From positions 1 through 64,000 of IMG/VR virus record IMGVR_UViG_3300042385_000739: a stretch of DNA of 64,000 nucleotides, one strand, 5' to 3'. The notes under the pieces were generated by a model, which was not told where the DNA came from, ran no database searches, and saw nothing but the letters and a program-made list of their open reading frames with translations. This stretch comes from an uncultured virus (IMG/VR IMGVR_UViG_3300042385_000739). Taxonomy: Duplodnaviria; Heunggongvirae; Uroviricota; Caudoviricetes. Positions 1 through 64,000 of the stretch are shown here, one piece after another (position 1 is the first letter of the stretch; each line of letters opens with the position of its first letter). Both the position numbers and the translations under genes were made by a program.

Positions 1-84
1 CCCAACGTGCGTGTCCTCCTTATCAAAAGTTCCCACATTTCGTGGGTTTTCGTAGTGGTCAACTACTTTATCTGAATATGCCAT
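1..84 (-). CDS. iscU: Fe-S cluster assembly scaffold IscU, N-terminal 28 codons (runs off the window)
   Basis: Hand translation from ATG at 84 gives MAYSDKVVDHYENPRNVGTFDKEDTHVG, matching the IscU N-terminus (MAYSxKVxDHYENPRNVG). GGAGA RBS upstream. Not in the ORF track. Confidence 0.9.
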   Translation of the reverse strand, partial: MAYSDKVVDHYENPRNVGTFDKEDTHVG

Positions 85-673
85 TATAGTTCTCCAATAT
101 ACTATTAACTATTTCCTCAGATTGAAACGTGTCCCATTTCTTTCTGTTTTCTTCACCTGTTATAAATCTTAAATTACATAGATGTCCTATAATCATAGGA
201 TCAATTTTAAGTTCATATCCCTGTTTAAAAGGTATGATATGATCCAATTGAATATCTGTTTTCCTTTTGCCAGTAACTGGCATTAGATTTTGCTCTCTAA
301 GTCTATATAGAGTCCGGCGTGTTGCTTTATTACATTCTCTCTTGTATTTAACTAACTCATCATTTATTTGTTTTTTAGGTCGTTGAACGTTTAATTTTCC
401 TTCCCAATTTGGATTTGATGAACCAGTCCATTTTTCTTTTTGTCTTGGATTATCTTTCCCCTTGTTCCATCCATGACCCTTTTTAAGACCTTCTGTGTTT
501 AATTTAGACTTTTGGTCAGGTGTCATTTTTATACCCTTGTTCCAAGGTATATTGCCTACTCGATTTATCGGGTTTTTGCAAGGAGTTGAACAAAACTCTA
601 AAAATCTAGGTTTAGTTATAAACCCAATTCCACAATGCGAGCAACATATTAATAAGCCATATTTATTTTTCAT
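68..673 (-). CDS. Free-standing HNH-type homing endonuclease with Zn-ribbon and NUMOD3-like motifs
   Basis: N-terminal CxxC...CxxxC; PWNKG/GWNKG motifs; C-terminal LDHIIP...NLRFITGEENRKK. The 3' end overlaps the iscU start by 17 nt. Confidence 0.75.
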   Translation of the reverse strand: MKNKYGLLICCSHCGIGFITKPRFLEFCSTPCKNPINRVGNIPWNKGIKMTPDQKSKLNTEGLKKGHGWNKGKDNPRQKEKWTGSSNPNWEGKLNVQRPKKQINDELVKYKRECNKATRRTLYRLREQNLMPVTGKRKTDIQLDHIIPFKQGYELKIDPMIIGHLCNLRFITGEENRKKWDTFQSEEIVNSILENYNGIFR

Positions 674-678
674 ATAAC

Positions 679-686
679 TATTTATC
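679..686 (-). promoter_or_regulatory. T4-like late promoter (GATAAATA)
   Basis: TAAATA core lies 5 nt before the HNH ATG; no SD sequence is present. Confidence 0.5.
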
Positions 687-711
687 TAGGTGCGCCCGTT
701 TGTGAGGATTA

Positions 712-828
712 TCAATCCTTTTTGAACATAGTCAAAATCTTTGTTTGAATGTTCTTTGCAAACTGAGGTTGAGGGAAATTCCAACCAATAAAAGCACCTA
801 GTGCTAACCAAAATAATGTTTCTAACAT
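712..828 (-). CDS. Small membrane protein, 38 aa
   Basis: Hand translation MLETLFWLALGAFIGWNFPQPQFAKNIQTKILTMFKKD: hydrophobic N-terminus, basic tail, AAGGAG RBS at 837-842, ACTAAATA at 853-860. Confidence 0.7.
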   Translation of the reverse strand: MLETLFWLALGAFIGWNFPQPQFAKNIQTKILTMFKKD

Positions 829-855
829 GATATATACTCCTTGTATGTATTGTAT

Positions 856-1422
856 TTAGTATGCTTCAGCTTCTTCGTCTACTACTATCCAACCTAACTT
901 TAACAAATCTTCTCGTATTTCATCAGTTACACAACTTTCTGGTACAAACTTTTTACTTTGTATATATGCTTCTTGCAGTTCCTTAGTAAGGGCACGAAAT
1001 TCATCATCATCTAGTATCTTGGCATCCCTGATACCACTGCAGTACCAGTCAATGTAATCACCCTTGCCTTGCATATCAGCAATAATACCGCCGGCGTGTC
1101 TCCAACTACAACTCCAACGTTTCTCAGTTAGTATGGGCCACACATCATTTTTAATAAAATCATTGTTACACATTGAGGCATACAAATGTTGTGCATAAAC
1201 ATCGTCTAATTTAGCTTTGTCTACGATCCATTGAGTACTACGAAGGTCATACTCCATGTTGTCTTTTTGCCAGTCGGGATCTACGATATTAGCTTCATCT
1301 TGTTCTTGCCAAGTTTTATACATTTGAATATAGTCGGGATTAGGCTCTTCACCTTTTTCTTCACAACGTTTAATATAACCTTCTTTTTGAAAAGTATTTC
1401 TATCTGGACTACTACTTATCAT
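856..1422 (-). CDS. Hypothetical phage protein
   Basis: 188-aa ORF in the co-oriented gene run with a WSCSWRHAGGIIA...YIDWYCSG motif; no function recognised. Confidence 0.7.
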   Translation of the reverse strand: MISSSPDRNTFQKEGYIKRCEEKGEEPNPDYIQMYKTWQEQDEANIVDPDWQKDNMEYDLRSTQWIVDKAKLDDVYAQHLYASMCNNDFIKNDVWPILTEKRWSCSWRHAGGIIADMQGKGDYIDWYCSGIRDAKILDDDEFRALTKELQEAYIQSKKFVPESCVTDEIREDLLKLGWIVVDEEAEAY

Positions 1423-1888
1423 CTTCTACCTCTATCCAAGTGTGGTCACCTAACCATTTAACTTTGCAAATATATTCATAGTCAATCGGCTTACCAGCAG
1501 ACCAATCATTAGGTCCATGAATACTTAATCTTGTAAACTGTTTACGTATATCAAAGAGTAACCAATATATGTTACCATTTGATAATTGAAAATCATATTT
1601 AGCGGCGTGAACCATATCAGTCAAATCAAGTCTATGTTTAATCTGTTCAGCTTGCTTTTGTAATACTTCAACCAGTTCCATGATTCTATCATACTCTTGT
1701 TTGGCATGTAAACGTGCTACATTAAGCATAATGTCTTTATGTTTTTCTACTGGTACTAAATCAAATTTAGGTCCTGAACTTTCAGTAGCATATGGTGTTA
1801 CGTTGCGATTAAAGAAATGTATCAACGATCCGGAACTAGTAGAATCATAACTACTGACACCGTTAGCTGAATTTGGTTTTTCAATCAT
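1412..1888 (-). CDS. Hypothetical protein (DUF2452-like)
   Basis: 158 aa with a coiled-coil segment followed by A-K-Y-x-F, G-x-I-Y-W-L, P-x-D-W and D-H-T-W patterns, recalled as DUF2452-like. Confidence 0.55.
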   Translation of the reverse strand: MIEKPNSANGVSSYDSTSSGSLIHFFNRNVTPYATESSGPKFDLVPVEKHKDIMLNVARLHAKQEYDRIMELVEVLQKQAEQIKHRLDLTDMVHAAKYDFQLSNGNIYWLLFDIRKQFTRLSIHGPNDWSAGKPIDYEYICKVKWLGDHTWIEVEDDK

Positions 1889-1894
1889 TGTATA

Positions 1895-2512
1895 TTATAT
1901 CTTATTTTCATTAGAAGCTACAGTCTTTTGGGAATTTTTTGTCTTCTTATTTTTACTGTAAAAGATATGATTACCGATCTTAGCTACTTGCTTATATGGC
2001 CATAATGGATCCACTTGCAAGTTATGAAAAAACAATGCTGTTTTTGGCAGTACATCTATATAAGCATCATATGCTAATACTTCATATGCAACACGTTCAG
2101 CTTGTTTATATGTTGGGTTGTTTTGATTAGGTTCCCCTTTACCTTCACAAACCCAACTAAACTGACATAGTTTTACTTTTTGTATTTCATCGTCAACTAA
2201 CCTATCTATCATATTTGATTGATATATAACTGCACAAGGGTTCTTTTCAAAACCGTATGCTATTCTATTCATCACTACCCGTGCTACTGCCGCTTGCCCA
2301 ATCAACGGTTCACCACCTGCTTCATAGAATATATTTTTAGCTAAACATTTTAATTGTTTTGGATCTACTAATTTAGCAACAACTTCAACAACTTTTTCTT
2401 CTTGTTTTTCCTTAGCCAAATTTATATTAGTTGATCCTGCAGTTAATAGACCCATACACAATACTATTATAGTTAGTATTTTTTGAGGGAGGTTGAATTT
2501 CCATAAAAACAT
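1895..2512 (-). CDS. SleB-family cell wall hydrolase (Hydrolase_2) with N-terminal signal/TM segment
   Basis: CLAKNIFYEAGGE...GQAAVARVVMNR...CQFSW...IGNHIFY motifs. Start moved to ATG 2512, which follows an AAAGGA RBS. Confidence 0.88.
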   Translation of the reverse strand: MFLWKFNLPQKILTIIVLCMGLLTAGSTNINLAKEKQEEKVVEVVAKLVDPKQLKCLAKNIFYEAGGEPLIGQAAVARVVMNRIAYGFEKNPCAVIYQSNMIDRLVDDEIQKVKLCQFSWVCEGKGEPNQNNPTYKQAERVAYEVLAYDAYIDVLPKTALFFHNLQVDPLWPYKQVAKIGNHIFYSKNKKTKNSQKTVASNENKI

Positions 2513-2549
2513 AATGTTTCCTTTCTGCTTATTACTAAGCAATATGGTA

Positions 2550-4052
2550 TTAAATGTTATCCCAACAATCGCAATTACAACGAATTACTTCATCAATTGC
2601 TTCTTGTACAGGATAAGTTGCGGGTAATAATATATCAGAAGTATATATTACTGAAAGTTCAGGACTTATTAAGTTCTGATAACGTGAACCAGCAAAGCTG
2701 CCTGGTTCATTTGCTTGACCGGTATCTATTGCAACACCGTCACTATAATAAAGTTCAGTAGTTGGGTCATAATAACCATATGGATCAGGAGATCCAATGT
2801 CAGTTATTAATGTTGCCGGTGCACTACCTGCCAATGTACCGTTTGCAATTAACTCTGATTGTTGATTTTTAGTTAATGTATTATCTATGTTGTTATCTAA
2901 TGGAATACCAGCTTCTTGTAATCTAGCTTGATTACGTGCTTGACGTAACATTGCTACTATACTTCTTCCGCCGACCGTATTATAATTTGCAATAGCTTCT
3001 AATGTTTGTGAATACATATTAGGTTGAGTAAACATTGCATAATTAGGTATAGTATCAACAAATGCATATTGAGTGCCAGGATAGCTAGCTATCGTAGGTT
3101 CTCTCTCATAATCAGGAGAACTATTAGGTACACCAATTGCTAATCCTGTTGCAATTGCACGTTGTTCTATTGATAATAATGTTCCAGTGGTATTCCAATT
3201 AGTTATTAATTGTTGCGCAAGTGCAGGTTGTGCATTTCTGATACTTGCTATCTCTGCATTAGCGGCATCAATATAAGTCTGTACCGTAGTATTCATAGTA
3301 GGCCAACCACCACCGGGAGGTGCATTAATCACCACAGTGCCGGCTACGCCTGAATAACTTATAGATATAATTCTTCCAAAAGTAGTTATATTATTAGGAT
3401 CTGTACCTATTGTTGCTGTTGCTGGATTGCCACCTACTGTAACTGTTGGTGCAGATGCATATCCACCACCTTTGTTTGTATAAGTAAATGTTGTACCATT
3501 CCAAGTAGCAGTTGCTTGTTCCCAAGTTACTGCTAGATATAAATTTTTATAAATCGTATATAGATTAGTTGTTTCTAATTGCTGAATGAGAGGTGTAATG
3601 TTTATACCAAGATAGGGTAATCCACTCATACATCCTAAGAAGTTACTCATCGTATATGTATTATACGGTCCATTGCCTAACGCAATTAACGCTAATCCCT
3701 GACTTGCTAACGTTGTATCAGTAGGAACACTAGAGCCATTGACATTTAATCCCTTAGTTGTTTCTAAACTATTAACTACTTGTGCAAACTTTTCAATTGG
3801 TATACTTGATATGTTTTTAATCTGTTGCATTGATACACTAAACGAACCGGCAGCTGTAGCAATATCAGGAGGTAATATGCCATCTAAATATGCACCAAAT
3901 CCTTGTGGGATAACTTGAATGTTTGTTATGTTTGATTGTGTTGTTCCTGAATCAGGTAATACGTTGGTAGTGGATGTGCCGGTAGTTGCATATGCGCTAC
4001 TACTAGGTGCACTTATATCATCTCTTAAATTTTGATTAAAAATGCCTGCCAT
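2550..4052 (-). CDS. Hypothetical, probably virion-associated protein
   Basis: 500 aa, T/G/A/N-rich, contains GGGYASAPTVTV and a C-terminal CNCDC. TAATG-coupled to the upstream gene. Confidence 0.6.
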   Translation of the reverse strand: MAGIFNQNLRDDISAPSSSAYATTGTSTTNVLPDSGTTQSNITNIQVIPQGFGAYLDGILPPDIATAAGSFSVSMQQIKNISSIPIEKFAQVVNSLETTKGLNVNGSSVPTDTTLASQGLALIALGNGPYNTYTMSNFLGCMSGLPYLGINITPLIQQLETTNLYTIYKNLYLAVTWEQATATWNGTTFTYTNKGGGYASAPTVTVGGNPATATIGTDPNNITTFGRIISISYSGVAGTVVINAPPGGGWPTMNTTVQTYIDAANAEIASIRNAQPALAQQLITNWNTTGTLLSIEQRAIATGLAIGVPNSSPDYEREPTIASYPGTQYAFVDTIPNYAMFTQPNMYSQTLEAIANYNTVGGRSIVAMLRQARNQARLQEAGIPLDNNIDNTLTKNQQSELIANGTLAGSAPATLITDIGSPDPYGYYDPTTELYYSDGVAIDTGQANEPGSFAGSRYQNLISPELSVIYTSDILLPATYPVQEAIDEVIRCNCDCWDNI

Positions 4053-5305
4053 TACACTATTCCTTGCGCTGTAGGAGAAGTTAAATTACTATTCAGGCCA
4101 CCATTACTATATATAGGATAATATATCTTACTATTAGCAGGTCCACCTACTGTATTATACACTGGAACTGTTAATGTTGCATAGCTATTTGGGAATAATT
4201 TTATGGGATTGAGTAAATCACACAATGATTCTAACCCTATAGTCTTACAATTTAATGATACTAATATATCTTTTAAATCTTGTCCCAAAATAATACCAAA
4301 TGCTCCGTATATTTTACGTTCTTGTTCTTTGGTAACTGGTTGTATGTTACCTAATATTTCTCCCAATTCAGCTACTGTTATGCCACTTGCAATTAATGCA
4401 AGACTTACTGATTTAGTGACTGCATTATTTTGTTGTAACGTTGATAATAAATTACTAGGTAAACCAAATGTTGATATAGATTGTAAATTTATAGCTTTGC
4501 CACTAGCAATTAAATCTTGACCAAATACAGTTGTTGCTATACTTACACCGGCAATATCACCGGTAATTAAGTCATCCATATTACTATAAGTACCATCTAA
4601 AAATTCTTGTGAATTATTTACTGCTAGTATAGTACTATTACTGTATTCAATAAAACTATATGCTGTCATAAACCCAGATAGAAAATCTTTATAGGCTCCA
4701 CTATCGGCTGATATTCCGCTGTTGTAATTAAACTCGTTATAACCTTGCAATGCAAATAATCTAGTATAACCCCATCGTGTTACTTCATTAGTGTAATTGT
4801 AGTTACTTGCCCAATTAGGATAACCAGTCCAATTAAACGTTGACGGAGGACTATTACCTAATGCAGGAATACTATTAGATCCGATAGATATTAAATTATT
4901 GTATGTTGTGCTATCAACTGTATATGACGTAGTGGTAGTTGCTGTGCCTGTACCAGATCCTATACCGGATGCAGTAAATGTCACTCCCACTGTATTACTA
5001 GATGCACCAATAGCTACAAAGTTAGTAGTACCTATATATGTAATAGTATAACTGGATCCCACAGTAAAGTTTCCTGCAACAACAGTAACATTTGGTGCGC
5101 CTCTACTATAAGCATCATTAATAGCATATGTAAGTAATCGTAAACAGGTATCGTTAACAATATTACCCAAGTTGGCAGCAGATGATGTACTAGTACTAGA
5201 TCCAACAAAGTTTACCATTATGGGATTAATATTAAACCCAATATTTTGCAATAATGAGCTTAATGTATTAACACCTAATGGACTTTGTTTAGCTGAATCA
5301 CTCAT
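4052..5305 (-). CDS. Hypothetical, probably virion/baseplate-associated protein
   Basis: About 417 aa; ATG 5305 overlaps the PAAR stop (ATGA); directly follows the PAAR gene. Confidence 0.6.
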   Translation of the reverse strand: MSDSAKQSPLGVNTLSSLLQNIGFNINPIMVNFVGSSTSTSSAANLGNIVNDTCLRLLTYAINDAYSRGAPNVTVVAGNFTVGSSYTITYIGTTNFVAIGASSNTVGVTFTASGIGSGTGTATTTTSYTVDSTTYNNLISIGSNSIPALGNSPPSTFNWTGYPNWASNYNYTNEVTRWGYTRLFALQGYNEFNYNSGISADSGAYKDFLSGFMTAYSFIEYSNSTILAVNNSQEFLDGTYSNMDDLITGDIAGVSIATTVFGQDLIASGKAINLQSISTFGLPSNLLSTLQQNNAVTKSVSLALIASGITVAELGEILGNIQPVTKEQERKIYGAFGIILGQDLKDILVSLNCKTIGLESLCDLLNPIKLFPNSYATLTVPVYNTVGGPANSKIYYPIYSNGGLNSNLTSPTAQGIV

Positions 5306-5595
5306 GGACAAAATACATCAGGACTACCCTGTACGATACTATGACCGCAACTGTTTCCTGATCCTACTCTAAGTACCGGACTACCTTCGGCAAAAACTGT
5401 AGGACTACCTTCTGTAGTAGTTGCTGCCGCGTGTGGTGGATGGGGGTTGTTTCTTTTTTGTGGCCAAGGAGCGTGTGGAGTGATTTGACTAACGTGTAAT
5501 CCAACAGAAATTCCATTGGCAAACACAGTGCCGGCACCTCTAATGATAGTACCGCCAACTTGATTTGCATCACCTATACGACTTAATTGTGCCAT
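5302..5595 (-). CDS. PAAR-domain baseplate spike-tip protein (T4 gp5.4-like)
   Basis: RIGD...G...TVFANG...HxP...H...GSPTVFAEG.PVLRVG...CGH...GSPDVF pattern. Confidence 0.9.
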   Translation of the reverse strand: MAQLSRIGDANQVGGTIIRGAGTVFANGISVGLHVSQITPHAPWPQKRNNPHPPHAAATTTEGSPTVFAEGSPVLRVGSGNSCGHSIVQGSPDVFCP

Positions 5596-5596
5596 T

Positions 5597-5902
5597 TTAT
5601 CCCAATACGATTTTTTTACTAGGTACTTTAATACCAGTTGTTGCTTCTAAGTACTTGTCTTTGATGTTATCATCAGTTTCAGCATACATTGCAACACTAG
5701 TAGTATTTAGCTTAAATTCACCCTTTGGATTTGCAGTAAAAATACTTGGAATCATTTGCATACCCTGTTGTGATGGGGCAATAGATACTGGTTCTTCAAT
5801 CTGAATAAACTCTGAACCTGATTGAATTACCTTTGCAATTAATTCCTCCCCGGAATTAAGCTTAAATGTGTACACTGTATTTGGATGGATTGCTATTTGC
5901 AT
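5597..5902 (-). CDS. Hypothetical protein (possible Sm-like fold)
   Basis: TFKLNSGEELIAKV...Y...TTGI pattern typical of small T4-like phage proteins. Confidence 0.6.
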   Translation of the reverse strand: MQIAIHPNTVYTFKLNSGEELIAKVIQSGSEFIQIEEPVSIAPSQQGMQMIPSIFTANPKGEFKLNTTSVAMYAETDDNIKDKYLEATTGIKVPSKKIVLG

Positions 5903-6132
5903 TAATTACTTTCTGTTAATTTTTGTTTTAGTTCGGTGAAACCACCGATCAGTACACCATCTAAGATGATTTGAGGTACTGTTCTTGCTGATGGAATTTC
6001 TTCTAATAGTTCTTCTTTTGTATACCCGTCTCCGATTTTCTTTTCTTCAAATTGGATACCTTTTTGATTTAACAATGCCTTTGCTTGGTCGCAGTAAGGG
6101 CAGTGATATTTACTCCATACGATTGCTTTCAT
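5902..6132 (-). CDS. Glutaredoxin
   Basis: CPYC active site, TVPQI, IGGF; adjacent to nrdB. Confidence 0.95.
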   Translation of the reverse strand: MKAIVWSKYHCPYCDQAKALLNQKGIQFEEKKIGDGYTKEELLEEIPSARTVPQIILDGVLIGGFTELKQKLTESN

Positions 6133-6144
6133 TTTTTATTCTCC

Positions 6145-7245
6145 TTATATATTTGGCAAGTCATCATAGTTTAATGATTCACTCATTACACCTATAACGT
6201 AATTTGTTGATTCGGTTTCCTGCAATGCAGATTGTTTTTTACTTGTGTCACTATGTTTATTGAACCAAGGAATAGGTGTACTCTTTGGCGCAGGATTATT
6301 ATATCGTATACCGATTTCTTTCAATGCTCCTACAGCAGTATAATCTACAAAGTCTTTTAACACAGTTGCATTCAATCCAATAACTGGTCCCAGTTTAAAC
6401 AAATAGTCAGCCCAATCTTTTTCTTCTTTAATTACATCTAGGTAAAGTTGATATACTTCAGCTTCACATTCTGATTTTACTTGTGCAAATCTGCTATCTT
6501 CTTTTACTACTTGATTAATAAGGTAAGCAGTCCAGCCTTTATGTAACAATTCATCTTGGAGAATTAAACTGATAATGTTACCATTACCAATAAAGATTTT
6601 GTTCTCAACCATTGCTAGACTTGTAGCAAATGATACCATAAAGCGGAATGCTTCTAATGCGTAACTAGCGTGTAATGCCATATAGATGGCTTTGATGTGT
6701 TCTTTTTCATTTACATCTATACCTAACTCTTTACGGCAATTAACTTGATGTAACTCATCATAATAAAGTCCAACACTACTTGCCATATCTACAATTTCTT
6801 TTGTGTCGTGGATAGTGTTGAATACATCTTTAGGCACATTGTAGATATTACGAATGATGTGACTATACGAACGACTATGGATGTTAGTCTCAAAGAAGCT
6901 CCAGTTATAGATCAATGCTTCTAGTTCGGGTAATGATACAACAGGAGTAAACACTTGACTTGGTGCTCGTCCTTGCAAACTATCTAATGCTGTTTGTCGT
7001 AATAGATTACTAGTAAAGATATGCTTTACCGCATCGCTTGCATCTTTGAAATCATTGGCATCCTTGGTTAGAGAAATTTCTTCTGGAATCCAAAAGAAAC
7101 CACGTGCCGTTGTTTCAAAGTCTGCAATCTTTTTATATTTCACCTCCTCAAACCTTTGAATGGTTACGGGACCTTCCGGGTCCAAAAACATTTTTCTATT
7201 CAAATAATCTGTCTTAGTGTTTAGGTTGTATTGTTGTTTTGACAT
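6145..7245 (-). CDS. nrdB: Ribonucleotide reductase class Ia beta subunit
   Basis: FFWIPEEI, LDSLQ, ETNIHSRSY (radical Tyr), LEAFRF, DELLH, QETE...Y tail. Confidence 0.96.
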   Translation of the reverse strand: MSKQQYNLNTKTDYLNRKMFLDPEGPVTIQRFEEVKYKKIADFETTARGFFWIPEEISLTKDANDFKDASDAVKHIFTSNLLRQTALDSLQGRAPSQVFTPVVSLPELEALIYNWSFFETNIHSRSYSHIIRNIYNVPKDVFNTIHDTKEIVDMASSVGLYYDELHQVNCRKELGIDVNEKEHIKAIYMALHASYALEAFRFMVSFATSLAMVENKIFIGNGNIISLILQDELLHKGWTAYLINQVVKEDSRFAQVKSECEAEVYQLYLDVIKEEKDWADYLFKLGPVIGLNATVLKDFVDYTAVGALKEIGIRYNNPAPKSTPIPWFNKHSDTSKKQSALQETESTNYVIGVMSESLNYDDLPNI

Positions 7246-7254
7246 TGTTTTTCC

Positions 7255-9576
7255 TTAAAGCTTGCAGGACAAGCAATCTTCCTCTTCATCCATATCATTA
7301 AAGCCGCTTGGCAAATCTAATACAGTTTCATCTTGACTCTTACTACCTGCTTTGTTAATCAAGCTATAGTAGAATGTTTTTAATCCCCACATATGTGCCT
7401 GCATCAAGTTCTTAGCAATCAATGTTGTTGGGACTTTACGTTCAGGGAAATGTGCTGGATTGTAGAAAGTATTAGTTGATATACTTTGATCCACATAGGC
7501 TGCAATCACAGCCGCTGTCTTTAAGTAACCATCACAATCTTTTTGATCCCACATCAATTGATATTTGTTTTTTAACTTATGATATTCTGGAACAACTTGT
7601 ACAAAACTTCCTGCTTTACTTTCTTTTACACTAATTAAACTCATTGGCATTTCAATACCATTAGTAGAGTTAATTACTACTGAACTAGATTCTACAGGAG
7701 CTACAGCCATTTGTGTAGCATTACGGACACCATGACTACGCATCATAGCACGTAGTCCTTCCCAGTTTAATTCGGGTTCAAAGTTAGCTAATTCGTTAAC
7801 ACCTTTAGCTCTTAGTTCCCAGGGGAAGATACCTTGACCATATCTTGTTTTATCACTATGTTCACATCTACCGCGTTCCTGTGCTAGTTCTACACTTGCT
7901 TCAGTTAAGTAGAAGGATAAGTGTTCCATCCACGTCTTGACTTCAGCCAAGGAGTCTTTTTCTCCGTACTTAAGACTTCGCTTGGCGTGCCAGTAGGCAA
8001 GATTAGTAATTCCAATTCCAAGAGGTCTGATTTCATCGTTTGATAGTTTAGACTGAATGGATAGAAAGTCTTGATAGTCAAGAATGTTATTGAGGCTACG
8101 ATGCAATATGCGACAAGCACGGCGCATATCTTCTGGGTTACGGAACGCACCCCAATTGATACTGCCCAATGTGCAAAGAGCGATACGACCATCGCTGTCA
8201 TCCAAACGTTTAAAGGATTTAGTAGGTAAAAGAATTTCACAGCATAAATTACTCTGGTAAATTGTATGATATTCAGGATCAAATGGACCTTGATTCATAA
8301 CGTTATCAACGAACACTAAGTAGATACGTCCTGTATCTGTTCGTTCTTTTAATATGCCTGACTTGAATACTTCTTCAGCAGACATTGTTTTCTTTCTTAA
8401 GTCTTTACGTTTTTCATATTTTACGTATAGTTCTTCAAATAGTTCTGTGTTTTTGTAAAATGCTTCGTATAAATCAGGAACTTCATTGGGGTCAAAGAAT
8501 GTTATTTGTTCTTTGTTTTTAAATCGTCTCCAGAAGAATGCACTAAGCACAACCCCATAATCCATATGACGGACTCGGGTTTCTTCTGTTCCTTGATTGT
8601 TTTTAAGGACAATAAGATCATCAAACTGATGATGCCAAATAGGATAAAAAACAGTAGCACTTGCATTGCGGATACCTCCTTGTGAGCAACTTCTTAAATC
8701 ACCGAACCATTTCTTTAAGAACGGAATCATGCCGGTGTGCATAATTTCGCCACCGCGAATGGGTGATCCTAATGGTCGTAGTCTACCAATTTCGAGACCA
8801 ATGCCAGCACGTTTGCTAGCATATTTTGCCATCATTTCACCAGAAGCAAAAATACTATCCAAGTCATCATCACTGCGAATAAGTACACACGAACTGAATT
8901 GTTTAGTAGGGGTGCCGAGACCAGCAAGGACGGGAGTAGCCAGAGTAAATAATCCATCACTTGCGGCATTATAATATTCCTTTATATAGCGCAGCCTTGC
9001 GTTGTTAGGTTCTTCTTTATGAAATACTGTTGCGGCTGCGATCATATATCTAACTTGTGGTGTTTCATATGTTTGTTTTGTTGAACGGTTGCGGACAAGA
9101 TATTTTTCAATCAATTGTTCAATAGCGGCATAACTATATTGTTCATCCTTAGAGTGGTCAAGCAGGTCATCCATTTTGTTCCAATCTTCTTCAGTATACC
9201 ATTCTAGTAACTCCGGTGTATATAAACCAGTAGCTACATTAGTTGTTACAATATTATAAAGACTGGGAGGTGAATAATCCCCATAAACATCTTTACGTAA
9301 CATAGACAGACGTTGTTTACCTGCTACATATTGATAATTTGTATGTCCTACATCTGGATTATTTTCTACGTCAATCAAGTCAACTACAGCACGTAGAGTA
9401 ATTTCGTCAATTTGTCTGGTTGAAATCCCATCATAGAAGTGTAGTTGTGATTTTATTTCTACCATTGACGGGCTAACATCTGCTATCCCTACACATATTT
9501 TTGCCACTTGTGCTTGCCATTTTTCTAACATTAATGGCTCTTTTGTCCCATCTCGTTTGGTGACGTGTATTTTCAT
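7255..9576 (-). CDS. nrdA: Ribonucleotide reductase class Ia alpha subunit
   Basis: N-terminal ATP cone (VTKRDG), QFSSCVL, CSQGGIR, QSNLCCEI, KTFYY, C-terminal CLSC. No intron or intein evident. Confidence 0.97.
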   Translation of the reverse strand: MKIHVTKRDGTKEPLMLEKWQAQVAKICVGIADVSPSMVEIKSQLHFYDGISTRQIDEITLRAVVDLIDVENNPDVGHTNYQYVAGKQRLSMLRKDVYGDYSPPSLYNIVTTNVATGLYTPELLEWYTEEDWNKMDDLLDHSKDEQYSYAAIEQLIEKYLVRNRSTKQTYETPQVRYMIAAATVFHKEEPNNARLRYIKEYYNAASDGLFTLATPVLAGLGTPTKQFSSCVLIRSDDDLDSIFASGEMMAKYASKRAGIGLEIGRLRPLGSPIRGGEIMHTGMIPFLKKWFGDLRSCSQGGIRNASATVFYPIWHHQFDDLIVLKNNQGTEETRVRHMDYGVVLSAFFWRRFKNKEQITFFDPNEVPDLYEAFYKNTELFEELYVKYEKRKDLRKKTMSAEEVFKSGILKERTDTGRIYLVFVDNVMNQGPFDPEYHTIYQSNLCCEILLPTKSFKRLDDSDGRIALCTLGSINWGAFRNPEDMRRACRILHRSLNNILDYQDFLSIQSKLSNDEIRPLGIGITNLAYWHAKRSLKYGEKDSLAEVKTWMEHLSFYLTEASVELAQERGRCEHSDKTRYGQGIFPWELRAKGVNELANFEPELNWEGLRAMMRSHGVRNATQMAVAPVESSSVVINSTNGIEMPMSLISVKESKAGSFVQVVPEYHKLKNKYQLMWDQKDCDGYLKTAAVIAAYVDQSISTNTFYNPAHFPERKVPTTLIAKNLMQAHMWGLKTFYYSLINKAGSKSQDETVLDLPSGFNDMDEEEDCLSCKL

Positions 9577-9579
9577 TTT

Positions 9580-10017
9580 TTACCCTATATTCTTATTAAT
9601 TGTTGTTATATCTAACTTGCGTACTATTTTAAAATCTTTTAGATTATTACTTATCACCGTATCTGGCCAGTAATTCAGTATATATTTTGCGTTGTCAACC
9701 AAGACTAATGATATGTCATCGCCCTGTACATCCGTTGCTAATACAAATTCTATATCAGAAATATCCATTAACAGTAGAGTATAACACATTCCTAGACCCC
9801 TTGCAAGTGTACAGTAGGTGTTTTCTACCAAAAGATCCCAAGGACCGGGCCACTCACTGACTTCATTTGGGTGAAGATGATAGTTAATTAATGGTGCATT
9901 TTGCCACCATTTATCTACTTCTACACATTGTTGAGATAAATCAAGATTTTTGATTTTATTGCGTAATTTGTACCAGCTTTGTAATCTATTGTCATAAGAC
10001 GATTGAAATATATTCAT
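9580..10017 (-). CDS. Hypothetical phage protein
   Basis: 145-aa ORF in the gene run with WPxPWDL and YILNY motifs; no function recognised. Confidence 0.7.
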   Translation of the reverse strand: MNIFQSSYDNRLQSWYKLRNKIKNLDLSQQCVEVDKWWQNAPLINYHLHPNEVSEWPGPWDLLVENTYCTLARGLGMCYTLLLMDISDIEFVLATDVQGDDISLVLVDNAKYILNYWPDTVISNNLKDFKIVRKLDITTINKNIG

Positions 10018-10028
10018 TAGATAACTAC

Positions 10029-10805
10029 TTATCTTTTTTCAATATTAGCTAACGTTTTCCTTGTTTTAGTCATATCAGCACACGTATACTTCTGATAACT
10101 AGCTTTCAATATCTCCGGCATAGGAATCTCTACTACTTTTACATTAAATGTGTTTGCTACATCTAAAAAGCTAATAGGTTTCCCACTACCTATATTAAAT
10201 ATACCTGATTCTTTAATATTTAAAAACTGTAAATGCGTATCTATCACTTCTTCTACCGGTACAAAATCTCTTTTATGATCTGCACTATTCTCAAATACAC
10301 GTATTTCACCTGTTTTTGATTGTTCATAAAACTGAAAGAATGGACTTGCTTGCTTATCTTTGTGTTCTTCGCCTACACCATTAGATGCGTATACATTGAA
10401 ATATCTAAATCCTTGTACTATACTGCCTGTAGGATGTTTCTCTACATATCTTTCAAACAAATACTTGCTCCAAGCGTATGGATTTCTTGGATCTACAGGT
10501 GCTGTTTCACTAAAATCAGTCCCTAATCCATACACGCTTGCACTACTAGAATATTGCATATTAACTCCAAACGTCTTACATTCTTCATATAAGTCTATGC
10601 TAAACTCTGTATTCTGTCTAAGTATCTTATCTATATCACGCTCAGTGGTGCTACTGATTCCTCCCATATGAATGACCCATTCGAATTCCATTACGCTAGG
10701 TCTAATTCCATCTGACCATTCAAATGTCGTAACATCGTGTTCTTTTAGTGCTTTAAGCATATAACTGCCAATAAAGCCGTTGTGTCCAGTTAATAGTATT
10801 TTCAT
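10029..10805 (-). CDS. hldD: ADP-L-glycero-D-manno-heptose 6-epimerase-like SDR
   Basis: TGxxGFIG, ISSTTE, YSSSASVYG, YAWSK, RYFNVY, RDFV, YQKYTCADM; next to heptose kinase and adenylyltransferase genes. Confidence 0.85.
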   Translation of the reverse strand: MKILLTGHNGFIGSYMLKALKEHDVTTFEWSDGIRPSVMEFEWVIHMGGISSTTERDIDKILRQNTEFSIDLYEECKTFGVNMQYSSSASVYGLGTDFSETAPVDPRNPYAWSKYLFERYVEKHPTGSIVQGFRYFNVYASNGVGEEHKDKQASPFFQFYEQSKTGEIRVFENSADHKRDFVPVEEVIDTHLQFLNIKESGIFNIGSGKPISFLDVANTFNVKVVEIPMPEILKASYQKYTCADMTKTRKTLANIEKR

Positions 10806-11095
10806 CTAAAATATGTACCTACATTAAAAGCTTTATCATCTATCCACATATCATATGCAGGTTTACCTACCTCAGCCGTAGTATACTTAACACCCCAATC
10901 ATTCAATTGTTTAAGTGTAAGTTCAAGCCAATTCTTACCTGTATTACTGCCACGTGCTGTCCAATAATGTATCTCGTTGCCTGCGTCATATAACTTATTA
11001 AAATGTTCTATACGTGATAGATACGGTTCTGCGTTTGCATAATCTCCATTAGTTGTAGTACAAATAGTACCATCAATATCTACTATAATTTTCAT
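10802..11095 (-). CDS. Small HAD-superfamily phosphatase
   Basis: DIDGT, TARG and KP...IDDKA HAD motifs; capless, 97 aa. Confidence 0.85.
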   Translation of the reverse strand: MKIIVDIDGTICTTTNGDYANAEPYLSRIEHFNKLYDAGNEIHYWTARGSNTGKNWLELTLKQLNDWGVKYTTAEVGKPAYDMWIDDKAFNVGTYFR

Positions 11096-11448
11096 TTCTG
11101 ACTGTCTCCCGGTAATACTCTATAGTTATCTTCTACACTATCAGGTGTACTAACTTCAATAATAGTACCTTCTTCTAAGCATATAACCTGATGAGGTTGA
11201 AGTGGTCTATTGCGCCATACTTCACCCTCTTTTAATGTAACATCGTGTAAGCTAGCATCTTGCGTTTCAATGAATTTAATCATAAATAATCCACTTAATA
11301 TATACCAACTTTCATCCTTTTCAGCGTGAAAATGCATACTGAATTTTGCACCCTTATTGAATTTCAATAACTTGCCGCAATACTTATCAGTAGTAGCCCA
11401 TATCAATTCGTGGCCCCAACCTTTTTCTACAAATCCTTCAAGTCGCAT
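11092..11448 (-). CDS. Cupin-fold sugar isomerase-like protein
   Basis: KGWGHE, SMHFH..KDE, PH, EVSTP cupin motifs. Confidence 0.82.
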   Translation of the reverse strand: MRLEGFVEKGWGHELIWATTDKYCGKLLKFNKGAKFSMHFHAEKDESWYILSGLFMIKFIETQDASLHDVTLKEGEVWRNRPLQPHQVICLEEGTIIEVSTPDSVEDNYRVLPGDSQK

Positions 11449-12193
11449 TTATTTCCTCCAATGTAGGTGCGTATACACCAACGTGTTGCACTGTAATAGA
11501 ACTAGCTCTGATGGCAAACTCTATTGCTTGTTCCATATCGTCTGCTACTAAGTAGCCATATGTTAACGCTGATAAGAAGGTGTCCCCCGCTCCACAAACA
11601 TCAAACACATCTACTTTAGGTACACTAAATGTTTTATTATTATATGATACCCCGCTACTACCACGTGTTAATACCATATTAGAACAATCACTAATTCTAC
11701 TAGAATATTCTGTTTCGTTAATCTTTACAATGCAACCTTCAAATAGTTTTAAATCACGTTTCTTGGTATCAACAAAGATAGGACCTTCATACTGTTGTCT
11801 AATACCCTTAATAAAATCTTCTGTGACAAATCCTTTAGCATAATCAGATATAACTACAGCATCACTACCTTCTAGAAATTTCATTACATAATCTAAATTG
11901 CAGGGATTAGACTTTACATCATCATCTATACGCATTAAATGTTGCTTAGACTTTGCATCTATTAAACGTTTCTTTTTAGATGGGTCTCCCAAGAATGAGG
12001 TGACATTTAGTCCCAATGCTAATAGATTTTCTTTAACATTACTTCCCATACCTGATTTAGTTTCAGTGTGTTTAGGAACAAAAACAGGTACAGGAGCTTC
12101 AGGGCTCATTCTATCTACTGTACCATATTGATATTCATCAATGCAGGTGTCGCCTATTAATATAATTTTCAATTGTCTTTGTGGTTGATTCAT
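11438..12193 (-). CDS. PfkB-family heptose-7-phosphate kinase (HldE/RfaE kinase domain as a separate protein)
   Basis: IGD..IDEY.YG.V.RMSPEAPVPV, ISDYAKG, KINETE, DVCGAGDTF. Confidence 0.9.
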   Translation of the reverse strand: MNQPQRQLKIILIGDTCIDEYQYGTVDRMSPEAPVPVFVPKHTETKSGMGSNVKENLLALGLNVTSFLGDPSKKKRLIDAKSKQHLMRIDDDVKSNPCNLDYVMKFLEGSDAVVISDYAKGFVTEDFIKGIRQQYEGPIFVDTKKRDLKLFEGCIVKINETEYSSRISDCSNMVLTRGSSGVSYNNKTFSVPKVDVFDVCGAGDTFLSALTYGYLVADDMEQAIEFAIRASSITVQHVGVYAPTLEEINAT

Positions 12194-12545
12194 CTATTAC
12201 CCTATCAAAGAATACTAATTCCTCAGCATACTCCGAACCTATTACTTTTTTATTCTTCCAATCACTTCCGACTATCATAATGTTCGGCTTGTATTGTTCA
12301 ATGATACTCTCTAACTCAAAATCAGTATTGAATACTAATACCTTATCTACTGCTTTTAAATTACTGAGTAATGCTACCCTATTATCTATTTTGTTGAATG
12401 GTCTATCACTACCTTTTTTCTCGGTTACACGATTATCAGAATCAATTGCAACCAATAGATATGTGCCTAAACTCTTTGCATAGTTTAATAAGTCTAAATG
12501 ACCCATATGTAATATATCAAACGTTCCATTAACAAAAACTTTCAT
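12138..12545 (-). CDS. Heptose-1-phosphate adenylyltransferase-like nucleotidyltransferase (HldE/RfaE domain II)
   Basis: NGTFDILHMGH (HxGH), KGSDRP, GSDW, STT motifs. Confidence 0.88.
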   Translation of the reverse strand: MKVFVNGTFDILHMGHLDLLNYAKSLGTYLLVAIDSDNRVTEKKGSDRPFNKIDNRVALLSNLKAVDKVLVFNTDFELESIIEQYKPNIMIVGSDWKNKKVIGSEYAEELVFFDRVIDESTTKTIENYINRRHLH

Positions 12546-12575
12546 ACACTATTCTAACATAACCTGTAGTAAATA

Positions 12576-13580
12576 TCAAGCTTTTTGTTCCAAAAATTGA
12601 TGGGCAGTTTCTAATGATGAACTAATAGCCATATGCATATCAATATACACATACATTCCACAACGTCCAATAAACGTATTTTTTGTATTTTCGATAGCTT
12701 TATACTTCTTATATAACTCTCTATATGTATCAATTGGATAATAACGTTCATTATTATTGTCTTTATAATCACAAGGTTCTTCAAATGTTAATGTTGTATT
12801 ACCCGTATTAATATTATTGGGTAGTTTATTCCATTCAGTCATTCTGGTAAACGAACCATTATCAGTAAAATTAACTACGGTAGTAGGTAACATACTGGGT
12901 GAGGGAAACGTTATTGAATGAAATTTAATAGACCTATATGGTAATTCCCCGTATATGAAATCATAATATACATCTATGGGCATAGAATTAAAGATATGAT
13001 CATAATTATCTTCCATACTCTTATCAAACATCGTATTCAACTTAACGGTAATGTTTGGATGATTTAATATATTAGTGAATAATGTCGTATATCCGTGTGT
13101 CGGTAGATATTGATATTCATCTCTAAAATATCTACTGTCGTCATTATCTCTAGTACTAACTCGATTTAATACGTCTTTGCTTAGTGTTTTATAATGTTCT
13201 CCCCACATCTTTTTACTGTAGGGTTCAAAAAATGTATTGTTTATATCTTCTTTTTTTACTGTTTCTAATGTGATTGTGTTAACCGGAAACGGTACATATT
13301 TGCCACTTTCCAGTAACGCCAACACGTGATGTTCATAGAATGTCCACTCGGTAAATTTACTAACCCAATCAAATACTTTTTTGTTACTAGTATGAAAGAT
13401 ATGCGGTCCATATTTATGAATGCGTAATCCGTGTTCATTGATATAGTCATATGCATTACCACCAATATGGTCTCTATTATCAATAACTATTACGTTGTAA
13501 TTGTTTTCTGCAAGTTCTCTCGCTACTACACTACCAGCAAAGCCTGCCCCTACTATTAAGATATTTTGTTTTGTTCCCAT
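12576..13580 (-). CDS. glf: UDP-galactopyranose mutase
   Basis: GAGFAG FAD motif, HIGGNAYD, HKYGPHIFHT, LPYRS, RYYP, GR...Y.YIDM. Confidence 0.93.
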   Translation of the reverse strand: MGTKQNILIVGAGFAGSVVARELAENNYNVIVIDNRDHIGGNAYDYINEHGLRIHKYGPHIFHTSNKKVFDWVSKFTEWTFYEHHVLALLESGKYVPFPVNTITLETVKKEDINNTFFEPYSKKMWGEHYKTLSKDVLNRVSTRDNDDSRYFRDEYQYLPTHGYTTLFTNILNHPNITVKLNTMFDKSMEDNYDHIFNSMPIDVYYDFIYGELPYRSIKFHSITFPSPSMLPTTVVNFTDNGSFTRMTEWNKLPNNINTGNTTLTFEEPCDYKDNNNERYYPIDTYRELYKKYKAIENTKNTFIGRCGMYVYIDMHMAISSSLETAHQFLEQKA

Positions 13581-14356
13581 AATTCTTCCAAATCTTTTAC
13601 ATAAAAAGATATATCTTTAGCTTCCCCTAAATGAATAGCTAAAGTTTTCATAGGCATCATCATCCTAACTTCAGGTTGTTGCCATACTTTACTTATTGTG
13701 TTACCTTCCCAATAGCCTTCTATTGTGCCGATATCCAATAAACTATAAAATTCTTCTTTATATTTTTTAAATAAATTTACTGGTATTAAAAATGATTCGT
13801 GTGTAAACCAAGTATTTCTATAATATCTATCTGGTCCTGGTATAACCATACAGGGATAAACATATGTTCCGTTGAAGGGATTCTGTGGATGATAGTATAG
13901 TTGATTAAAATCTTGAGGAAAAATACATATAGTTAACTCAGGACTAATAGATTCTAAATAGTTTCTTGCATCTATCATTGTAGCAATACTATTTGGATAA
14001 TGCAAATAGTCATCTTCTACTAGATAAACAAGTTCATCGTCCGGTAACTGACTAATGTAGTCTAATGCAATCTTTAAACTATATCTAGATTTTTGTTTAA
14101 TATCTTTAAATTCAATTGTTGGATCAACTACTACATCTTGTATTGTAGCATTAGCAAAATGGTTATGTAAGAACTGTTTAGTCTCAATGGAAGAATCATC
14201 ATCAATTACGTGTAAACTAAAAGGGTTATTATAATTAGTTAATGACGTTACTAGTGAGTTATAACATCTTTTTACACATTCGTCTTTTGGCACAATGCGA
14301 TTACTTGCCAATGAGGCTTTATCACAGGTCCTTAATACCACATTTAGTTTTTGCAT
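13556..14356 (-). CDS. GT-A fold (GT2-like) glycosyltransferase
   Basis: VIDDDS and YLVEDDYLH motifs. Start reassigned to ATG 14356, which overlaps the upstream mini-ORF stop (TAATG). Confidence 0.7.
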   Translation of the reverse strand: MQKLNVVLRTCDKASLASNRIVPKDECVKRCYNSLVTSLTNYNNPFSLHVIDDDSSIETKQFLHNHFANATIQDVVVDPTIEFKDIKQKSRYSLKIALDYISQLPDDELVYLVEDDYLHYPNSIATMIDARNYLESISPELTICIFPQDFNQLYYHPQNPFNGTYVYPCMVIPGPDRYYRNTWFTHESFLIPVNLFKKYKEEFYSLLDIGTIEGYWEGNTISKVWQQPEVRMMMPMKTLAIHLGEAKDISFYVKDLEELWEQNKIS

Positions 14357-14442
14357 TACTTCAAGCCTAAACTCTTGCAAATATGTGCTAGATGGATTTT
14401 GTCCGAGCTCGGTAAGCCCGTAATAAGAATACGTGGTGTCAT
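14356..14442 (-). pseudogene. 28-codon remnant of a P-loop kinase gene
   Basis: MTPRILITGLPSSDKIHLAHICKSLGLK resembles the hhhhGLPGSGKTxLA kinase start with a decayed Walker A; has an AGGA RBS and an upstream promoter. Confidence 0.5.
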
Positions 14443-14458
14443 ACTATTTCCTGTAAAA

Positions 14459-14466
14459 TATTTATA
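14459..14466 (-). promoter_or_regulatory. T4-type late promoter TATAAATA
   Basis: Exact T4 late consensus in an intergenic gap, in the gene orientation. Confidence 0.65.
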
Positions 14467-14490
14467 ATAGAGACAGTATAACCATTTATT

Positions 14491-14910
14491 TTACATCAAA
14501 GCGTCTACTTCTTCATGTGTCGTAGCGGCTTCAATTTGAGCTATTTTTGCTAATAATGTTTCTTTGGCAGCACTAACCAAACTAGTATCAAATTCTTCTG
14601 CAGGATTAGCACTCAGTTGTAGTTGTATTTGTTGGTAAACAACCTGCTGAAATAATCCATTAGCTTGTCCGATTAACGAACCTTTGCGTTCATCTATTTC
14701 TAAATCACGTTTACCCCAAATAATTTCAACTGGACTTTTACTAAGATCAAATGTGTGTGTGGTCATTATTTCACGATTTTGTATTAGATCAGGGATTATT
14801 TCAACTGCTTCATTCCAACCATCTTGACCTGCAGGTGGTGCGGAGTCCCAGCAGTCTGTTACTGAATTATCTATTACCCTTACCCAATATCCTGTTTTAA
14901 TTGTACTCAT
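14491..14910 (-). CDS. Hypothetical protein, possibly fibre-assembly associated
   Basis: 139 aa with AAGGA RBS; C-terminal IAQIEAATTHEEVDAL is reminiscent of DUF4376-type fibre-associated proteins. Confidence 0.55.
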   Translation of the reverse strand: MSTIKTGYWVRVIDNSVTDCWDSAPPAGQDGWNEAVEIIPDLIQNREIMTTHTFDLSKSPVEIIWGKRDLEIDERKGSLIGQANGLFQQVVYQQIQLQLSANPAEEFDTSLVSAAKETLLAKIAQIEAATTHEEVDALM

Positions 14911-14930
14911 TTTAAATGTTCCTTATATTA

Positions 14931-14938
14931 TATTTATA
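14931..14938 (-). promoter_or_regulatory. T4-type late promoter TATAAATA
   Basis: Exact consensus 20 nt upstream of ATG 14910. Confidence 0.65.
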
Positions 14939-14972
14939 TTAACTTTTCTTGTTTTTTTGTATAACTAAAATA

Positions 14973-15797
14973 TCAGTTAGGTGGATTTTTTCCTAAAGTT
15001 TCTAATAATTTTGATTTCAATAATATGTCTAATGGTACATTCTGATAGATGTAAGTTAATATGCCGCGTACCTGTGTATATCTTTCATCTTTGTGAGTGT
15101 GATTGATAAACACTATCCCGCAAGTAACATAGTTTTCTAAATCTTCTATTTTATAATAATGCGCCAACAAGTACCATAAAGTCCAACAGTTAGTTGGATT
15201 GCTTTCAAACTCATCTTTTAACATTTTTATATACAATTCAGGGCGAGATTGTTTTTTAAAATCTTGGTCATGTATTAGATAGATATTTTCATTATATATT
15301 TCAACTTCATATCTATCTTTGTGCTTAAACCAAAGATGTTCATAGATAGGTTGTGCCCAAGTATAATCGTGTCTACGATGTATTTTGTTTGTACCTAAAA
15401 AGTTAGGAGGACCTACTCTAACATTTTCTGTATATAAATCTAATCTATCACACGATATGTTAGTAACAGTAGGATTAGCTTCCATTGTGTTTTTCATTTC
15501 AGCTAACACATTGATACTGAAATATTCATCTAGATCCGGACTTAAACACCAATCTACGTCAGTAGGAATCATATCTAAGTTGTAGTTACGTGCTACATTA
15601 AATATCCATGGGGTGAATATCTTTTGCTCAATAATCAGATTAGGATCGACCTTTGCAGCCTCTTGAAACATTTCCCAAGTCCCGTCAGTTGAACCGGTAT
15701 CAAGTATCACTCTATATGTAAATTTTTTGGTATAGTATAACCACTTCTCTACGTATTGAAGTTCATTTTTACAGATTGTATATGCTGCCGTTTTCAT
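14973..15797 (-). CDS. GT2-family glycosyltransferase with helical C-terminus
   Basis: ICKNE, LDTGSTDGT, F..ARN, DLDE, W..PIYE motifs. Confidence 0.88.
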   Translation of the reverse strand: MKTAAYTICKNELQYVEKWLYYTKKFTYRVILDTGSTDGTWEMFQEAAKVDPNLIIEQKIFTPWIFNVARNYNLDMIPTDVDWCLSPDLDEYFSINVLAEMKNTMEANPTVTNISCDRLDLYTENVRVGPPNFLGTNKIHRRHDYTWAQPIYEHLWFKHKDRYEVEIYNENIYLIHDQDFKKQSRPELYIKMLKDEFESNPTNCWTLWYLLAHYYKIEDLENYVTCGIVFINHTHKDERYTQVRGILTYIYQNVPLDILLKSKLLETLGKNPPN

Positions 15798-16399
15798 TCT
15801 TGTGTCTTAATAAATGATGTCTGTGATCCGTCTGGAATATTCAATATGTTTAACTTATGCCAATTGCATTGTATAAACATCTCCACTGCCATTCGCACAC
15901 TCATCTGTGCTGATTGTGTGCCATTTTTGTCGGTATAACGCCAAGTAGTGGTATCGTCACATAAAATAACTCCACCTACACGTAGTATTTTCCAAGCTAA
16001 TACCAAGTCTGTTAATACTTCGCTTGCTTTGTGATCTCCGTCAATATATATAAACTCTGCGTTGACGTTGTTATTAATCAAATCAATTAGTCCATCTGTA
16101 CTATGTTTTTGTATATAAGTTACATTGTTATTTTTATTGAACCCAAGATTATCTAAGAAGTTTTGTTTTACAATATTAAAATCCTCGCTCATATCATTAC
16201 TACCAATATGCGGGTCTATTGCATATATTTTCAGGTTAGGATTATACGGTGTAAGTTGGTCACTCATCCAAAATGTTGTAGAGCCTTCAAACACACCAAT
16301 TTCTACAATTGTATTTGGTACTCCGTATGTGTTTACTAAGTGACCAACATTAGTCATTGCACCCTTACCACAATTAAAATCCATGCTAAATTTGTACAT
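15794..16399 (-). CDS. Class I SAM-dependent methyltransferase (Methyltransf_24-like)
   Basis: VEIGVFEG, IDP, IYIDGDH, GGVILCDD. Confidence 0.88.
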   Translation of the reverse strand: MYKFSMDFNCGKGAMTNVGHLVNTYGVPNTIVEIGVFEGSTTFWMSDQLTPYNPNLKIYAIDPHIGSNDMSEDFNIVKQNFLDNLGFNKNNNVTYIQKHSTDGLIDLINNNVNAEFIYIDGDHKASEVLTDLVLAWKILRVGGVILCDDTTTWRYTDKNGTQSAQMSVRMAVEMFIQCNWHKLNILNIPDGSQTSFIKTQE

Positions 16400-17004
16400 T
16401 ATTGCTTTCTATATATAACTATATTCTTCTCAGGATTGATATAGGGTGTTTCTTTTACTTTAGTTAAGAGTTTCTCTATTGCAGTAAACACATTGAAGTA
16501 GTCATTATCCCAGATAACAAAGCCCTTAGAGTCTACATCACTGGGTATGAATCTGTTATCTTCATTTATTAAAACTAAGTAACCGTTTGGTTTTAGCGTA
16601 TTGACTATCTTTTCTATCTCTTGTTGTGGGTTCTCTACGTGTTGTAATACAAATACCGCTAAACATACATCTACTGAATTTTCATCGGGTAGTTGTGATA
16701 TTATTTTAAACTTCCTTGGGTTAGAAACATATAGGGTAGCAAAAGTTTTCATACTTTCACTGATATCAAAACCCAATACAGAGCAATCAAACTTAGTAAT
16801 TAGTTCTTTACTAACACGACCCATACCACAACCAAAGTCTAATACAGTTGATTGATTAGTAATAATGTTTTCATTATATATTGTATCAACTAAGAAATGT
16901 GTTTCTTTGTGGAACTTTTCTGGTTTATCAGATTCAAAGCTGAGAACCACATTCATTGCCTGAGTGATTGTGGTTACATCAAATGCTTCTTTAACATATC
17001 TCAT
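16399..17004 (-). CDS. Class I SAM-dependent methyltransferase
   Basis: VLDFGCGMGR, DISESM, VLQH, LKPNG. Confidence 0.88.
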   Translation of the reverse strand: MRYVKEAFDVTTITQAMNVVLSFESDKPEKFHKETHFLVDTIYNENIITNQSTVLDFGCGMGRVSKELITKFDCSVLGFDISESMKTFATLYVSNPRKFKIISQLPDENSVDVCLAVFVLQHVENPQQEIEKIVNTLKPNGYLVLINEDNRFIPSDVDSKGFVIWDNDYFNVFTAIEKLLTKVKETPYINPEKNIVIYRKQ

Positions 17005-17720
17005 GTTTTAAGTTTATCGTTACGTTCCGTAGTTCTACCGGTTAATGGTCTAGCTAGAATTGTAGTGTCAGTAGTTACGTTTATGTTTTTATCATAAGCG
17101 AACATACCTTGATGTGTAATATTAAACAAGTCTGCTCTCATCATAATATCTAACGGAGCACATATACCCATTTTTAATACGTGCGAGATTAAGTTCTTTG
17201 CCATTAATGGGTCTAATGCATATGCGTGGGCACGACAGATAAACAGATAATTAGGTCCTTCACTAGCGTGAGGTGGTATAGTTGGATGTATTTTCCATCC
17301 TTGCTCTGCCCACTCAGCACCGCCTAGGTAACATATTGAGTTAACTGAATCATATGAAGTAAACTTCTTAGTCATAATGCTATCGTGTTCTAAGATAACA
17401 ATAGGCTTATCAATCTTGGCGCAATGAACCCACAGGCTGATGTGACTTAATGCACAAGCAACTTCACCTCTAGTTAAGTAATGGTCTGTAATCTTTAGCA
17501 TTTTGATTACTGAATCACCTACGCTGTGGTCAGGTACTGTAATTTCAGAGCCAATGCCGTTGAAGGCATCCCATACTTTATATTGCATACCTACATTCAT
17601 ACAACTGAGTTGGCATCGTTTAGAATACCGTTCAGATGATTCATTACCTTTTACAGTAATGATGTAAGCGTGTTCTACTTCAAAATCACGTTTATAGAAT
17701 AAATTAAGATTTGTGTCCAT
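17001..17720 (-). CDS. GT25-family glycosyltransferase
   Basis: GEVACALSH..LW, VILEHD, AHAY, PLD motifs. Confidence 0.85.
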   Translation of the reverse strand: MDTNLNLFYKRDFEVEHAYIITVKGNESSERYSKRCQLSCMNVGMQYKVWDAFNGIGSEITVPDHSVGDSVIKMLKITDHYLTRGEVACALSHISLWVHCAKIDKPIVILEHDSIMTKKFTSYDSVNSICYLGGAEWAEQGWKIHPTIPPHASEGPNYLFICRAHAYALDPLMAKNLISHVLKMGICAPLDIMMRADLFNITHQGMFAYDKNINVTTDTTILARPLTGRTTERNDKLKT

Positions 17721-19425
17721 CTAATGCCCGTTTAAATTCACTGTAGTCAATACGACCAGGTTTGTGTACTTGAATTAACATTCTAGTTGATAATGCTACA
17801 TTATTCAAGTGATTTAGGGCATGAGTAAGTTCTTCTTGCGTTATTTTGCCATTAGATAGACGTTGTTGATATGGATCAGTATACTCAAACTGAGTATCAC
17901 ATACTTCGATATCAATATCTTCTTCAAATGCTAGTAATGAATCACTTTCACCTTTATTTGCTTTTTCAAACATATGACGTTTGTTAAACAAGTTAAACAT
18001 AGCAACAGTAATCAATCGTTTATGTGTTGGGTCATCTAATGCAGTATCACAGCGCCAATGTGGAGTTTGTATTTCCCAAACAGCACCATTCTCACTTACA
18101 CGATATAGTTCTTTAATAACATCAATGAAGTCTCTACCAGTTTCTCCTAGATGTTCTAATATATCTTTAGCTACAACGTGTGAGTATTCGTTGTCTTTCC
18201 ATGGCCAAGGTAGAACACTTAAATCAACCTGTTCATCGGCATCAATGAATGGTGATTTATCAACGTTAACAAATCCATCAAATTTCTTAAAGCCACAACC
18301 CAAGTTAAGTTTCTTAGTGACACGATCCTCATTTGGTTGATCGATATGTTTTAAGTTGAAACGTGCTTCTAGTGCAGTGTAAAGACTTTGGAATGTTGGG
18401 TCCCATTTCTTTGGATCTGTTTGTCTAAAGATTTGTACACATTTGTAGTATGGGCTTGTGTTAGCATCAGGTGAGCCTGGTGTCCACGTATGATACGGGA
18501 GTATAGGAACGATGACCCATGTTTCTTTACCCATTGCGGCTGCTAAGTGTGCTACACTTGTACAAGATGAGATAACGATATCCATATTAGCAATAGCTGC
18601 CATTGTATCTTCCCAGCTTAACAAGAAGTGTTGCAAGTCAGTTACATTTTCAGGTAGTTGAATAATGTTATGATCCTTTTGCAAACTATATACCTGTAGT
18701 TCATCATATTTTGCTAAGTTAGTGATAAAGTTCTCTGGAAACTTTCTAAATTGTTGATGTTCAAATTTAGGATTGCCTGCCCAACGAATACCAACTTTAA
18801 TTTTTTCGCTGTTGACGAATGTTTTCCAAATTTCAATACTATCAGCTTTAGCAGTTAGATAAGGATCGTTTGGAAAGTTTGAGAATTCGTGACCAGCTAC
18901 CCATCCGGCACTAAATCCAGGAACCCAATAATCATGAGGTACAGTATGTGATTGATTTCGTAGTATAACTTTATCTACACCTTCAATACGTTCAAATACT
19001 GATACTAGTTCAGGTGCACAAGCGATGTATACTGATTTTGCACCTTGTTTTTTAAAGCTAGTAGCAAAACGTGCGTGAATGATTTCATCTCCGTACCCAC
19101 CTTCTAGTGATACAATAATAGATTTATCGTTGATAGAATGTTTTTCTGGGTTAAAAATAGGTGCATCTGTTTTAAGAGGAGGGCTACCGTATACATTTAA
19201 GAAGCGACCATTCTCTAATAGTTGACAGCCTTTTCTATAGTCACCGTCTTGAATCATAAACCAACCACGGTTAAAGCAATGACGCATCCAAATATCTTCT
19301 GTATTTTGTCCTTTAGCGTCTACTATTTTTTCAGGGCCTATGTTTTCTAATTTATCTGATAATATTCTGGCTTCTAGATGTTTACCTTCTAATTGAAGCT
19401 TGAGCATCATATCTATTTCGTGCAT
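17704..19425 (-). CDS. Fusion of a GT9 (heptosyltransferase)-like GT-B domain and a C-terminal methyltransferase-like domain
   Basis: EGGYGDEI..RF, VGIRWAGNP, D.VISSCTSVAHLAAAMGK.TW, then KLNLGCG...NVD...ILEHL...DPTH. Confidence 0.78.
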   Translation of the reverse strand: MHEIDMMLKLQLEGKHLEARILSDKLENIGPEKIVDAKGQNTEDIWMRHCFNRGWFMIQDGDYRKGCQLLENGRFLNVYGSPPLKTDAPIFNPEKHSINDKSIIVSLEGGYGDEIIHARFATSFKKQGAKSVYIACAPELVSVFERIEGVDKVILRNQSHTVPHDYWVPGFSAGWVAGHEFSNFPNDPYLTAKADSIEIWKTFVNSEKIKVGIRWAGNPKFEHQQFRKFPENFITNLAKYDELQVYSLQKDHNIIQLPENVTDLQHFLLSWEDTMAAIANMDIVISSCTSVAHLAAAMGKETWVIVPILPYHTWTPGSPDANTSPYYKCVQIFRQTDPKKWDPTFQSLYTALEARFNLKHIDQPNEDRVTKKLNLGCGFKKFDGFVNVDKSPFIDADEQVDLSVLPWPWKDNEYSHVVAKDILEHLGETGRDFIDVIKELYRVSENGAVWEIQTPHWRCDTALDDPTHKRLITVAMFNLFNKRHMFEKANKGESDSLLAFEEDIDIEVCDTQFEYTDPYQQRLSNGKITQEELTHALNHLNNVALSTRMLIQVHKPGRIDYSEFKRALDGHKS

Positions 19426-19450
19426 ATTTTCTCCGTTATGTGTTGTGTTG

Positions 19451-19494
19451 GTTTTTTGTATATAAAACTGTAAAGTTATTTATATACAAAAAAC
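19451..19494. repeat. Perfect 16-bp inverted repeat, possible terminator or regulatory hairpin, containing a TATAAATA box
   Basis: gttttttgtatataaa (19451-19466) pairs with tttatatacaaaaaac (19479-19494) across a 12-nt spacer; minus-strand TATAAATA at 19477-19484. Confidence 0.75.
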
Positions 19495-19509
19495 GAAATT
19501 AATTAATTT

Positions 19510-22500
19510 TTACTTAGTAAACCCGAAGTGATTAAAGCCATTTGATACGGTCACTGCAGAGTAACCAACCGACGTAATTGCCGGTATTAATGGGCGATTG
19601 TCGTTGAATCCCCATTCGTATAATACATTGTTAGGATCTATGACAAAAGTACTATTAAAATTCGCAGATACCTGTGTCCAAGATGATGTACCAATTTGTG
19701 TAGGCACACTATACATATTAGGAGGAGTATATGCTTGATTAGTGCCTAATTGAACTGGGCTGGATTTAGAGATCCTATCATTTAGACCAAGTTGACCACT
19801 AGTATTAAGACCCCAAACATAAAGTTTGTTATCATTGCGAGTAGCCATCGATGAATTTATATTGGATCCACCTTTATTTAAATTAGTATATATAGAAGTA
19901 CCAAGTTGTACCGGAGCTGATCTAGATAGAATGTCTAATAATCCTAATTGACCATTAGCATTATTACCCCAAGTAAACAAATAGCCATCACTACGTATAG
20001 CAAATTGACTTGCACCAGTTGTTGAAGTGATAGTCCAAGAATCGGTTGCTGTGGGCAAGAATATTGGACTTAATGCAGATGTTACTGAATTAATTCCCAA
20101 TTCACCATTGGTATTAGTTCCCCAAGTATATAAACCATATAACTGATCTAATCCAATAGTAAATAGACCACCAGCTGAGACCATAGCCCATGAACTTGTA
20201 CCAATTTGTATTGGGCTTGATTTTGAAATTATTGTACTATCCCCTAATTGACCACTAGTACCTAATCCCCATGTAAATAATAAGTTATCGCTACGTACAC
20301 CAGCCATATAGTTTACACCAGAACTAACAGATGTCCAACTAATAGTGCCTAGTTGTACCGGACTACTTCTTAGTATCACATCGTTTGTTCCTAGTTGTCC
20401 GCTAGCATTATTTCCCCAAACATATAATAGTCCATCACTAGTAATGGCTGCTGTTGCAACACTACCGGCTGAAATAATACTCCAGCTATTTGTACCTATT
20501 TGCACAGGACTACTTCTGCTTAATATAGCATTGTCACCTATTTGACCATTAGTACCAAGTCCCCACATAAATAGTGCACCATCACTACGTATTGCACCAC
20601 GTGATGTATTTTTAGAAATACTTGTCCAAACAGTACCAACGCCAATTTGTACTGGACTACTACGAGAGACTGTATCATTTTGTGCTAATTCACCGTTTGT
20701 ATTAATACCCCAAGCCCATAGTTTATTAGTAGCATCAAGAGCCATAAAGTTTGCAAGACCTGTTGATGAAGATACGGTGGTCCAACTACTTGTACCAACT
20801 TGTACTGGACTACTACGATGTACTAAATTATTTGATGCTAGTTGTCCTGATGCGTTATCACCCCAAGTAAACAATCCACCGTCAATACGAATAGCGACGG
20901 TTGATGTAGTAAATAAACCAACAGCAGTCCAAGAGCTTGTGCCAATTTGTACTGGACTGCTACGAGATATTGTATCATTTAGACCTAGTTGTCCACTAGT
21001 ACCTAAACCCCACATAAACAATGCACCGTCACTACGAATGGCAGCACTAGTAGACAGTCCAGTTGATATTGTATTCCAGCTTAAGGCTGCAGGTTTGCTT
21101 GTAGTAGTCAAGTATGTCTGTTGTATCTCTGCACTTGTGAATGAATTTACTTGTACTGGACTAGACCTATTAGCAATGGATCTATCTCCTAATTGTCCAC
21201 TAGCATTACCGCCCCAAACATATAATAAATTATTTGTATTAATTGCAGAAGTTGAGCTTTGTCCAGCACTTACTATATTCCAGCTTGTACCAACTTGAAC
21301 TGGACTACTGCGGGATAATACTGTAGTATCTCCAAGTTGTCCTGTAGTATTAATACCCCAAGTAAACAATCTATTATCAGATGTAATTCCACCCACAAAA
21401 GTTACGCCTGCACTTATTTGTGCCCAACTACTTGCGCCAATTTGTACCGGAGCAGATCGAGATATGATAGTAGTATCACCTATTTGACCACTAGCGTTAA
21501 GACCCCAAGCAAATAACAAGTTATCAATACGTATACCATATGATGTAGTTCCACCTGAGCTTACTGCATTCCATGACTCATTTATTGATCGGATAAATAC
21601 TGGACTACTTCTGGCTCCAAGAGATTCACTTAATCCAAGCTGTCCATTATTATTTTGTCCCCAAATGAAAAGTTGATTATCAGTATAAGTCAACGCCATA
21701 GTTACTCCAGGAGACGTGCCTATACTAACCTGTGACCAACTGCTTGTACCAATTTGTACTGGACTACTACGAGGTAATATTGTATTGTCTCCTAGTTGAC
21801 CATTAGTATTAATACCCCAAGACCAAAGAGTGTTGTCAAGACGTAAGGCAGTGGTTGTAGCAAATCCAGTTGATATAACAGACCAACTGCTTGTACCAAT
21901 TTGTACTGGACTACTACGAGGTAATATTGTATTGTCTCCTAGTTGACCATTAGCATTAATACCCCAAGACCACAGTGTAGAGTTAGTTCGGATAGCCATA
22001 GCATACGACAGTCCGGCTGACACACTAGACCAACTGCTTGTACCTATTTGTACTGGACTACTGCGTGGCACGATAGTAGTTGATCCTAATTGTCCACTAG
22101 TATTATCTCCCCAGGAGAAAAGAGCACCATCCAAACGTATAGCATATACACTTACATCTCCGGCACTAACCTTTGTCCAACTACTTGTACCAACTTGTAC
22201 AGGACTACTACGATGTAGTATAGTGCCATCACCTAATTGTCCGGCGTTATTATTACCCCAAGTAAACAATGCACCATCACTACGTATTGCACCAACACAA
22301 GCCAGAGTACTTACAAGAGTTCCTGTTGCAACACTTCCTGAAACTATAGTCCAGCTACTTGTACCAACTTGTACAGGACTACTGCGATGTACTAAGTCAT
22401 TTTGACCTAATTGTCCTATTGTATTTAATCCCCATGACCACAACGTATTATCATTACGGATTGCATACATTGCATTATTGCCTATTGATATCTGAGACCA

Positions 22501-25500
22501 GCTAGTTGTACCCAATTGTATTGGACTATTTGTATTAACAGTCGAATTTTGTCCTAGCTGTCCAAATGAATTAATTCCCCAAGTAAACAATGCTCCGTCA
22601 CTACGTATTGCCGCTGAACTCCCAATAGACCCACCTGCATTGATTTTGGTCCAACTGAATCCTGTTTTACCGGTAGCAGTTAAGTAAGTACTTTGTAGAG
22701 TGTTATTTGTAAATGAACTAATTTGTACTGGGCTACTCTTGTTAGCCACAAACAGTTGACCAAGTTGTCCACTAGCACCTGCACCCCAACCATATAATAC
22801 GTTGTCTGCGGTTAATGCTAAAGTTGTAAAGTCGGTTCCTGCTGTTATTCCACCTGCACTAACAGTAGTCCAACTACTTGTACCTATTTGAACTGGGCTA
22901 CTACGATGTAATATAGTGTCATCACCCAAATTACCAACTGCGTTATTACCCCAAGTAAATAGTGCACCATCACTACGTATACCTGCAAAATGTCCGGCTG
23001 AGCTAGATAATGCAGTCCAACTATATGCGGTAAACGTATTAGCGGCAGGGTTACCCCAACCATACAATTTGTTATTTGTCTTTATACCTACATTATGGCT
23101 ATAACCTGCACTAATTTTACTCCATGTATCTCCTGTGATTTGTGTAGGCATTGGTTGGTAGCTAGCAATTTGTACTGGACTAGATTTACTTACTACAGTA
23201 TTATCACCAATAGCGCCGTAGCTAGCACCCGAACCCCAACCATAAAACAATAGATTACCATCGAGCACACCGTAACTATTAGTAGATCCAGTACCAATTA
23301 TAGACCAACTACTTAAACTTACTAATGTTGGGCTAGATGTAGCAACAACAGAGTTAATACCTAATTCTCCGCTGCCGTTACCACCCCAAGTATATAGTAA
23401 CTTAGTAGAAGTTAACCCTACCATATGGCTTTGACCAACAGTAATTTGTGACCAGCTACTTGTACCAAGTTGGGTTGCACTACTACGGTGGACTAGATCA
23501 CCTAAACCTAATTGTCCATTAGCATTTTGCCCCCATACAAATAATAAACTATCACTGCGTATTGCAGCCGCAGTGTTTACATTCATTGATACTTGTGACC
23601 AAGACTCATTAGCAGTACGAATGAACACCGGGCTAGTAGATTGTGTAACAGTATTATTGCCTATTGCACCAACAGCATTTTGCCCCCATACAAATAATTG
23701 CCTGCTTGTGTTATCTATAGCTGCCGTATTAATATATAATCCACTAACCTTATACCAAGTACTAGTACCAATTTGTACCGGACTAGATCGGGAGATAGCA
23801 GTACTATCTCCTAATTGACCGTTTGTGTTTAGTCCCCAGCCCCATAATGTATTATCACTACGAATAGCAACTGAGTATTGATTACCTGCGTTAACACTTG
23901 TCCAACTACTAGTACCAATCTGTACTGGACTACTTCTAGGGAGAACATTAGTTAAACCTAAACCACCATTAGTATTAATGCCCCATGACCACAATGTATT
24001 ATTGTTTAGTAGTCCTACCATGTGTGAGTAACCAACTGCTATTTGACTCCAACTACCTGCACCAAGTTTTACAGGACTAGATTTACTTACTACGGTATTA
24101 TCACCTAACTGTCCGTTTGTATTAATTCCCCAAGTGAATAGTCCGCCGTCACTACGCAATGCGGCAGTTATAGCACCATTAGTACTAACCTGTGTCCAAC
24201 TACTTGTACCAACTTGTACAGGACTACTACGAGCTACAAGATCACCTAGTCCTAGTTGACCACTAGCATTAATTCCCCAGGCAAATAAAGCACCACCAAG
24301 TCGTATTGCAGTTACAGTCGATATCCCTGCCGCAACACTTGTCCAACTACTAGTACCAATCTGTACTGGACTACTGCGTGGCAATACATCAGTTGTACCT
24401 AATTGTCCACTAGTATTTAGACCCCACACAAATAATGCTCCATCGTTACGTATAGCATATGTAGAAAAATCTCCCACTGCTACCTGAGTCCAACTGCTTG
24501 TGCCAATTTGTACTGGACTACTACGATGGATGATAGTATTATCTCCTACACCGCCGTTGTTATTAGTTCCCCACGTGAATAATGCTCCATCATTACGTAT
24601 GGCTGCAGTCATACCATTTACACCACCGGAGCTTATTACAGACCAACTAAATGTTGTTGTTCCAGTTGCAGTTAAATAACTATTTTGCTGTGCAAGAGAA
24701 TATATCGATCCTACTTGGGTTGGACTACTTTTATTGACAGTATCATTTAAACCAAGACCACCGATGCCGTTAATACCCCATGTAAATAACAAACCATCAC
24801 TACGTATACCAGCCATAGTTGTAGCTGCCTTACTATTAATTAAAGTCCAACTACTTGTACCAATTTGTACTGGGCTACTTCTACTAAGTATTGTACTATC
24901 CCCTAGTTGACCACTAGTACCTAATCCCCAAGTCCATAAACTACCATCATTACGTATAGCCCCAAGTCCACCTACTTTACTCCAAGTAGTATCGGTACCA
25001 ATTTGAACTGGACTACTGCGGTGGACTAAATCATTTAACCCTAAATATCCGTCAGTGTTGTTACCCCAAGCCCACAATGTACCATCACTGCGTATAGCTG
25101 TAGTCCAAGATGTTTCCGAATTAACCTGTATCCAACTACTAGAACCAACTTGTACTGGACTGCTTCTATGAAATATATCACTCAGTCCTAATTGTCCAGA
25201 TTCGTTAGCTCCCCAAGTCCATAAACTACCGTCACTACGAATACCAGTGAATCGTAAATTTTGTCCAGTCAATATTGACCAAGATGTTGGAGAATTAACC
25301 GGCAATATAAAGTTTGTGGGACTTAATGTTGGATTATATGGCCATTGTTGATATTGTAATCCCCACCCATACAATGTATTATCTGATGCAATAGCAAGTG
25401 AATGTACGTTGCCAGCACTTATTTGTGACCAACTACTAGTACCAAGTTGTACTGGACTACTACGATGTAATCCCTCATTATTTACCTGATATGAACTATT

Positions 25501-28500
25501 ATTACCCCAGGCAAATAATTTATTAGTACTAGAAATAGCAAGCACGTGACTTATACCTGCACTAACTTGTGACCAACTGCTAGCACCTATTTGTGTTGGG
25601 CTATTTGAGTATGGTGTTGCACCAACTTGTACTGGGCTACTACGATGTTCTAACCAACTACCTGATATAGTTGTTGGATTAAATGCTAATCCTAGTGCTC
25701 CATTAGTGTTATTACCCCATATATATGCTATACCAGTAGTTGTGATTGCATTGGTTATTCCTGAACCGGCAGCACTAACACTTGCCCAGTCGCTATTATT
25801 ACCTATTTGAGTAGGATATGATTTACTAGTTGTAGAATTATCACCCAACTGTCCAAAAGTTGTATTAATTCCCCAAGTAAATAGTTTTCCATCGGATCTA
25901 ATAGCTGATGACAAGCTTTGTCCAGCGCCAACGCTAATCCAGGAATCATTCATTGAGCGAATGAATACCGGGCTACTGCGGCTGGTAATTCCTAATATAC
26001 CCAATTCTCCACTAGTACCAAGTCCCCAAGTAAATAATGCGTTACCTGTATCGGCTGCAGTAATACCTAAAATGTTAGTATAGCCAGTTACCATTGTCCA
26101 ACTATTTGCACCAATTTGTACAGGGAATGATTTAGCAACTGTGGTACCATCACCCAATGATCCAGCAGTATTATTTCCCCAAGCAAACAGTAAACCATCA
26201 CTTCGTATTCCTGATAATCCTGCAACAACTGTACCAATTGCAGTCCAAGAATCTGCTACTGAACGAATGAATACTGGGCTGGATCTACCGGCAACAACAC
26301 CATTACCAATAACGCCATCCCCACCTGCAGTAGTTCCCCATGTAAACATTTGCCCATTTGCATCAAGTGCGACTATTGCACTACCTGCATTAACGGTAGT
26401 CCAACTACTTGTACCTGTAGTAAGTGTTGGACTAAAATATGTGTTCACTAGTGAGTTATTACCAAACTGTGCATTAGCTCCACTACCCCACATATATAGT
26501 AAATTACCACTTATACCGGCTGTGACTGTGCCGCCTGCAGTTACTACACTCCAACTACTTGTACCAATTTGTACAGGACTACTACGATGTTGGGTAGAAT
26601 CCGGAGTTCCTAACACACCACTAGTACCTGCACCCCAAGTGAATAATGAACCATCACTGAGAATTGCTACTGTCCATGATAAACCAGATGCTACTGCAGT
26701 CCAACTGCTACTACCAATTTGTACTGGGCTACTACGATTTAGAGCAGTGCCATCACCTAGTTGTCCAAATGTGTTTACTCCCCATGCATATAATGCGCCA
26801 GTAGTACGTATAGCATTACTTCTATTATTTGCAGAATAAACTTTTGACCATGTGTTTTCAGTACCGATTTGTACTGGACTACTACGAGCTACTACTGTGT
26901 TTAATCCCAGTTGACCTACATCATTAGCACCCCAACTCCATAATGTACCATCACTACGAACCGCTAATACTGTACCGCCGGTAGTGTTAAACGGTCCTGT
27001 TGCAACAGCAGTCCAACTACTTGTACCAACTTGTACCGGGCTACTACGATGAGCCTGTGTACCATCACCTACAGTACCTGCAGTGTTAACTCCCCAAGTC
27101 CATAATGTATTATCACTACGTATGGCAGCCGTGAATGATGCTCCTGCTGATACTGTCAACCAGCTATTAGTACCAACTTGTACAGGACTACTACGATGCA
27201 CTATGTCATTTAGACCTAATGCGCCATTGATGTTATTACCCCATGCAAACAATAAGCCGTCATTACGAATAGCAAACATTGTATTATTGGTATTTACCAC
27301 AGTAGACCAACTGTAACCAGTCTTACTTGTCTTTGTCAAATATGCCTGTTGTTCTGCAGGTGAAGAGAACGAAACAATTTGTACAGGGCTATTACGAGCA
27401 ACTACAGTTCTATCCCCTAATGCACCACCTGAACCAGAACCCCACGTGTACAATGTATTGTTAGCCATTATACCTGCTGTTGTACCAGATGCTTGTGTAG
27501 CAACAATATTCCAATTACTTGTACCAAGTTGTACAGGGCTACTGCGTGAAATTGAGTCACCGATGCCAAGCTCACCGGCTGTATTTAATCCCCATGCAAA
27601 TAATTTACTATCAGTTCGTATTGCAAATGTGCTGTTACCATTTGCTGTTACTAATGTCCAGCTGTTACCCGTACCTACTTGTACTGGGCTACTTCTAGCG
27701 ATAATATCGTTTACTCCAAGATTACCAGAACCATTGACTCCCCAACCATATAATTTTCCATCCAACGTAATAGCAAAGGTAGATGTAGCGTTAGTTGTAC
27801 TATTAGATGGTACAACTGACCAACTACTTGTGCCTAGTTGAACTGGGCTACTACGATGTACTAAATCATTTAGACCAAGTTGACCATTAAAATTGCCACC
27901 CCAAACAAATAATAGTCCGTCACTTCTAATAGCGTAAGTATGGCTTATGCCAGCAGCAATACCACTCCAATTACTTGTTCCTATTTGTACCGGACTACTT
28001 CTGTGTAGAATATCATTTAAACCAAGTTGTCCGATACTGTTAGTTCCCCATGCAAATAACTTACTATCGCTACGAATAGCAAATGAAGTAGATGCACCTG
28101 CGGTTACTGTAGTCCAACTCAATGTTCTAGGTTTACCTGTACTAGTTGACCAAGCAATTTCATCAGCTAATGTAATTAGTGATGAAATTATTACAGGTAA
28201 TAAGATTGTTCCTGGAGCATTACCTGTACCCAATTGACCATTATCATTATTGCCCCAACCGTATAAAACATTGTCCATGGTTAAAGCTAATGTATGAGTA
28301 GAGCCGGTGCTTATCATAGTCCAGCTACTTGTACCAACTTGTACTGGACTTGATTTTAGTATGACGGTGTTGTCCCCCAATTGACCAACATCATTATTAC
28401 CCCATGACCATAATGTTTTATCATTACGAATGGCCGCGGTAAATGTATCACCCTGTGCAACTTGGTACCAAGTATTAATAGTTGCATTTACTTGCACTGG

Positions 28501-31500
28501 GCTACTAGTATCTACTACACTGTTAATACCTAATTCACCGACTGTATTACCGCCCCATGCGTATAAATACCCATTACCATTAGTGTAGTCCTGTATTATT
28601 CCCATGCGTCCAGCAACCATAGTCCAACTACTTGAACCAATTTGTACTGGACTAGATTTATTTACAATTGAGTTGTCACCTAATCCACCATACGTATTAT
28701 TACCCCAAGTAAATAAGGCTCCATCACTTCTTATTGCAGAAACAACGTATGCATTTCCAATATCACCAGATTGTCCTGCACTAACCATAATCCAGCTACT
28801 TGTACCAACCTGTACTGGACTACTGCGATGTACTGTGTCATTAAGGCCCAATTGTCCTTGGCTATTAAGTCCCCATGACCACAAATAATTATTAGTGTCA
28901 ATACTAAAAGCATTACCGAAGCCTGCCGCTAGTTGTTTCCAACTACCGGTACCTATTTGTACTGGACTACTTCTATTAATACCATCATTCTCTCCTAACT
29001 CCCCTACGGTATTTTTACCCCATGACCACAATGTTCCATCTAATCGTATACCATAGGACGATGAATCCAATCCTGACACCGCTGAGGTCCAAAGTAAATT
29101 ACCAATCTGTACTGGACTACTACGAGCTACAACAGTATTATCTCCTATTTGTCCTGAATTATTGAAACCCCAAGCCCATAACGTACCATCAATACGTATA
29201 GCGATGGGAGTTAGTCTTCCAGCAGAAACCATATTCCAGCTACTTGTACCAACCTGTACAGGACTACTTCTGAGAAGACCACTAACGTTTGCACCTAATG
29301 CACCTAATGAATTATCAGTTCCCCATGACCAAAGTGATTTGTCACTACTACGTATAGCAAATAAAAATCCTTGTCCAGCACTAACCATAGTCCAACTACT
29401 AGTACCAATCTGCACAGGGCTACTACGATGTATTTGATTATTTGTACCTAATTGACCGTATGTATTACTACCCCAAGACCATAAACTACCATCACTTCTT
29501 ATGCCTGCCGCAGTTTGTGTGCCATCTACTGGCATACTAGATCCTGATAGATATGTCCAACTTAATAAATCTTTACCTAACTGTATTGGTTGGGATCTAT
29601 TTATAACATTATTTTGTCCTAATTGACCACTAGTCCCTAGACCCCAAAGCCAAAGTGTATTATCATTACGTATACCAGCGACATGGTTTGAGTTAAAACT
29701 TCCTTCACCTATACTTGTCCAAGAATCATTCATAGAGCGAATGAATACAGGTGTAGACATAGTTACCATGTTACCGTCACCTATTTGGCCGTCAGTACCA
29801 ATACCCCAAGTATATAATTGACCGGCTGAAGTAATACCCATACCGCCTGATGACCCAGCCGGTACTATAGTCCAACTACTAGTAGTAACTTGTAATGGTA
29901 ATGATTGGTTACCTGGGTTGCCACCTAACGCACCAAATCCATTATATCCCCATCTAAATAACAAACCATCACTACGCACAGCTCCATATTCATCTGTACC
30001 TGAACTTACATAAGTCCATGAATCAAATATACCTGCACGAATAAATACTGGGCTAGAACGTTGCAATATAGTATTATCACCTACACCACCTTGTGTGTTG
30101 CCTGCCCAAGTAAACAACACACCGTTACTATCTATTGCAGTAGCTCCATTAACAAAAGTCCAACTACTACTACCTATTAGTACTGGGCTGTTTTTATTAG
30201 CAGTTGTATTATCACCCAATTCGCCGTTAGTATTTAAACCCCAAGCAAACAATGCACCATCATTACGTATTCCATACATAGTAGATGTCCAACTGTTGAC
30301 ATAATTCCATGTATTAGTTCCAACTTGTACGGGACTGCTACGATGCACTGAACTGGCTGCCCCTAATTGACCAGACCCATTAGCCCCCCAAGTAAACAAT
30401 GCACCATTACTACTTATAGCACCAGTGAATGACCCGCCTAACGCAACCATAGTCCAACTACTTGTGCCTAGTTGAACTGGGCTACTACGAGCTACTGCAT
30501 CATTAAATCCTAACTGCCCCAGTGTATTATCACCCCATATAAATAAAGCACCGTCTGTTCGTATGGCAGCTAAATTTGTACCAAAATTAGTGCCGCTTGC
30601 TACCATAGTCCAACTACTACTACCAACTTGTACCGGACTACTTCGATTTACTGCGTCATTTAGTCCTAATTGGCCTACTGTATTAGCTCCCCAAGCCCAT
30701 AAACCACCGCCACTTTTAATAGCGGCCATCGGTCCTATGGATGATCCGGATGCTAGTTTTATCCAATCAGTATCAGTACCGACCTGTACCGGGCTACTGC
30801 GATGTATTTGATTATTTTGTCCTAATGAACCTTCATCATTACGACCCCATGTCCATAATGTTCCATCTATTTTGATTGCGGCTGCATATGATGTGCCTCC
30901 AGCAATTGCAGCCCAACTACTTGTACCGATTTGCACAGGGCTACTACGATGTACTAAATCATTTAGACCTAATTGTCCTATAGTATTTTGTCCCCATGAA
31001 AATAACAATCCATCACTACGTAATGCCAATCTAGTATTACTACCTGTAGTAAATGTCAAATTGGCTACAGTAGTCCAACTAAGCGGTGTTACTCCTATGG
31101 TAGTTAAATATGTTTGTTGTTGTGCTGATGTTCTAATTGAAGTTATTTGTACTGGACTACTTTTGTTTATCCCCAGTCCTTCACCAAGATAGGTACCTGT
31201 GCCCCAAGAATACAACGCACCATCTGTAGTTATTCCCATTGTGACACTTGTTCCACTAGTGACCATAGTCCAACTACTTGTACCAATTTGTATTGGGCTA
31301 GATTTTGCAACTAATGTGGTGTCACCCAATTGACCATTAGTATTAACACCCCACGTAAATAAGTTACCTGTAGTAGTTATGGCGGCGGTCATGCCAGAAC
31401 CAGCACTGACCATAGTCCAACTACTTGTGCCTAGTTGAACTGGACTACTGCGATGTACACCAACGTCATTGAGACCTAATTGTCCATTAGTGTTATTTCC

Positions 31501-32664
31501 CCAAACCCATAATGCACCGTTTGTGTCTATGGCAGCAACGTTATCCTGACTAACCGCACCGTTAGTTATTACTTTACTCCAAATAGTAGCGGTACCAACT
31601 TGTACTGGACTACTTCTATTAATAATGTTATTTGATCCCAACTGCCCGGCTGCATTATACCCCCATGACCACAAAGTATTGTCTGCTCGTATTGCAAGTG
31701 TAGCAAATCCGTTAGCAGATACGCTAGACCAACTGCTAGTACCAACTTGTACTGGGCTACTACGTCTAACAATATCATTTAATCCCAAATTACCATAAGT
31801 ATTAAGTCCCCAAGCAAATAATGCACCATCATTTCTTATAGCAAACATTGACCATGCGGCACCATACGATACTGCTGTCCAACTAAGTTGTGTAGTAGCT
31901 ATACTAGATACATATGACTGTTGGATTTGAACTGAAGTTAATGAACCAGTTAAGGTAGGGCTTGAAAGATTATTTGTATTATTATTACCTCCTTGCCCTT
32001 GACCAGCACTACCCCATACCCACAGTGTACTATCAGAACGTAGTGCTGTGCGTGTTGTTCCGCCACTTCCGCCTAATGCAGACCAAGTACTTGTACCAAT
32101 TTGTACTGGACTACTGCGATGTACTGTGTCATTAAGGCCCAATTGTCCTTGGCTATTAATACCACCGATAGCCCACATTGTACCATCAGATTCTATACCT
32201 ATAGTATTTCCGGCCAGTACTTGAGTCCAACTGTTTGCCGCCCAAGATGATAACATACTATTATTACCAAGTTGACCGTTAAACCCTAATCCCCAAGCAA
32301 ACATTAATCCATCATTATTAATAGCATAAGAAGTATCACCGTTAGTACTAACCGCACTCCAATTATTAACACCTATCTGTACTGGGCTACTACGATGTGC
32401 TAATGTAAGATCATTATTGCCTAATTGACCATATGTATTGGCGCCCCATCCAAATAGTTTACCGTCACTACGAATACCTATAGTATGACTTAATCCACTT
32501 GCAACTTGGCTCCATGATTGTGTACCGATTAATACTGGACTAGATTTAAAAACTGTATTTTCTGTTCCGAGTTGACCCCAAGTGTTGTCACCGAACATAT
32601 ATAATGATTCAATATCACCGCCGGTTGATGGTTGGACTGTTAATAACCATTTTTCTAATAACAT
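19510..32664 (-). CDS. Giant RCC1/BLIP-II repeat beta-propeller protein, 4384 aa, 84 blades (12 x 7); putative virion adhesin
   Basis: About 50-aa repeats W-x-x-V-S-A-G...AIRSDG-x-L-F/W-x-WG-x-N-x-x-GQLG...RSSPVQIGTSS; 84 blades counted by hand. Confidence 0.9.
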   Translation of the reverse strand: MLLEKWLLTVQPSTGGDIESLYMFGDNTWGQLGTENTVFKSSPVLIGTQSWSQVASGLSHTIGIRSDGKLFGWGANTYGQLGNNDLTLAHRSSPVQIGVNNWSAVSTNGDTSYAINNDGLMFAWGLGFNGQLGNNSMLSSWAANSWTQVLAGNTIGIESDGTMWAIGGINSQGQLGLNDTVHRSSPVQIGTSTWSALGGSGGTTRTALRSDSTLWVWGSAGQGQGGNNNTNNLSSPTLTGSLTSVQIQQSYVSSIATTQLSWTAVSYGAAWSMFAIRNDGALFAWGLNTYGNLGLNDIVRRSSPVQVGTSSWSSVSANGFATLAIRADNTLWSWGYNAAGQLGSNNIINRSSPVQVGTATIWSKVITNGAVSQDNVAAIDTNGALWVWGNNTNGQLGLNDVGVHRSSPVQLGTSSWTMVSAGSGMTAAITTTGNLFTWGVNTNGQLGDTTLVAKSSPIQIGTSSWTMVTSGTSVTMGITTDGALYSWGTGTYLGEGLGINKSSPVQITSIRTSAQQQTYLTTIGVTPLSWTTVANLTFTTGSNTRLALRSDGLLFSWGQNTIGQLGLNDLVHRSSPVQIGTSSWAAIAGGTSYAAAIKIDGTLWTWGRNDEGSLGQNNQIHRSSPVQVGTDTDWIKLASGSSIGPMAAIKSGGGLWAWGANTVGQLGLNDAVNRSSPVQVGSSSWTMVASGTNFGTNLAAIRTDGALFIWGDNTLGQLGFNDAVARSSPVQLGTSSWTMVALGGSFTGAISSNGALFTWGANGSGQLGAASSVHRSSPVQVGTNTWNYVNSWTSTMYGIRNDGALFAWGLNTNGELGDNTTANKNSPVLIGSSSWTFVNGATAIDSNGVLFTWAGNTQGGVGDNTILQRSSPVFIRAGIFDSWTYVSSGTDEYGAVRSDGLLFRWGYNGFGALGGNPGNQSLPLQVTTSSWTIVPAGSSGGMGITSAGQLYTWGIGTDGQIGDGNMVTMSTPVFIRSMNDSWTSIGEGSFNSNHVAGIRNDNTLWLWGLGTSGQLGQNNVINRSQPIQLGKDLLSWTYLSGSSMPVDGTQTAAGIRSDGSLWSWGSNTYGQLGTNNQIHRSSPVQIGTSSWTMVSAGQGFLFAIRSSDKSLWSWGTDNSLGALGANVSGLLRSSPVQVGTSSWNMVSAGRLTPIAIRIDGTLWAWGFNNSGQIGDNTVVARSSPVQIGNLLWTSAVSGLDSSSYGIRLDGTLWSWGKNTVGELGENDGINRSSPVQIGTGSWKQLAAGFGNAFSIDTNNYLWSWGLNSQGQLGLNDTVHRSSPVQVGTSSWIMVSAGQSGDIGNAYVVSAIRSDGALFTWGNNTYGGLGDNSIVNKSSPVQIGSSSWTMVAGRMGIIQDYTNGNGYLYAWGGNTVGELGINSVVDTSSPVQVNATINTWYQVAQGDTFTAAIRNDKTLWSWGNNDVGQLGDNTVILKSSPVQVGTSSWTMISTGSTHTLALTMDNVLYGWGNNDNGQLGTGNAPGTILLPVIISSLITLADEIAWSTSTGKPRTLSWTTVTAGASTSFAIRSDSKLFAWGTNSIGQLGLNDILHRSSPVQIGTSNWSGIAAGISHTYAIRSDGLLFVWGGNFNGQLGLNDLVHRSSPVQLGTSSWSVVPSNSTTNATSTFAITLDGKLYGWGVNGSGNLGVNDIIARSSPVQVGTGNSWTLVTANGNSTFAIRTDSKLFAWGLNTAGELGIGDSISRSSPVQLGTSNWNIVATQASGTTAGIMANNTLYTWGSGSGGALGDRTVVARNSPVQIVSFSSPAEQQAYLTKTSKTGYSWSTVVNTNNTMFAIRNDGLLFAWGNNINGALGLNDIVHRSSPVQVGTNSWLTVSAGASFTAAIRSDNTLWTWGVNTAGTVGDGTQAHRSSPVQVGTSSWTAVATGPFNTTGGTVLAVRSDGTLWSWGANDVGQLGLNTVVARSSPVQIGTENTWSKVYSANNRSNAIRTTGALYAWGVNTFGQLGDGTALNRSSPVQIGSSSWTAVASGLSWTVAILSDGSLFTWGAGTSGVLGTPDSTQHRSSPVQIGTSSWSVVTAGGTVTAGISGNLLYMWGSGANAQFGNNSLVNTYFSPTLTTGTSSWTTVNAGSAIVALDANGQMFTWGTTAGGDGVIGNGVVAGRSSPVFIRSVADSWTAIGTVVAGLSGIRSDGLLFAWGNNTAGSLGDGTTVAKSFPVQIGANSWTMVTGYTNILGITAADTGNALFTWGLGTSGELGILGITSRSSPVFIRSMNDSWISVGAGQSLSSAIRSDGKLFTWGINTTFGQLGDNSTTSKSYPTQIGNNSDWASVSAAGSGITNAITTTGIAYIWGNNTNGALGLAFNPTTISGSWLEHRSSPVQVGATPYSNSPTQIGASSWSQVSAGISHVLAISSTNKLFAWGNNSSYQVNNEGLHRSSPVQLGTSSWSQISAGNVHSLAIASDNTLYGWGLQYQQWPYNPTLSPTNFILPVNSPTSWSILTGQNLRFTGIRSDGSLWTWGANESGQLGLSDIFHRSSPVQVGSSSWIQVNSETSWTTAIRSDGTLWAWGNNTDGYLGLNDLVHRSSPVQIGTDTTWSKVGGLGAIRNDGSLWTWGLGTSGQLGDSTILSRSSPVQIGTSSWTLINSKAATTMAGIRSDGLLFTWGINGIGGLGLNDTVNKSSPTQVGSIYSLAQQNSYLTATGTTTFSWSVISSGGVNGMTAAIRNDGALFTWGTNNNGGVGDNTIIHRSSPVQIGTSSWTQVAVGDFSTYAIRNDGALFVWGLNTSGQLGTTDVLPRSSPVQIGTSSWTSVAAGISTVTAIRLGGALFAWGINASGQLGLGDLVARSSPVQVGTSSWTQVSTNGAITAALRSDGGLFTWGINTNGQLGDNTVVSKSSPVKLGAGSWSQIAVGYSHMVGLLNNNTLWSWGINTNGGLGLTNVLPRSSPVQIGTSSWTSVNAGNQYSVAIRSDNTLWGWGLNTNGQLGDSTAISRSSPVQIGTSTWYKVSGLYINTAAIDNTSRQLFVWGQNAVGAIGNNTVTQSTSPVFIRTANESWSQVSMNVNTAAAIRSDSLLFVWGQNANGQLGLGDLVHRSSATQLGTSSWSQITVGQSHMVGLTSTKLLYTWGGNGSGELGINSVVATSSPTLVSLSSWSIIGTGSTNSYGVLDGNLLFYGWGSGASYGAIGDNTVVSKSSPVQIASYQPMPTQITGDTWSKISAGYSHNVGIKTNNKLYGWGNPAANTFTAYSWTALSSSAGHFAGIRSDGALFTWGNNAVGNLGDDTILHRSSPVQIGTSSWTTVSAGGITAGTDFTTLALTADNVLYGWGAGASGQLGQLFVANKSSPVQISSFTNNTLQSTYLTATGKTGFSWTKINAGGSIGSSAAIRSDGALFTWGINSFGQLGQNSTVNTNSPIQLGTTSWSQISIGNNAMYAIRNDNTLWSWGLNTIGQLGQNDLVHRSSPVQVGTSSWTIVSGSVATGTLVSTLACVGAIRSDGALFTWGNNNAGQLGDGTILHRSSPVQVGTSSWTKVSAGDVSVYAIRLDGALFSWGDNTSGQLGSTTIVPRSSPVQIGTSSWSSVSAGLSYAMAIRTNSTLWSWGINANGQLGDNTILPRSSPVQIGTSSWSVISTGFATTTALRLDNTLWSWGINTNGQLGDNTILPRSSPVQIGTSSWSQVSIGTSPGVTMALTYTDNQLFIWGQNNNGQLGLSESLGARSSPVFIRSINESWNAVSSGGTTSYGIRIDNLLFAWGLNASGQIGDTTIISRSAPVQIGASSWAQISAGVTFVGGITSDNRLFTWGINTTGQLGDTTVLSRSSPVQVGTSWNIVSAGQSSTSAINTNNLLYVWGGNASGQLGDRSIANRSSPVQVNSFTSAEIQQTYLTTTSKPAALSWNTISTGLSTSAAIRSDGALFMWGLGTSGQLGLNDTISRSSPVQIGTSSWTAVGLFTTSTVAIRIDGGLFTWGDNASGQLASNNLVHRSSPVQVGTSSWTTVSSSTGLANFMALDATNKLWAWGINTNGELAQNDTVSRSSPVQIGVGTVWTSISKNTSRGAIRSDGALFMWGLGTNGQIGDNAILSRSSPVQIGTNSWSIISAGSVATAAITSDGLLYVWGNNASGQLGTNDVILRSSPVQLGTISWTSVSSGVNYMAGVRSDNLLFTWGLGTSGQLGDSTIISKSSPIQIGTSSWAMVSAGGLFTIGLDQLYGLYTWGTNTNGELGINSVTSALSPIFLPTATDSWTITSTTGASQFAIRSDGYLFTWGNNANGQLGLLDILSRSAPVQLGTSIYTNLNKGGSNINSSMATRNDNKLYVWGLNTSGQLGLNDRISKSSPVQLGTNQAYTPPNMYSVPTQIGTSSWTQVSANFNSTFVIDPNNVLYEWGFNDNRPLIPAITSVGYSAVTVSNGFNHFGFTK

Positions 32665-32667
32665 ATT

Positions 32668-33177
32668 TTAACCACCAAACATAGGCCAAATAATATTAAA
32701 AGGATCTGTCTGCGTAGTAATATCTGCTAATGCTTGCATATATGCATCCATTAATGTTAAATCATCTACAGTGGGTTCACCTAATCTAAGTTGTCTATCA
32801 TATCGAGTGTATCGCCATTCAAAATCTTTCATCTTTGTATCACGTTCACCTCTTATCAAATTCCATTGATCTCTAGTACGTAGTTCTTGTTGTAGCTGTA
32901 TATCTTCAGGCGAGGGTTCGTATATCACTGATTTAGGTAGCTCAATAATATCCATTGTTTCATACGCAACACCATCAGTAAAATACTGTCTAGGATTATC
33001 TATTTTTTGTGTTTCTGGATTATATTCAGGGTATGCTTTTACTAATGTATACCAACCAAATGATAAACGTTCTTCTTCTGTAAGTGCATAAAAATTACTG
33101 ATATTTTTCCAATTATTTGGAATAAGGTCGTATACACCTTCTATATTACCGTCAACAATATGAGCATAATTAGCCAT
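32668..33177 (-). CDS. Tail fibre assembly chaperone-like protein
   Basis: C-terminal W..IR.ERD....FEW...Y.QALADIT.Q.DPF.I.WP motif. Likely start ATG 33177 (TAATG overlap). Confidence 0.72.
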   Translation of the reverse strand: MANYAHIVDGNIEGVYDLIPNNWKNISNFYALTEEERLSFGWYTLVKAYPEYNPETQKIDNPRQYFTDGVAYETMDIIELPKSVIYEPSPEDIQLQQELRTRDQWNLIRGERDTKMKDFEWRYTRYDRQLRLGEPTVDDLTLMDAYMQALADITTQTDPFNIIWPMFGG

Positions 33178-33569
33178 TATAAATTTTGTCCTGAAACAAA
33201 TGCCTGCCAATTTATACCACCATCAGTAGTAAAAAAGGTGAATACATCTTCTTTGTTATTACTTGATGTTAATGTAGGAGCAGTTCCTCCTGGCCAGTGA
33301 AAGCTAGCAGGCCAAGTAACTGAACGAGCAGTACCATCAGCAGTGAAAACTAGTACAAATGAACTTGCTCTACCTGCTGATTGTATGTTAGAGAATGTGA
33401 TAGATGTGATGTTAGAATTTAAAGCGACATTGAATACAGTAGCGATGTTTAAATTTAGTGCTAAAACGCCGGCACTAATAGTAGCAGTCGCACTAACTTC
33501 TGCTGAATTGTTTGGTAAAAATACCTTATTGTCGTCAATTACGGTCGACCCGATTACTTTAATTGCCAT
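33177..33569 (-). CDS. Small beta-rich virion/fibre adaptor-like protein
   Basis: 130 aa with RSVTWP...WPGGTAPTLT...DVFTF.T.DGG.NW; AAGGAG RBS. Confidence 0.6.
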   Translation of the reverse strand: MAIKVIGSTVIDDNKVFLPNNSAEVSATATISAGVLALNLNIATVFNVALNSNITSITFSNIQSAGRASSFVLVFTADGTARSVTWPASFHWPGGTAPTLTSSNNKEDVFTFFTTDGGINWQAFVSGQNL

Positions 33570-33596
33570 CTTCGCTCCTTTGAACTCGGCTACTAC

Positions 33597-33604
33597 TATT
33601 TATC
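33597..33604 (-). promoter_or_regulatory. T4-like late promoter (GATAAATA)
   Basis: Overlaps the stop of the upstream fibre gene, 27 nt before ATG 33569. Confidence 0.5.
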
Positions 33605-36500
33605 TTTTTTTGAGAGCGTCTATATCCTCTTGCTGTTTTTTAACAGCCTCGATTAAGAATGCTATAATGGGTATATAGTTAACAGCTTTTTTACCTTGAC
33701 TATTAGTACTTACTAACTCTGGTAATATTTTTTCAACCATTTGCGCCATTAAACCATATGATTTTTTCTTACTGTCTGTCCAATTGAAACCCATACCAAA
33801 CAACTGTGACAATATTGACATTGGATCTGTGATTGATTGAGGGTTCTCTTTTAGTGTTGCGTCAGACAATGTGTTTAAATCCTGTACAGTTAATTGTCCT
33901 GTACTTGGAATAAACTGTAGTTTAGTTGTTGTTATACCAGCAGTTAATAACCCACCAGAAGTACTTGTTGCATATACAGGGTAAAAAGTTGAACCAGAAC
34001 TTGTATTATCAGTGATTATTGGAGTGGCTTGGGCCCAAGTTACATTTCCAGAACCATTTGTCTGTAAAAATTGATTAGCGGTCCCGTTAGCAATACGTAA
34101 GTTAGCTACTGCACCCAAGTTAATATTGCTTGAGTTTTGAAACTCAACTGTTGTCACGTTTGCAAAGTTAGCTACATTAGCAGTAAAGCTAATATTAGCC
34201 GTTGCATTGCTTACTGTTAAACCAGTTAGTGTACCAACACTTGTAATGTTTGGTTGACTTGATGCCCCTGATACAATTGTACCATAGAAGTAATTAGCAC
34301 TAATATAGTTAGCACCAATAATGTTACCGCCTGCGCCCGCACCAGCAATAATATTACCTGTAATATTAGCATTGCCTGCAACGTTTGCACCAGTGCTTGT
34401 AACAATCAATACATTAGCATTACCGCCAACGCCAACTGTTACATTTCCGTTAGCAGCCGGTATGCTTATGTTACTATTGCCATTACTGAATACACCTGTA
34501 AAATAATTTGCACTAATTAAGTTAGCACCTGTAATACTACCACCAGTACCAGATCCTGCACTAAGATTGCTAACTGCTACGTTACCGCTATAGTTTGCTG
34601 TATTACCAGTTAATAATCCCGACACAGTTAAACTTGATAATGTACCAACACTTGTAATATTTGGTTGTGAGGCTGTTGTTAATGTACCAGTAAATGTATT
34701 AGCACTAATATCATTAGCTCCGGATATATTGCTGCCTGTTAATGTTACATTACTACCAAATGCTACGTTGCCTGTAATATTAGCAGTACCATTAATATTT
34801 GCACCCGTGCTAGTTACAACTACAATGTTTGCGTTACCACCTACACTTGTAGTTACATTTCCACCGGCTGTCGCAATGTCAACAATACTTGTACCGTTAC
34901 TAATATATGCGGCGCCGCCACCGCCGCCAGCAGGAACCCAACTTAAGTTACCAGCACCGTCTGTTTGTAATACATAGCCATTAGTACCGCCCGTAATACG
35001 TACATTAGCAACTGTACCTAACGATACATTAGCACCGCTTAGTGCTACATTACCGGTAGTATTTAATGTACCGGCAACATTAACACCGGTGCCAGTAATT
35101 ACCATAATTGTATTGCCAACTGCAGTAAAATTAATATTACCATTTGCTGTAGGTATATTTACAGTACTATTACCATTTGCAATATTACTTCCGCCACCTC
35201 CTCCGGATTGTGCTACCCAACTTAATGTCCCTGAGCCATCTGTTTGTAATACATAACCACTAGTACCACCCGAGATATGCAAATTACTAACTGCGCCCAA
35301 TGTTACGTTAGCAGAGGTTGTAAAATCAACTATTCCTGTTGCGTTACTTACTGTTAAACCAGTCAACGAACCAACTGAAGTTATATTTGGTTGTGCCGCT
35401 GTTGTCAATGAACCAGATACTGTAGTAAAATAACCACCGGTAGCACCTATATTACCTGCGTTAGCATTACCCGTAGCATTTAATGTTCCTGCTACATTAG
35501 TACCAGTGCCAGTTACAATCATAATGTTTGCGTTACCGACTGCGCTAAATGTTATATTCCCGTTAGCAGAGGGAATATTTACATTACTATTGCCATTTGA
35601 CATACTTGCCGGGGTCACATCAACACCCGTTAAGAAAGCACCATTACCAATGAAGTATGGAGCATTAACATTACCAGTAATATTTGCATAGCCTGCAACG
35701 TTAACACCTGTACCGGTAATTTTCATTATATTAGCATTGCCAACCGCATTGAATGTGATATTCCCGTTAGCGGTTGGAATATTTACATTACTATTGCCAT
35801 TTGAAATATTAGCTGGGTTTGTGTCTACACCGGTTAAGAATGCACCATTACCGATGAAGTACGGGGCATTAATGTTACCAGTGACATTTGCATAGCCTGC
35901 AACGTTAACACCGGTACTCGTTACAACCATAATGTTTGCGGTACCGGCTACACTAGTAGTTACATTTCCACCTGAGGTTGCAATAGTTAAATTACTTGTT
36001 CCATTGACCACTCTACCGGCAGCATCTATTCCGGTCAACTGACTACCATTACCAATAAAGTAATTACCGGATATATTACCGGCAACATTAATACCGACAC
36101 CAGTAATAACCATTGTTGTGTTACCGGCAGCTGTTAGGTTAATATTTCCATTTGCACTTGGGATATTTACGTTACTATTGCCATTTGAGTGTGGTCCTAA
36201 TATATTACCAAATGAACCATTACCTGTTACGGTTACACTATATAATGTACCTAGTGAAGTAATATTTGGTTGTGCATTTGTATATACTGTACCTGAAATT
36301 AGAGCATTACCTACTTGTCCAGAGATGTTACCGGCTGGTAAACTTGTTAGATTTGCACCTGATCCGCTGAAGAAATTAGCTATTGCTAGATTACCCAAAT
36401 TAGCGTTTAATGAAGATAGGTTACCCGTAGCATTTACGTTATTGAACGTAAAATTTTCTGTTGAATCTATGACGTACGGTTCTATCTGTATTAAAGCCAT
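33600..36500 (-). CDS. Tail fibre-like protein with C-terminal intramolecular chaperone (peptidase S74) domain
   Basis: N/G/T/A-rich repeats; ends with LSDATLKEN...FNW...YGLMAQ.VE..LPELV...VNY..II..LIEAVK coiled coil. Confidence 0.85.
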   Translation of the reverse strand: MALIQIEPYVIDSTENFTFNNVNATGNLSSLNANLGNLAIANFFSGSGANLTSLPAGNISGQVGNALISGTVYTNAQPNITSLGTLYSVTVTGNGSFGNILGPHSNGNSNVNIPSANGNINLTAAGNTTMVITGVGINVAGNISGNYFIGNGSQLTGIDAAGRVVNGTSNLTIATSGGNVTTSVAGTANIMVVTSTGVNVAGYANVTGNINAPYFIGNGAFLTGVDTNPANISNGNSNVNIPTANGNITFNAVGNANIMKITGTGVNVAGYANITGNVNAPYFIGNGAFLTGVDVTPASMSNGNSNVNIPSANGNITFSAVGNANIMIVTGTGTNVAGTLNATGNANAGNIGATGGYFTTVSGSLTTAAQPNITSVGSLTGLTVSNATGIVDFTTSANVTLGAVSNLHISGGTSGYVLQTDGSGTLSWVAQSGGGGGSNIANGNSTVNIPTANGNINFTAVGNTIMVITGTGVNVAGTLNTTGNVALSGANVSLGTVANVRITGGTNGYVLQTDGAGNLSWVPAGGGGGAAYISNGTSIVDIATAGGNVTTSVGGNANIVVVTSTGANINGTANITGNVAFGSNVTLTGSNISGANDISANTFTGTLTTASQPNITSVGTLSSLTVSGLLTGNTANYSGNVAVSNLSAGSGTGGSITGANLISANYFTGVFSNGNSNISIPAANGNVTVGVGGNANVLIVTSTGANVAGNANITGNIIAGAGAGGNIIGANYISANYFYGTIVSGASSQPNITSVGTLTGLTVSNATANISFTANVANFANVTTVEFQNSSNINLGAVANLRIANGTANQFLQTNGSGNVTWAQATPIITDNTSSGSTFYPVYATSTSGGLLTAGITTTKLQFIPSTGQLTVQDLNTLSDATLKENPQSITDPMSILSQLFGMGFNWTDSKKKSYGLMAQMVEKILPELVSTNSQGKKAVNYIPIIAFLIEAVKKQQEDIDALKKR

Positions 36501-36519
36501 CTTTTATCCTGTTATACTA

Positions 36520-36527
36520 TATTTAGT
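36520..36527 (-). promoter_or_regulatory. T4-like late promoter (ACTAAATA)
   Basis: Intergenic, 19 nt before ATG 36500. Confidence 0.55.
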
Positions 36528-36553
36528 CTTTTTATTCATGGTATGTTATCTGT

Positions 36554-39500
36554 TTAATATATCGGGAATGCACTTGTTGGTGGTGTGAAGTTACTTGTAT
36601 AACGAGCATAACCTTTTGTTATTCTTAAATCGTCTATGTAGCCAGTGTAATAAAAATTACCGCCTACCATTTCATACCCAACTACTGCACCATTTTGAAT
36701 AAAGCTGGTACTATTAGTTGTTGATCCATTTAAAATCCCGTTTTGATAGATTGCCAGTGTAGTTCCGGATCGAACAACAGCAATGTGTGTCCAAGTGGTA
36801 AGAGATATTGCGTTAGTTGCTAATAAAAGTTGAGTAGTTTCATTGGTTACTCTTACTTTATTTGCATTACTAATTTGTATATGAAGGGCGTCTCCTGTAC
36901 CAGTTGTTGATGAAATAAACATTGCGCCAAAATTTTGATTTGTTGTAAGGTATAGCCAACCTTCAATTGTAAAATCTCCAGTGCCAAAAGCATATAGTGG
37001 ATTTGATCGTAAACTTAAATAATCCCCGGTACCATCAAAATACATACTACTCCCACCGAATTTACTTATTGCTGTACTTAGTTGTGCATTACCAACTGTT
37101 TCCATGTTATTCATCATTGCGGCATCGTATATACCAGCACTGGTCATATTAGTTAGTAGACTTGTGTTTTGTACTGCGGTTAAGGGTGCAGATGGTGGTA
37201 CAAAGTTACTGGTGTAAACTGCTGTACCCCTAACAATTCTTACATCTGACATATAACCTAAGGTAAAACCGCTACTACCGCCTCTTGAACCTATATATAC
37301 TGGTCTTGTAGCATCTCCTAATGTTCCGGAGAAAGTTAATGGAGTACCCACTGATACTCCGTCAATGTATAATGAGCAAGTTGTCCCCGATCTAACTGCG
37401 GCAACATGGTACCATCTATTTGCAACTGGAGTGGGCCCATTAACATATGATGCAGCACTACTCGGATAATATTGAAATGACGGGGCTATAAGAATAGTCC
37501 AATCAGGAGCCGCACTTGATACATAATTTGCAACTAAATCCTGTACACCAGCAACACTTGTAAAATATATCCAAAATTCTATAGTATAATTACCTGTGAA
37601 TTGAAATGCTGGATTTGCAGGTACACTCAAAGTATCTCCAGTACCATCAAAGTACCCACTACCGCCTATTGTACTAACCGTATAGCCATTTGTAGTTGCA
37701 CTAGTAAACCCGAATGGATTTTGTTGAGTTGGTTGACTATTACCAAATGCAGTGATTGTAAAGTTGTTTGTACTGTTATCTATAAATGTAGGTGATTGAC
37801 ATGTCAATAAACTTGTATTGGCAATTGCAGTTAGTGGACTTGTTGGAGGAGTAAATGCACCTGTGTATACTGCGGTACCTTTAACAATACGAATGTTTGA
37901 CAAATAGCCAATGATTGGATATACAGCATCAACTGTAAGACCAATTCGTAATGACCCAGTTGGACTTATGTTTGTTGAATTTGTAGTGCTTAATCCACTT
38001 ACACCATTTACATAGATAGATAAATTTGTTCCAGATCTAACTATAGCAACATGATTCCAAGCATTAATATTTATAGCAATACTGCTGGTTAAATCTGAGG
38101 TAATTAAAATATAAGGTTGATTACTAGAGTTAATAAGACATGCCCATGGACTTGCTGTTCCTGATGTTCTAGTATCCAAAACTGTTCTATAACTTCCGGA
38201 TACTGTTTGATAAATCCAATATTCAATTGTAAAATCACCAGTACCAAATTGATATGCCGCGTTTGCAGGAGCAGTTAAATAATCCCCACTACCATCAAAA
38301 TAACCACTATAACTTGTTGGGGTCAATGATGATGGATTGAATGGTGAGAAACGCTGTACCGAAACATCACCGTTCTTTGTGATAGTAAAGTTGTTTATAC
38401 TAGTATCTATTATACGATTACTTTGGCAGGTTAATAAACTTGTATTTGTGATAGGTGTTAGTGGTGTTGTGCTGGGTGTAAATGTAGTTGTATATAGTAT
38501 TGATTTGGTAACTCTAAAGTTACTGATATAACCATTAAATGAGCCATCACCGCCGGCATTGATTGTGCCTATGTCAAAATTTGAACCAGCAGAATATCCA
38601 CCGGCATATGTCCCGGAAGCATTTAAAGTTCCGTTAATAAAAACTTTGATATTGCCGCTACTGAATGTGCAAGCAAAATGTTGCCATTGATTTGCTGTAA
38701 CTGTAAATGTGGGATTATCACTGCCAGCCACTTTGCCAATTCTATTAGCAGGCCAGTTTCTCATAATGTCCCCTTCATTGGGCCCGCCATCAAATAACCC
38801 AATTACTGTGCTAGATAAAGGATATATCCAACATTCAATGGTAACATCACCGCTAGCAGTTAAAACCCCTGCTCCTGCTTTTCTTATATAATCACTAGCA
38901 CCATCAAAGTAGTTACTCCAGTTACCACCATAAGGACTAAATGTACCTTGAGTAGTATTACCCGCTCTTGTTACTAAAAAGTTATTTGTACTGTTATCTA
39001 AGAAAACACTATTATTTACTGATTGATTGTTTTGTAATACTAATAAACTTGTATTTGCTATTGCTGTTAATGGAGCAGAGGGTGGAGTGAAATCTGTAGT
39101 ATAAACACCTGTGCCTATTACAAACCTCATATCTGATAGATATCCAACAATACCGCCTGACCCACTGGAACTAACGCCTATATAAACTGCTGAAGCATTG
39201 TATGTTCCTGTACTTGCCGACGAGTACCCAGAAACACCATTAATAAACATTTTTAATGTTCCTGCGGTACGACTGATAGCAACATGATTCCAGGTATTAA
39301 CAGTAACTGTATTTGTTGTAGCAATATCAACCGGTAAATAAAAATGAACTGTGCCGTTGGCGGCAATATATATCTGCCCAAATATTGCAGTAACACTTGA
39401 TCTGAAATCAATAATCGCTGGCGTATTGGCCAATGTTGTTGGATATACCCAAAAGTCAATAGTAAAAGCACCTGTACCAAATTGTGCTGAATTTATTGGT

Positions 39501-41200
39501 ACATCTAGATAATCATTACCATCAAAGTATCCACTACCATATGTACTATAGCTACTGTTTGGTACAAAGGGATCAAATGAACTTATTAATGTATTGCCTA
39601 CAACTGTCAAAGTTTTTGGTGAAGAACTATTGTCAACAAAGGTATTTGATTGACAAGTCAATAATATTGTCCCACTGATCGCAGTCAATGGTGTGGTTGA
39701 TGGTGTGAACGCTGATGTGTAAACAGCAGTACCATTTACAATACGCAAATTAGAAATGTTGCCTAAATATTCTACACCTGTGCCGCTGTTATATAGTTCA
39801 TAACCGATGTAAGAAGCAGTACCACCAATGCTTATTGCACTAGTAGATGTACCTTGAACTACACCATTTACATAACCGGTTATAGTACTACCCGAGCGCA
39901 CAAATGCAACATGAGTCCATGAGTTAGCAACAACGCTTGTTCCTGTTCCAGTAAAAATTGCAGTATTACTTGCAAATAAATATAATTTTCCTGAAGTGTT
40001 TATTGCAAAGAGCCCGCCCGGACTGAATCTATCATCTCCCATGCATACAATTGGTCTTGTTGTTGCTAGGCTTCCAATATAAACCCATGCTTCTAATGTG
40101 AAATCACCAGTAAGACTAAAGTTTGAACCTGATAAAACAATTCTGTCTCCACTACCATCAAAGTAGTTGGAATAATAACCCGGTGTATATGGATTAAAAC
40201 TATTTGGCTTAGTGTCACCATTAATAGTCACCGCAAAGTTATTTGTACTAGCATCATCTACAAATGTTGTACTTGCACCCGGTATCAATAATGTGTTGTA
40301 CTCAAAGTAAGGATCATTCGCTACTGTAATACTCCAATTGATAGTTCTTACGGCACTACGATTTGTTGTTGCAGCCGTAGCTGTTAACAATGTACTACTA
40401 TCGGCAATAACAGTTGGTGTACCTGCTATATTAGAACCAGTTAAACTCAATCCAGTCGGCAATGCATTTGCACTATATGTAACATTATAACCAGCGGCAT
40501 CAGTAGCACTTAATGTTACATTGGCTATAGCACTATCTACAGCACTTGTATATGTTGTATTATTTGCTGGACTAACCCAAGTAACAGCATCAACATTGAT
40601 TGTTAAACTAAAACTTCTTGTACTATCTTGTAATTGTGCATCAGTTGCTTGTATCGTAAATGAATATGTTGTACTACTGCTATCAACAGGAGCTGTGCCA
40701 GTTATGACACCGTTAGCATATAATGTAGAACCAGTCGGTAATGATCCAGAATATAATGAATACGTGATTGGTGCATCACCTGAAGCTATAACAGTATTTG
40801 ATATACTTGTTGTTTCATAATAACTGCCTAATGTACCAGCACTTGTTGTCCATGTTGGTAATACACTATAGATAATACCGGGAATATATATTGCTGTACC
40901 ACCGTCTGGGTTTACAACATAGATTGTATATGTGCCTGCACTTTTTGCAGGACTTGTAAAAGTTAAACGATTAGCACTACTAAATGTTACTACTGCTACT
41001 GCACTACCATCAAATGTAATAGTTGCACCAGCTAAAAAGCCAGTACCATTAATCTGTACTGTTTGTCCGCCGGCTGGATCTAATGCTGTGTCATCTAACC
41101 CACCAACACTATATCCAGAGATAGTTGGCGGTAAAGGTTTTTGTGCGTTAACAAAACTTACACTGGTTACGGTGTCATTGATAACTGAGGTTATACTCAT
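36554..41200 (-). CDS. IPT/Ig-like plus six LamG/ConA-like domain protein, putative adhesin
   Basis: PAGGQTV.I.GTGF (IPT), LPTGL..G.I.GTP (Ig), then six YFDG.GD...FT.E.W.Y...W.H.A..R.G...RI..G.A.Y units. Confidence 0.85.
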   Translation of the reverse strand: MSITSVINDTVTSVSFVNAQKPLPPTISGYSVGGLDDTALDPAGGQTVQINGTGFLAGATITFDGSAVAVVTFSSANRLTFTSPAKSAGTYTIYVVNPDGGTAIYIPGIIYSVLPTWTTSAGTLGSYYETTSISNTVIASGDAPITYSLYSGSLPTGSTLYANGVITGTAPVDSSSTTYSFTIQATDAQLQDSTRSFSLTINVDAVTWVSPANNTTYTSAVDSAIANVTLSATDAAGYNVTYSANALPTGLSLTGSNIAGTPTVIADSSTLLTATAATTNRSAVRTINWSITVANDPYFEYNTLLIPGASTTFVDDASTNNFAVTINGDTKPNSFNPYTPGYYSNYFDGSGDRIVLSGSNFSLTGDFTLEAWVYIGSLATTRPIVCMGDDRFSPGGLFAINTSGKLYLFASNTAIFTGTGTSVVANSWTHVAFVRSGSTITGYVNGVVQGTSTSAISIGGTASYIGYELYNSGTGVEYLGNISNLRIVNGTAVYTSAFTPSTTPLTAISGTILLTCQSNTFVDNSSSPKTLTVVGNTLISSFDPFVPNSSYSTYGSGYFDGNDYLDVPINSAQFGTGAFTIDFWVYPTTLANTPAIIDFRSSVTAIFGQIYIAANGTVHFYLPVDIATTNTVTVNTWNHVAISRTAGTLKMFINGVSGYSSASTGTYNASAVYIGVSSSGSGGIVGYLSDMRFVIGTGVYTTDFTPPSAPLTAIANTSLLVLQNNQSVNNSVFLDNSTNNFLVTRAGNTTQGTFSPYGGNWSNYFDGASDYIRKAGAGVLTASGDVTIECWIYPLSSTVIGLFDGGPNEGDIMRNWPANRIGKVAGSDNPTFTVTANQWQHFACTFSSGNIKVFINGTLNASGTYAGGYSAGSNFDIGTINAGGDGSFNGYISNFRVTKSILYTTTFTPSTTPLTPITNTSLLTCQSNRIIDTSINNFTITKNGDVSVQRFSPFNPSSLTPTSYSGYFDGSGDYLTAPANAAYQFGTGDFTIEYWIYQTVSGSYRTVLDTRTSGTASPWACLINSSNQPYILITSDLTSSIAININAWNHVAIVRSGTNLSIYVNGVSGLSTTNSTNISPTGSLRIGLTVDAVYPIIGYLSNIRIVKGTAVYTGAFTPPTSPLTAIANTSLLTCQSPTFIDNSTNNFTITAFGNSQPTQQNPFGFTSATTNGYTVSTIGGSGYFDGTGDTLSVPANPAFQFTGNYTIEFWIYFTSVAGVQDLVANYVSSAAPDWTILIAPSFQYYPSSAASYVNGPTPVANRWYHVAAVRSGTTCSLYIDGVSVGTPLTFSGTLGDATRPVYIGSRGGSSGFTLGYMSDVRIVRGTAVYTSNFVPPSAPLTAVQNTSLLTNMTSAGIYDAAMMNNMETVGNAQLSTAISKFGGSSMYFDGTGDYLSLRSNPLYAFGTGDFTIEGWLYLTTNQNFGAMFISSTTGTGDALHIQISNANKVRVTNETTQLLLATNAISLTTWTHIAVVRSGTTLAIYQNGILNGSTTNSTSFIQNGAVVGYEMVGGNFYYTGYIDDLRITKGYARYTSNFTPPTSAFPIY

Positions 41201-41526
41201 GTTAATTCAGACCCAAATAAACTAAAACTTACAGTTGTTGTATTAGCTCTTACTGTTATTACATCTGTTGTAGCCAATGTAATACCAATAGTCATTGTAA
41301 TACTATCATTAGCATTTAAGTTACTATCGTATGAAATATATTGTGAAGCTCCAATTGATGCTCCGGCCGGTCTTACAGCAATACGAAATGTTGCGGCACT
41401 CGCTGCCTGATTACAAATTACGATTGTACTACATACTGCTGAAGTAGTTGCTGGTACTGTGTACAAATCTGTGTTTGTATTTGCTGCCGGGTTACTTTGC
41501 CCTAAAACTTTATATGTGATTGCCAT
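41197..41526 (-). CDS. Small beta-rich virion protein, putative adaptor
   Basis: 109 aa, MAITYKVLGQ...LYTVP...FSLFGSE; sits between a fibre gene and a LamG gene. Confidence 0.6.
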   Translation of the reverse strand: MAITYKVLGQSNPAANTNTDLYTVPATTSAVCSTIVICNQAASAATFRIAVRPAGASIGASQYISYDSNLNANDSITMTIGITLATTDVITVRANTTTVSFSLFGSELT

Positions 41527-41535
41527 GTTATTTCC

Positions 41536-44500
41536 TTATGCTCCCATTAACAAGAATGGACTTAATAAATCTTGCGCTGTTATTCCACCACCACCGCCAC
41601 CGTTACTAGAAGTAAATGTTGTTACTTCAATAGGTGCTGTATTTGCCGGTGCAGAACTAAACGTGATTATGTTACCTGTTAATGAATATACTGTTCTTGG
41701 CTGGAACAAACCAGCAAGACTTACAAGTGTGCAATTTATGTTTGCCGGTGTAGTTGATAGGGTAAAACTTGTTTGTACCCCATTACCAGTAAAGTTATCT
41801 ACACCGATACTTGTACTTGATCCTATTACCCAATTTAGATTGCCGGCGCCATCGGTGCTTAATACATATGTATTTGAACCACCGGTTATGTGTAAATTAC
41901 TTACATTTCCTAAACTTACATTAGCACCACTAAGTGCTACATTACCAGTAGTATTCAATGTACCGGCAACATTAACACCGGTACCGGTAATTACCATATT
42001 TGTATTACCAACTGCAGTAAAATTGATATTGCCGTTTGCTGTTGGGATATTTACGTTACTGTTTCCATTACTAATACTACTTCCGCCGCCACCGCCCCCT
42101 GTTTGTGCTACCCAAGAAAGATTACCTGAACCATCTGTACTTAATACATATGCATTTGTACCACCTGATATGTGTAGGTTACCTACTGCGCCTAACGTGA
42201 CGTTAGCTGTAGTTGTAAAATCAACTATACCGGTTGCATTGCTTATTGTTAAGCCAGTTAAACTGCCAACTGATGTAATATTTGGTTGTGCATTTGTATA
42301 TACAGTACCTGAGATTAATGCATTAGCTACTTGACCAGAGACATTTGCACCTGCTACGCTATTAGCAGTTGATGCAAATGTTGCTAAATTAGCTGTTCCG
42401 TAGAGAGTACCAATAAAGAAATTAGCTGTTACTGCATTACCTAAGTTAGCATTACCAGATGTAATATTACCAGTAACTGCTAAACTTGTTAATGTACCAG
42501 TACTAGTAATATTTGGCTGTGCATTTGTATATACTGTGCCTGCTACTAATGCATTAGCTACTTGACCAGAGACATTACCGCCGGCTACACTGTTTGCAGT
42601 TGATGCAAATGTTGCTAAATTAGCTGTTCCGTAGAGAGTACCTACAAAGAAATTAGCTGTTACTGCATTACCTAAGTTAGCATTACCAGATGTAATATTA
42701 CCGCTAGCAGTAAATGTATTAGCTGAAACAACATTTACATTGCTGATGTTACCACCACTACCCGTAGTTGATAAATTAGCTACTGTAGTATTACCACTTA
42801 CATTTAATGTACCGGCAATATTTGCACCTGTGCCAGTTACAACTAATATATTGGCATTACCGGCTACGCTTGTGTTGACGTTTCCGTTTGCAGTTACCGT
42901 TACATTACTATTCCCATTTACAATTGTATTACCTGCACTTACAATAATACCTGTTAATAAACTACCGTTACCACTAAAGAAATTAGCTGTTGCTAAGTTA
43001 CCTAAGTTAGCATTACCGGCTGTTATGTTACCAGTTACTGCTAAACTTGTTAACGTACCAGTACTAGTAATATTTGGTTGTGCATTTGTATATACAGTAC
43101 CTGAGATTAATGCATTAGCTACTTGCCCAGAGACATTTGCACCCTGAATATTACTTAAATTATTTCCTGATCCAATAAAGAAATTAGCTGTAACAGCATT
43201 TCCTAAATTGGCGTTACCTGCAGTTATGTTGCCGGACGCAATGAATGTGTTTGCTGAGATGACATTAACATTAGATACATTACCACCCGAACCACTTGTG
43301 ATTAAGTTCCCGACTGTTGTATTACCTGTTACATTTAATGTACCGGCTACATTAACGCCTGTGCCAGTTACAACTAATATGTTTGCATTACCGATTGCAC
43401 TAAAGTTTATATTACCATTAGCACTTGGTATACTAATATTACTATTACCATTTGCTACACCAGAAGATGTAATTCCAGTTAAATAGATACCATTACCTGT
43501 AAAGAAATTAGCTGTGACTGTGTTGCCTAAATTAGCATTGCCAGATGTAATATTACCCGTAACTGATAAACTTGTTAACGTACCAGTACTAGTAATATTT
43601 GGTTGTGCATTAGTTGTTACTGTGCCGGCGGTAGTTGCTGTTATTGTTCCTGTTATATTTGCGGCAGCTACACTATTTGCTGTTGTAGCATAAGATACTG
43701 CTCCGGTTACATTAGCTCCGGCTATGGCATTTAATCCAGATCCATTACCAGTAAATACACCGGTATTAGCAGTGACGTTTGCGGCAGTTATATTACCATT
43801 TACTGATAAACCTGTTAATGTTCCTAAACTTGTGATTTGTGTTTGACTAGCATTGACACTAAATGTAGTACCGGTTAATGTTAGACCAGTACCTGCTTGA
43901 TATGTACCAGCACCGGAAAACTGAGTGAATTCAATATTATTGCCAGGAGTACCAATTGCACTAATTGTGCTTGTTTGTACCCAACCGGTATTGTCATATA
44001 GTGTACCACCTATACAGAATACAAAATCACCGGCTTCTACTTCCGGTACACTGTTGTAATCAGCGGCACGTGTAATAGCAGTAACATTACTCCAAGTATA
44101 GATACCATTAAAAACTGCATTAGCTTCATTTTTTACTAAAATACGAGTACCACTAGTTTGTACATTTACTCCATCTATTAAGTTGAAAATACCAGTGGTA
44201 GTTAAAGTTGCACCTACACCACTAGAGCCGTTATTGTATGTTATCGTTCCACCAGTAATAGTTGCTAATGTATCTGGTGTTGCGGCTGCTACTGAATCGT
44301 GTACGTTTAGTCCTTGGGCAACGTCATCAACATATTGTTTTGTTGCGGCATCAGTACTTGCAACCGGTGTCGCAAGATTTGTAATATTGAAGCTGTTCAT
44401 ATTGACGTTTGCGCCAAATGAACCTGATCCTGATACTGTTATACTAGTTAAAGTACCGGTACTTGTTATATTTGGCTGTGAGGCTGTCGTTAACGAACCA

Positions 44501-45741
44501 CTTAATGTTGTTGCAGTAACACCGGTTACACCTAAATTACCTAGATTAGCGTTACCAGTAACATTTAATGTACCGGCAACATTAACACCGGTACCGGTAA
44601 TTACCATATTTGTATTACCAACAGCAGTAAAATTAATATTACCATTAGAGCTTGGTATATTTATATTACTATTGCCGTTTGATAATCCAGCAGTTGTTAT
44701 TCCTGTTAAATATACACCATTACCGGTAAAAAAGTTAGCTGATACATTATTACCCAAGTTAGCATTACCCGCAGTGATATTACCACTAGCAATAAATGTA
44801 TTAGCTGAGATAACATTAGCATTGCCAATATTACCGCCTGAACCAGATGTAACAATATTGCCAACTGTAGCATTACCTGTTACTGTTAAACTACTTAATG
44901 TGCCGACTGATGTAATATTTGGCTGTGCATTTGTATATACTGTCCCGGATATTAATGCATTACCTACTTGACCAGAAACATTAGCACCAGCGACTGCATT
45001 TGCAGTAGTTGCATATGTTGCTAGATTAGCTGTTCCGTAGAAATTACCAATGAAGTAGTTAGCGGTTACTGCATTGCCAAGATTAGCATTGCTAGCTGTA
45101 ATATTACCACTAGCAGTAAATGTATTAGCGGAAACAACATTTACATTACTGATGTTACCACCACTACCTGTAGTTGATAAATTAGCTACAGTGGTATTAC
45201 CACTTACATTTAATGTGCCGGCTACGTTAACACCTGTACCAGTTACGACTACAATATTAGAATTACCCACAGCACTCATTGTAATATTGCCATTTGCAGT
45301 AGCAATACTTACATTACTATTGCCATTGCTAATATTACTTGTAGAACCTGAACTTACGGTAGACCAACTTAATATACCTGCACCATCGGTTTGTAGATAT
45401 TGACCATTAGATCCACCTGTAATATGTACATTTGCAACTGGGCCTAATGCTACATTACTTGCCCCGGTTAAATCAGCAGTACCAGTTGAAGTCAAACCAG
45501 TTAGAGTACCTACACTTGTAATATTTGGTTGTGCATTTGTATATACAGTACCTGAAATTAGAGCATTAGCTACTTGGCCAGATACGTTACTACCCTGAAT
45601 ATTACTTAAATTATTACCTGAACCAATAAAGAAATTTGCAGTTGCCGCGTTACCCAAATTAGCATTATCTGTGAAAATATTGGCAAAGGTGTAGTTAGCG
45701 GTTGCATCTAAATTAAACGGTTGTAACTTTGTAATTGCCAT
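41536..45741 (-). CDS. Long fibre-like structural protein, 1401 aa
   Basis: NAQPNITS and SNGNSNV repeats, DAATKQYVD fibre motif, C-terminal DNFTGNGVQT domain. Confidence 0.78.
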   Translation of the reverse strand: MAITKLQPFNLDATANYTFANIFTDNANLGNAATANFFIGSGNNLSNIQGSNVSGQVANALISGTVYTNAQPNITSVGTLTGLTSTGTADLTGASNVALGPVANVHITGGSNGQYLQTDGAGILSWSTVSSGSTSNISNGNSNVSIATANGNITMSAVGNSNIVVVTGTGVNVAGTLNVSGNTTVANLSTTGSGGNISNVNVVSANTFTASGNITASNANLGNAVTANYFIGNFYGTANLATYATTANAVAGANVSGQVGNALISGTVYTNAQPNITSVGTLSSLTVTGNATVGNIVTSGSGGNIGNANVISANTFIASGNITAGNANLGNNVSANFFTGNGVYLTGITTAGLSNGNSNINIPSSNGNINFTAVGNTNMVITGTGVNVAGTLNVTGNANLGNLGVTGVTATTLSGSLTTASQPNITSTGTLTSITVSGSGSFGANVNMNSFNITNLATPVASTDAATKQYVDDVAQGLNVHDSVAAATPDTLATITGGTITYNNGSSGVGATLTTTGIFNLIDGVNVQTSGTRILVKNEANAVFNGIYTWSNVTAITRAADYNSVPEVEAGDFVFCIGGTLYDNTGWVQTSTISAIGTPGNNIEFTQFSGAGTYQAGTGLTLTGTTFSVNASQTQITSLGTLTGLSVNGNITAANVTANTGVFTGNGSGLNAIAGANVTGAVSYATTANSVAAANITGTITATTAGTVTTNAQPNITSTGTLTSLSVTGNITSGNANLGNTVTANFFTGNGIYLTGITSSGVANGNSNISIPSANGNINFSAIGNANILVVTGTGVNVAGTLNVTGNTTVGNLITSGSGGNVSNVNVISANTFIASGNITAGNANLGNAVTANFFIGSGNNLSNIQGANVSGQVANALISGTVYTNAQPNITSTGTLTSLAVTGNITAGNANLGNLATANFFSGNGSLLTGIIVSAGNTIVNGNSNVTVTANGNVNTSVAGNANILVVTGTGANIAGTLNVSGNTTVANLSTTGSGGNISNVNVVSANTFTASGNITSGNANLGNAVTANFFVGTLYGTANLATFASTANSVAGGNVSGQVANALVAGTVYTNAQPNITSTGTLTSLAVTGNITSGNANLGNAVTANFFIGTLYGTANLATFASTANSVAGANVSGQVANALISGTVYTNAQPNITSVGSLTGLTISNATGIVDFTTTANVTLGAVGNLHISGGTNAYVLSTDGSGNLSWVAQTGGGGGGSSISNGNSNVNIPTANGNINFTAVGNTNMVITGTGVNVAGTLNTTGNVALSGANVSLGNVSNLHITGGSNTYVLSTDGAGNLNWVIGSSTSIGVDNFTGNGVQTSFTLSTTPANINCTLVSLAGLFQPRTVYSLTGNIITFSSAPANTAPIEVTTFTSSNGGGGGGITAQDLLSPFLLMGA

Positions 45742-45772
45742 GTAGTAAATCTCTTAATATAATCTATCTATG

Positions 45773-45780
45773 TATTTAAT
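45773..45780 (-). promoter_or_regulatory. T4-like late promoter (ATTAAATA)
   Basis: Intergenic TAAATA core upstream of ATG 45741. Confidence 0.45.
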
Positions 45781-45799
45781 CCAATTTAATCTATAAAGT

Positions 45800-46153
45800 T
45801 TATGCTGTTATTTCAATCCAAGCAGTAGTATCTTCATCCCAACTATAGATTTTATCATCAGTTGGCATTGGTGTAGGCGCTTCATACAAACAACTAGTTT
45901 CATTTAATACCCAACTGTTAAAGGGTTTAGGTGGTATAAATGCATCTCTAGTACTATCATATGTATAGCCTATACCTGCATAATTTTTACGTAATGGTGT
46001 ACCACCTAATAAGTGTACACCACCCGATGTGTTATAGCTTGTTTGAATCCAGCTATTTGGATCACCGAATAGACCAGTATCTACTACATCTTGTTCTATT
46101 ACGATTACCTGTGTTACGATGTTATTTTCATCTATTTGTGCAAAATGACTCAT
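45800..46153 (-). CDS. Phage hypothetical protein following the glycine-rich genes
   Basis: 117 aa, MSHFA...WIQTSYN...LRKNYAGIGYTYD..RDAFIPPKP; AAGGA RBS. Confidence 0.7.
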   Translation of the reverse strand: MSHFAQIDENNIVTQVIVIEQDVVDTGLFGDPNSWIQTSYNTSGGVHLLGGTPLRKNYAGIGYTYDSTRDAFIPPKPFNSWVLNETSCLYEAPTPMPTDDKIYSWDEDTTAWIEITA

Positions 46154-46170
46154 TGTTTATTTTCCTTTAA

Positions 46171-47073
46171 TTAAAATGTTATTGAACCTGAACTGGTCCA
46201 TTGATATACTCTATATCCACCTGCAGTTGTTATTGTTGGGCTACCAGTTGTTGTTGTTGCGGCTGCAAATGTGTCTGCATAGCGAATGATTACGATGCCG
46301 GAACCACCAGCTGATCCGTTAGCCGATGATCTACCATTACCTCCACCGCCACCACCGGTATTTGCAGTGCCGGCTGTAGTGCCACCGTTCTCTCCTCCAC
46401 CGGTTCCACCTCCACCGGTTCCACCTGCTGCACCAATATTGTTTCCGCTACCTCCACCACCACCTGCATAGTAAGTACTTGTACCACTAATTGAACTAGC
46501 TAAACCAATACCACCGGCTCCACCATTAACACTAGTAGGTGCGGCTGTACCTACAGCACCTGCACCGCCACCACCTCCTCCGGCGTCTGCACCATTAGCT
46601 AACCAACCATTACCGCCGTTATTACCTTGACTAGGGCTTGTTGAAGGTGTGTTACCTAAACCACCTGTTGCGCCTGAATTTCTTTGTGCGCCACCGCCAC
46701 CAGAACCACCATTACCACCAGGACTTCCGTATTCAGTGCTACTATTTGCAGAAGAACCATAACCTCCACCTGCTGAGGTAATAGATGAAAACACAGAAGG
46801 GTTTCCGTTGTTTCCACCAGCAGAATATGTAGATGTAGAACCTGCGCCACCTGCACCCACTGTTACAGTTATTGCGGAACCTGAAGAAACAGCAAAATCA
46901 ACAGCAGTTCTATAACCACCGGCACCTCCGCCACCTCCGCCACCGCCTCCCTTACCGCCGCCGCCGCCGCCAGCAACTACTAGATATTCAACAGTAGGTG
47001 TAATTGACGGGCCATCACTACCAAGTATATTCCATCCACCTGTTATTGTTACGCCTGAAAAAGTTATTGCCAT
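46171..47073 (-). CDS. Glycine-rich domain protein, putative adhesin
   Basis: VEYLVVAGGG...GGSGIVIIRY framework with many GGG runs. Confidence 0.75.
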   Translation of the reverse strand: MAITFSGVTITGGWNILGSDGPSITPTVEYLVVAGGGGGGKGGGGGGGGGAGGYRTAVDFAVSSGSAITVTVGAGGAGSTSTYSAGGNNGNPSVFSSITSAGGGYGSSANSSTEYGSPGGNGGSGGGGAQRNSGATGGLGNTPSTSPSQGNNGGNGWLANGADAGGGGGGAGAVGTAAPTSVNGGAGGIGLASSISGTSTYYAGGGGGSGNNIGAAGGTGGGGTGGGENGGTTAGTANTGGGGGGNGRSSANGSAGGSGIVIIRYADTFAAATTTTGSPTITTAGGYRVYQWTSSGSITF

Positions 47074-47081
47074 TTTATACC

Positions 47082-47993
47082 TTAAAACGTTATCGACCCA
47101 CTACTAGTCCATTTATACACTCTATATCCACCTGATACAGTTATTGTTGGGCTACCGGTTGTACTTACGGCGGGGTCAAATGTATCTGCATAACGAATAA
47201 TTACAATACCGGAGCCACCTCCGCCCCCATCTACTGTACTACCACCTCCGCCACCACCGCCGCCGGTATTTGGTGTACCTGCAACGGCTGATGCTCCTTG
47301 ATAAGTGCCGCCGGCGCCACCGCCACCATTTCCGCCTGAGGATACGACCCCGTCTTTACCACCGCCGCCACCACCTGCATAGTATGTTGATGTTCCTGAA
47401 ATACTTGATGCTAAACCTACGGCGCCAGGGGATGCAACTTGTGAACCCGCTGTAGTGCCGGCGGCTCCGGCGCCGCCACCGGATGATCCATAAGTAGTAC
47501 CACCGCTACCACCACCATTATTACCTTGTCCTGCTGTACCTGTACCACCTGAATAACCTGCATAAGAAGATCCGCCACCACTTCCGCCGTTATTACCATT
47601 ACTACTAGCACTTCTGGATGCTCCCCCGCCTCCACCGACTGAAGTTATTGTCCCGAAAACAGAATTAGAACCATTGCCGGAATTAACCGAAATACTTCCA
47701 GATGATGTTCCACCTGCACCCACTGTTACAGTAATAGGCGAACCAGAAGTAACTGAAAGACCGGTAGCTGTTCTATAACCACCTGCGCCACCGCCACCGC
47801 CATAGTAGCCGTAGCCGCCGGCGCCGCCACCTGCAACTACTAGATATTCTACCGCCGAGGTTTTAGAAGTAGGCCAATTACCAGATTGCGTAGCTTGCAT
47901 CTGTTGACTTGTATTAAAAAATCCAGATGCTGAGATAGCATTAGTAACAACTTGGGTAGCAGATATTACACCACCATAATATCTTTTAACCAT
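47082..47993 (-). CDS. Glycine-rich domain protein, paralogue of 46171-47073
   Basis: Same framework; both end WTSSGSITF. Confidence 0.75.
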   Translation of the reverse strand: MVKRYYGGVISATQVVTNAISASGFFNTSQQMQATQSGNWPTSKTSAVEYLVVAGGGAGGYGYYGGGGGAGGYRTATGLSVTSGSPITVTVGAGGTSSGSISVNSGNGSNSVFGTITSVGGGGGASRSASSNGNNGGSGGGSSYAGYSGGTGTAGQGNNGGGSGGTTYGSSGGGAGAAGTTAGSQVASPGAVGLASSISGTSTYYAGGGGGGKDGVVSSGGNGGGGAGGTYQGASAVAGTPNTGGGGGGGGSTVDGGGGGSGIVIIRYADTFDPAVSTTGSPTITVSGGYRVYKWTSSGSITF

Positions 47994-47994
47994 T

Positions 47995-48366
47995 TTAGCT
48001 TATATCCTCATAACTGCAAGTAACACATAATGTATTAGCTGTACCAGCTGTGGCTCCTAAACTACTGTTTTCTTCTAAGTAATATTGACTTGTTTTGTCA
48101 ATTACGTTTAATGTACTATTACCAGGAACATTTACATTACCAACTAATTGAAATAGTGTTCCACCAACGTTGGCAGCATTATAATAACCTATTGTTACGT
48201 TTGCGGTTGAGCTACCATAGTTTGCTACGTTTAATACATTTACTTTTAAGCATTTACCACTACCACTAGCATTGTTTAATACTGTGGTTGCACTCGTACT
48301 TGTTAGGTTTGCACCCGTTGTTTTACCATTGATTGTTGTTGCACTGATTATGTTTGGTGCTGCCAT
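47995..48366 (-). CDS. Small beta-rich virion protein, putative adaptor
   Basis: 123 aa, MAAPNI...YLEE...SYEDIS; directly after a fibre gene. Confidence 0.6.
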   Translation of the reverse strand: MAAPNIISATTINGKTTGANLTSTSATTVLNNASGSGKCLKVNVLNVANYGSSTANVTIGYYNAANVGGTLFQLVGNVNVPGNSTLNVIDKTSQYYLEENSSLGATAGTANTLCVTCSYEDIS

Positions 48367-48367
48367 G

Positions 48368-51300
48368 TTATCCTCCGAATATTAATGAATAGCCTACTGC
48401 GGCCGCTGCTGATGCTCCACCACCTCCACCTGCAGTTAGATTGATTGTTGTTACTTCTATATAACTACCATTTGCAGGAGCACTACTGAATGTTATATTA
48501 GCGTTAGCTAATGTGTAATCTGTTCGTAATACTGTTGCACCGTTATAGTTAACACTAGTTTGATTTATGCTTGTTGGTGTCGTACTTAAAGTAAATATTG
48601 TTTGTACACCATTACCAGTAAAGTTATCTACTGTTACGTTTGCTCCGGCCGGCGGTGCTGTCCAACTTAAGTTTCCTGAACCGTCAGTACTTAATACATA
48701 TGTGTTTGAGCCACCAGTAATCTTAACGTTACCTACTGCTCCTAAATTAGTTTGTCCAGTAACGTTTAATGTACCTGCTACATTTACTCCGGTACCGGTA
48801 ACAGTTACAATATTAGCATTACCTACAGCACTCATTGTAATGTTGCCATTAGCGGTTGCAATACTTATGTTGCTGTTGCCGTTACTTATACTATTTGACG
48901 AACCACCTGCTACATTAGACCAAGTTAATGTACCTGATCCATCTGTTTGTAGATATTGACCATTAGAACCACCTGTAATTTTTACATTGCTAACTGGGCC
49001 CAATGAAACATTGCTAGCACCTATTAAGTTAGCAGTACCTGTACTTGTTATACCAGTAAGTGTACCAACACTTGTAATGTTAGGTTGAGCCGCAGTATAA
49101 ACAGTACCTGACACTAGTGCATTAGCTACTTGACCCGAGACATTGCCGCCTGCTACACTGTTAGCAGTTGTAGCATATGTAGCTAAGTTGGCTGTTCCAT
49201 ATAAGTTACCAATAAAGAAATTAGCTGTTACTGCATTACCTAAGTTAGCATTACCTGCAGTGATAGTACCACTTGCAGTAAATGTATTAGCTGATATAAC
49301 ATTACCACCTGTAATATTACCACCTGTGCCTGCGCCAGCAGTGATATTACCCGCAGTTAGATTACCAGTAGTATTTAATGTACCTGCTACATTAACACCT
49401 GTTCCAGTAATGACCATTGTGGTATTACCAACCGCAGTAAAATTAATATTACCATTACTAGTTGGAATATTTACATTACTATTTCCATTACTAATACTAC
49501 TTCCACCACCACCTGACTGTGCTACCCAAGAGAGATTACCTGAACCGTCAGTACTTAATACATATGCATTACTACCGCCAGTGATACGTACATTACCTAC
49601 TGCACCAAGTGTTGTATTACTTGTATTAGCAAAGTTTACTATTCCATTACTTGTTAGTCCAGTTAATGTTCCAACTGATGTAATATTTGGTTGTGCCGCA
49701 GTTGTTACTGTGCCTGCAGTTGTAGCTGAATTAGCTGTACCATAGAAGTTACCAATGAAGTAATTAGCAGTTACACTATTGCCTAAATTTGCATTAGCGG
49801 CTGTTATGTTACCGGACGCAGTAAATGTATTAGCCGATATGACATTACCACCTGTAATATTTCCACCACTACCAGATCCAGCAATGATATTACCCGCAGT
49901 TAGATTACCGGTTACATTTGCAGTACCTGTAATGTTTGCACCAGTACCTGTGATTACTAATATATTTGCATTACCCGCTACACTAGTTATTACATTACCA
50001 TTTGCTAGTACTACTACATTGCTATTTCCACTTACAATTGTATTACCTGCGCTTACTGTAATACCAGTTAGTAAACTGCCGTTACCACTAAAGAAATTAG
50101 CTGTAACCAAATTACCTAAATTAGCATTACCGGATGTGATATTACCCGTAACAGCTAAACTTGTTAATGTACCAACTGACGTAATGTTTGGTTGAGCATT
50201 TGTATATACTGTGCCGGCTACTAATGCGTTAGCTACCTGTCCAGAAACATTACCACCTGCTACTGCATTTGCAGTTGTTGCATATGTAGCTAAGTTAGCT
50301 GTTCCGTAGAAATTACCAATGAAGTAGTTAGCGGTTACTGCATTGCCAAGATTAGCATTGCTAGCTGTAATATTACCACTAGCAATAAAAGTATTTGCCG
50401 AGATAACATTAGCATTACCAATATTACCACCTGAGCCAGTAGTATTAATATTGCCGGCTGTAATATTGCCACTAGCGATGAATGTGTTTGCGCTGATAAC
50501 ATTGACGTTACTGACGTTACCACCAGAACCAGCTGTAATTAAATTACCAACAGTTGCATTTCCGGTTACATTCAATGTACCGGCAACATTAACACCTGTA
50601 CCGGTAATTACCATATTTGTATTACCAACAGCAGTAAAATTGATATTGCCGTTTGCAGATGGTATATTTACATTACTATTTCCATTACTTATGTTACTTG
50701 CGGCACCTGAACTAACAGTAGACCAAGTTAATGTACCAGAGCCATCTGTTTGTAGATATTGACCATTAGAACCACCTGTGATTTTTACATTACCAACCGG
50801 GCCCAAAGATACATTACTGGCACCTATTAAGTTAGCAGTACCTGTACTTGTTATACCTGTTAGTGTACCAACACTTGTTATATTTGGTTGAGCCGCAGTA
50901 TAAACTGTACCTGACACTAATGCGTTAGCTACTTGACCAGAAACGTTGCCAGCTGGTAAACTTGTTAAGTTAGCTCCACTACCTATAAAAAAGTTAGCAG
51001 TAACACTGTTGCCTAAGTTAGCGTTACCGGCAGTAATATTACCACTAGCAATAAATGTGTTTGCACTAATAACATTAGCATTACCAATGTTACCACCACT
51101 ACCAGTAGTATTAATATTACCGGCGGTGATATTGCCACTAGCAATAAAGGTATTGGCTGAAATGACATTAACATTGCTGACATTACCACCTGATCCAGAT
51201 GTAACAATATTACCAACTGTAGCATTTCCAGTGACATTTAATGTACCAGATATGTTAGCTCCGGTTCCAGTAACTACTAGAATATTAGCATTGCCTACAG

Positions 51301-54163
51301 CACTGATATTAATATTGCCGTTTGCAGATGGTATATTTACATTACTATTTCCGTTACTGATGTTACTTGACGATCCACTTGCTACATTTGCCCAACTTAA
51401 TACACCTGAGCCATTTGTTTGTAGATATTGACCATTTGTTCCACCAGTAATTGTTACATTACCTACAGGACCTAAGTTAGATGTACCAGATACAGTTACA
51501 CTAGTTAATGTACCGACTGATGTAATATTAGGTTGCGCTGCCGTATAGACAGTACCTGCTACTAATGCATTGGCTACTTGACCAGATACATTAGCACCTG
51601 CTACCGCATTAGCTGTTGTAGCATATGTAGCTAAGTTAGCTGTTCCATAGAGATTACCAATGAAGTAATTAGCAGTTACCGCATTACCCAAATTAGCGTT
51701 ACCCGCAGTGATATTACCACTAGCAATAAATGTATTAGCTGAGATAACATTAGCATTGCCAATATTACCACCTGAGCCAGTAGTATTAATATTGCCGGCG
51801 GTGATATTACCACTAGCAATGAATGTGTTTGCACTAATAACATTGACGTTAGATATATTACCACCGCTACCAGATGTAACGATATTACCAACAGTAGCAT
51901 TTCCTGTAACGTTTAATGTGCCTGCGACATTAACACCTGTACCAGTTACAATCACAATGTTTGCATTACCGGCTACACTAGTTGTTACATTACCGTTTGC
52001 GGCTACTAATACATTACTATTTCCGTTTGTAATTGTATTACCTGCGCTTACTGTAATACCAGTTAATAGACTACCATTACCAGTAAAGAAATTAGCTGTA
52101 ACTAAGTTTCCTAAGTTAGCATTACCTGAACTTATATTACCAGTAACTGCTAAACTAGTTAGTGTTCCAACACTTGTTATATTGGGTTGTGCCGCCGTAT
52201 ATACTGTACCTGAGATTAATGCATTGCCCACTTGTCCTGTAACATTAGCACCTGCAATTGAACTTAATCCAGATCCGTTACCCGTGAATACCCCTGTATT
52301 AGCAGTTATATTGGCAGCTGTTATGTCTCCATTCACCGCTAAACCAGTTAATGTACCAACACTTGTAACTTGTGTTTGACTTGCGTTAACGCTAAAAGTA
52401 CTACCAGTTAATGTTAATCCTGTACCTGCTTGGTATGTACCAGCTCCACTAAATTGAGTGAACTCAATGTTATTACCAGGAGTACCAATGGCAGTTACTG
52501 TACTTGTTTGTACCCATCCGGTGTTGTCATACAATGTACCACTGGTTACGAATATAAAATCACCTGCTTCTACTTCTGGTACACTGTTATAGTCTGTTGC
52601 ACGTGTAATAACAGTAGCGTTACTCCAAGTATAGATACCATTTAATACTGCATTTGCTTCATTTTTAACTAAGATGCGAGTACCTGATGTTTGTACATTT
52701 ACACCATCAATTAAGTTGAATGTCCCAGTAGTAGTTAGATTTGCACCTACCCCACTAGAGCCGTTATTGTATGTTATTGTACCAGTAGTAACGTTAGCTA
52801 ATGTATCTGGTGTTGCGGCGGCGGCTGCATCGTGTACGTTTAGTCCTTGAGCAACATCATCAACATATTGTTTTGTTGCGGCATCTGTGCTTGCAACAGG
52901 TGTTGCTAAATTTGTAATATTAAAGCTGTTTAAATTAACATTAGCACCAAATGAACCTGATCCTGATACTGTTATACCTGTTAGTGTACCAACACTAGTT
53001 ATATTTGGTTGTGCCGCAGTTGTTAACGAACCCGTTACCGCAGTAAATACTCCAGTAGTTGCACCAATGTTACCTGCATTAGCGTTACCGGTAACATTTA
53101 GTGTACCGGCGGTTATATTACCGCTAGCAGTAAATGTATTAGCTGAAACAACATTTACATTGCTGATGTTACCACCACTACCCGTAGTTGATAAATTAGC
53201 TACCGTAGTGTTACCAATTACATTTAATGTACCGGCTACGTTAACCCCTGTACCAGTTACAACTAAAATATTTGCATTACCTGCAACACTAGTAGTTACA
53301 TTTCCGTTAGCAGATACAAGTACGTTGCTATTTCCATTTACAATTGAATTACCAGCACTTACTGTAATACCTGTTAATAAACTACCATTACCACTAAAGA
53401 AATTTGCAGTAACTAAATTGCCTAGATTAGCATTACCTGCATTTACGTTACCGGAAATATTAGCTGTTGTTGCAAAAACTGTGCTATTTGCAATGACGTT
53501 ACTAGCAACGATGTTACCAGTATCACTGATAGAGGCTTTGTCACCACCAGTAGTGAAGAAATTAATGTATCCTGCAGGACCAGCAGACATATAGACGCCT
53601 GTGCCACCGTTTACAATAATAGGTGCGTTAACGTTCCCACTAGTTGTTAAGTTACCCCCAGTAACGTTACCAGTTACTGTCAATGAAGTTAATGTACCAA
53701 CACTAGTAATATTTGGCTGTGCGTTAGTTGTTAGTGTACCTGTAAAGTAATTAGCAGTAACTAGATTACCTAGATTAGCATTACCTGCAGTTAAGTTACC
53801 GGATATGTTTGCTGTACCGGATATATTTGCACCGGTACCTGTAATCACCATTATAGTGTTACCTGTAGCAGTAAGATTAATATTACCATTACTACTTGGA
53901 ATGTTTACATTGCTGTTGCCGTTGCTAATACTACTAGTAGAACCGGTAGTTACAGTAGACCAAGTTAATACACCGGATCCATCTGTTTGCAGATATTGAC
54001 CATTAGCACCGCCACCAATATAGATATTACCAACAGCACCTAAATTACTTGAAGTTGTTATAGTAAGGTTGGCAACAGACAGATTGGCAGAAACGTTCAT
54101 ACCGTTAACTGTGTAGTTACCAGATGTATCTATTCCTGATGGTTTAATTACTGTCAATGCCAT
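48368..54163 (-). CDS. Long fibre-like structural protein, 1931 aa
   Basis: Same repeat vocabulary, DAATKQYVD domain and DNFTGNGVQT domain as 41536-45741. Confidence 0.78.
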   Translation of the reverse strand: MALTVIKPSGIDTSGNYTVNGMNVSANLSVANLTITTSSNLGAVGNIYIGGGANGQYLQTDGSGVLTWSTVTTGSTSSISNGNSNVNIPSSNGNINLTATGNTIMVITGTGANISGTANISGNLTAGNANLGNLVTANYFTGTLTTNAQPNITSVGTLTSLTVTGNVTGGNLTTSGNVNAPIIVNGGTGVYMSAGPAGYINFFTTGGDKASISDTGNIVASNVIANSTVFATTANISGNVNAGNANLGNLVTANFFSGNGSLLTGITVSAGNSIVNGNSNVLVSANGNVTTSVAGNANILVVTGTGVNVAGTLNVIGNTTVANLSTTGSGGNISNVNVVSANTFTASGNITAGTLNVTGNANAGNIGATTGVFTAVTGSLTTAAQPNITSVGTLTGITVSGSGSFGANVNLNSFNITNLATPVASTDAATKQYVDDVAQGLNVHDAAAAATPDTLANVTTGTITYNNGSSGVGANLTTTGTFNLIDGVNVQTSGTRILVKNEANAVLNGIYTWSNATVITRATDYNSVPEVEAGDFIFVTSGTLYDNTGWVQTSTVTAIGTPGNNIEFTQFSGAGTYQAGTGLTLTGSTFSVNASQTQVTSVGTLTGLAVNGDITAANITANTGVFTGNGSGLSSIAGANVTGQVGNALISGTVYTAAQPNITSVGTLTSLAVTGNISSGNANLGNLVTANFFTGNGSLLTGITVSAGNTITNGNSNVLVAANGNVTTSVAGNANIVIVTGTGVNVAGTLNVTGNATVGNIVTSGSGGNISNVNVISANTFIASGNITAGNINTTGSGGNIGNANVISANTFIASGNITAGNANLGNAVTANYFIGNLYGTANLATYATTANAVAGANVSGQVANALVAGTVYTAAQPNITSVGTLTSVTVSGTSNLGPVGNVTITGGTNGQYLQTNGSGVLSWANVASGSSSNISNGNSNVNIPSANGNINISAVGNANILVVTGTGANISGTLNVTGNATVGNIVTSGSGGNVSNVNVISANTFIASGNITAGNINTTGSGGNIGNANVISANTFIASGNITAGNANLGNSVTANFFIGSGANLTSLPAGNVSGQVANALVSGTVYTAAQPNITSVGTLTGITSTGTANLIGASNVSLGPVGNVKITGGSNGQYLQTDGSGTLTWSTVSSGAASNISNGNSNVNIPSANGNINFTAVGNTNMVITGTGVNVAGTLNVTGNATVGNLITAGSGGNVSNVNVISANTFIASGNITAGNINTTGSGGNIGNANVISANTFIASGNITASNANLGNAVTANYFIGNFYGTANLATYATTANAVAGGNVSGQVANALVAGTVYTNAQPNITSVGTLTSLAVTGNITSGNANLGNLVTANFFSGNGSLLTGITVSAGNTIVSGNSNVVVLANGNVITSVAGNANILVITGTGANITGTANVTGNLTAGNIIAGSGSGGNITGGNVISANTFTASGNITAANANLGNSVTANYFIGNFYGTANSATTAGTVTTAAQPNITSVGTLTGLTSNGIVNFANTSNTTLGAVGNVRITGGSNAYVLSTDGSGNLSWVAQSGGGGSSISNGNSNVNIPTSNGNINFTAVGNTTMVITGTGVNVAGTLNTTGNLTAGNITAGAGTGGNITGGNVISANTFTASGTITAGNANLGNAVTANFFIGNLYGTANLATYATTANSVAGGNVSGQVANALVSGTVYTAAQPNITSVGTLTGITSTGTANLIGASNVSLGPVSNVKITGGSNGQYLQTDGSGTLTWSNVAGGSSNSISNGNSNISIATANGNITMSAVGNANIVTVTGTGVNVAGTLNVTGQTNLGAVGNVKITGGSNTYVLSTDGSGNLSWTAPPAGANVTVDNFTGNGVQTIFTLSTTPTSINQTSVNYNGATVLRTDYTLANANITFSSAPANGSYIEVTTINLTAGGGGGASAAAAVGYSLIFGG

Positions 54164-54183
54164 TATATCTTATCCTTATTATG

Positions 54184-54191
54184 TATTTAGT
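54184..54191 (-). promoter_or_regulatory. T4-like late promoter (ACTAAATA)
   Basis: Intergenic, followed by an AAGGA RBS and ATG 54163. Confidence 0.55.
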
Positions 54192-54196
54192 TGTTA

Positions 54197-57100
54197 TTAA
54201 TAGATCGGGAATGCAGTTGTTGGTGGGGTAAAGTTTGCAGTATATCGTGCATAACCTTTTGTTATTCTGAAATCATCCATATAACCATAGAAAGGTCCCC
54301 AAGAGCCTCCCGTAAAAGCATATCCAATATCAAGTTTTGAAGCTGTCAAATTAGTTGAATCCGTGCCTGAAGATTTTGAAATCCCGTCATAATAAAAGTT
54401 TACTGCAGTTCCATTGCGTACTATTGCAATGTGATGCCATCCGTTTATTTCTACTGCTTGTCCTGCATTGGCACCGCCGGCCGAACCGCAAGTAAATGCA
54501 TAATTACCATTATATTGAATCAATGATACCCCATCAGCCGGTGACCAGCCCTCACCAAAAGAAAATATATACCTACTAGCAGTATCTAACGGGTATATCC
54601 AAAATTCAATAGTAAGATTCCCGGTACCAAATGGCTGTATAATAGGTGTCTGAATCTGGTCATTAGTGCCATCAAAACTCATACTACTTCCGCCAAATTT
54701 ACTTACTGCGGTACTTAATTTTGCACCATCTATGGTTTCCATTGTAGTCATCATTGCGGCATCGTAGACACCAGCACTTGTTCCATTAATTAACCAACTT
54801 GTATTTTGTATTGCTGTTAATGGTTGTGATGGTGGTACAAAGTTGCTTGTATATAAGGCAGTACCAGCAATCATACGAGTATCAGTTATGTATCCATTTA
54901 CACCATCTGAACGAGCACCTCCCCCACCAAACAATATTCCCTGTGTAAATGGTTTTAATCCAGATTGAATTGCAGAACCATATGTAGTTGAACCAATTTG
55001 AACACCATTAATGAAAAGCCTAATAGTATTTCCACTACGTGTTGCGGCAAAATGATACCATTGACTCGCAGTAAAAGTGTATGCTGTTTCAATTGCCCAT
55101 ATTGTAGTTACAGTAGATGATTCGGCGAATCGCACAGTGGTGTTACTCGAAACTCGCAATTCAACATAGGGCGTGTTACCACCTGTGTTATTACCTAATC
55201 CAAAAATCCAGTTACTAGAACCAAAAGAATTAAAGTATACCCAAGCTTCCATTGTCCAATTGGTTGTTGTTCCAGCTATAGGTGATGCTATGTTACTATA
55301 AATTATGCCAGTATTATCTGAATTAGTAGAACCACCAATTGTACTTACTGTATAACCCTGTGTAGTTGCACTAGTAAAACCGAATGGGTTTTGTATTGTT
55401 GGCTGACTATTACCAGCTGTAGTAATAGGGAAATTATTTGTACTGTTATCTATAAATGTTGGTGATTGACATGTCAATAAACTTGTACCAGATATTGCCG
55501 TCAATGGACTTGTGGGGGGTGTAAAGATAGTTGTACCTGTTGTAGTACTAGCAGTAACATAACCTGCAACTACAGATCCTCTAACAACACGCATATTAGA
55601 CAGATAACCTATAGGGCCGCCGCCTTCACTAAATACACGCCAGGCTGTACTTGATGCAAAATTTGTACCACCTAAAGCAGAATATGCTCGAAGTACACCA
55701 TTAACAAACAATCTCATTGCAGATCCACTACGAGTAACACACAAGTGTAACCATTGATTTGTTAAAGCTGATATATTATATGATACGATTATTGCTCCGC
55801 CGTTACTAGCAACACCAAAAGTACCACTGTCTGAATAAATTTGAAAGCCACTTGCCGTATTAGCTTCAAATATTCTAGGATATTGACCTCCTAAATTAGT
55901 AAAATACCACCAACTTTCCCAAGTAAAATCTTGTGTACCTTCTGGTCCAGCCGCACCTGTAATATTTAACACATCTCCCGTACCATCAAAATAACCACTA
56001 TAACTTGTTGGGGTCAATGATGATGGATTGAATGGACTAAATCGTTGTACACTTGTATCACCAACTTTTGTAATAGTGTAGTTGTTTATACTGTCATCAA
56101 TAAAACGACTGTCAGCACAGGTTAATAAACTGGTGTTTGTTATCGGTGTTAGTGGAGTTGTAGATGGAGTGAACGCTGAGGTATATACTGCGGTACCCTT
56201 AACAATCCTAGCATTGCTAATGTACCCTGTCCAATCTTGAATAACAGATCCGTTGTATGTTAGTGAACCAATTTGTACTTTTGCAAAAGTTTGTATGGTT
56301 CCACTATATGCAACTGAGCCCTGTAACACCCCATCTAAGTACAAATAAATGTTATTACCATTTCTAACTGTAGCAATATGATGCCACACGTTTGATGTTA
56401 GTAATGTTGTTCCTGCAACAGACCACGGCACTGACGATTGTGTCCCTTCTTCTGCAAACACATATCCTGTACCAGTTTTTGTTCCGAATTGAAGATATGG
56501 GTAACCGGAGTTATTACAGAAAGTTAAAAAGTTTCTATACCCACTTGTTAGACTAGAGCCGGTATACATTACCCATGCTTCTACAGTCCAACTTCCACTA
56601 CCCAAATCTAGTGGGCCACTGGCTGTAATTGGAGTAGTCAAGTAATCACCGGTACCATCAAAGTAGTTACTCCAGTTACCACCGTATGGTGAGAATGTAC
56701 CTTGAGTAGCTTTACCGACATAAGTGACAGGAAAATTGTTTGTACTATTATCTAAGAATACATTATTGTTTACTGATTGATTGTTTTGTAATGTTAATAA
56801 ACTTGTACCACTAATCGCTGTTAATGGTGCTGTGGGCGGGGTGAAGTTAGCTGTATAAACTGCGGTACCTACTACTAATCTAGCATCAGAGATGTATCCA
56901 TTAGCGTAAAAACCATTATAATCAGTATAATATCTACCCATAACTGCTACAGTATTAACTGCGGTGTTATTAACTGATCCTATAGATCCTACACTAACAC
57001 CATTCTTATATAAAGTAAGAGTGTTACCACTTCGTACACCCGCCACATGAATCCAAACATTGGTTGTCAATGCGACACTATCATATATGTCAAAGGCTGC

Positions 57101-59059
57101 GCCATCAGTTCCTAATCTAAATTGCAATGTTCCCTGAAATGTTCCTATAAACATTCCAGAAGTAGAAGAGCCTTGTGTACTAACAAAACCTGCTGATAAA
57201 CTACTTGCGGTAACATAAACCCATGCTTCTATTGTAAAATTTCCACTAGCAGTTAACGCGGCACTACTAGGAGTATTCAAATAATCCCCAGTACCATCAA
57301 AGTATCCACTACCATATGTACTATAACTACTATTTGGTACAAAGGGGTCAAAAGAACTAATTGATGTATTACCCGCAACTGCCAATGTAAGGTTGTTTGT
57401 GCTGTTGTCAATAAACCTATTAGATTGGCAAGTAAGAAGTGATGTTCCAGATACTGCTGTCAATGGCGTGGTGCTTGGAGTAAAACTAGATGTGTAAAGA
57501 GCCGTACCTTTTACCAATCGCAAATTGCTGATGTTTCCATTAAAGTAAAAAGTGTCTGTGCGATTTGCACCAACAGCAACTGGATAACTTGTGCTTGTTG
57601 CACCCCATGAAGTTGAGTAAGAAGCTGTAGCGACCTGAGCTCCATTGACGAACATATATAGAGTGTCATTGTCTCTAACACACGCAATGTGATACCAAGC
57701 TCCAATAGCCCAAGTTTGTGATGTACTAAGAATTGTAGTACCAGATCCAGTTGCTTGCCATAATAAAGTAGAGCTAGTAACAATAAATCTGAAAGGCTGA
57801 CACTCATTGATGCTTAATAAAGTATGGTTTCCAGAAAGAGTACTTGCAGAAAACCAACATTCAAAAGTTAATGTTTTTGTTGATGAGAAATCAAATGCTG
57901 ATGCGCCGGCCGATGTAGAAAGATAATCCCCGCTGCCATCAAAGTAATTACTATAATATCCAGGCGTATACGGATTAAAATTATTTGGCTTTGTATCACC
58001 ATTAATTGTTACCGCAAAATTATTTGTACTAGCATCATCTACAAATGTTGTACTTGCTCCCGGTATCAATAATGTATTGTACTCAAAGAATATATCATTC
58101 GATACACCTATAACCCAATTGATAGTTATAGATGATAACTCACTTGTTGTATTAGCAGTAGCTGTTAATAACGAACTACTATTTGCTTCTACCGTTGGTG
58201 TTCCTGATATGTTTGCACCAGTTAAACTCAATCCAGTTGGTAACGCATTAGCAGTATATGTAATCCCTGAGCCAACAGCACTAGTTGCGCTTAGTGTTAC
58301 ATTGGATATAGCACTATTAGTTGTACTAGTATAAGTTGTTCCATTGGCTGGACTAGCCCATGTTACTACATCAGGATTAATAGTTAAACTAAAACTACGA
58401 TTTGTATCTTGTAATTCAGCATCTGTTGCTCTAACAGTAAATGTATATGTAGTTGGGCTAGATAATAATTGACTTGTACCAGTAATTGTTCCATTACTGT
58501 TAAAAGTTGCTCCAGGTGGTATTGAACCACTAAACAAACTATATGTTATTGGAACGTCACCGGTAGCAGTAACTGATTGATTAAAACTTGCTGTTTCGTA
58601 TACATTTCCTAAACTACCGGCAGCAGTTGTCCAATTTGGTGTACCACTATATTGTATACCCGGGATAGCAATTGCTGTTCCACCATCAGTGTTTATCACA
58701 TACAATACATAACTACCTGTAGCATTAGCAGGACTTGTAAATGTAATAGTTGTAGAACTTACAACTGATACTACACCCACTGCACTGCCGTTAATCAATA
58801 CACTTGCACCGGCAAGAAATCCACTGCCTGTTAGTGTAATAGTTTGTCCACCTGCAGGATCGGCTGCGGTGTCATCACCTGGATAAGTAATAGTAGATAC
58901 TTTTGGAGTGACAATTGTTGCTCCGGTAACTGTAGTATTACCTAAGACTAAATCATTTTGTATGTATACATCATCAAACTGATTAGTTGCATTACCTAAA
59001 CTTGTGTTTGCCGGGGGGTTAAAGATATTTTGATTTTTTACCTGATAATAATCTGCCAT
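54197..59059 (-). CDS. IPT/Ig-like plus six LamG/ConA-like domain protein, paralogue of 36554-41200
   Basis: Same domain order, shared linkers, same AFPIY C-terminus. Confidence 0.85.
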   Translation of the reverse strand: MADYYQVKNQNIFNPPANTSLGNATNQFDDVYIQNDLVLGNTTVTGATIVTPKVSTITYPGDDTAADPAGGQTITLTGSGFLAGASVLINGSAVGVVSVVSSTTITFTSPANATGSYVLYVINTDGGTAIAIPGIQYSGTPNWTTAAGSLGNVYETASFNQSVTATGDVPITYSLFSGSIPPGATFNSNGTITGTSQLLSSPTTYTFTVRATDAELQDTNRSFSLTINPDVVTWASPANGTTYTSTTNSAISNVTLSATSAVGSGITYTANALPTGLSLTGANISGTPTVEANSSSLLTATANTTSELSSITINWVIGVSNDIFFEYNTLLIPGASTTFVDDASTNNFAVTINGDTKPNNFNPYTPGYYSNYFDGSGDYLSTSAGASAFDFSSTKTLTFECWFSASTLSGNHTLLSINECQPFRFIVTSSTLLWQATGSGTTILSTSQTWAIGAWYHIACVRDNDTLYMFVNGAQVATASYSTSWGATSTSYPVAVGANRTDTFYFNGNISNLRLVKGTALYTSSFTPSTTPLTAVSGTSLLTCQSNRFIDNSTNNLTLAVAGNTSISSFDPFVPNSSYSTYGSGYFDGTGDYLNTPSSAALTASGNFTIEAWVYVTASSLSAGFVSTQGSSTSGMFIGTFQGTLQFRLGTDGAAFDIYDSVALTTNVWIHVAGVRSGNTLTLYKNGVSVGSIGSVNNTAVNTVAVMGRYYTDYNGFYANGYISDARLVVGTAVYTANFTPPTAPLTAISGTSLLTLQNNQSVNNNVFLDNSTNNFPVTYVGKATQGTFSPYGGNWSNYFDGTGDYLTTPITASGPLDLGSGSWTVEAWVMYTGSSLTSGYRNFLTFCNNSGYPYLQFGTKTGTGYVFAEEGTQSSVPWSVAGTTLLTSNVWHHIATVRNGNNIYLYLDGVLQGSVAYSGTIQTFAKVQIGSLTYNGSVIQDWTGYISNARIVKGTAVYTSAFTPSTTPLTPITNTSLLTCADSRFIDDSINNYTITKVGDTSVQRFSPFNPSSLTPTSYSGYFDGTGDVLNITGAAGPEGTQDFTWESWWYFTNLGGQYPRIFEANTASGFQIYSDSGTFGVASNGGAIIVSYNISALTNQWLHLCVTRSGSAMRLFVNGVLRAYSALGGTNFASSTAWRVFSEGGGPIGYLSNMRVVRGSVVAGYVTASTTTGTTIFTPPTSPLTAISGTSLLTCQSPTFIDNSTNNFPITTAGNSQPTIQNPFGFTSATTQGYTVSTIGGSTNSDNTGIIYSNIASPIAGTTTNWTMEAWVYFNSFGSSNWIFGLGNNTGGNTPYVELRVSSNTTVRFAESSTVTTIWAIETAYTFTASQWYHFAATRSGNTIRLFINGVQIGSTTYGSAIQSGLKPFTQGILFGGGGARSDGVNGYITDTRMIAGTALYTSNFVPPSQPLTAIQNTSWLINGTSAGVYDAAMMTTMETIDGAKLSTAVSKFGGSSMSFDGTNDQIQTPIIQPFGTGNLTIEFWIYPLDTASRYIFSFGEGWSPADGVSLIQYNGNYAFTCGSAGGANAGQAVEINGWHHIAIVRNGTAVNFYYDGISKSSGTDSTNLTASKLDIGYAFTGGSWGPFYGYMDDFRITKGYARYTANFTPPTTAFPIY

Positions 59060-59069
59060 TTTCTATACC

Positions 59070-60107
59070 TTAAACGTTTGTTAATATCCAACCTTGGGCA
59101 GCATTATAATACACTAATGTAAATGCTGAACGGTTTGTTGTTACTGTCATATCTGATGCTGTTCCTTGAATGTTGCCACCATTTCTTCCAACTGTAATTG
59201 CGTGTACATTTGCATTACCAGTACCATCAATGATACCAACTTCAGTACCCAATGAAGGACTACTTGGAAGTGTAATTGTTATGTTAGAAGTATCTGTGTT
59301 AACTATATATTTTGTGTTTGCTGTTGCAGATGTATTTGCGGTAACATCTACATAAGTGTATCCGCCGCTTCCACCACCGCCGCTTCCTAAATTAAATGTC
59401 ATTACCTCAATAGATGCGCCATTAGCCGGTGCACTACTTAATGTGACATTTGCTCCAGAAACAGTATATGCTGAATGTAATTGACTTACGCCGTCAACGT
59501 TAATAATTGTATAATTTTCTGATGTTGGTGCGTTTGTTAAAGTAAAGACTGTTTGAACACCATTGCCGGCAAAGGTGTCAAGTACTATATTAGATCCGGC
59601 TGTTGATGCTAATATCCAACTTAAATTGCCAGAACCGTCAGTGCTTAATATATATCCGTTTGCACCGCCCGCAATATGCAGATTGCCCACAGCACCTAAA
59701 GTTACATTTGCACCACTTAGGGATACATTACCTGTTATGTTTGCTGTACCGGATATATTTGCGCCAGTACCGGTAATAGTCATTACATTGGCATTACCAA
59801 CTGCACTAAATGTGATATTTCCGTTTGCTGTAGCAATATTTACATTACTATTACCATTACTGATATTGCTTGTTGAGCCTCCTCCGGACTGTGCAGTCCA
59901 AGATAAGTTACCCAATCCATCAGTGCTCAGTACATATGTGTTAGAGCCACCGGTAATCTTTATATTACCAACTGCACCTAAATTCGCTGAATTTGTGACA
60001 CTAATATTTCCAAGGAAGTAATTTGCCTGTACGTTTGCATTGGCCGAGTGCAATGATATATTGCCGGTCGTGAGGCCGTTCTTTACGTTAAAATATTTAA
60101 ATGACAC
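59070..60107 (-). CDS. Short fibre-like protein with a C-terminal domain resembling T4 gp9/gp10-type modules
   Basis: GTG start; fibre repeats; DTFAGNGVQT domain; YIVNT...ITLP..P..G..V.I.D...LVYY...GW. Confidence 0.65.
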   Translation of the reverse strand: MSFKYFNVKNGLTTGNISLHSANANVQANYFLGNISVTNSANLGAVGNIKITGGSNTYVLSTDGLGNLSWTAQSGGGSTSNISNGNSNVNIATANGNITFSAVGNANVMTITGTGANISGTANITGNVSLSGANVTLGAVGNLHIAGGANGYILSTDGSGNLSWILASTAGSNIVLDTFAGNGVQTVFTLTNAPTSENYTIINVDGVSQLHSAYTVSGANVTLSSAPANGASIEVMTFNLGSGGGGSGGYTYVDVTANTSATANTKYIVNTDTSNITITLPSSPSLGTEVGIIDGTGNANVHAITVGRNGGNIQGTASDMTVTTNRSAFTLVYYNAAQGWILTNV

Positions 60108-60139
60108 AGTTCCATATTCCCTGTTTACGAATTATACTA

Positions 60140-60166
60140 TATTTATCCCCCGATTAAAGGGGATAA
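60140..60166 (-). promoter_or_regulatory. Hairpin (ttatcccc / ggggataa) overlapping a GATAAATA late promoter
   Basis: 8-bp inverted repeat at 60143-60150 and 60159-60166; promoter box at 60140-60147. Confidence 0.55.
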
Positions 60167-60172
60167 TTTTCA

Positions 60173-63100
60173 TTAAGTGTTAATGTAAGTACTTACCATA
60201 TTTACTTTTAAGTTAGCACTAGTTCCAGATGCATACAATGATACATTTCCAGATACTCCATTAATATTACTTGATAGTTCAATGATATCAGAAGTAACAT
60301 TACTACAAATACTACCATAAATTGTTATATAAGCTGTAGTACCATCATGTATCAATAATGTTTCAACAGATTGGTATCCATCATCACCTGACGCACTGAT
60401 AATATACTTTGCTGTTCTAAATGTGCTTGGGGAGAACTGATCTACAACTGTGTTTGAAGTTACTGATACATTACTACGATTACTTGTTAAACCACCGTTG
60501 TACGCAACATAATTAGCTGTTACATTACCACTTACAGCTAAACTTGTCAATGTACCAACACTAGTAATATTTGGCTGTGCCGCTGTTGTTACCGTACCTG
60601 CTTTACCTGCAGTTTCTACGTTTAAGTTAGCAACTTGTGTAGTAGATGTTACAGTAAACGGTGCAGTACCTGTCGTTACGTTAGAAGTTAATGTAGTGGT
60701 AGTAATATTACCTGACGCAAACAAGAATTCTGTACCCAAATTACCTGTATTTGCATTACCGGTAGCATTTAATGTACCTGCTATATTTGCACCAGTCGAG
60801 GTAACTACTAATGTAGTATTTCCACCCGATACAGTATTAACATTGCCATTTGCAGTTGGAATACTTACATTACTTGTACCATTAGCTATCGAAGATGTAT
60901 CGACATTGGCCCAAGATAATGTTCCAGATCCATTTGTTTGTAGATATTGTCCATTAGAACCGCCTGTGATATGTACATTAGCTACTGGACCTAATGCAAC
61001 ATTACTTGCAGATGTAAAATCAATAGTACTATTAGCAGTTAATCCAGCAAGTGTACCAACACTAGTAATATTTGGCTGACTTGCAGTTGTTAATGTGCCG
61101 GTTAAAGTTGTAGCAGAAATGTTATTAGCACCAGAAATATTTCCACCAGATGCTAATGTTATATTGGCTGAGTGTAAGTTACCTGATATGTTTGCATAGC
61201 CTGCAATATTTGCGCCAGTTCCAGTAATAACCAATGTGGTATTACCTGTAGCAGTAAGATTAATATTACCATTACTACTTGGAATATCAACATTACTATT
61301 GCCATTGCTGATCCCTGTACCAGATGGTACAGCTGCCCAAGATAATGTTCCTGAACCATTTGTTTGTAAATAGTATCCATTAGTACCGCCGGTAATAGTA
61401 ACATTACCTACTGGTCCTAAATTACTTGTACCAGTAACTGCTAACGTTCCTACATTAGCTGAGCCAGCAGTACTTATATTACCACCAGATATATTACCAG
61501 TTACACTTAAGCTTGTTAGTGTTCCAACTGAAGTAATATTGGGTTGTGCATTAGTTGTTAAATTACCAGTTAAGGTGTTAGCAGAAATATTGTTTGCTCC
61601 GGAAATATTACCACCTGAACCACCTGTCGTTATATTCCCTGCAGTTAGATTTCCAGTAACTGATAAATTACCTAATGTACCAACACTAGTTAATGATGAA
61701 TTAACAATAGTACCGGCTAATGTAGTACCGGTTAAATTAGCGGCATTGGCTGTTATAGCTGTATTACTTGCGGCTGTTAATTGACCTTGACCATTAACTG
61801 TAAATGTTGCTACTGCATCACCTCCACCATATGAACCGGCAGTTACTGCAGTGTTACTAATACTAAATTGTGTTCCATTTAACGTTAAACCAGTACCAGC
61901 AGTATACGCACCAGCACCTGAGAACTGTACCCAATATACCGGACTTGTTCCAACTGTAGTGACTGGATCTGTCATTACCCAACCAGTGTTGTCGTACAAT
62001 GTACCTGCAGTAACGAATGTGAAATCACCTCCTGCCATTTCAGTCGGAGTATTAAAGTCTGCTGAACGTGTTAATACTGTACTGCTTGTAACATCATATA
62101 TACCGTTATCTGCTGTAGATACCTCATTCTTAACTAGAACACGCATACCAACTGACAATGTAACACCGTCAATAGTTGTGTATGTTCCTGTTGTTGTCAA
62201 TGTTGCACCAACACCGCTTGTACCGTTATTATATGTAACAGTACCGCCTGAGATACTTGCTAATGTAGTTTGTGTTGCCGCATTACAACTATCGTGTGTA
62301 TGTAATCCTTGAGCAACATCATCAACGTATTGCTTAGTTGCCGCATCAGCTGGGTTAACTGGAGTAGCAAGACTTACAATGTTGAAACTGTTTAGAGTAA
62401 CATTGCCACCAAAACTACCTGTTCCGGTTGCAATTAAGTTTGTTGTACCTAAGTTACCAACGTTAGCATTACCGGTTGCATTTAATGCGACGGTAGTTAA
62501 ATTACCAACGTTAGCGTTGCCACTTACAATTAATGATGATAGTGTACCTACACTGGTAATATTTGGTTGAGCGTTAGTTGTTACTGTATCTGCAGTTGTT
62601 GCAGATCCAGCAGTTGTTGCAAAGGTTGCATTAGCAACAGTACCAGTAACATTTGCACCTGCGATATTTGATAATCCACCGCCATTACCTGTAAATAGTC
62701 CGGTGTTAGCAGTAAATGCGGATGCGGTAACTGTTCCACTAACATCTAAGTTTGATAATGTGCCAACACTAGTAATATTTGGTTGAGCATTAGTTGTTAC
62801 TGTACCGGCTGTAGTTGCTGTATTAGCTGTTCCGTAGAAGTTACCAATAAAGTAATTAGCAGATGCCGCATTACCTAAATTAGCGTTGTCAGTAGATAAA
62901 TTGCCTGTAACTGTTAATACGTTTGATGTTTTATTGAATGTGAAAGCATTACCGCCACCAATATTACCACCATCATTAAACAATACACTAGTGTTAGAAC
63001 CACCAACGCTAACGTTACCACTAAAGTTACCACTAAAGTTACCACTAAAGTTAGTAGCAGTTAATGTGCCAGTAGCATTAATATTACCATTAATCATTAC

Positions 63101-63523
63101 TATGTTAGATGTAGCATTACCTACTGTTAAACTAGTTAAATTACCAACGCTAGTAATATTTGGTTGACTTGAACTTGTAGCGTCAAATACACCATGGAAG
63201 AAATTAGCTGTTGCTAAATTACCTAAATTAGCATTACCCGATGATATATTACCAGTAACTGATAAATCTGTTAGTGTGCCAACTGAAGTAATATTAGGTT
63301 GTGCATTTGTATACACTGTTCCGGCAACTAAAGCATTGCCTACTTGGCCAGAGACATTTGCACCTGCTATATTACTTAAATTATTACCTGAACCAATAAA
63401 GAAATTAGCGGTAAGAGCGTTACCTAAATTAGCATTATTTGCCGTAATATTGCCGGTTATTCCATCTAGTAATATATTACCAGTTGTAATACCTTGTTTT
63501 ACATTAAAATATTTTGTAGTCAT
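60173..63523 (-). CDS. Long fibre-like structural protein, 1116 aa
   Basis: QPNITSVGTL repeats, DAATKQYVD domain, C-terminal D.F....R.AKY...E.LLIHD...Y domain. Confidence 0.75.
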   Translation of the reverse strand: MTTKYFNVKQGITTGNILLDGITGNITANNANLGNALTANFFIGSGNNLSNIAGANVSGQVGNALVAGTVYTNAQPNITSVGTLTDLSVTGNISSGNANLGNLATANFFHGVFDATSSSQPNITSVGNLTSLTVGNATSNIVMINGNINATGTLTATNFSGNFSGNFSGNVSVGGSNTSVLFNDGGNIGGGNAFTFNKTSNVLTVTGNLSTDNANLGNAASANYFIGNFYGTANTATTAGTVTTNAQPNITSVGTLSNLDVSGTVTASAFTANTGLFTGNGGGLSNIAGANVTGTVANATFATTAGSATTADTVTTNAQPNITSVGTLSSLIVSGNANVGNLTTVALNATGNANVGNLGTTNLIATGTGSFGGNVTLNSFNIVSLATPVNPADAATKQYVDDVAQGLHTHDSCNAATQTTLASISGGTVTYNNGTSGVGATLTTTGTYTTIDGVTLSVGMRVLVKNEVSTADNGIYDVTSSTVLTRSADFNTPTEMAGGDFTFVTAGTLYDNTGWVMTDPVTTVGTSPVYWVQFSGAGAYTAGTGLTLNGTQFSISNTAVTAGSYGGGDAVATFTVNGQGQLTAASNTAITANAANLTGTTLAGTIVNSSLTSVGTLGNLSVTGNLTAGNITTGGSGGNISGANNISANTLTGNLTTNAQPNITSVGTLTSLSVTGNISGGNISTAGSANVGTLAVTGTSNLGPVGNVTITGGTNGYYLQTNGSGTLSWAAVPSGTGISNGNSNVDIPSSNGNINLTATGNTTLVITGTGANIAGYANISGNLHSANITLASGGNISGANNISATTLTGTLTTASQPNITSVGTLAGLTANSTIDFTSASNVALGPVANVHITGGSNGQYLQTNGSGTLSWANVDTSSIANGTSNVSIPTANGNVNTVSGGNTTLVVTSTGANIAGTLNATGNANTGNLGTEFLFASGNITTTTLTSNVTTGTAPFTVTSTTQVANLNVETAGKAGTVTTAAQPNITSVGTLTSLAVSGNVTANYVAYNGGLTSNRSNVSVTSNTVVDQFSPSTFRTAKYIISASGDDGYQSVETLLIHDGTTAYITIYGSICSNVTSDIIELSSNINGVSGNVSLYASGTSANLKVNMVSTYINT

Positions 63524-63534
63524 TTTTAATCCTT

Positions 63535-64000
63535 TTAATCTGCTACGTAAACGCCCAATAAATTCACCGTTGTGTTAGCTGTACCAGTTGTGGCTAGCAA
63601 CCTAACATTTCCGGAAACTATATCTGTAGATAATACTATAATGTCTAGACCTATAGTAGACAAGCTACCATATATAGTCACATAACTATTAGCATTATCA
63701 TGAATCAATAATACTTCAACAGCCTGATATCCATCATCGCTATTGACTCTCATTGTGTATTTAGCTGACCTGTACTTATTAACCGAAAAGCTGTCAACTA
63801 CTGTGCTTGTTGTAACATTTATTGGGGTTCTGTTACTATAAACATCACTTACTTTTAAGTTGGTGATAGTCGCTGTGGACTGCACTACCAAATTACCTGT
63901 TGTGCTAATATTATTAGCAATTAAATTACCACGGGCGGTTACATTTCCAGCAATACTTCCTAATGTAATATTGGCTAATAATCCAATGTTAATATTATCT
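63535..64000 (-). CDS. C-terminal part of a structural protein; 5' end lies outside the window
   Basis: Frame is open from 63999 (DNINIGLLANITLG...) to the stop; C-terminal domain is paralogous to that of 60173-63523. Confidence 0.75.
   Translation of the reverse strand, partial: DNINIGLLANITLGSIAGNVTARGNLIANNISTTGNLVVQSTATITNLKVSDVYSNRTPINVTTSTVVDSFSVNKYRSAKYTMRVNSDDGYQAVEVLLIHDNANSYVTIYGSLSTIGLDIIVLSTDIVSGNVRLLATTGTANTTVNLLGVYVAD

Follow-up and report, generated by a model that had tools for sequence, protein, structure and literature searches.

The locus and its product

The DNA analysed here, referred to as the window, is a stretch of 64,000 nucleotides from an uncultured virus; the source phage, of roughly 350 kb, is from lake water. 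A single open reading frame with an ATG start occupies positions 19510..32664 of the minus strand, beginning 3 nucleotides past the stop codon of an upstream chaperone-like gene, and encodes a protein of 4384 amino acids with a predicted mass of 456 kDa. Megablast of the whole window against phages gave no match, scans of the window found no tRNA genes and matched no Rfam family, and no terminator-like site was found 3′ of the open reading frame. As to the host, psbA was not found in two related fragments, and the ribonucleotide reductase large subunit, whose identity to Xanthomonas phage proteins does not exceed 59%, is uninformative.

The protein is a member of the RCC1-like repeat family above curated Pfam cut-offs, with 67 stretches matched by RCC1 (PF00415; 1631.8 bits, cut-off 21.7) and 21 by RLD (PF25390; 2121.1 bits, cut-off 150). 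A blade HMM made from the protein's own repeats gives 86 matches, which comprise 83 Trp-starting units, an N-terminal half unit (residues 18-50) and orphan fourth strands. The blade total is 84, that is, 83 full blades and one split between both termini, where the C-terminal 15 amino acids complete it.

The features are listed below in protein order. Names give the proposed assignment, with "root" for the outermost propeller, B, C and D for the propellers inserted in it, and B1, B1a and so on for those further in; the evidence closes each line.

32614..32664 (-), residues 1-17: N-terminal tag MLLEKWLL.. and spacer; invariant in 5 orthologues
32230..32613 (-), residues 18-145: root segment 1 (blade 1 strands C-D, blade 2, blade 3 strands A-C); own-blade HMM, model contacts to C-terminus
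31936..32229 (-), residues 146-243: B blades 1-2; own-blade HMM, junctions
31882..31935 (-), residues 244-261: entry linker to B1; 26-residue junction, kept in orthologues
31132..31881 (-), residues 262-511: B1 blades 1-5; own-blade HMM, junctions
31078..31131 (-), residues 512-529: entry linker to B1a; junction length
30019..31077 (-), residues 530-882: B1a, 7 contiguous blades, FIR-type exit at end; own-blade HMM, junctions, parser
29722..30018 (-), residues 883-981: B1 blades 6-7, PVFIR exit at end; own-blade HMM, junctions
29560..29721 (-), residues 982-1035: B blade 3; own-blade HMM, junctions
28471..29559 (-), residues 1036-1398: B2, 7 contiguous blades, two +2 borders without helix or FIR; junctions
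28177..28470 (-), residues 1399-1496: B blades 4-5; own-blade HMM, junctions
28117..28176 (-), residues 1497-1516: entry linker to B3; junction length
27364..28116 (-), residues 1517-1767: B3 blades 1-5; own-blade HMM, junctions, blade register 6/6
27310..27363 (-), residues 1768-1785: entry linker to B3a; orthologue alignment, junction length
26248..27309 (-), residues 1786-2139: B3a, 7 contiguous blades; own-blade HMM, junctions, parser
25942..26247 (-), residues 2140-2241: B3 blades 6-7; own-blade HMM, junctions
25612..25941 (-), residues 2242-2351: B blades 6-7; own-blade HMM, junctions
25282..25611 (-), residues 2352-2461: root segment 2 (blade 3 strand D, blade 4, blade 5 strands A-C, 25-aa exit loop); own-blade HMM, homologues
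24700..25281 (-), residues 2462-2655: C blades 1-4; own-blade HMM, junctions, collinear with P0036
24646..24699 (-), residues 2656-2673: entry linker to C1; junction length, P0036 comparison
23602..24645 (-), residues 2674-3021: C1, 7 contiguous blades; own-blade HMM, junctions, PDB matches
23155..23601 (-), residues 3022-3170: C blades 5-7; own-blade HMM, junctions
23020..23154 (-), residues 3171-3215: root segment 3 (blade 5 strand D, blade 6 strands A-C); own-blade HMM, model
22708..23019 (-), residues 3216-3319: D blades 1-2; own-blade HMM, junctions
22654..22707 (-), residues 3320-3337: entry linker to D1; junction length, helix in low-confidence model
21574..22653 (-), residues 3338-3697: D1, 7 contiguous blades; own-blade HMM, junctions
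21136..21573 (-), residues 3698-3843: D blades 3-5; own-blade HMM, junctions
21079..21135 (-), residues 3844-3862: entry linker to D2; junction length, P0006 without linker here
20038..21078 (-), residues 3863-4209: D2, 7 contiguous blades; missing as unit in orthologue P0006
19735..20037 (-), residues 4210-4310: D blades 6-7; directly after D blade 5 in P0006
19513..19734 (-), residues 4311-4384: root segment 4 (blade 6 strand D, blade 7, blade 1 strands A-B); model contacts

The open reading frame is no assembly artefact, since identical contigs, collinear orthologues and coverage in further sequencing runs agree on it. The gene is present at 100% identity in six independent viral contigs, three of them full length; in collinear orthologues of 56-69% identity both frame and architecture are preserved; and contigs from four further lake-water runs cover 30 of 30 bins with 0-2 letters different per piece listed, none of these pieces spanning the whole gene. 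Misassembly of a repetitive region, an explanation to which we give next to no probability, could appeal to short-read contigs that end within the gene and to one run with two low-support joints whose sides are 21-25 letters long, joints that are taken as repeat artefacts. Against it, in addition to the identical contigs, orthologues and runs, the repeats within the gene are at DNA level at most about 81% alike; a DNA repeat with a one-blade period lies inside D1.

The root propeller

Three root blades stop after their third strand, and the orphan fourth strands appear 2206, 709 and 1095 residues later, so that blades 3, 5 and 6 are completed after 42, 14 and 21 blades, respectively. A preliminary description of the sequence had proposed these three interruptions. 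Their borders hold, with B at residues 146-2351 (nucleotides 25612-32229), C at 2462-3170 (23155-25281) and D at 3216-4310 (19735-23019), and the own-blade HMM finds the three resumed strands at the places then claimed. The strand 3-4 loops of root blades 3, 5 and 6 would thus each hold one propeller whose ends are adjacent, as B, C and D all begin at strand A and finish at strand D. UVR8, too, begins at strand A in the alignment, as the child propellers here do.

The halves of blade 1 at the N- and C-termini are complementary in sequence, and closure of the root would be of the RCC1-typical kind, the C-terminal 15 amino acids providing strands A-B and the N-terminal segment strands C-D. Such 2+2 closure is rare and, according to PMC8458387, typical of RCC1-like domains, and the root of the present protein is predicted to share it. 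In an ESMFold2 prediction the four root fragments were given as four chains with alignments made for the purpose, alongside 3 controls. This arrangement is unlike the one used to calibrate the mark, which 116 of 157 solved complexes attain, as do 2 of 215 mismatched pairs. The score was 0.67 against 0.02 for the best of the 3 controls, a pass that may mirror likeness to known rings because RCC1 propellers are already solved. At least 63% of contacts are shared between the runs, the partner's pLDDT is 61 or higher, residues 22-23 contact 4381-4382 and residues 3198-3202 contact 4322-4329, and in the model the N-terminal strands C-D and C-terminal strands A-B form one blade. The placement of B, C and D inside blades 3, 5 and 6 is a well-supported prediction, resting on completion of the broken blades, on a homologue with an uninterrupted blade 5 (below) and on ring closure in the model.

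Junctions and the lower levels

Junction length was taken by regular expression as the distance from the fourth-strand Pro to the next Trp, a rule that gives wrong lengths at residues 1786 and 3181 and no value at 146, 2088, 3071 and 3216. Most junctions have 8 residues (52 cases), with 9 in seven cases and 7 in one. Junctions of at least 10 residues occur at 16 places, only inside B, C and D, and are made up of seven linkers of 26-27 residues, seven of the PVFIR..DSW type with 10-11 residues, and the two borders of B2. All 16 pair as balanced brackets, each with 7 own-level blades. An automatic parser applied to the seven helix/FIR brackets returned seven blades for every one of them ([7,7,7,7,7,7,7]), and in none of 2,000,000 trials of random linker placement with linker order kept did all brackets have seven. 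The helix entry and the FIR exit occur together in 7 of 7 children, and the single helix-less child, B2, is also without FIR; in 5 orthologues the two motifs show little or no variation. The ring assignment of B2, defined by two +2 junctions only, is the least certain.

With own-blade HMM, junctions and parser combined, the count is seven in 12 of 12 groups, which exactly reproduces the earlier parse of the 84 blades into 1+3+6+2 = 12 groups of seven on four levels. Consecutive rings, too, would be compatible with blade totals divisible by seven.

On this parse eight more propellers would sit within B, C and D, all at junctions between blades; seven of them have a conserved helical entry linker of 18-20 residues on one side and the PVFIR..DSW exit on the other, and two of the lower-level propellers would carry a fourth level. 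The outcome would be a branched cluster of twelve rings with both termini in the root.

A rather unlikely alternative is that the root alone is nested and that B, C and D are runs of consecutive seven-blade rings (in C, 4+3 and 4+3) forming three beaded arms, with the helix and FIR linkers as decorations inside rings. All first-level inserts are indeed multiples of seven blades, and identities of about 45-52% are found for nested and consecutive units alike; whole-propeller identities of 40-57% do not separate the two. Blade register, which agrees in 6 of 15 pairs among the contiguous propellers themselves, matches that of 6 of 6 contiguous propellers for B3, while with blade cores only the figures are 1/6 for B, 2/6 for C, 2/6 for D and 3/6 for B1. 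Consecutive rings would nevertheless leave unexplained both the own-level distance of 7 at all 16 long junctions and the constant co-occurrence of helix and FIR, and each insertion event would need new ring-closure interfaces.

An AlphaFold2 model of D (residues 3216-4310, 5-row alignment) is unusable because its mean pLDDT is 36.1 (pTM 0.40); the only two helices in it, both at the two entry linkers of D, are weak evidence. The preliminary description had all twelve rings folding in the nested manner. For the root this is well supported, as set out above; for the eight lower-level inserts the support is indirect throughout, coming from the junction grammar, one exact orthologue indel and other arrangements in two distant relatives, and we infer from sequence which blades would share a ring there.

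Relatives

The orthologue P0006 (4048 aa) is without exactly the entry linker, D2 and the exit, and has a canonical junction from D blade 5 to D blade 6. This agrees with the expectation that homologues would differ by 7-blade units at linker sites, the difference in this one orthologue being one unit of linker plus seven blades; loss of linker, seven blades and exit with a canonical joint left behind is not explained by consecutive rings. Neither is the fact that two distant relatives follow this rule with their blades arranged differently: P0036 (37% identity) is arranged as 4+[4+[7]+3]+3 with similar linkers and is collinear with C across both of them, and a linker-7-exit unit is also present in P0043. 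In P0004 a +4 junction lies within C1. Relatives of 14 blades (BUCT-ZZ01, 700 aa, and P0279-P0281) have half blades at both termini and canonical junctions only, which favours consecutive rings in that a ring can change without a special linker. In view of these relatives and of the +4 junction in P0004, a long junction as the mark of a ring change is no law.

At the syntenic locus three proteins of 1059 aa (L021, at 1034-4210, L022 and L023) share this root but carry 7-blade inserts in blades 3 and 6 only, blade 5 being uninterrupted, and one of 1407 aa (L020) has three 7-blade inserts at the same three root sites. The ESM Atlas has an entry for the 1059-aa homologue, with no model. Scans found no intermediates between 1407 and 4048 aa. 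When the inserts of L020 and L021 are matched blade by blade with the parents B, C and D, only the truncated root blades find a partner. In P0122 (1807 aa) there are four levels, all of them unambiguous mid-blade inserts with 7 blades per ring. P0007 (2605 aa, on an 8979-bp contig), whose segment order is permuted, was dropped as a probable chimera.

In 234 further members of the family, 7 full blades stood between a truncated blade and the following orphan strand in 62 cases and 6 in 39, with 7 in 3 cases in the reversed control, and 46 of the 234 sampled relatives have at least one clean blade-interrupting insert of 7 blades. Long junctions surveyed automatically in distant relatives gave a noisy picture in which runs of 1-3 blades prevailed and 7 made only a small bump. 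With the junction grammar applied to all proteins, brackets of one, two, three and four blades numbered 14, 11, 16 and 14, and those of seven 15. The C region matched about 28,000 cluster representatives at E <= 1e-30. A start like the N-terminal tag is present in 29 of 245 family proteins by a loose regular expression, and the N-terminal 35 amino acids have no match in cultured phages.

It is very improbable that there are no seven-bladed rings at all and that the chain forms larger rings, of 14 blades for example, or an open superhelix resembling a beta-solenoid. In principle the 14-blade proteins, with one closure of N- and C-termini and unbroken inside, could each be one ring. The solved RCC1-like domains matched are, on the other hand, all single seven-bladed propellers, seven is the quantum of inserts in the family and of the P0006 indel, and the root fragments, 7 blades in total, assemble in the ESMFold2 model.

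Known nested and interrupted propellers

From solved structures, nested propellers are known to a depth of one level only. In the crystal structure of yeast Trm734, a WD40 protein of the Trm7-Trm734 tRNA methyltransferase, the seven-bladed BPB lies between strands c7 and d7 of BPA, which is not finished before the chain comes back to it; the strand that completes the last propeller is N-terminal (PMC6847430). The chain topology described there is that of the three root-level inserts of the 4384-aa protein, in whose root also the outer strand of a parent blade is supplied after a complete inserted propeller. The resemblance is one of topology and not of family, since the repeats here are RCC1 and not WD40. 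In the portions of that paper available, Trm734 further differs as a eukaryotic enzyme subunit with three propellers on one level and a partner-binding cleft, with no inserts at blade junctions through dedicated linkers, no recursion and no branching.

Human RCC1, UVR8, the RLDs of HERC1 and HERC2, RPGR and BLIP-II (all in the PDB) belong to the same repeat family, with seven blades and E values of 1e-25 to 1e-39. These domains are single rings (in HERC2, separate rings on a string), with no propeller in a propeller. The integrin alpha I-domain is presumably another case of a domain inserted in a propeller.

That blade junctions of the RCC1 fold tolerate inserts is seen in UBR5, whose RCC1-like propeller is discontinuous with domains inserted after blades 1 and 4 (bioRxiv 10.1101/2022.11.03.515015); from the part of that preprint available, the inserts are a UBA domain in a loop of roughly 300 aa and two small beta domains, on one level and with no propellers. 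Among phages, the crassvirus muzzle protein gp44, a tail protein, has a seven-bladed propeller that carries Ig-like domains, not propellers, both within blade 3 and between that blade and blade 2, with no recursion (PMC10172136). The jumbo coliphage phAPEC6 has eleven RCC1-like proteins of about 41 kDa, some of them in its virion proteome; they are single propellers, and the available sections of the report do not describe nesting (PMC7247149). Giant proteins that are RCC1 repeats over their full length and predicted to be extracellular are known from Oscillospiraceae (bioRxiv 10.1101/2023.11.21.568195); these are bacterial, and their ring topology is not described in the part of the preprint at hand.

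Nesting of propellers beyond one level, or of one RCC1 propeller within another, was not the subject of any paper found in the literature searched, subscription journals excepted, and the terms "inserted", "insertion", "nested" and "phage" are all missing from the text of Pereira & Lupas 2022. The suggestion that no such architecture had been described has to be narrowed, given the solved one-level propeller in a blade of Trm734 and the non-propeller inserts of UBR5; for recursion to four levels these searches found no description.

Gene neighbourhood and function

Upstream lie a fibre gene whose product has an S74 chaperone domain, an ORF resembling a fibre tip, and the gene for a Phage_tail_APC chaperone, and in four phage lineages the locus is flanked by the fibre/chaperone pair and a sugar-modification cassette. 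Synteny extends to L020, L022 and the cultured cyanophage BUCT-ZZ01, which has the same gene order, and in S-SRM01 RCC1 genes adjoin the distal tail fibre. Five fibre-like neighbouring ORFs have in common an N-terminal domain of about 100 aa; the 4384-aa protein is without it, and the 17-aa tag alone precedes its first strand. Display on a phage fibre, as first suggested, is thus favoured by the location in a tail-fibre module and disfavoured by the missing N-terminal domain.

Genomic context suggests that the product is a virion adhesin of the tail-fibre module. Orthologue-variable positions concentrate in the A-B and C-D loops, so each ring would have one fast-evolving face built from them. 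The cluster, made beside a tail fibre and an assembly chaperone, could serve as a multivalent host-binding head on the virion, to which the conserved N-terminal tag may anchor it. In relatives the repeats are fused to ConA-like/LamG and Gly-rich domains that are also seen in neighbouring virion-type proteins, and the table of virion proteins of phAPEC6 includes single RCC1-like proteins (PMC7247149). RCC1 proteins of this kind are rich in Ser, Thr and Asn, and the neighbouring sugar cassette might modify them.

For such phage genes, "regulator of chromosome condensation" is a misleading database label. There is no apparent reason to expect Ran binding or exchange, or chromatin binding, in a phage, the name having been given by similarity. 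A protein of the same architecture that is packaged in the head or acts on DNA, with no role as an external adhesin, is distinctly unlikely. PHROGs files the family by name in nucleotide metabolism, the phAPEC6 authors proposed DNA ordering (PMC7247149), the fibre N-terminal domain is missing, and the short conserved tag could serve as a targeting signal. The family name is, however, carried over from eukaryotic RCC1, and a pI of 6.5 with Lys+Arg at only 4% of residues, the fibre/chaperone and sugar-modification surroundings in four lineages, the rapid change of one face per blade among orthologues and the fusions to domains of virion-type neighbours all count against such a role. The reading as a whole, twelve recursively nested RCC1 rings in one chain that act as a host-binding head on the virion, seems to us probable.

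Implications

Domain insertion is usually one level deep and between unlike domains. Here whole seven-bladed RCC1-type propellers would have been inserted repeatedly into other propellers. On balance we lean slightly towards the broader proposition that phages own a general, reusable grammar for growing branched proteins from insertable RCC1 propellers. A propeller whose ends meet could then be inserted into the strand loop of any propeller or, via a helix/FIR joint, into a blade junction, and as the product would again be insertable, single chains could grow step by step in evolution, from 2 rings to 12 or more and to four levels, giving a self-similar architecture and a multivalent host-binding head that can be re-tuned rapidly. 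The sizes at one syntenic locus, 700, 1059, 1407, 4048 and 4384 aa, would form such a series.

If this is correct, it would be a natural protein made by recursive self-insertion of one fold, branched and four levels deep, for which the evolutionary series at one locus and the conserved connector-like joints speak. Its folding would be a problem of its own kind, since twelve rings must close, most of them interrupted. It would also offer a design principle for multivalent binders, with closed rings with adjacent termini as insertable units, and such proteins would likely be a major class of host-recognition protein in freshwater and marine phages.

Genome and protein

The stretch belongs to a 76,916-base viral record whose completeness estimate of 22% would put the genome at about 350 kb, and a 347,736-base contig carries an orthologue with 66% identity to the RCC1 protein. 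All genes in the window have the minus strand as their coding strand. The 4384-aa product of the RCC1 gene (19510-32664) is 456 kDa, with 14% Ser, 13% Gly, 11% Thr and a single Cys, and its only Pfam matches are RCC1 repeats (PF00415 in 67 stretches and the whole-domain model PF25390 in 21). The phage recurs in lake water: 20 metagenome runs from there contain 96% or more of the words sampled from the gene (query window 19510-29509), and 15 of the 20 were flagged as possible sources. A search for psbA in two related phage fragments did not find it. By the estimates for two related records, a small sample, RCC1 protein size increases with genome size: for the record with the 12-propeller form, 110 kb is put at 31% of a genome of about 350 kb, and for that with a 4-propeller form, 99 kb is put at 58% of about 170 kb.

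Blades and junctions

With an HMM made from the protein's own repeats, 83 full units were found in the phase W..V.AG / ..AIR.DG /.LF.WG.N..GQLG / RSSPVQIGTSS, corresponding to strands A, B, C and D. The HMM also picked up half units at the N-terminus (strands C-D only) and the C-terminus (strands A-B), and between them three short orphan D strands. The 84 blades of the preliminary description are recovered as these 83 units plus one blade made of the N- and C-terminal halves. Blades starting at residues 102, 2412 and 3181 stop after strand C, and the orphan D strands are at 2352, 3171 and 4317. The stretch from the strand-D Pro to the following Trp is 7-9 residues long in 60 junctions, and only 16 junctions within the three large inserts B, C and D (in root blades 3, 5 and 6) are longer.

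Long junctions within B, C and D
Class 1: seven, 26-27 residues, '..QQ.YLT..GKT..SW'
Class 2: seven, 10-11 residues, 'PVFIR..DSW'
Class 3: two, 10 residues, flanking residues 1036-1398 (B2)

Read as brackets, each pair of junctions holds seven own-level blades, giving a segmentation of 31 segments with window coordinates.

Own-level blades and children
Root: 7
B: 2+1+2+2; children B1 (5+2, holding B1a), B2 and B3 (5+2, holding B3a)
C: 4+3; child C1
D: 2+3+2; children D1 and D2

An automatic parser found seven blades in all seven helix/FIR brackets of the family proteins P0001, P0003 and P0005, and with linker-type order fixed and positions random none of 2,000,000 trials reproduced the pattern, so that the parse into groups of exactly seven, as first noticed, is real and far beyond chance. 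Inside D1 (blades 4-6) there is a tandem DNA repeat (21734-22105; period 147 nt, that is one blade, 2.5 copies, 81% matches), which points to blade-level conversion or duplication within a ring still counting seven.

Evidence for nesting at the root

The strongest evidence for nesting at the root, comparative and read from sequence, is a series of protein sizes at a syntenic locus with the conserved order fibre, chaperone of about 166-180 aa, RCC1 protein, 573-aa protein, glycosyl- and methyltransferases.

RCC1 proteins at the conserved locus
700 aa: cultured Synechococcus phage BUCT-ZZ01
1059 aa: loci L021-L023
1407 aa: locus L020
4048 aa: P0006
4367-4388 aa: P0003-P0005 and loci L016 and L019

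The 1059-aa form has the N-terminal tag, the half blades and the breaks in blades 3 and 6 of the 4384-aa protein, with seven contiguous blades in each break and blade 5 uninterrupted, while the 1407-aa form has an extra seven blades within blade 5, at the site of C. Homologues had been expected to differ by seven blades at shared sites, and at the root sites these two do. That root blades are split and resume after an insert is likewise upheld by the three blades lacking strand D, the orphan D strands downstream and the homologue with blade 5 whole. Beads on a string cannot explain the root, where the outer strand of a blade arrives only hundreds of residues later.

An ESMFold2 prediction of the root was made from four fragments (residues 1-145, 2350-2461, 3169-3215 and 4309-4384), each aligned with four orthologues. 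It scored 0.67, the best of three controls reaching 0.02; the mark for this score is attained by 116 of 157 solved complexes and two of 215 mismatched pairs, in a calibration set-up different from the present one of four chains with their own alignments. The model supports binding without showing it, contacts agreeing by at least 63% between runs and partner pLDDT being at least 61, and because RCC1 propellers have already been solved, the result means that the pieces resemble one RCC1 ring and is not proof. In it residues 22-23 contact 4381-4382, in keeping with the proposal that the last 15 aa complete blade 1 and so would close the ring, and 3198-3202 contact 4322-4329, by which blade 6 would be completed after D. 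Closure of the 2+2 kind used by the root is a rare type that a passage of PMC8458387 ascribes to RCC1-like domains. Taken with the size series, nesting at the root level is very likely.

Probable nesting at the lower levels

A lower-level child lies between strand D of its parent and strand A of the next blade, so there is no orphan strand and the case is weaker than for the root. The helical entry linker and FIR exit occur together in seven of seven children (B2 has neither), and their motifs hardly change across five orthologues (59-69% identity), as would be expected if the two linkers of a child came together in space. P0006 lacks 367 residues comprising exactly entry linker, D2 and exit, the kind of seven-blade indel predicted for linker sites; pairwise alignment takes D blade 5 through a canonical 'GTSSW' junction to the homologue of D blade 6, so blades adjacent there are parted by a seven-blade unit in the 4384-aa protein.

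Two distant relatives have independent arrangements that argue in favour of nesting at these levels. P0036 (3039 aa, 37% identity, root ends alike) runs four blades, linker, four blades, linker, seven blades, exit, three blades, exit, three blades, after which the root resumes; its inner 4+[7]+3 unit is collinear with C over both linkers at 48% identity, and it has a second linker-7-exit unit. P0043 has one linker-7-exit unit and a plain seven-blade insert within root blade 6.

Consecutive seven-blade rings at the lower levels are a less likely alternative, with which blade totals in multiples of seven are also compatible. Blade register speaks for nesting when whole blades are used, shift 0 being best for 29 of 55 propeller pairs (chance about 1 in 7); the signal is smaller with cores only, where agreement with six contiguous propellers is 6/6 for B3, 3/6 for B1, 2/6 for C and for D and 1/6 for B, and contiguous pairs agree in six of 15. 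AlphaFold2 of D from a five-row alignment gave a mean pLDDT of 36.1, too low for the model to be used. Counted against nesting are a +4 junction within C1 in P0004 and the 14-blade relatives with one N/C closure and canonical junctions only, by which a long linker is not needed for a ring change; the B2 assignment is based on two +2 junctions only. Of the recursive fold first proposed, the root part is carried by strand breaks, size series and model, and the lower levels, only indirectly, by junction grammar, the P0006 indel and the relatives. Overall the full nested tree of twelve rings is likely.

Signs of recursion in other family members

P0122 (1807 aa) reads by eye as five propellers, its root bearing one insert in blade 1 and a chain of three, each in the C-D loop of its predecessor's blade 4. 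With seven blades per ring and a doubled D strand at every return, it has four levels from unambiguous breaks only. In 234 proteins outside the close orthologues, full blades were counted from a truncated blade to the next orphan strand. A run of seven occurred in 62 cases (three in the reversed control) and of six in 39; runs of 1, 2, 3, 4, 5 and 8 numbered 31, 33, 20, 14, 20 and 10, and the 142 runs of zero are due to split HMM hits. At least one seven-blade insert is present in 46 of the 234. A stack parse, noisy enough to miss the depth of P0122, gave an own-level count of seven in 83 inserts and six in 55, with a clean insert in 54 of 232 proteins, two deep in 10.

Plain tandem forms, such as P0127, are also present. 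The 14-blade proteins (BUCT-ZZ01, L024 6001-8103, annotated 'BNR repeat domain protein'; P0279-P0281) have N-terminal C-D and C-terminal A-B half blades with canonical junctions between, a sequence compatible with either two rings or one large ring.

Known systems

Searches of PDB sequences matched ordinary single RCC1-like domains only. In Trm734, as PMC6847430 describes it, propeller BPB interrupts propeller BPA between its strands c7 and d7. The root inserts here have the same chain topology, which in Trm734 is built from WD40 propellers and is one level deep. The RCC1-like domain of UBR5 is interrupted after blade 1 and after blade 4 by inserts that are not propellers (bioRxiv 10.1101/2022.11.03.515015), Ig domains are carried by the propeller of the crassvirus muzzle protein (PMC10172136), and giant bacterial RCC1-only proteins are on record with no topology described (bioRxiv 10.1101/2023.11.21.568195). 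The literature searched, in part as excerpts, yielded no description of RCC1 propellers within each other or of recursion; the initial statement that no such protein is described thus holds for recursion and not for one-level insertion.

Neighbourhood and possible function

Upstream of the RCC1 gene come a fibre of 966 aa that ends in an S74 chaperone domain, an ORF of 130 aa and a Phage_tail_APC-type chaperone; farther upstream are giant proteins of three kinds, LamG-rich, Gly-rich and fibre-like.

Features around the RCC1 gene
12576-19425, minus: sugar/modification cassette, directly downstream
33600-36500, minus: fibre-like ORF, 966 aa, shared N-terminal domain
41536-45741, minus: fibre-like ORF, 1401 aa, shared N-terminal domain
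48368-54163, minus: fibre-like ORF, 1931 aa, shared N-terminal domain
59070-60107, minus: fibre-like ORF, 345 aa, shared N-terminal domain
60173-63523, minus: fibre-like ORF, 1116 aa, shared N-terminal domain

The domain common to these five ORFs (about 100 aa, 29-59% identity) suggests several different fibres on one kind of adaptor. The RCC1 protein lacks it and has only a conserved 17-aa tag (32614-32664, residues 1-17; M-[LI]-L-x-K-W-L-L and an Ala/Pro/Ser spacer), invariant in five orthologues and absent from the other ORFs of the window; by a loose regular expression, 29 of 245 family proteins, of 1059 to 4852 aa, start similarly.

The 130-aa ORF (33177-33569) is a separate small gene after the S74-ended fibre and matches long fibres of related phages at their C-terminal end (counterparts of 2061 aa in L020, 575 aa in L022 and 1168 aa in BUCT-ZZ01). 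Two Gly_rich_2 (PF21722) proteins at 46171-47993 account for a GC peak of 0.487, and this domain also ends the 4808-aa RCC1 protein P0028. The giants at 36554-41200 and 54197-59059 each have six ConA-like/LamG (PF13385) domains and share a motif at the C-terminus. Inserts of this domain type are present in P0036 and P0043, and PF13385 is combined with RCC1 in many family members.

The cassette includes the conserved 573-aa protein, for which Pfam has no family; in L020, L022 and BUCT-ZZ01 the gene that follows RCC1 encodes a protein 49-77% identical to it. The other members of the cassette are a GT25, a pair each of SAM methyltransferases and GT2 enzymes, and a UDP-galactopyranose mutase; at the corresponding place S-SRM01 codes for a sulfotransferase along with a glycosyltransferase and a sugar epimerase. 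One idea is that the cassette may glycosylate Ser/Thr/Asn-rich putative virion proteins.

In S-SRM01 RCC1 genes directly follow the distal long-tail-fibre subunit, and a section of PMC7247149 lists RCC1-like proteins in the phAPEC6 virion proteome. Orthologues diverge in the A-B hairpin and the C-D loop, where identity per column is 27-50%, and keep strand D, 'RSDG' and the D-A turn; this pattern would give each ring one variable face. The fibre-module neighbourhood, the virion analogues and this variable face favour the view that the RCC1 protein serves the particle as a multivalent head for binding.

What the first reader, a model, noticed from the sequence alone, without database searches (positions are those of the whole stretch)
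20035..31944. Dedicated opener and closer linker motifs bracket the inserted propellers
Seen: a longer, probably helical opener of the form S-x(4-5)-Q-Q-x-Y-L-T-x(6-8)-SW occurs at about 31879-31944, 31075-31140, 27307-27372, 24643-24710, 22651-22720 and 21077-21145, with a diverged copy at 28114-28186 (7 in all). A closer in which the usual SSPVQIGTSSW becomes PVFIR-x-x-x-[DE]SW occurs at about 30016, 29719, 26245, 25939, 23599 and 21571, with a PIFLPTATDSW variant at 20035 (7 in all). Each opener/closer pair encloses exactly 7 own blades. One further child uses a short variant pair (QLGKDLLSW about 29557, QVNATINTW about 28468). Inference: opener and closer pack together as a two-stranded stem, forming a portable insertable propeller unit.
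Basis: partly seen in the sequence, partly recalled or inferred. Interest (0 to 1): 0.8.

Follow-up and report, generated by a model that had tools for sequence, protein, structure and literature searches.

The report
Linker pairs bracketing seven-blade propeller cassettes
A giant phage protein made of 84 propeller blades carries two conserved kinds of linker that pair like brackets around exactly seven blades, which suggests whole propellers spliced inside other propellers, although structure prediction did not reproduce that arrangement.

Summary
Read as brackets, the 7 long openers, 7 PVFIR closers and the short pair enclose exactly 7 own blades each. None of 500,000 random placements did so. 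I found three further pairs of a second type. With them the 84 blades parse into 12 rings of seven.

Three results support whole-cassette insertion:
- Four full-length orthologues (56-69% identity) keep every motif in place.
- One orthologue lacks exactly one opener-propeller-closer unit and has an ordinary junction there.
- Blade bodies alone, with no linker residues, show position-in-ring similarity under the nested parse (24 of 55 ring pairs) but not under any tandem phase (2-8 of 55).

The motifs sit in the turn between the first two strands of a blade.

Against nesting, the one confident AlphaFold model (pLDDT 82) grouped blades 7+7+7 in simple order. Opener-closer contact is therefore untested. 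The motif pair is confined to this orthologue group. The scan had already noted the nested architecture on other DNA, including this same protein. I give nesting about 0.6.

The parts
19510..32664 (-). Single ORF of 4384 aa made only of RCC1-type blades (84 by my count)
   Evidence: ORF list and translation. Pfam RCC1 matches 61 stretches, and WD40_RLD scores 2121 bits. All 77 RCC1 matches in the 76.9-kb record fall in this frame.
31879..31959 (-). Opener O1 (aa 236-262, PTLTGSLTSVQIQQSYVSSIATTQLSW). It opens the split ring Pb (blades 5-9 plus 17-18).
31075..31155 (-). Opener O2 (aa 504-530). It opens ring Pa (blades 10-16), which is nested inside Pb.
30016..30051 (-). Closer C2 (aa 872-883, PVFIRAGIFDSW). 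It closes Pa.
29719..29751 (-). Closer C1 (aa 972-982, PVFIRSMNDSW). It closes Pb.
29557..29589 (-). Short opener (aa 1026-1036, PIQLGKDLLSW). It opens ring Pc (blades 20-26).
28468..28500 (-). Short closer (aa 1389-1399, PVQVNATINTW). It closes Pc.
28114..28197 (-). Diverged opener O4 (aa 1490-1517, PVIISSLITLADEIAWSTSTGKPRTLSW). It opens the split ring Pe (blades 29-33 plus 41-42).
   Evidence: Mean identity to the four orthologues is 0.84.
27307..27387 (-). Opener O5 (aa 1760-1786). It opens ring Pd (blades 34-40), which is nested inside Pe.
26245..26277 (-). Closer C5 (aa 2130-2140, PVFIRSVADSW). It closes Pd.
25939..25971 (-). Closer C4 (aa 2232-2242, PVFIRSMNDSW). It closes Pe.
24643..24723 (-). 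Opener O6 (aa 2648-2674). It opens ring Pf (blades 51-57).
23599..23631 (-). Closer C6 (aa 3012-3022, PVFIRTANESW). It closes Pf.
22651..22731 (-). Opener O7 (aa 3312-3338). It opens ring Pg (blades 64-70).
   Evidence: In the model the linker has low pLDDT.
21571..21603 (-). Closer C7 (aa 3688-3698, PVFIRSINESW). It closes Pg.
   Evidence: In one search RSSPVFI is modelled as a strand, like an ordinary RSSPVQI.
21076..21156 (-). Opener O8 (aa 3837-3863). It opens ring Ph (blades 74-80). The unit is absent from orthologue P0008.
   Evidence: A helix is modelled at aa 3844-3851 with low confidence.
20035..20067 (-). Closer variant C8 (aa 4200-4210, PIFLPTATDSW). It closes Ph. The unit is absent from P0008.
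32227..32265 (-). It has no SSPVQ strand and opens ring T2.
   Evidence: This is my own addition.
25573..25689 (-). Second-type closer (aa 2326-2364, ...SSPVQVGATPYSNSPTQIGASSW), with a doubled first strand. It closes T2.
25279..25359 (-). Second-type opener (aa 2436-2462, LQYQQWPYNPTLSPTNFILPVNSPTSW). It opens T3.
23122..23178 (-). Second-type closer (aa 3163-3181, PVQIASYQPMPTQITGDTW). It closes T3.
23017..23052 (-). Second-type opener (aa 3205-3216, NPAANTFTAYSW). It opens T4.
19678..19758 (-). Second-type closer (aa 4303-4329, PVQLGTNQAYTPPNMYSVPTQIGTSSW). It closes T4.
32566..32664 (-). N-terminal part-blade (aa 1-33). It holds only the last strand or strands (…ESLYMFG) before the first GQLG loop.
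   Evidence: Sequence. Conserved in orthologues.
19513..19608 (-). C-terminal part-blade (aa 4353-4384). It ends after three strands (PLIPAIT, YSAVTVSNG, FNHFGFTK). It is the candidate partner of the N-terminal strand in one closing blade of the root ring.
   Evidence: Sequence. Conserved in orthologues. The pairing itself is inferred.
32668..33210 (-). Upstream neighbour, 180 aa, resembling a phage tail assembly chaperone
   Evidence: Pfam Phage_tail_APC, E 6.9e-07. PHROG tail fiber assembly. Syntenic with phage BUCT-ZZ01.
17704..19425 (-). Downstream neighbour, 573 aa. It is 49% identical to the gene that follows the 14-blade RCC1 gene of Synechococcus phage BUCT-ZZ01.

Best explanation
The opener and closer are the two chain crossings by which a complete seven-blade RCC1 propeller cassette is spliced into one blade of another propeller.

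Shown: where the motifs sit. Each repeat has four strands: RSSPVQI, SWxxVS, xxAIR and LFxWG. Both motif classes sit in the turn between the first and second strand.
- An ordinary turn is G-T-S-S.
- The opener keeps the host blade's first strand (SSPVQI), then adds about 18 conserved residues (S-[FIL]-x5-Q-x-x-Y-L-T-x-T-G-K-T-x-x), then enters 'SW', the second strand of the cassette's first blade.
- After seven blade bodies the cassette ends with a first strand of its own (SSPVF-I).
- It then returns through a turn only two residues longer than normal (R-[ST]-x-x-[DE]-S) into the host blade's 'SW' strand.

Inferred: how the rings close.
- The cassette's terminal first strand closes the cassette's first blade, in a one-plus-three strand 'Velcro'.
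- The host's first strand, left in front of the opener, pairs with the strands that follow the closer.
- Opener and closer would then run side by side between the two rings.

Second-type pairs. Three further pairs do the same job from the loop between two blades. Their opener lacks SSPVQ. Their closer carries two first strands in a row.

Overall architecture. Eleven cassettes plus a root ring closed by the protein's two ends give a tree of 12 propellers up to four levels deep.

Likely role. The gene's place behind a tail fibre gene and a tail-assembly-chaperone gene suggests a branched, multivalent virion fibre or adhesin. This last step is inferred from gene order only.
For: (1) Bracket parse. 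7, 8 and then 11 pairs each enclose exactly 7 own blades, and 7 blades are left for the root. None of 500,000 random placements did this.

(2) Non-standard junctions. I count 22 in the protein. That is the number a tree of 12 rings needs (2 x 11), and none is left over.

(3) Conservation. No indel of 12 aa or more separates P0005, P0006 and P0007 from the window protein. All 22 junctions are kept in place. Identity to the orthologues is 0.48-0.81 for opener linkers and 0.60-0.91 for closers, against 0.61 for blade bodies. These are therefore constrained sequences, not free loops.

(4) A natural loss or gain of one whole unit. P0008 joins blade 73 to blade 81 by an ordinary SSPVQVGTSSW junction.

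(5) A test that uses no linker residues. It asks whether blade bodies resemble the body at the same position in other rings.
- Under the nested parse the in-register shift was best in 24 of 55 ring pairs.
- For the two split rings against the six contiguous rings it was best in 9 of 12.
- The seven tandem phases gave 2-8 of 55.
- 200 random groupings gave a mean of 7.4 and a maximum of 15.
- The orthologues repeat this: 21, 22 and 16 of 55, and 10 of 36.

(6) Strand assignment from the pLDDT-82 model places both motifs in the first-to-second strand turn.

(7) Other lineages. A 21-blade protein (P0124) and 14-blade proteins (P0170, P0195) have their own long and short junction pairs seven blades apart.

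(8) Synteny. Tail fibre, then chaperone-like protein, then RCC1 protein, then the 573-aa protein, shared with cyanophage BUCT-ZZ01.
Against: AlphaFold did not reproduce nesting.
- In the model of aa 3205-4303 (77-row alignment, pLDDT 82.4, pTM 0.46), solved RCC1-like propellers superpose best on a contiguous stretch, model residues 387-757, which is blades 69-75. UVR8 gave Z 24.6, rmsd 3.0 and 350 aligned residues.
- 38 of 50 rows lie within residues 357-784.
- None of the 50 rows lies within the two expected child rings (residues 134-483 and 659-995).
- 5 of 50 rows span about 460-479 to 1073-1099 with a poorer fit.
- That is a plain 7+7+7 grouping from the construct's start. The alignment rows were offset by one blade in the first half, and I could see neither coordinates nor an error map.
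- Job 1 was uninformative (pLDDT 50.4).

The parse and the register test could reflect a history of cassette insertion without the present fold being nested.

Some 21-blade relatives (for example P0150) have almost uniform junctions. Ring crossings therefore do not always need special linkers.

Crowding. Two cassettes sit in neighbouring blades of ring T2, and the closer is only two residues longer than normal. My own geometric reasoning suggests that this is tight.

Virion association is not shown.
Confidence: 0.6

Rival explanations
1. Tandem array with cassette scars. The 84 blades fold as 12 propellers in simple order along the chain. Cassettes of seven blades were inserted during evolution, because only multiples of seven keep the rings whole. 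The opener and closer are retained end-pieces that now form surface loops in the first-to-second strand turn. They may serve as binding loops.
For: The only confident model groups blades 7+7+7 in sequence order and treats the openers as low-confidence loops. Relatives with uniform junctions show that rings can be crossed without special linkers. This arrangement has no crowding problem.
Against: - It gives no reason for exactly 22 special junctions in two complementary classes.
- It gives no reason for their conservation at or above the level of folded blades across paralogous cassettes and orthologues.
- It gives no reason why closers of the second type carry two first strands while their openers carry none.
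- It must cross rings at ordinary four-residue turns while leaving 22-residue turns inside rings (my reasoning).
- Blade bodies show no position-in-ring signal in any tandem phase: 2-8 of 55.
- The grouping in the model starts at the arbitrary start of my construct.
Confidence: 0.3
2. Nested rings without strand exchange. Every blade is a contiguous four-strand unit, and the chain changes ring in the ordinary loops between blades. The opener is a long excursion inside the cassette's first blade. The closer is a modified turn in the host blade that follows. Both are adaptations at the ring seam rather than the crossing itself.
For: The closer and both members of the short pair are only two residues longer than an ordinary turn. 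That fits a normal hairpin. The same counts of seven hold.
Against: A 22-residue, conserved connection between two strands of one hairpin is unusual. Closers of the second type, with two first strands in tandem, fit strand exchange better. No structural data decide between the two readings.
Confidence: 0.08
3. Ordinary repeat variation. The motifs are chance variants of the junction with no relation to domain borders.
For: Junction sequences do vary among RCC1 repeats.
Against: None of 500,000 random placements gave the all-seven parse. The motifs are conserved in position in four orthologues.
Confidence: 0.02

Closest known systems
Single RCC1-like domains (UVR8, HERC2 RLDs, RPGR, human RCC1, BLIP-II)
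   Same: The repeat is the same: Pfam RCC1 and WD40_RLD. The sequence matches UVR8 at E 9.5e-47. A seven-blade ring in the model superposes on UVR8 with Z 24-25. The four-strand blades and the part-blades at the chain ends fit the usual closure.
   Different: All 31 solved chains matched by sequence are single propellers of 370-536 residues. This protein has 84 blades, no other domain, and dedicated linker pairs every seven own blades. I expect neither the nucleotide-exchange role nor the photoreceptor role, and neither was tested.
Multi-propeller RCC1 proteins of phages and metagenomes (14-blade BUCT-ZZ01 protein; about 1100-aa 21-blade family such as P0124)
   Same: The BUCT-ZZ01 gene lies in the same position between a chaperone-like gene and the 573-aa gene. 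Blade numbers are multiples of seven. In some members, long and short junctions pair seven blades apart.
   Different: Their linker sequences differ: GxxPxAGTxxW paired with xY[IV]xAW in P0124. The QQxYLT opener was found in none of them. Among the 114 other giant proteins, 0 have the opener and 3 have a single PVFIR-like match. Among proteins under 2411 aa there were 13 candidates and none scored. None of the 131 new proteins in the library-wide profile search matched either pattern. Many members show no marked junctions at all.
Known domain insertions and multi-propeller proteins (integrin I domain in a propeller loop; DDB1; Aip1, whose first strand closes its second propeller). Recalled, from no call.
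   Same: A folded domain whose two ends lie close together is spliced into a loop of another domain. A strand from a distant part of the chain closes a ring.
   Different: In the proposed reading here, host and guest are the same fold, the splice is recursive (up to four levels, 11 guests), and it uses a reusable pair of linker motifs. Searches for 'nested propeller', 'inserted propeller' and similar phrases found no such description.

Membership tests
RCC1-like repeat / RCC1-like domain (Pfam PF00415, PF25390) | Repeats of about 50 residues that score above the curated Pfam cut-offs | tested here: met
   RCC1 scores 1631.8 bits over 61 stretches (cut-off 21.7). WD40_RLD scores 2121 bits (cut-off 150). 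Both.
RCC1-like repeat / RCC1-like domain (Pfam PF00415, PF25390) | Seven four-stranded blades forming a closed propeller | tested here: met
   The model has pLDDT 82.4 and four strands per repeat. One seven-blade stretch superposes on UVR8 with Z 24.6, rmsd 3.0 and 350 aligned residues. Which blades share a ring is not settled.
RCC1-like repeat / RCC1-like domain (Pfam PF00415, PF25390) | Ring closed by strands from both chain ends | tested here: inconclusive
   The N-terminus carries only the last strand or strands. The C-terminus stops after three strands. Both are conserved. The contact itself was not modelled.
Nested (inserted) domain architecture | The guest is a complete domain bounded by two crossings, and the host segments on either side form one domain | tested here: inconclusive
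   Sequence tests agree with it: the parse, the register test, and the whole-unit absence in P0008. The AlphaFold model does not show it.
Nested (inserted) domain architecture | Opener and closer adjacent in space | not testable with these tools
   No coordinates or predicted error map are returned.
Phage tail fibre / receptor-binding module | Gene lies within the tail-fibre gene cluster | tested here: met
   The upstream genes are a 966-aa fibre protein with a Peptidase_S74 chaperone domain and a protein resembling Phage_tail_APC. Further upstream lie giant genes with hits to families annotated as baseplate or virion structural proteins.
Phage tail fibre / receptor-binding module | Protein present in the virion and binding the host surface | not testable with these tools
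   The phage is uncultured: an IMG/VR record of 76,916 bases with estimated completeness of 22.

The most novel reading that the evidence does not exclude
A protein built as a recursive tree. Eleven circularly permuted seven-blade propellers are each closed by their own terminal strand. Each is plugged into a hairpin turn or an inter-blade loop of another propeller through a reusable opener/closer linker pair. The nesting is four levels deep, and the root ring is closed by the two ends of the 4384-residue chain. The linker pair would be a natural 'plug' that lets whole propellers be gained or lost as cassettes. This would explain how phage fibre genes grow from 14 to 84 blades at one locus.
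Probability: 0.5. Interest if true: 0.8.

Novelty: new variant of a known kind. Interest (0 to 1): 0.6.

Why it matters
If the bracketed sets really are separate rings, the opener/closer pair is a compact natural solution for inserting one closed repeat domain into another of the same fold, again and again. The result would be a branched single-chain protein with a dozen binding faces.

That would matter in three ways:
- It would be a new kind of architecture for repeat proteins.
- It would give a rule for reading the thousands of giant RCC1 proteins seen in phage metagenomes. One search found 599 proteins of 2411-7672 aa, and one search found 7356 proteins of 422-1344 aa.
- It would be a ready-made design element for protein engineering.

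It would also show how phage host-recognition genes can expand by whole-domain cassettes.

If the tandem reading is right instead, the motifs are still useful markers of the gene's duplication history, but they are structurally ordinary.

Tried and rejected
- AlphaFold job 1 (aa 223-990, with 4 orthologues as the alignment) gave pLDDT 50.4 and pTM 0.40. I did not interpret it.
- Alignment A3 (aa 223-990 plus 90 shorter relatives) placed foreign residues under the opener columns, so I did not fold it.
- Alignment A5 (giant orthologues added to A4) lost coverage: 0.67 against 0.92. I used A4.
- Blade-by-blade best hits gave only weak position signals. The ring-level register test replaced them.
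- DNA repeats inside the gene are old, at 60-85% identity, and no recent cassette copy is present.
- P0009 (2605 aa, from an 8979-nt contig) has its blocks in scrambled order and unbalanced motifs. I treated it as a fragment or assembly chimera and dropped it from the orthologue counts.
- The opener profile search of 1.84 billion representatives mostly hit the ordinary SSPVQI part of the profile. Full-length matches came only from P0008 and P0009.
- The near-identity search of the phage collection found nothing.
- Literature searches found no description of nested propellers and nothing relevant on RCC1 in cyanophages or tail fibres. In one paper the 'RCC1' hits were culture-collection strain numbers.
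- I considered complex prediction on the three host fragments of ring T4 and did not run it. Any RCC1 fragments that add up to seven blades would probably be predicted to assemble, so a pass would not separate nested from tandem.
- A general rule that ring crossings need non-standard junctions is not tenable, because relatives such as P0150 have uniform junctions.
Full report
WHAT IS THERE

The finding lies wholly inside one open reading frame, window 19510-32664 on the minus strand, of 4384 residues. Pfam reads it as RCC1 repeats throughout: 61 stretches, with WD40_RLD at 2121 bits. All 77 RCC1 matches in the 76,916-base virus record fall in this frame.

Neighbouring genes:
- Upstream are a 966-aa fibre protein with a Peptidase_S74 chaperone domain and a 180-aa protein resembling a tail assembly chaperone.
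- Further upstream are giant genes that hit families annotated as baseplate or virion structural proteins.
- Downstream are glycosyl- and methyltransferases and ribonucleotide reductase.

The cultured Synechococcus phage BUCT-ZZ01 (Kyanoviridae) shows the same order: chaperone-like gene, RCC1 gene, 573-aa gene. Its 571-aa gene is 49% identical to the window's 573-aa gene. Its RCC1 protein, however, has only 14 blades in 700 aa.

CHECKING THE OBSERVATION

I cut the protein at the LFxWG strand and curated the cuts by hand. This gives 83 full blades plus a part-blade at each end, 84 in all.

The distance from the P of SSPVQ to the W of SW separates the junction classes:
- 7-9 residues at ordinary junctions;
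- 10-11 at the closers;
- 26-27 at the openers;
- 10 and 10 for the short pair.

The short pair adds an eighth.
- Random placement of the marks never produced this, in 0 of 500,000 trials.
- Shuffling the two labels over the true positions did so in 2.75e-4 (7+7) or 4.5e-5 (8+8) of 200,000 trials.

Twenty-eight blades remained outside the eight pairs. Six further odd junctions pair up in the same way. They lie at aa 134-146, 2326-2364, 2436-2462, 3163-3181, 3205-3216 and 4303-4329.

With them, all 11 pairs enclose seven own blades. Seven blades remain, including the two terminal part-blades.

These three pairs are of a second type:
- The opener lacks the SSPVQ strand.
- The closer carries two such strands in tandem. 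Examples are PVQLGTNQAYTPPNMYSVPTQIGTSSW, PVQVGATPYSNSPTQIGASSW and PVQIASYQPMPTQITGDTW.

By my count the protein has 22 non-standard junctions. That is the number of crossings a tree of 12 rings needs.

RELATIVES

A search among proteins of 2411-7672 aa found 599 relatives at E up to 0.001 among 1621 scored candidates. Four are full-length orthologues:
- P0005 at 69% identity;
- P0006 at 66%;
- P0007 at 67%;
- P0008 at 56%.

P0005, P0006 and P0007 have no indel of 12 aa or more against the window protein, and they keep all 22 junctions.

P0008 is 336 aa shorter. Read directly, it joins the blade equivalent to 73 to the one equivalent to 81 through an ordinary SSPVQVGTSSW junction. It therefore lacks exactly opener 8, ring Ph and closer 8.

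P0009 is a 2605-aa product of an 8979-nt contig. Its blocks are in scrambled order, and I dropped it.

Mean identity to the four orthologues:
- opener linkers, 0.48-0.81;
- closers, 0.60-0.91;
- ordinary junctions, 0.82;
- blade bodies, 0.61.

The opener consensus over 34 sequences is SSPVQI.S[FIL].....Q..YLT.TGK.T..SW.

The motif pair is specific to this lineage:
- Among the 114 other giant proteins, 0 match the opener pattern and 3 have a single closer-like match.
- No protein under 2411 aa scored with the opener region: 13 candidates, none scored.
- A profile of six window openers was run over 1.84 billion representatives. It matched over its full length only in P0008 and P0009. None of the 131 new proteins among the best 150 carries either pattern.

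Other lineages seem to use other pairs:
- P0124, with 21 blades, has long junctions (GPNPVAGTNDW, GATPAAGTSW) and short ones (SYIGAW, EYVEAW), each pair seven blades apart.
- The 14-blade proteins P0170 and P0195 show one such pair.
- Many 21-blade relatives have almost uniform junctions.

A TEST WITHOUT LINKERS

I used only the blade bodies, from SW to WG. For each pair of rings I asked which cyclic shift gives the highest mean similarity.
- Under the nested parse, shift 0 won in 24 of 55 pairs.
- For the two split rings against the six contiguous rings it won in 9 of 12.
- Each of the seven possible tandem phases gave 2-8 of 55.
- 200 random groupings gave a mean of 7.4 and a maximum of 15.
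- The orthologues gave 21, 22 and 16 of 55, and 10 of 36, against 3-11 for the tandem phases. They are not independent of the window protein.

This result shows two things. Blades after an inner cassette behave as positions 6 and 7 of the outer cassette. Cassettes, not runs of seven in sequence order, are the repeating unit. By itself it proves a history of cassette-in-cassette insertion. It does not prove the present fold.

STRUCTURE PREDICTION

Job 1 covered aa 223-990 with four orthologues as the alignment. It failed, with pLDDT 50.4.

Job 2 covered aa 3205-4303, which should hold three complete rings. The alignment had 76 relatives of about 1100 aa. It gave pLDDT 82.4 and pTM 0.46.

The secondary structure of job 2 is clear. 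Each repeat has four strands: RSSPVQI, WxxVSA, xxAIR and LFxWG. Both motif classes therefore occupy the turn between the first and second strand of a blade.
- The closer's SSPVFI is modelled as a strand, like any other first strand.
- Opener 8 shows a short helix (SAEIQQTY) at low confidence.
- Opener 7 shows no helix.

The ring grouping in job 2 is not the nested one. The second look against solved structures gave the following:
- 38 of 50 rows fell within model residues 357-784.
- The best UVR8 fits lay at residues 387-757, which is blades 69-75.
- 5 of 50 rows spanned roughly 460-479 to 1073-1099 and fitted worse.
- None of the 50 rows lay within the expected child rings.

The model thus looks like 7+7+7 counted from the start of my construct. 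There are three caveats:
- The alignment rows are shifted by one blade over the first half.
- I could see neither coordinates nor an error map.
- The model has to cross rings at ordinary four-residue turns while keeping 22-residue turns inside rings.

I count it as real evidence against nesting, but not as decisive. Solved structures found by sequence are all single propellers.

HOW IT MOST LIKELY WORKS

Shown:
- the motif positions;
- their balance and the counts of seven;
- their conservation;
- the absence of one whole unit in one orthologue;
- their place in the first-to-second strand turn.

Inferred:
- A cassette starts with the second strand of its first blade and ends with a first strand (SSPVF-I) that closes that blade.
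- The host's first strand, left before the opener, pairs with the strands after the closer.
- The opener is about 18 extra residues and the closer two extra residues.
- The second-type pairs do the same from the loop between blades.

I give the nested reading 0.6. I give a tandem fold with cassette scars 0.3. Nested rings without strand exchange get 0.08, and chance gets 0.02.

A role as a branched virion fibre or adhesin rests on gene order only.

EARLIER NOTES AND LITERATURE

The scan's earlier notes already describe the nested architecture on other DNA. They include a 4384-residue protein with 84 blades and twelve rings, which is evidently this protein on another record. Several follow-ups report that structure prediction did not reproduce the nesting, as happened here.

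What this report adds:
- the anatomy of the linker pairs;
- the second linker type;
- the linker-free register test;
- the natural single-cassette variant;
- the restriction of the motif pair to one lineage.

I found no paper that describes propellers nested in propellers. For those searches I saw search listings and abstracts. I read passages of PMC7247149 and PMC12906663, and neither is relevant. The comparison with DDB1, Aip1 and integrin I domains is recalled from memory, not tested here.

Noticed in passing
window 17704-19425 (-), and L001 8281-9996: A 573-aa protein always follows the RCC1 gene and is 49% identical between this phage and BUCT-ZZ01. It has no Pfam hit. Its C-terminal part matches a PHROG methyltransferase family. 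It might modify the Ser/Thr-rich RCC1 protein.
   Followed up: partly
window 36554-41200 (-) and 54197-59059 (-): Two further giant genes (1548 and 1620 aa) carry six Laminin_G_3 / concanavalin-like lectin repeats each. They hit PHROG families annotated as baseplate-wedge or virion structural proteins. This is a second kind of repeat-built putative fibre in the same cluster.
   Followed up: no
window 46171-47993 (-): Two adjacent paralogous genes of about 300 aa (PHROG 2295) lie in a stretch whose G+C jumps to 0.49, against about 0.38 around it.
   Followed up: no
window 48368-54163 (-): A 1931-aa ORF has no PHROG match at E up to 1e-5. It lies between the lectin-repeat giants.
   Followed up: no
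P0150 (21-blade relative, 1088 aa): Nineteen of its 20 junctions are nearly identical (RSSPVQIGTLTDWA or close to it) and one is deviant (RFSPTAIGAAHKWT). This looks like a recently amplified, idealised repeat protein. It shows that multi-ring RCC1 proteins can lack marked crossings.
   Followed up: partly
P0009 (2605 aa, from an 8979-nt contig): The blocks of the orthologous gene appear in scrambled order. The likely cause is repeat-induced misassembly. This is a warning for counting blades in metagenomic RCC1 giants.
   Followed up: partly
window 19510-32664: The last blade of each contiguous cassette (blades 16, 26, 40, 57, 70, 80) is the least like any other blade, with best similarity 0.34-0.49 against typical values around 0.6. 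First blades resemble one another.
   Followed up: partly
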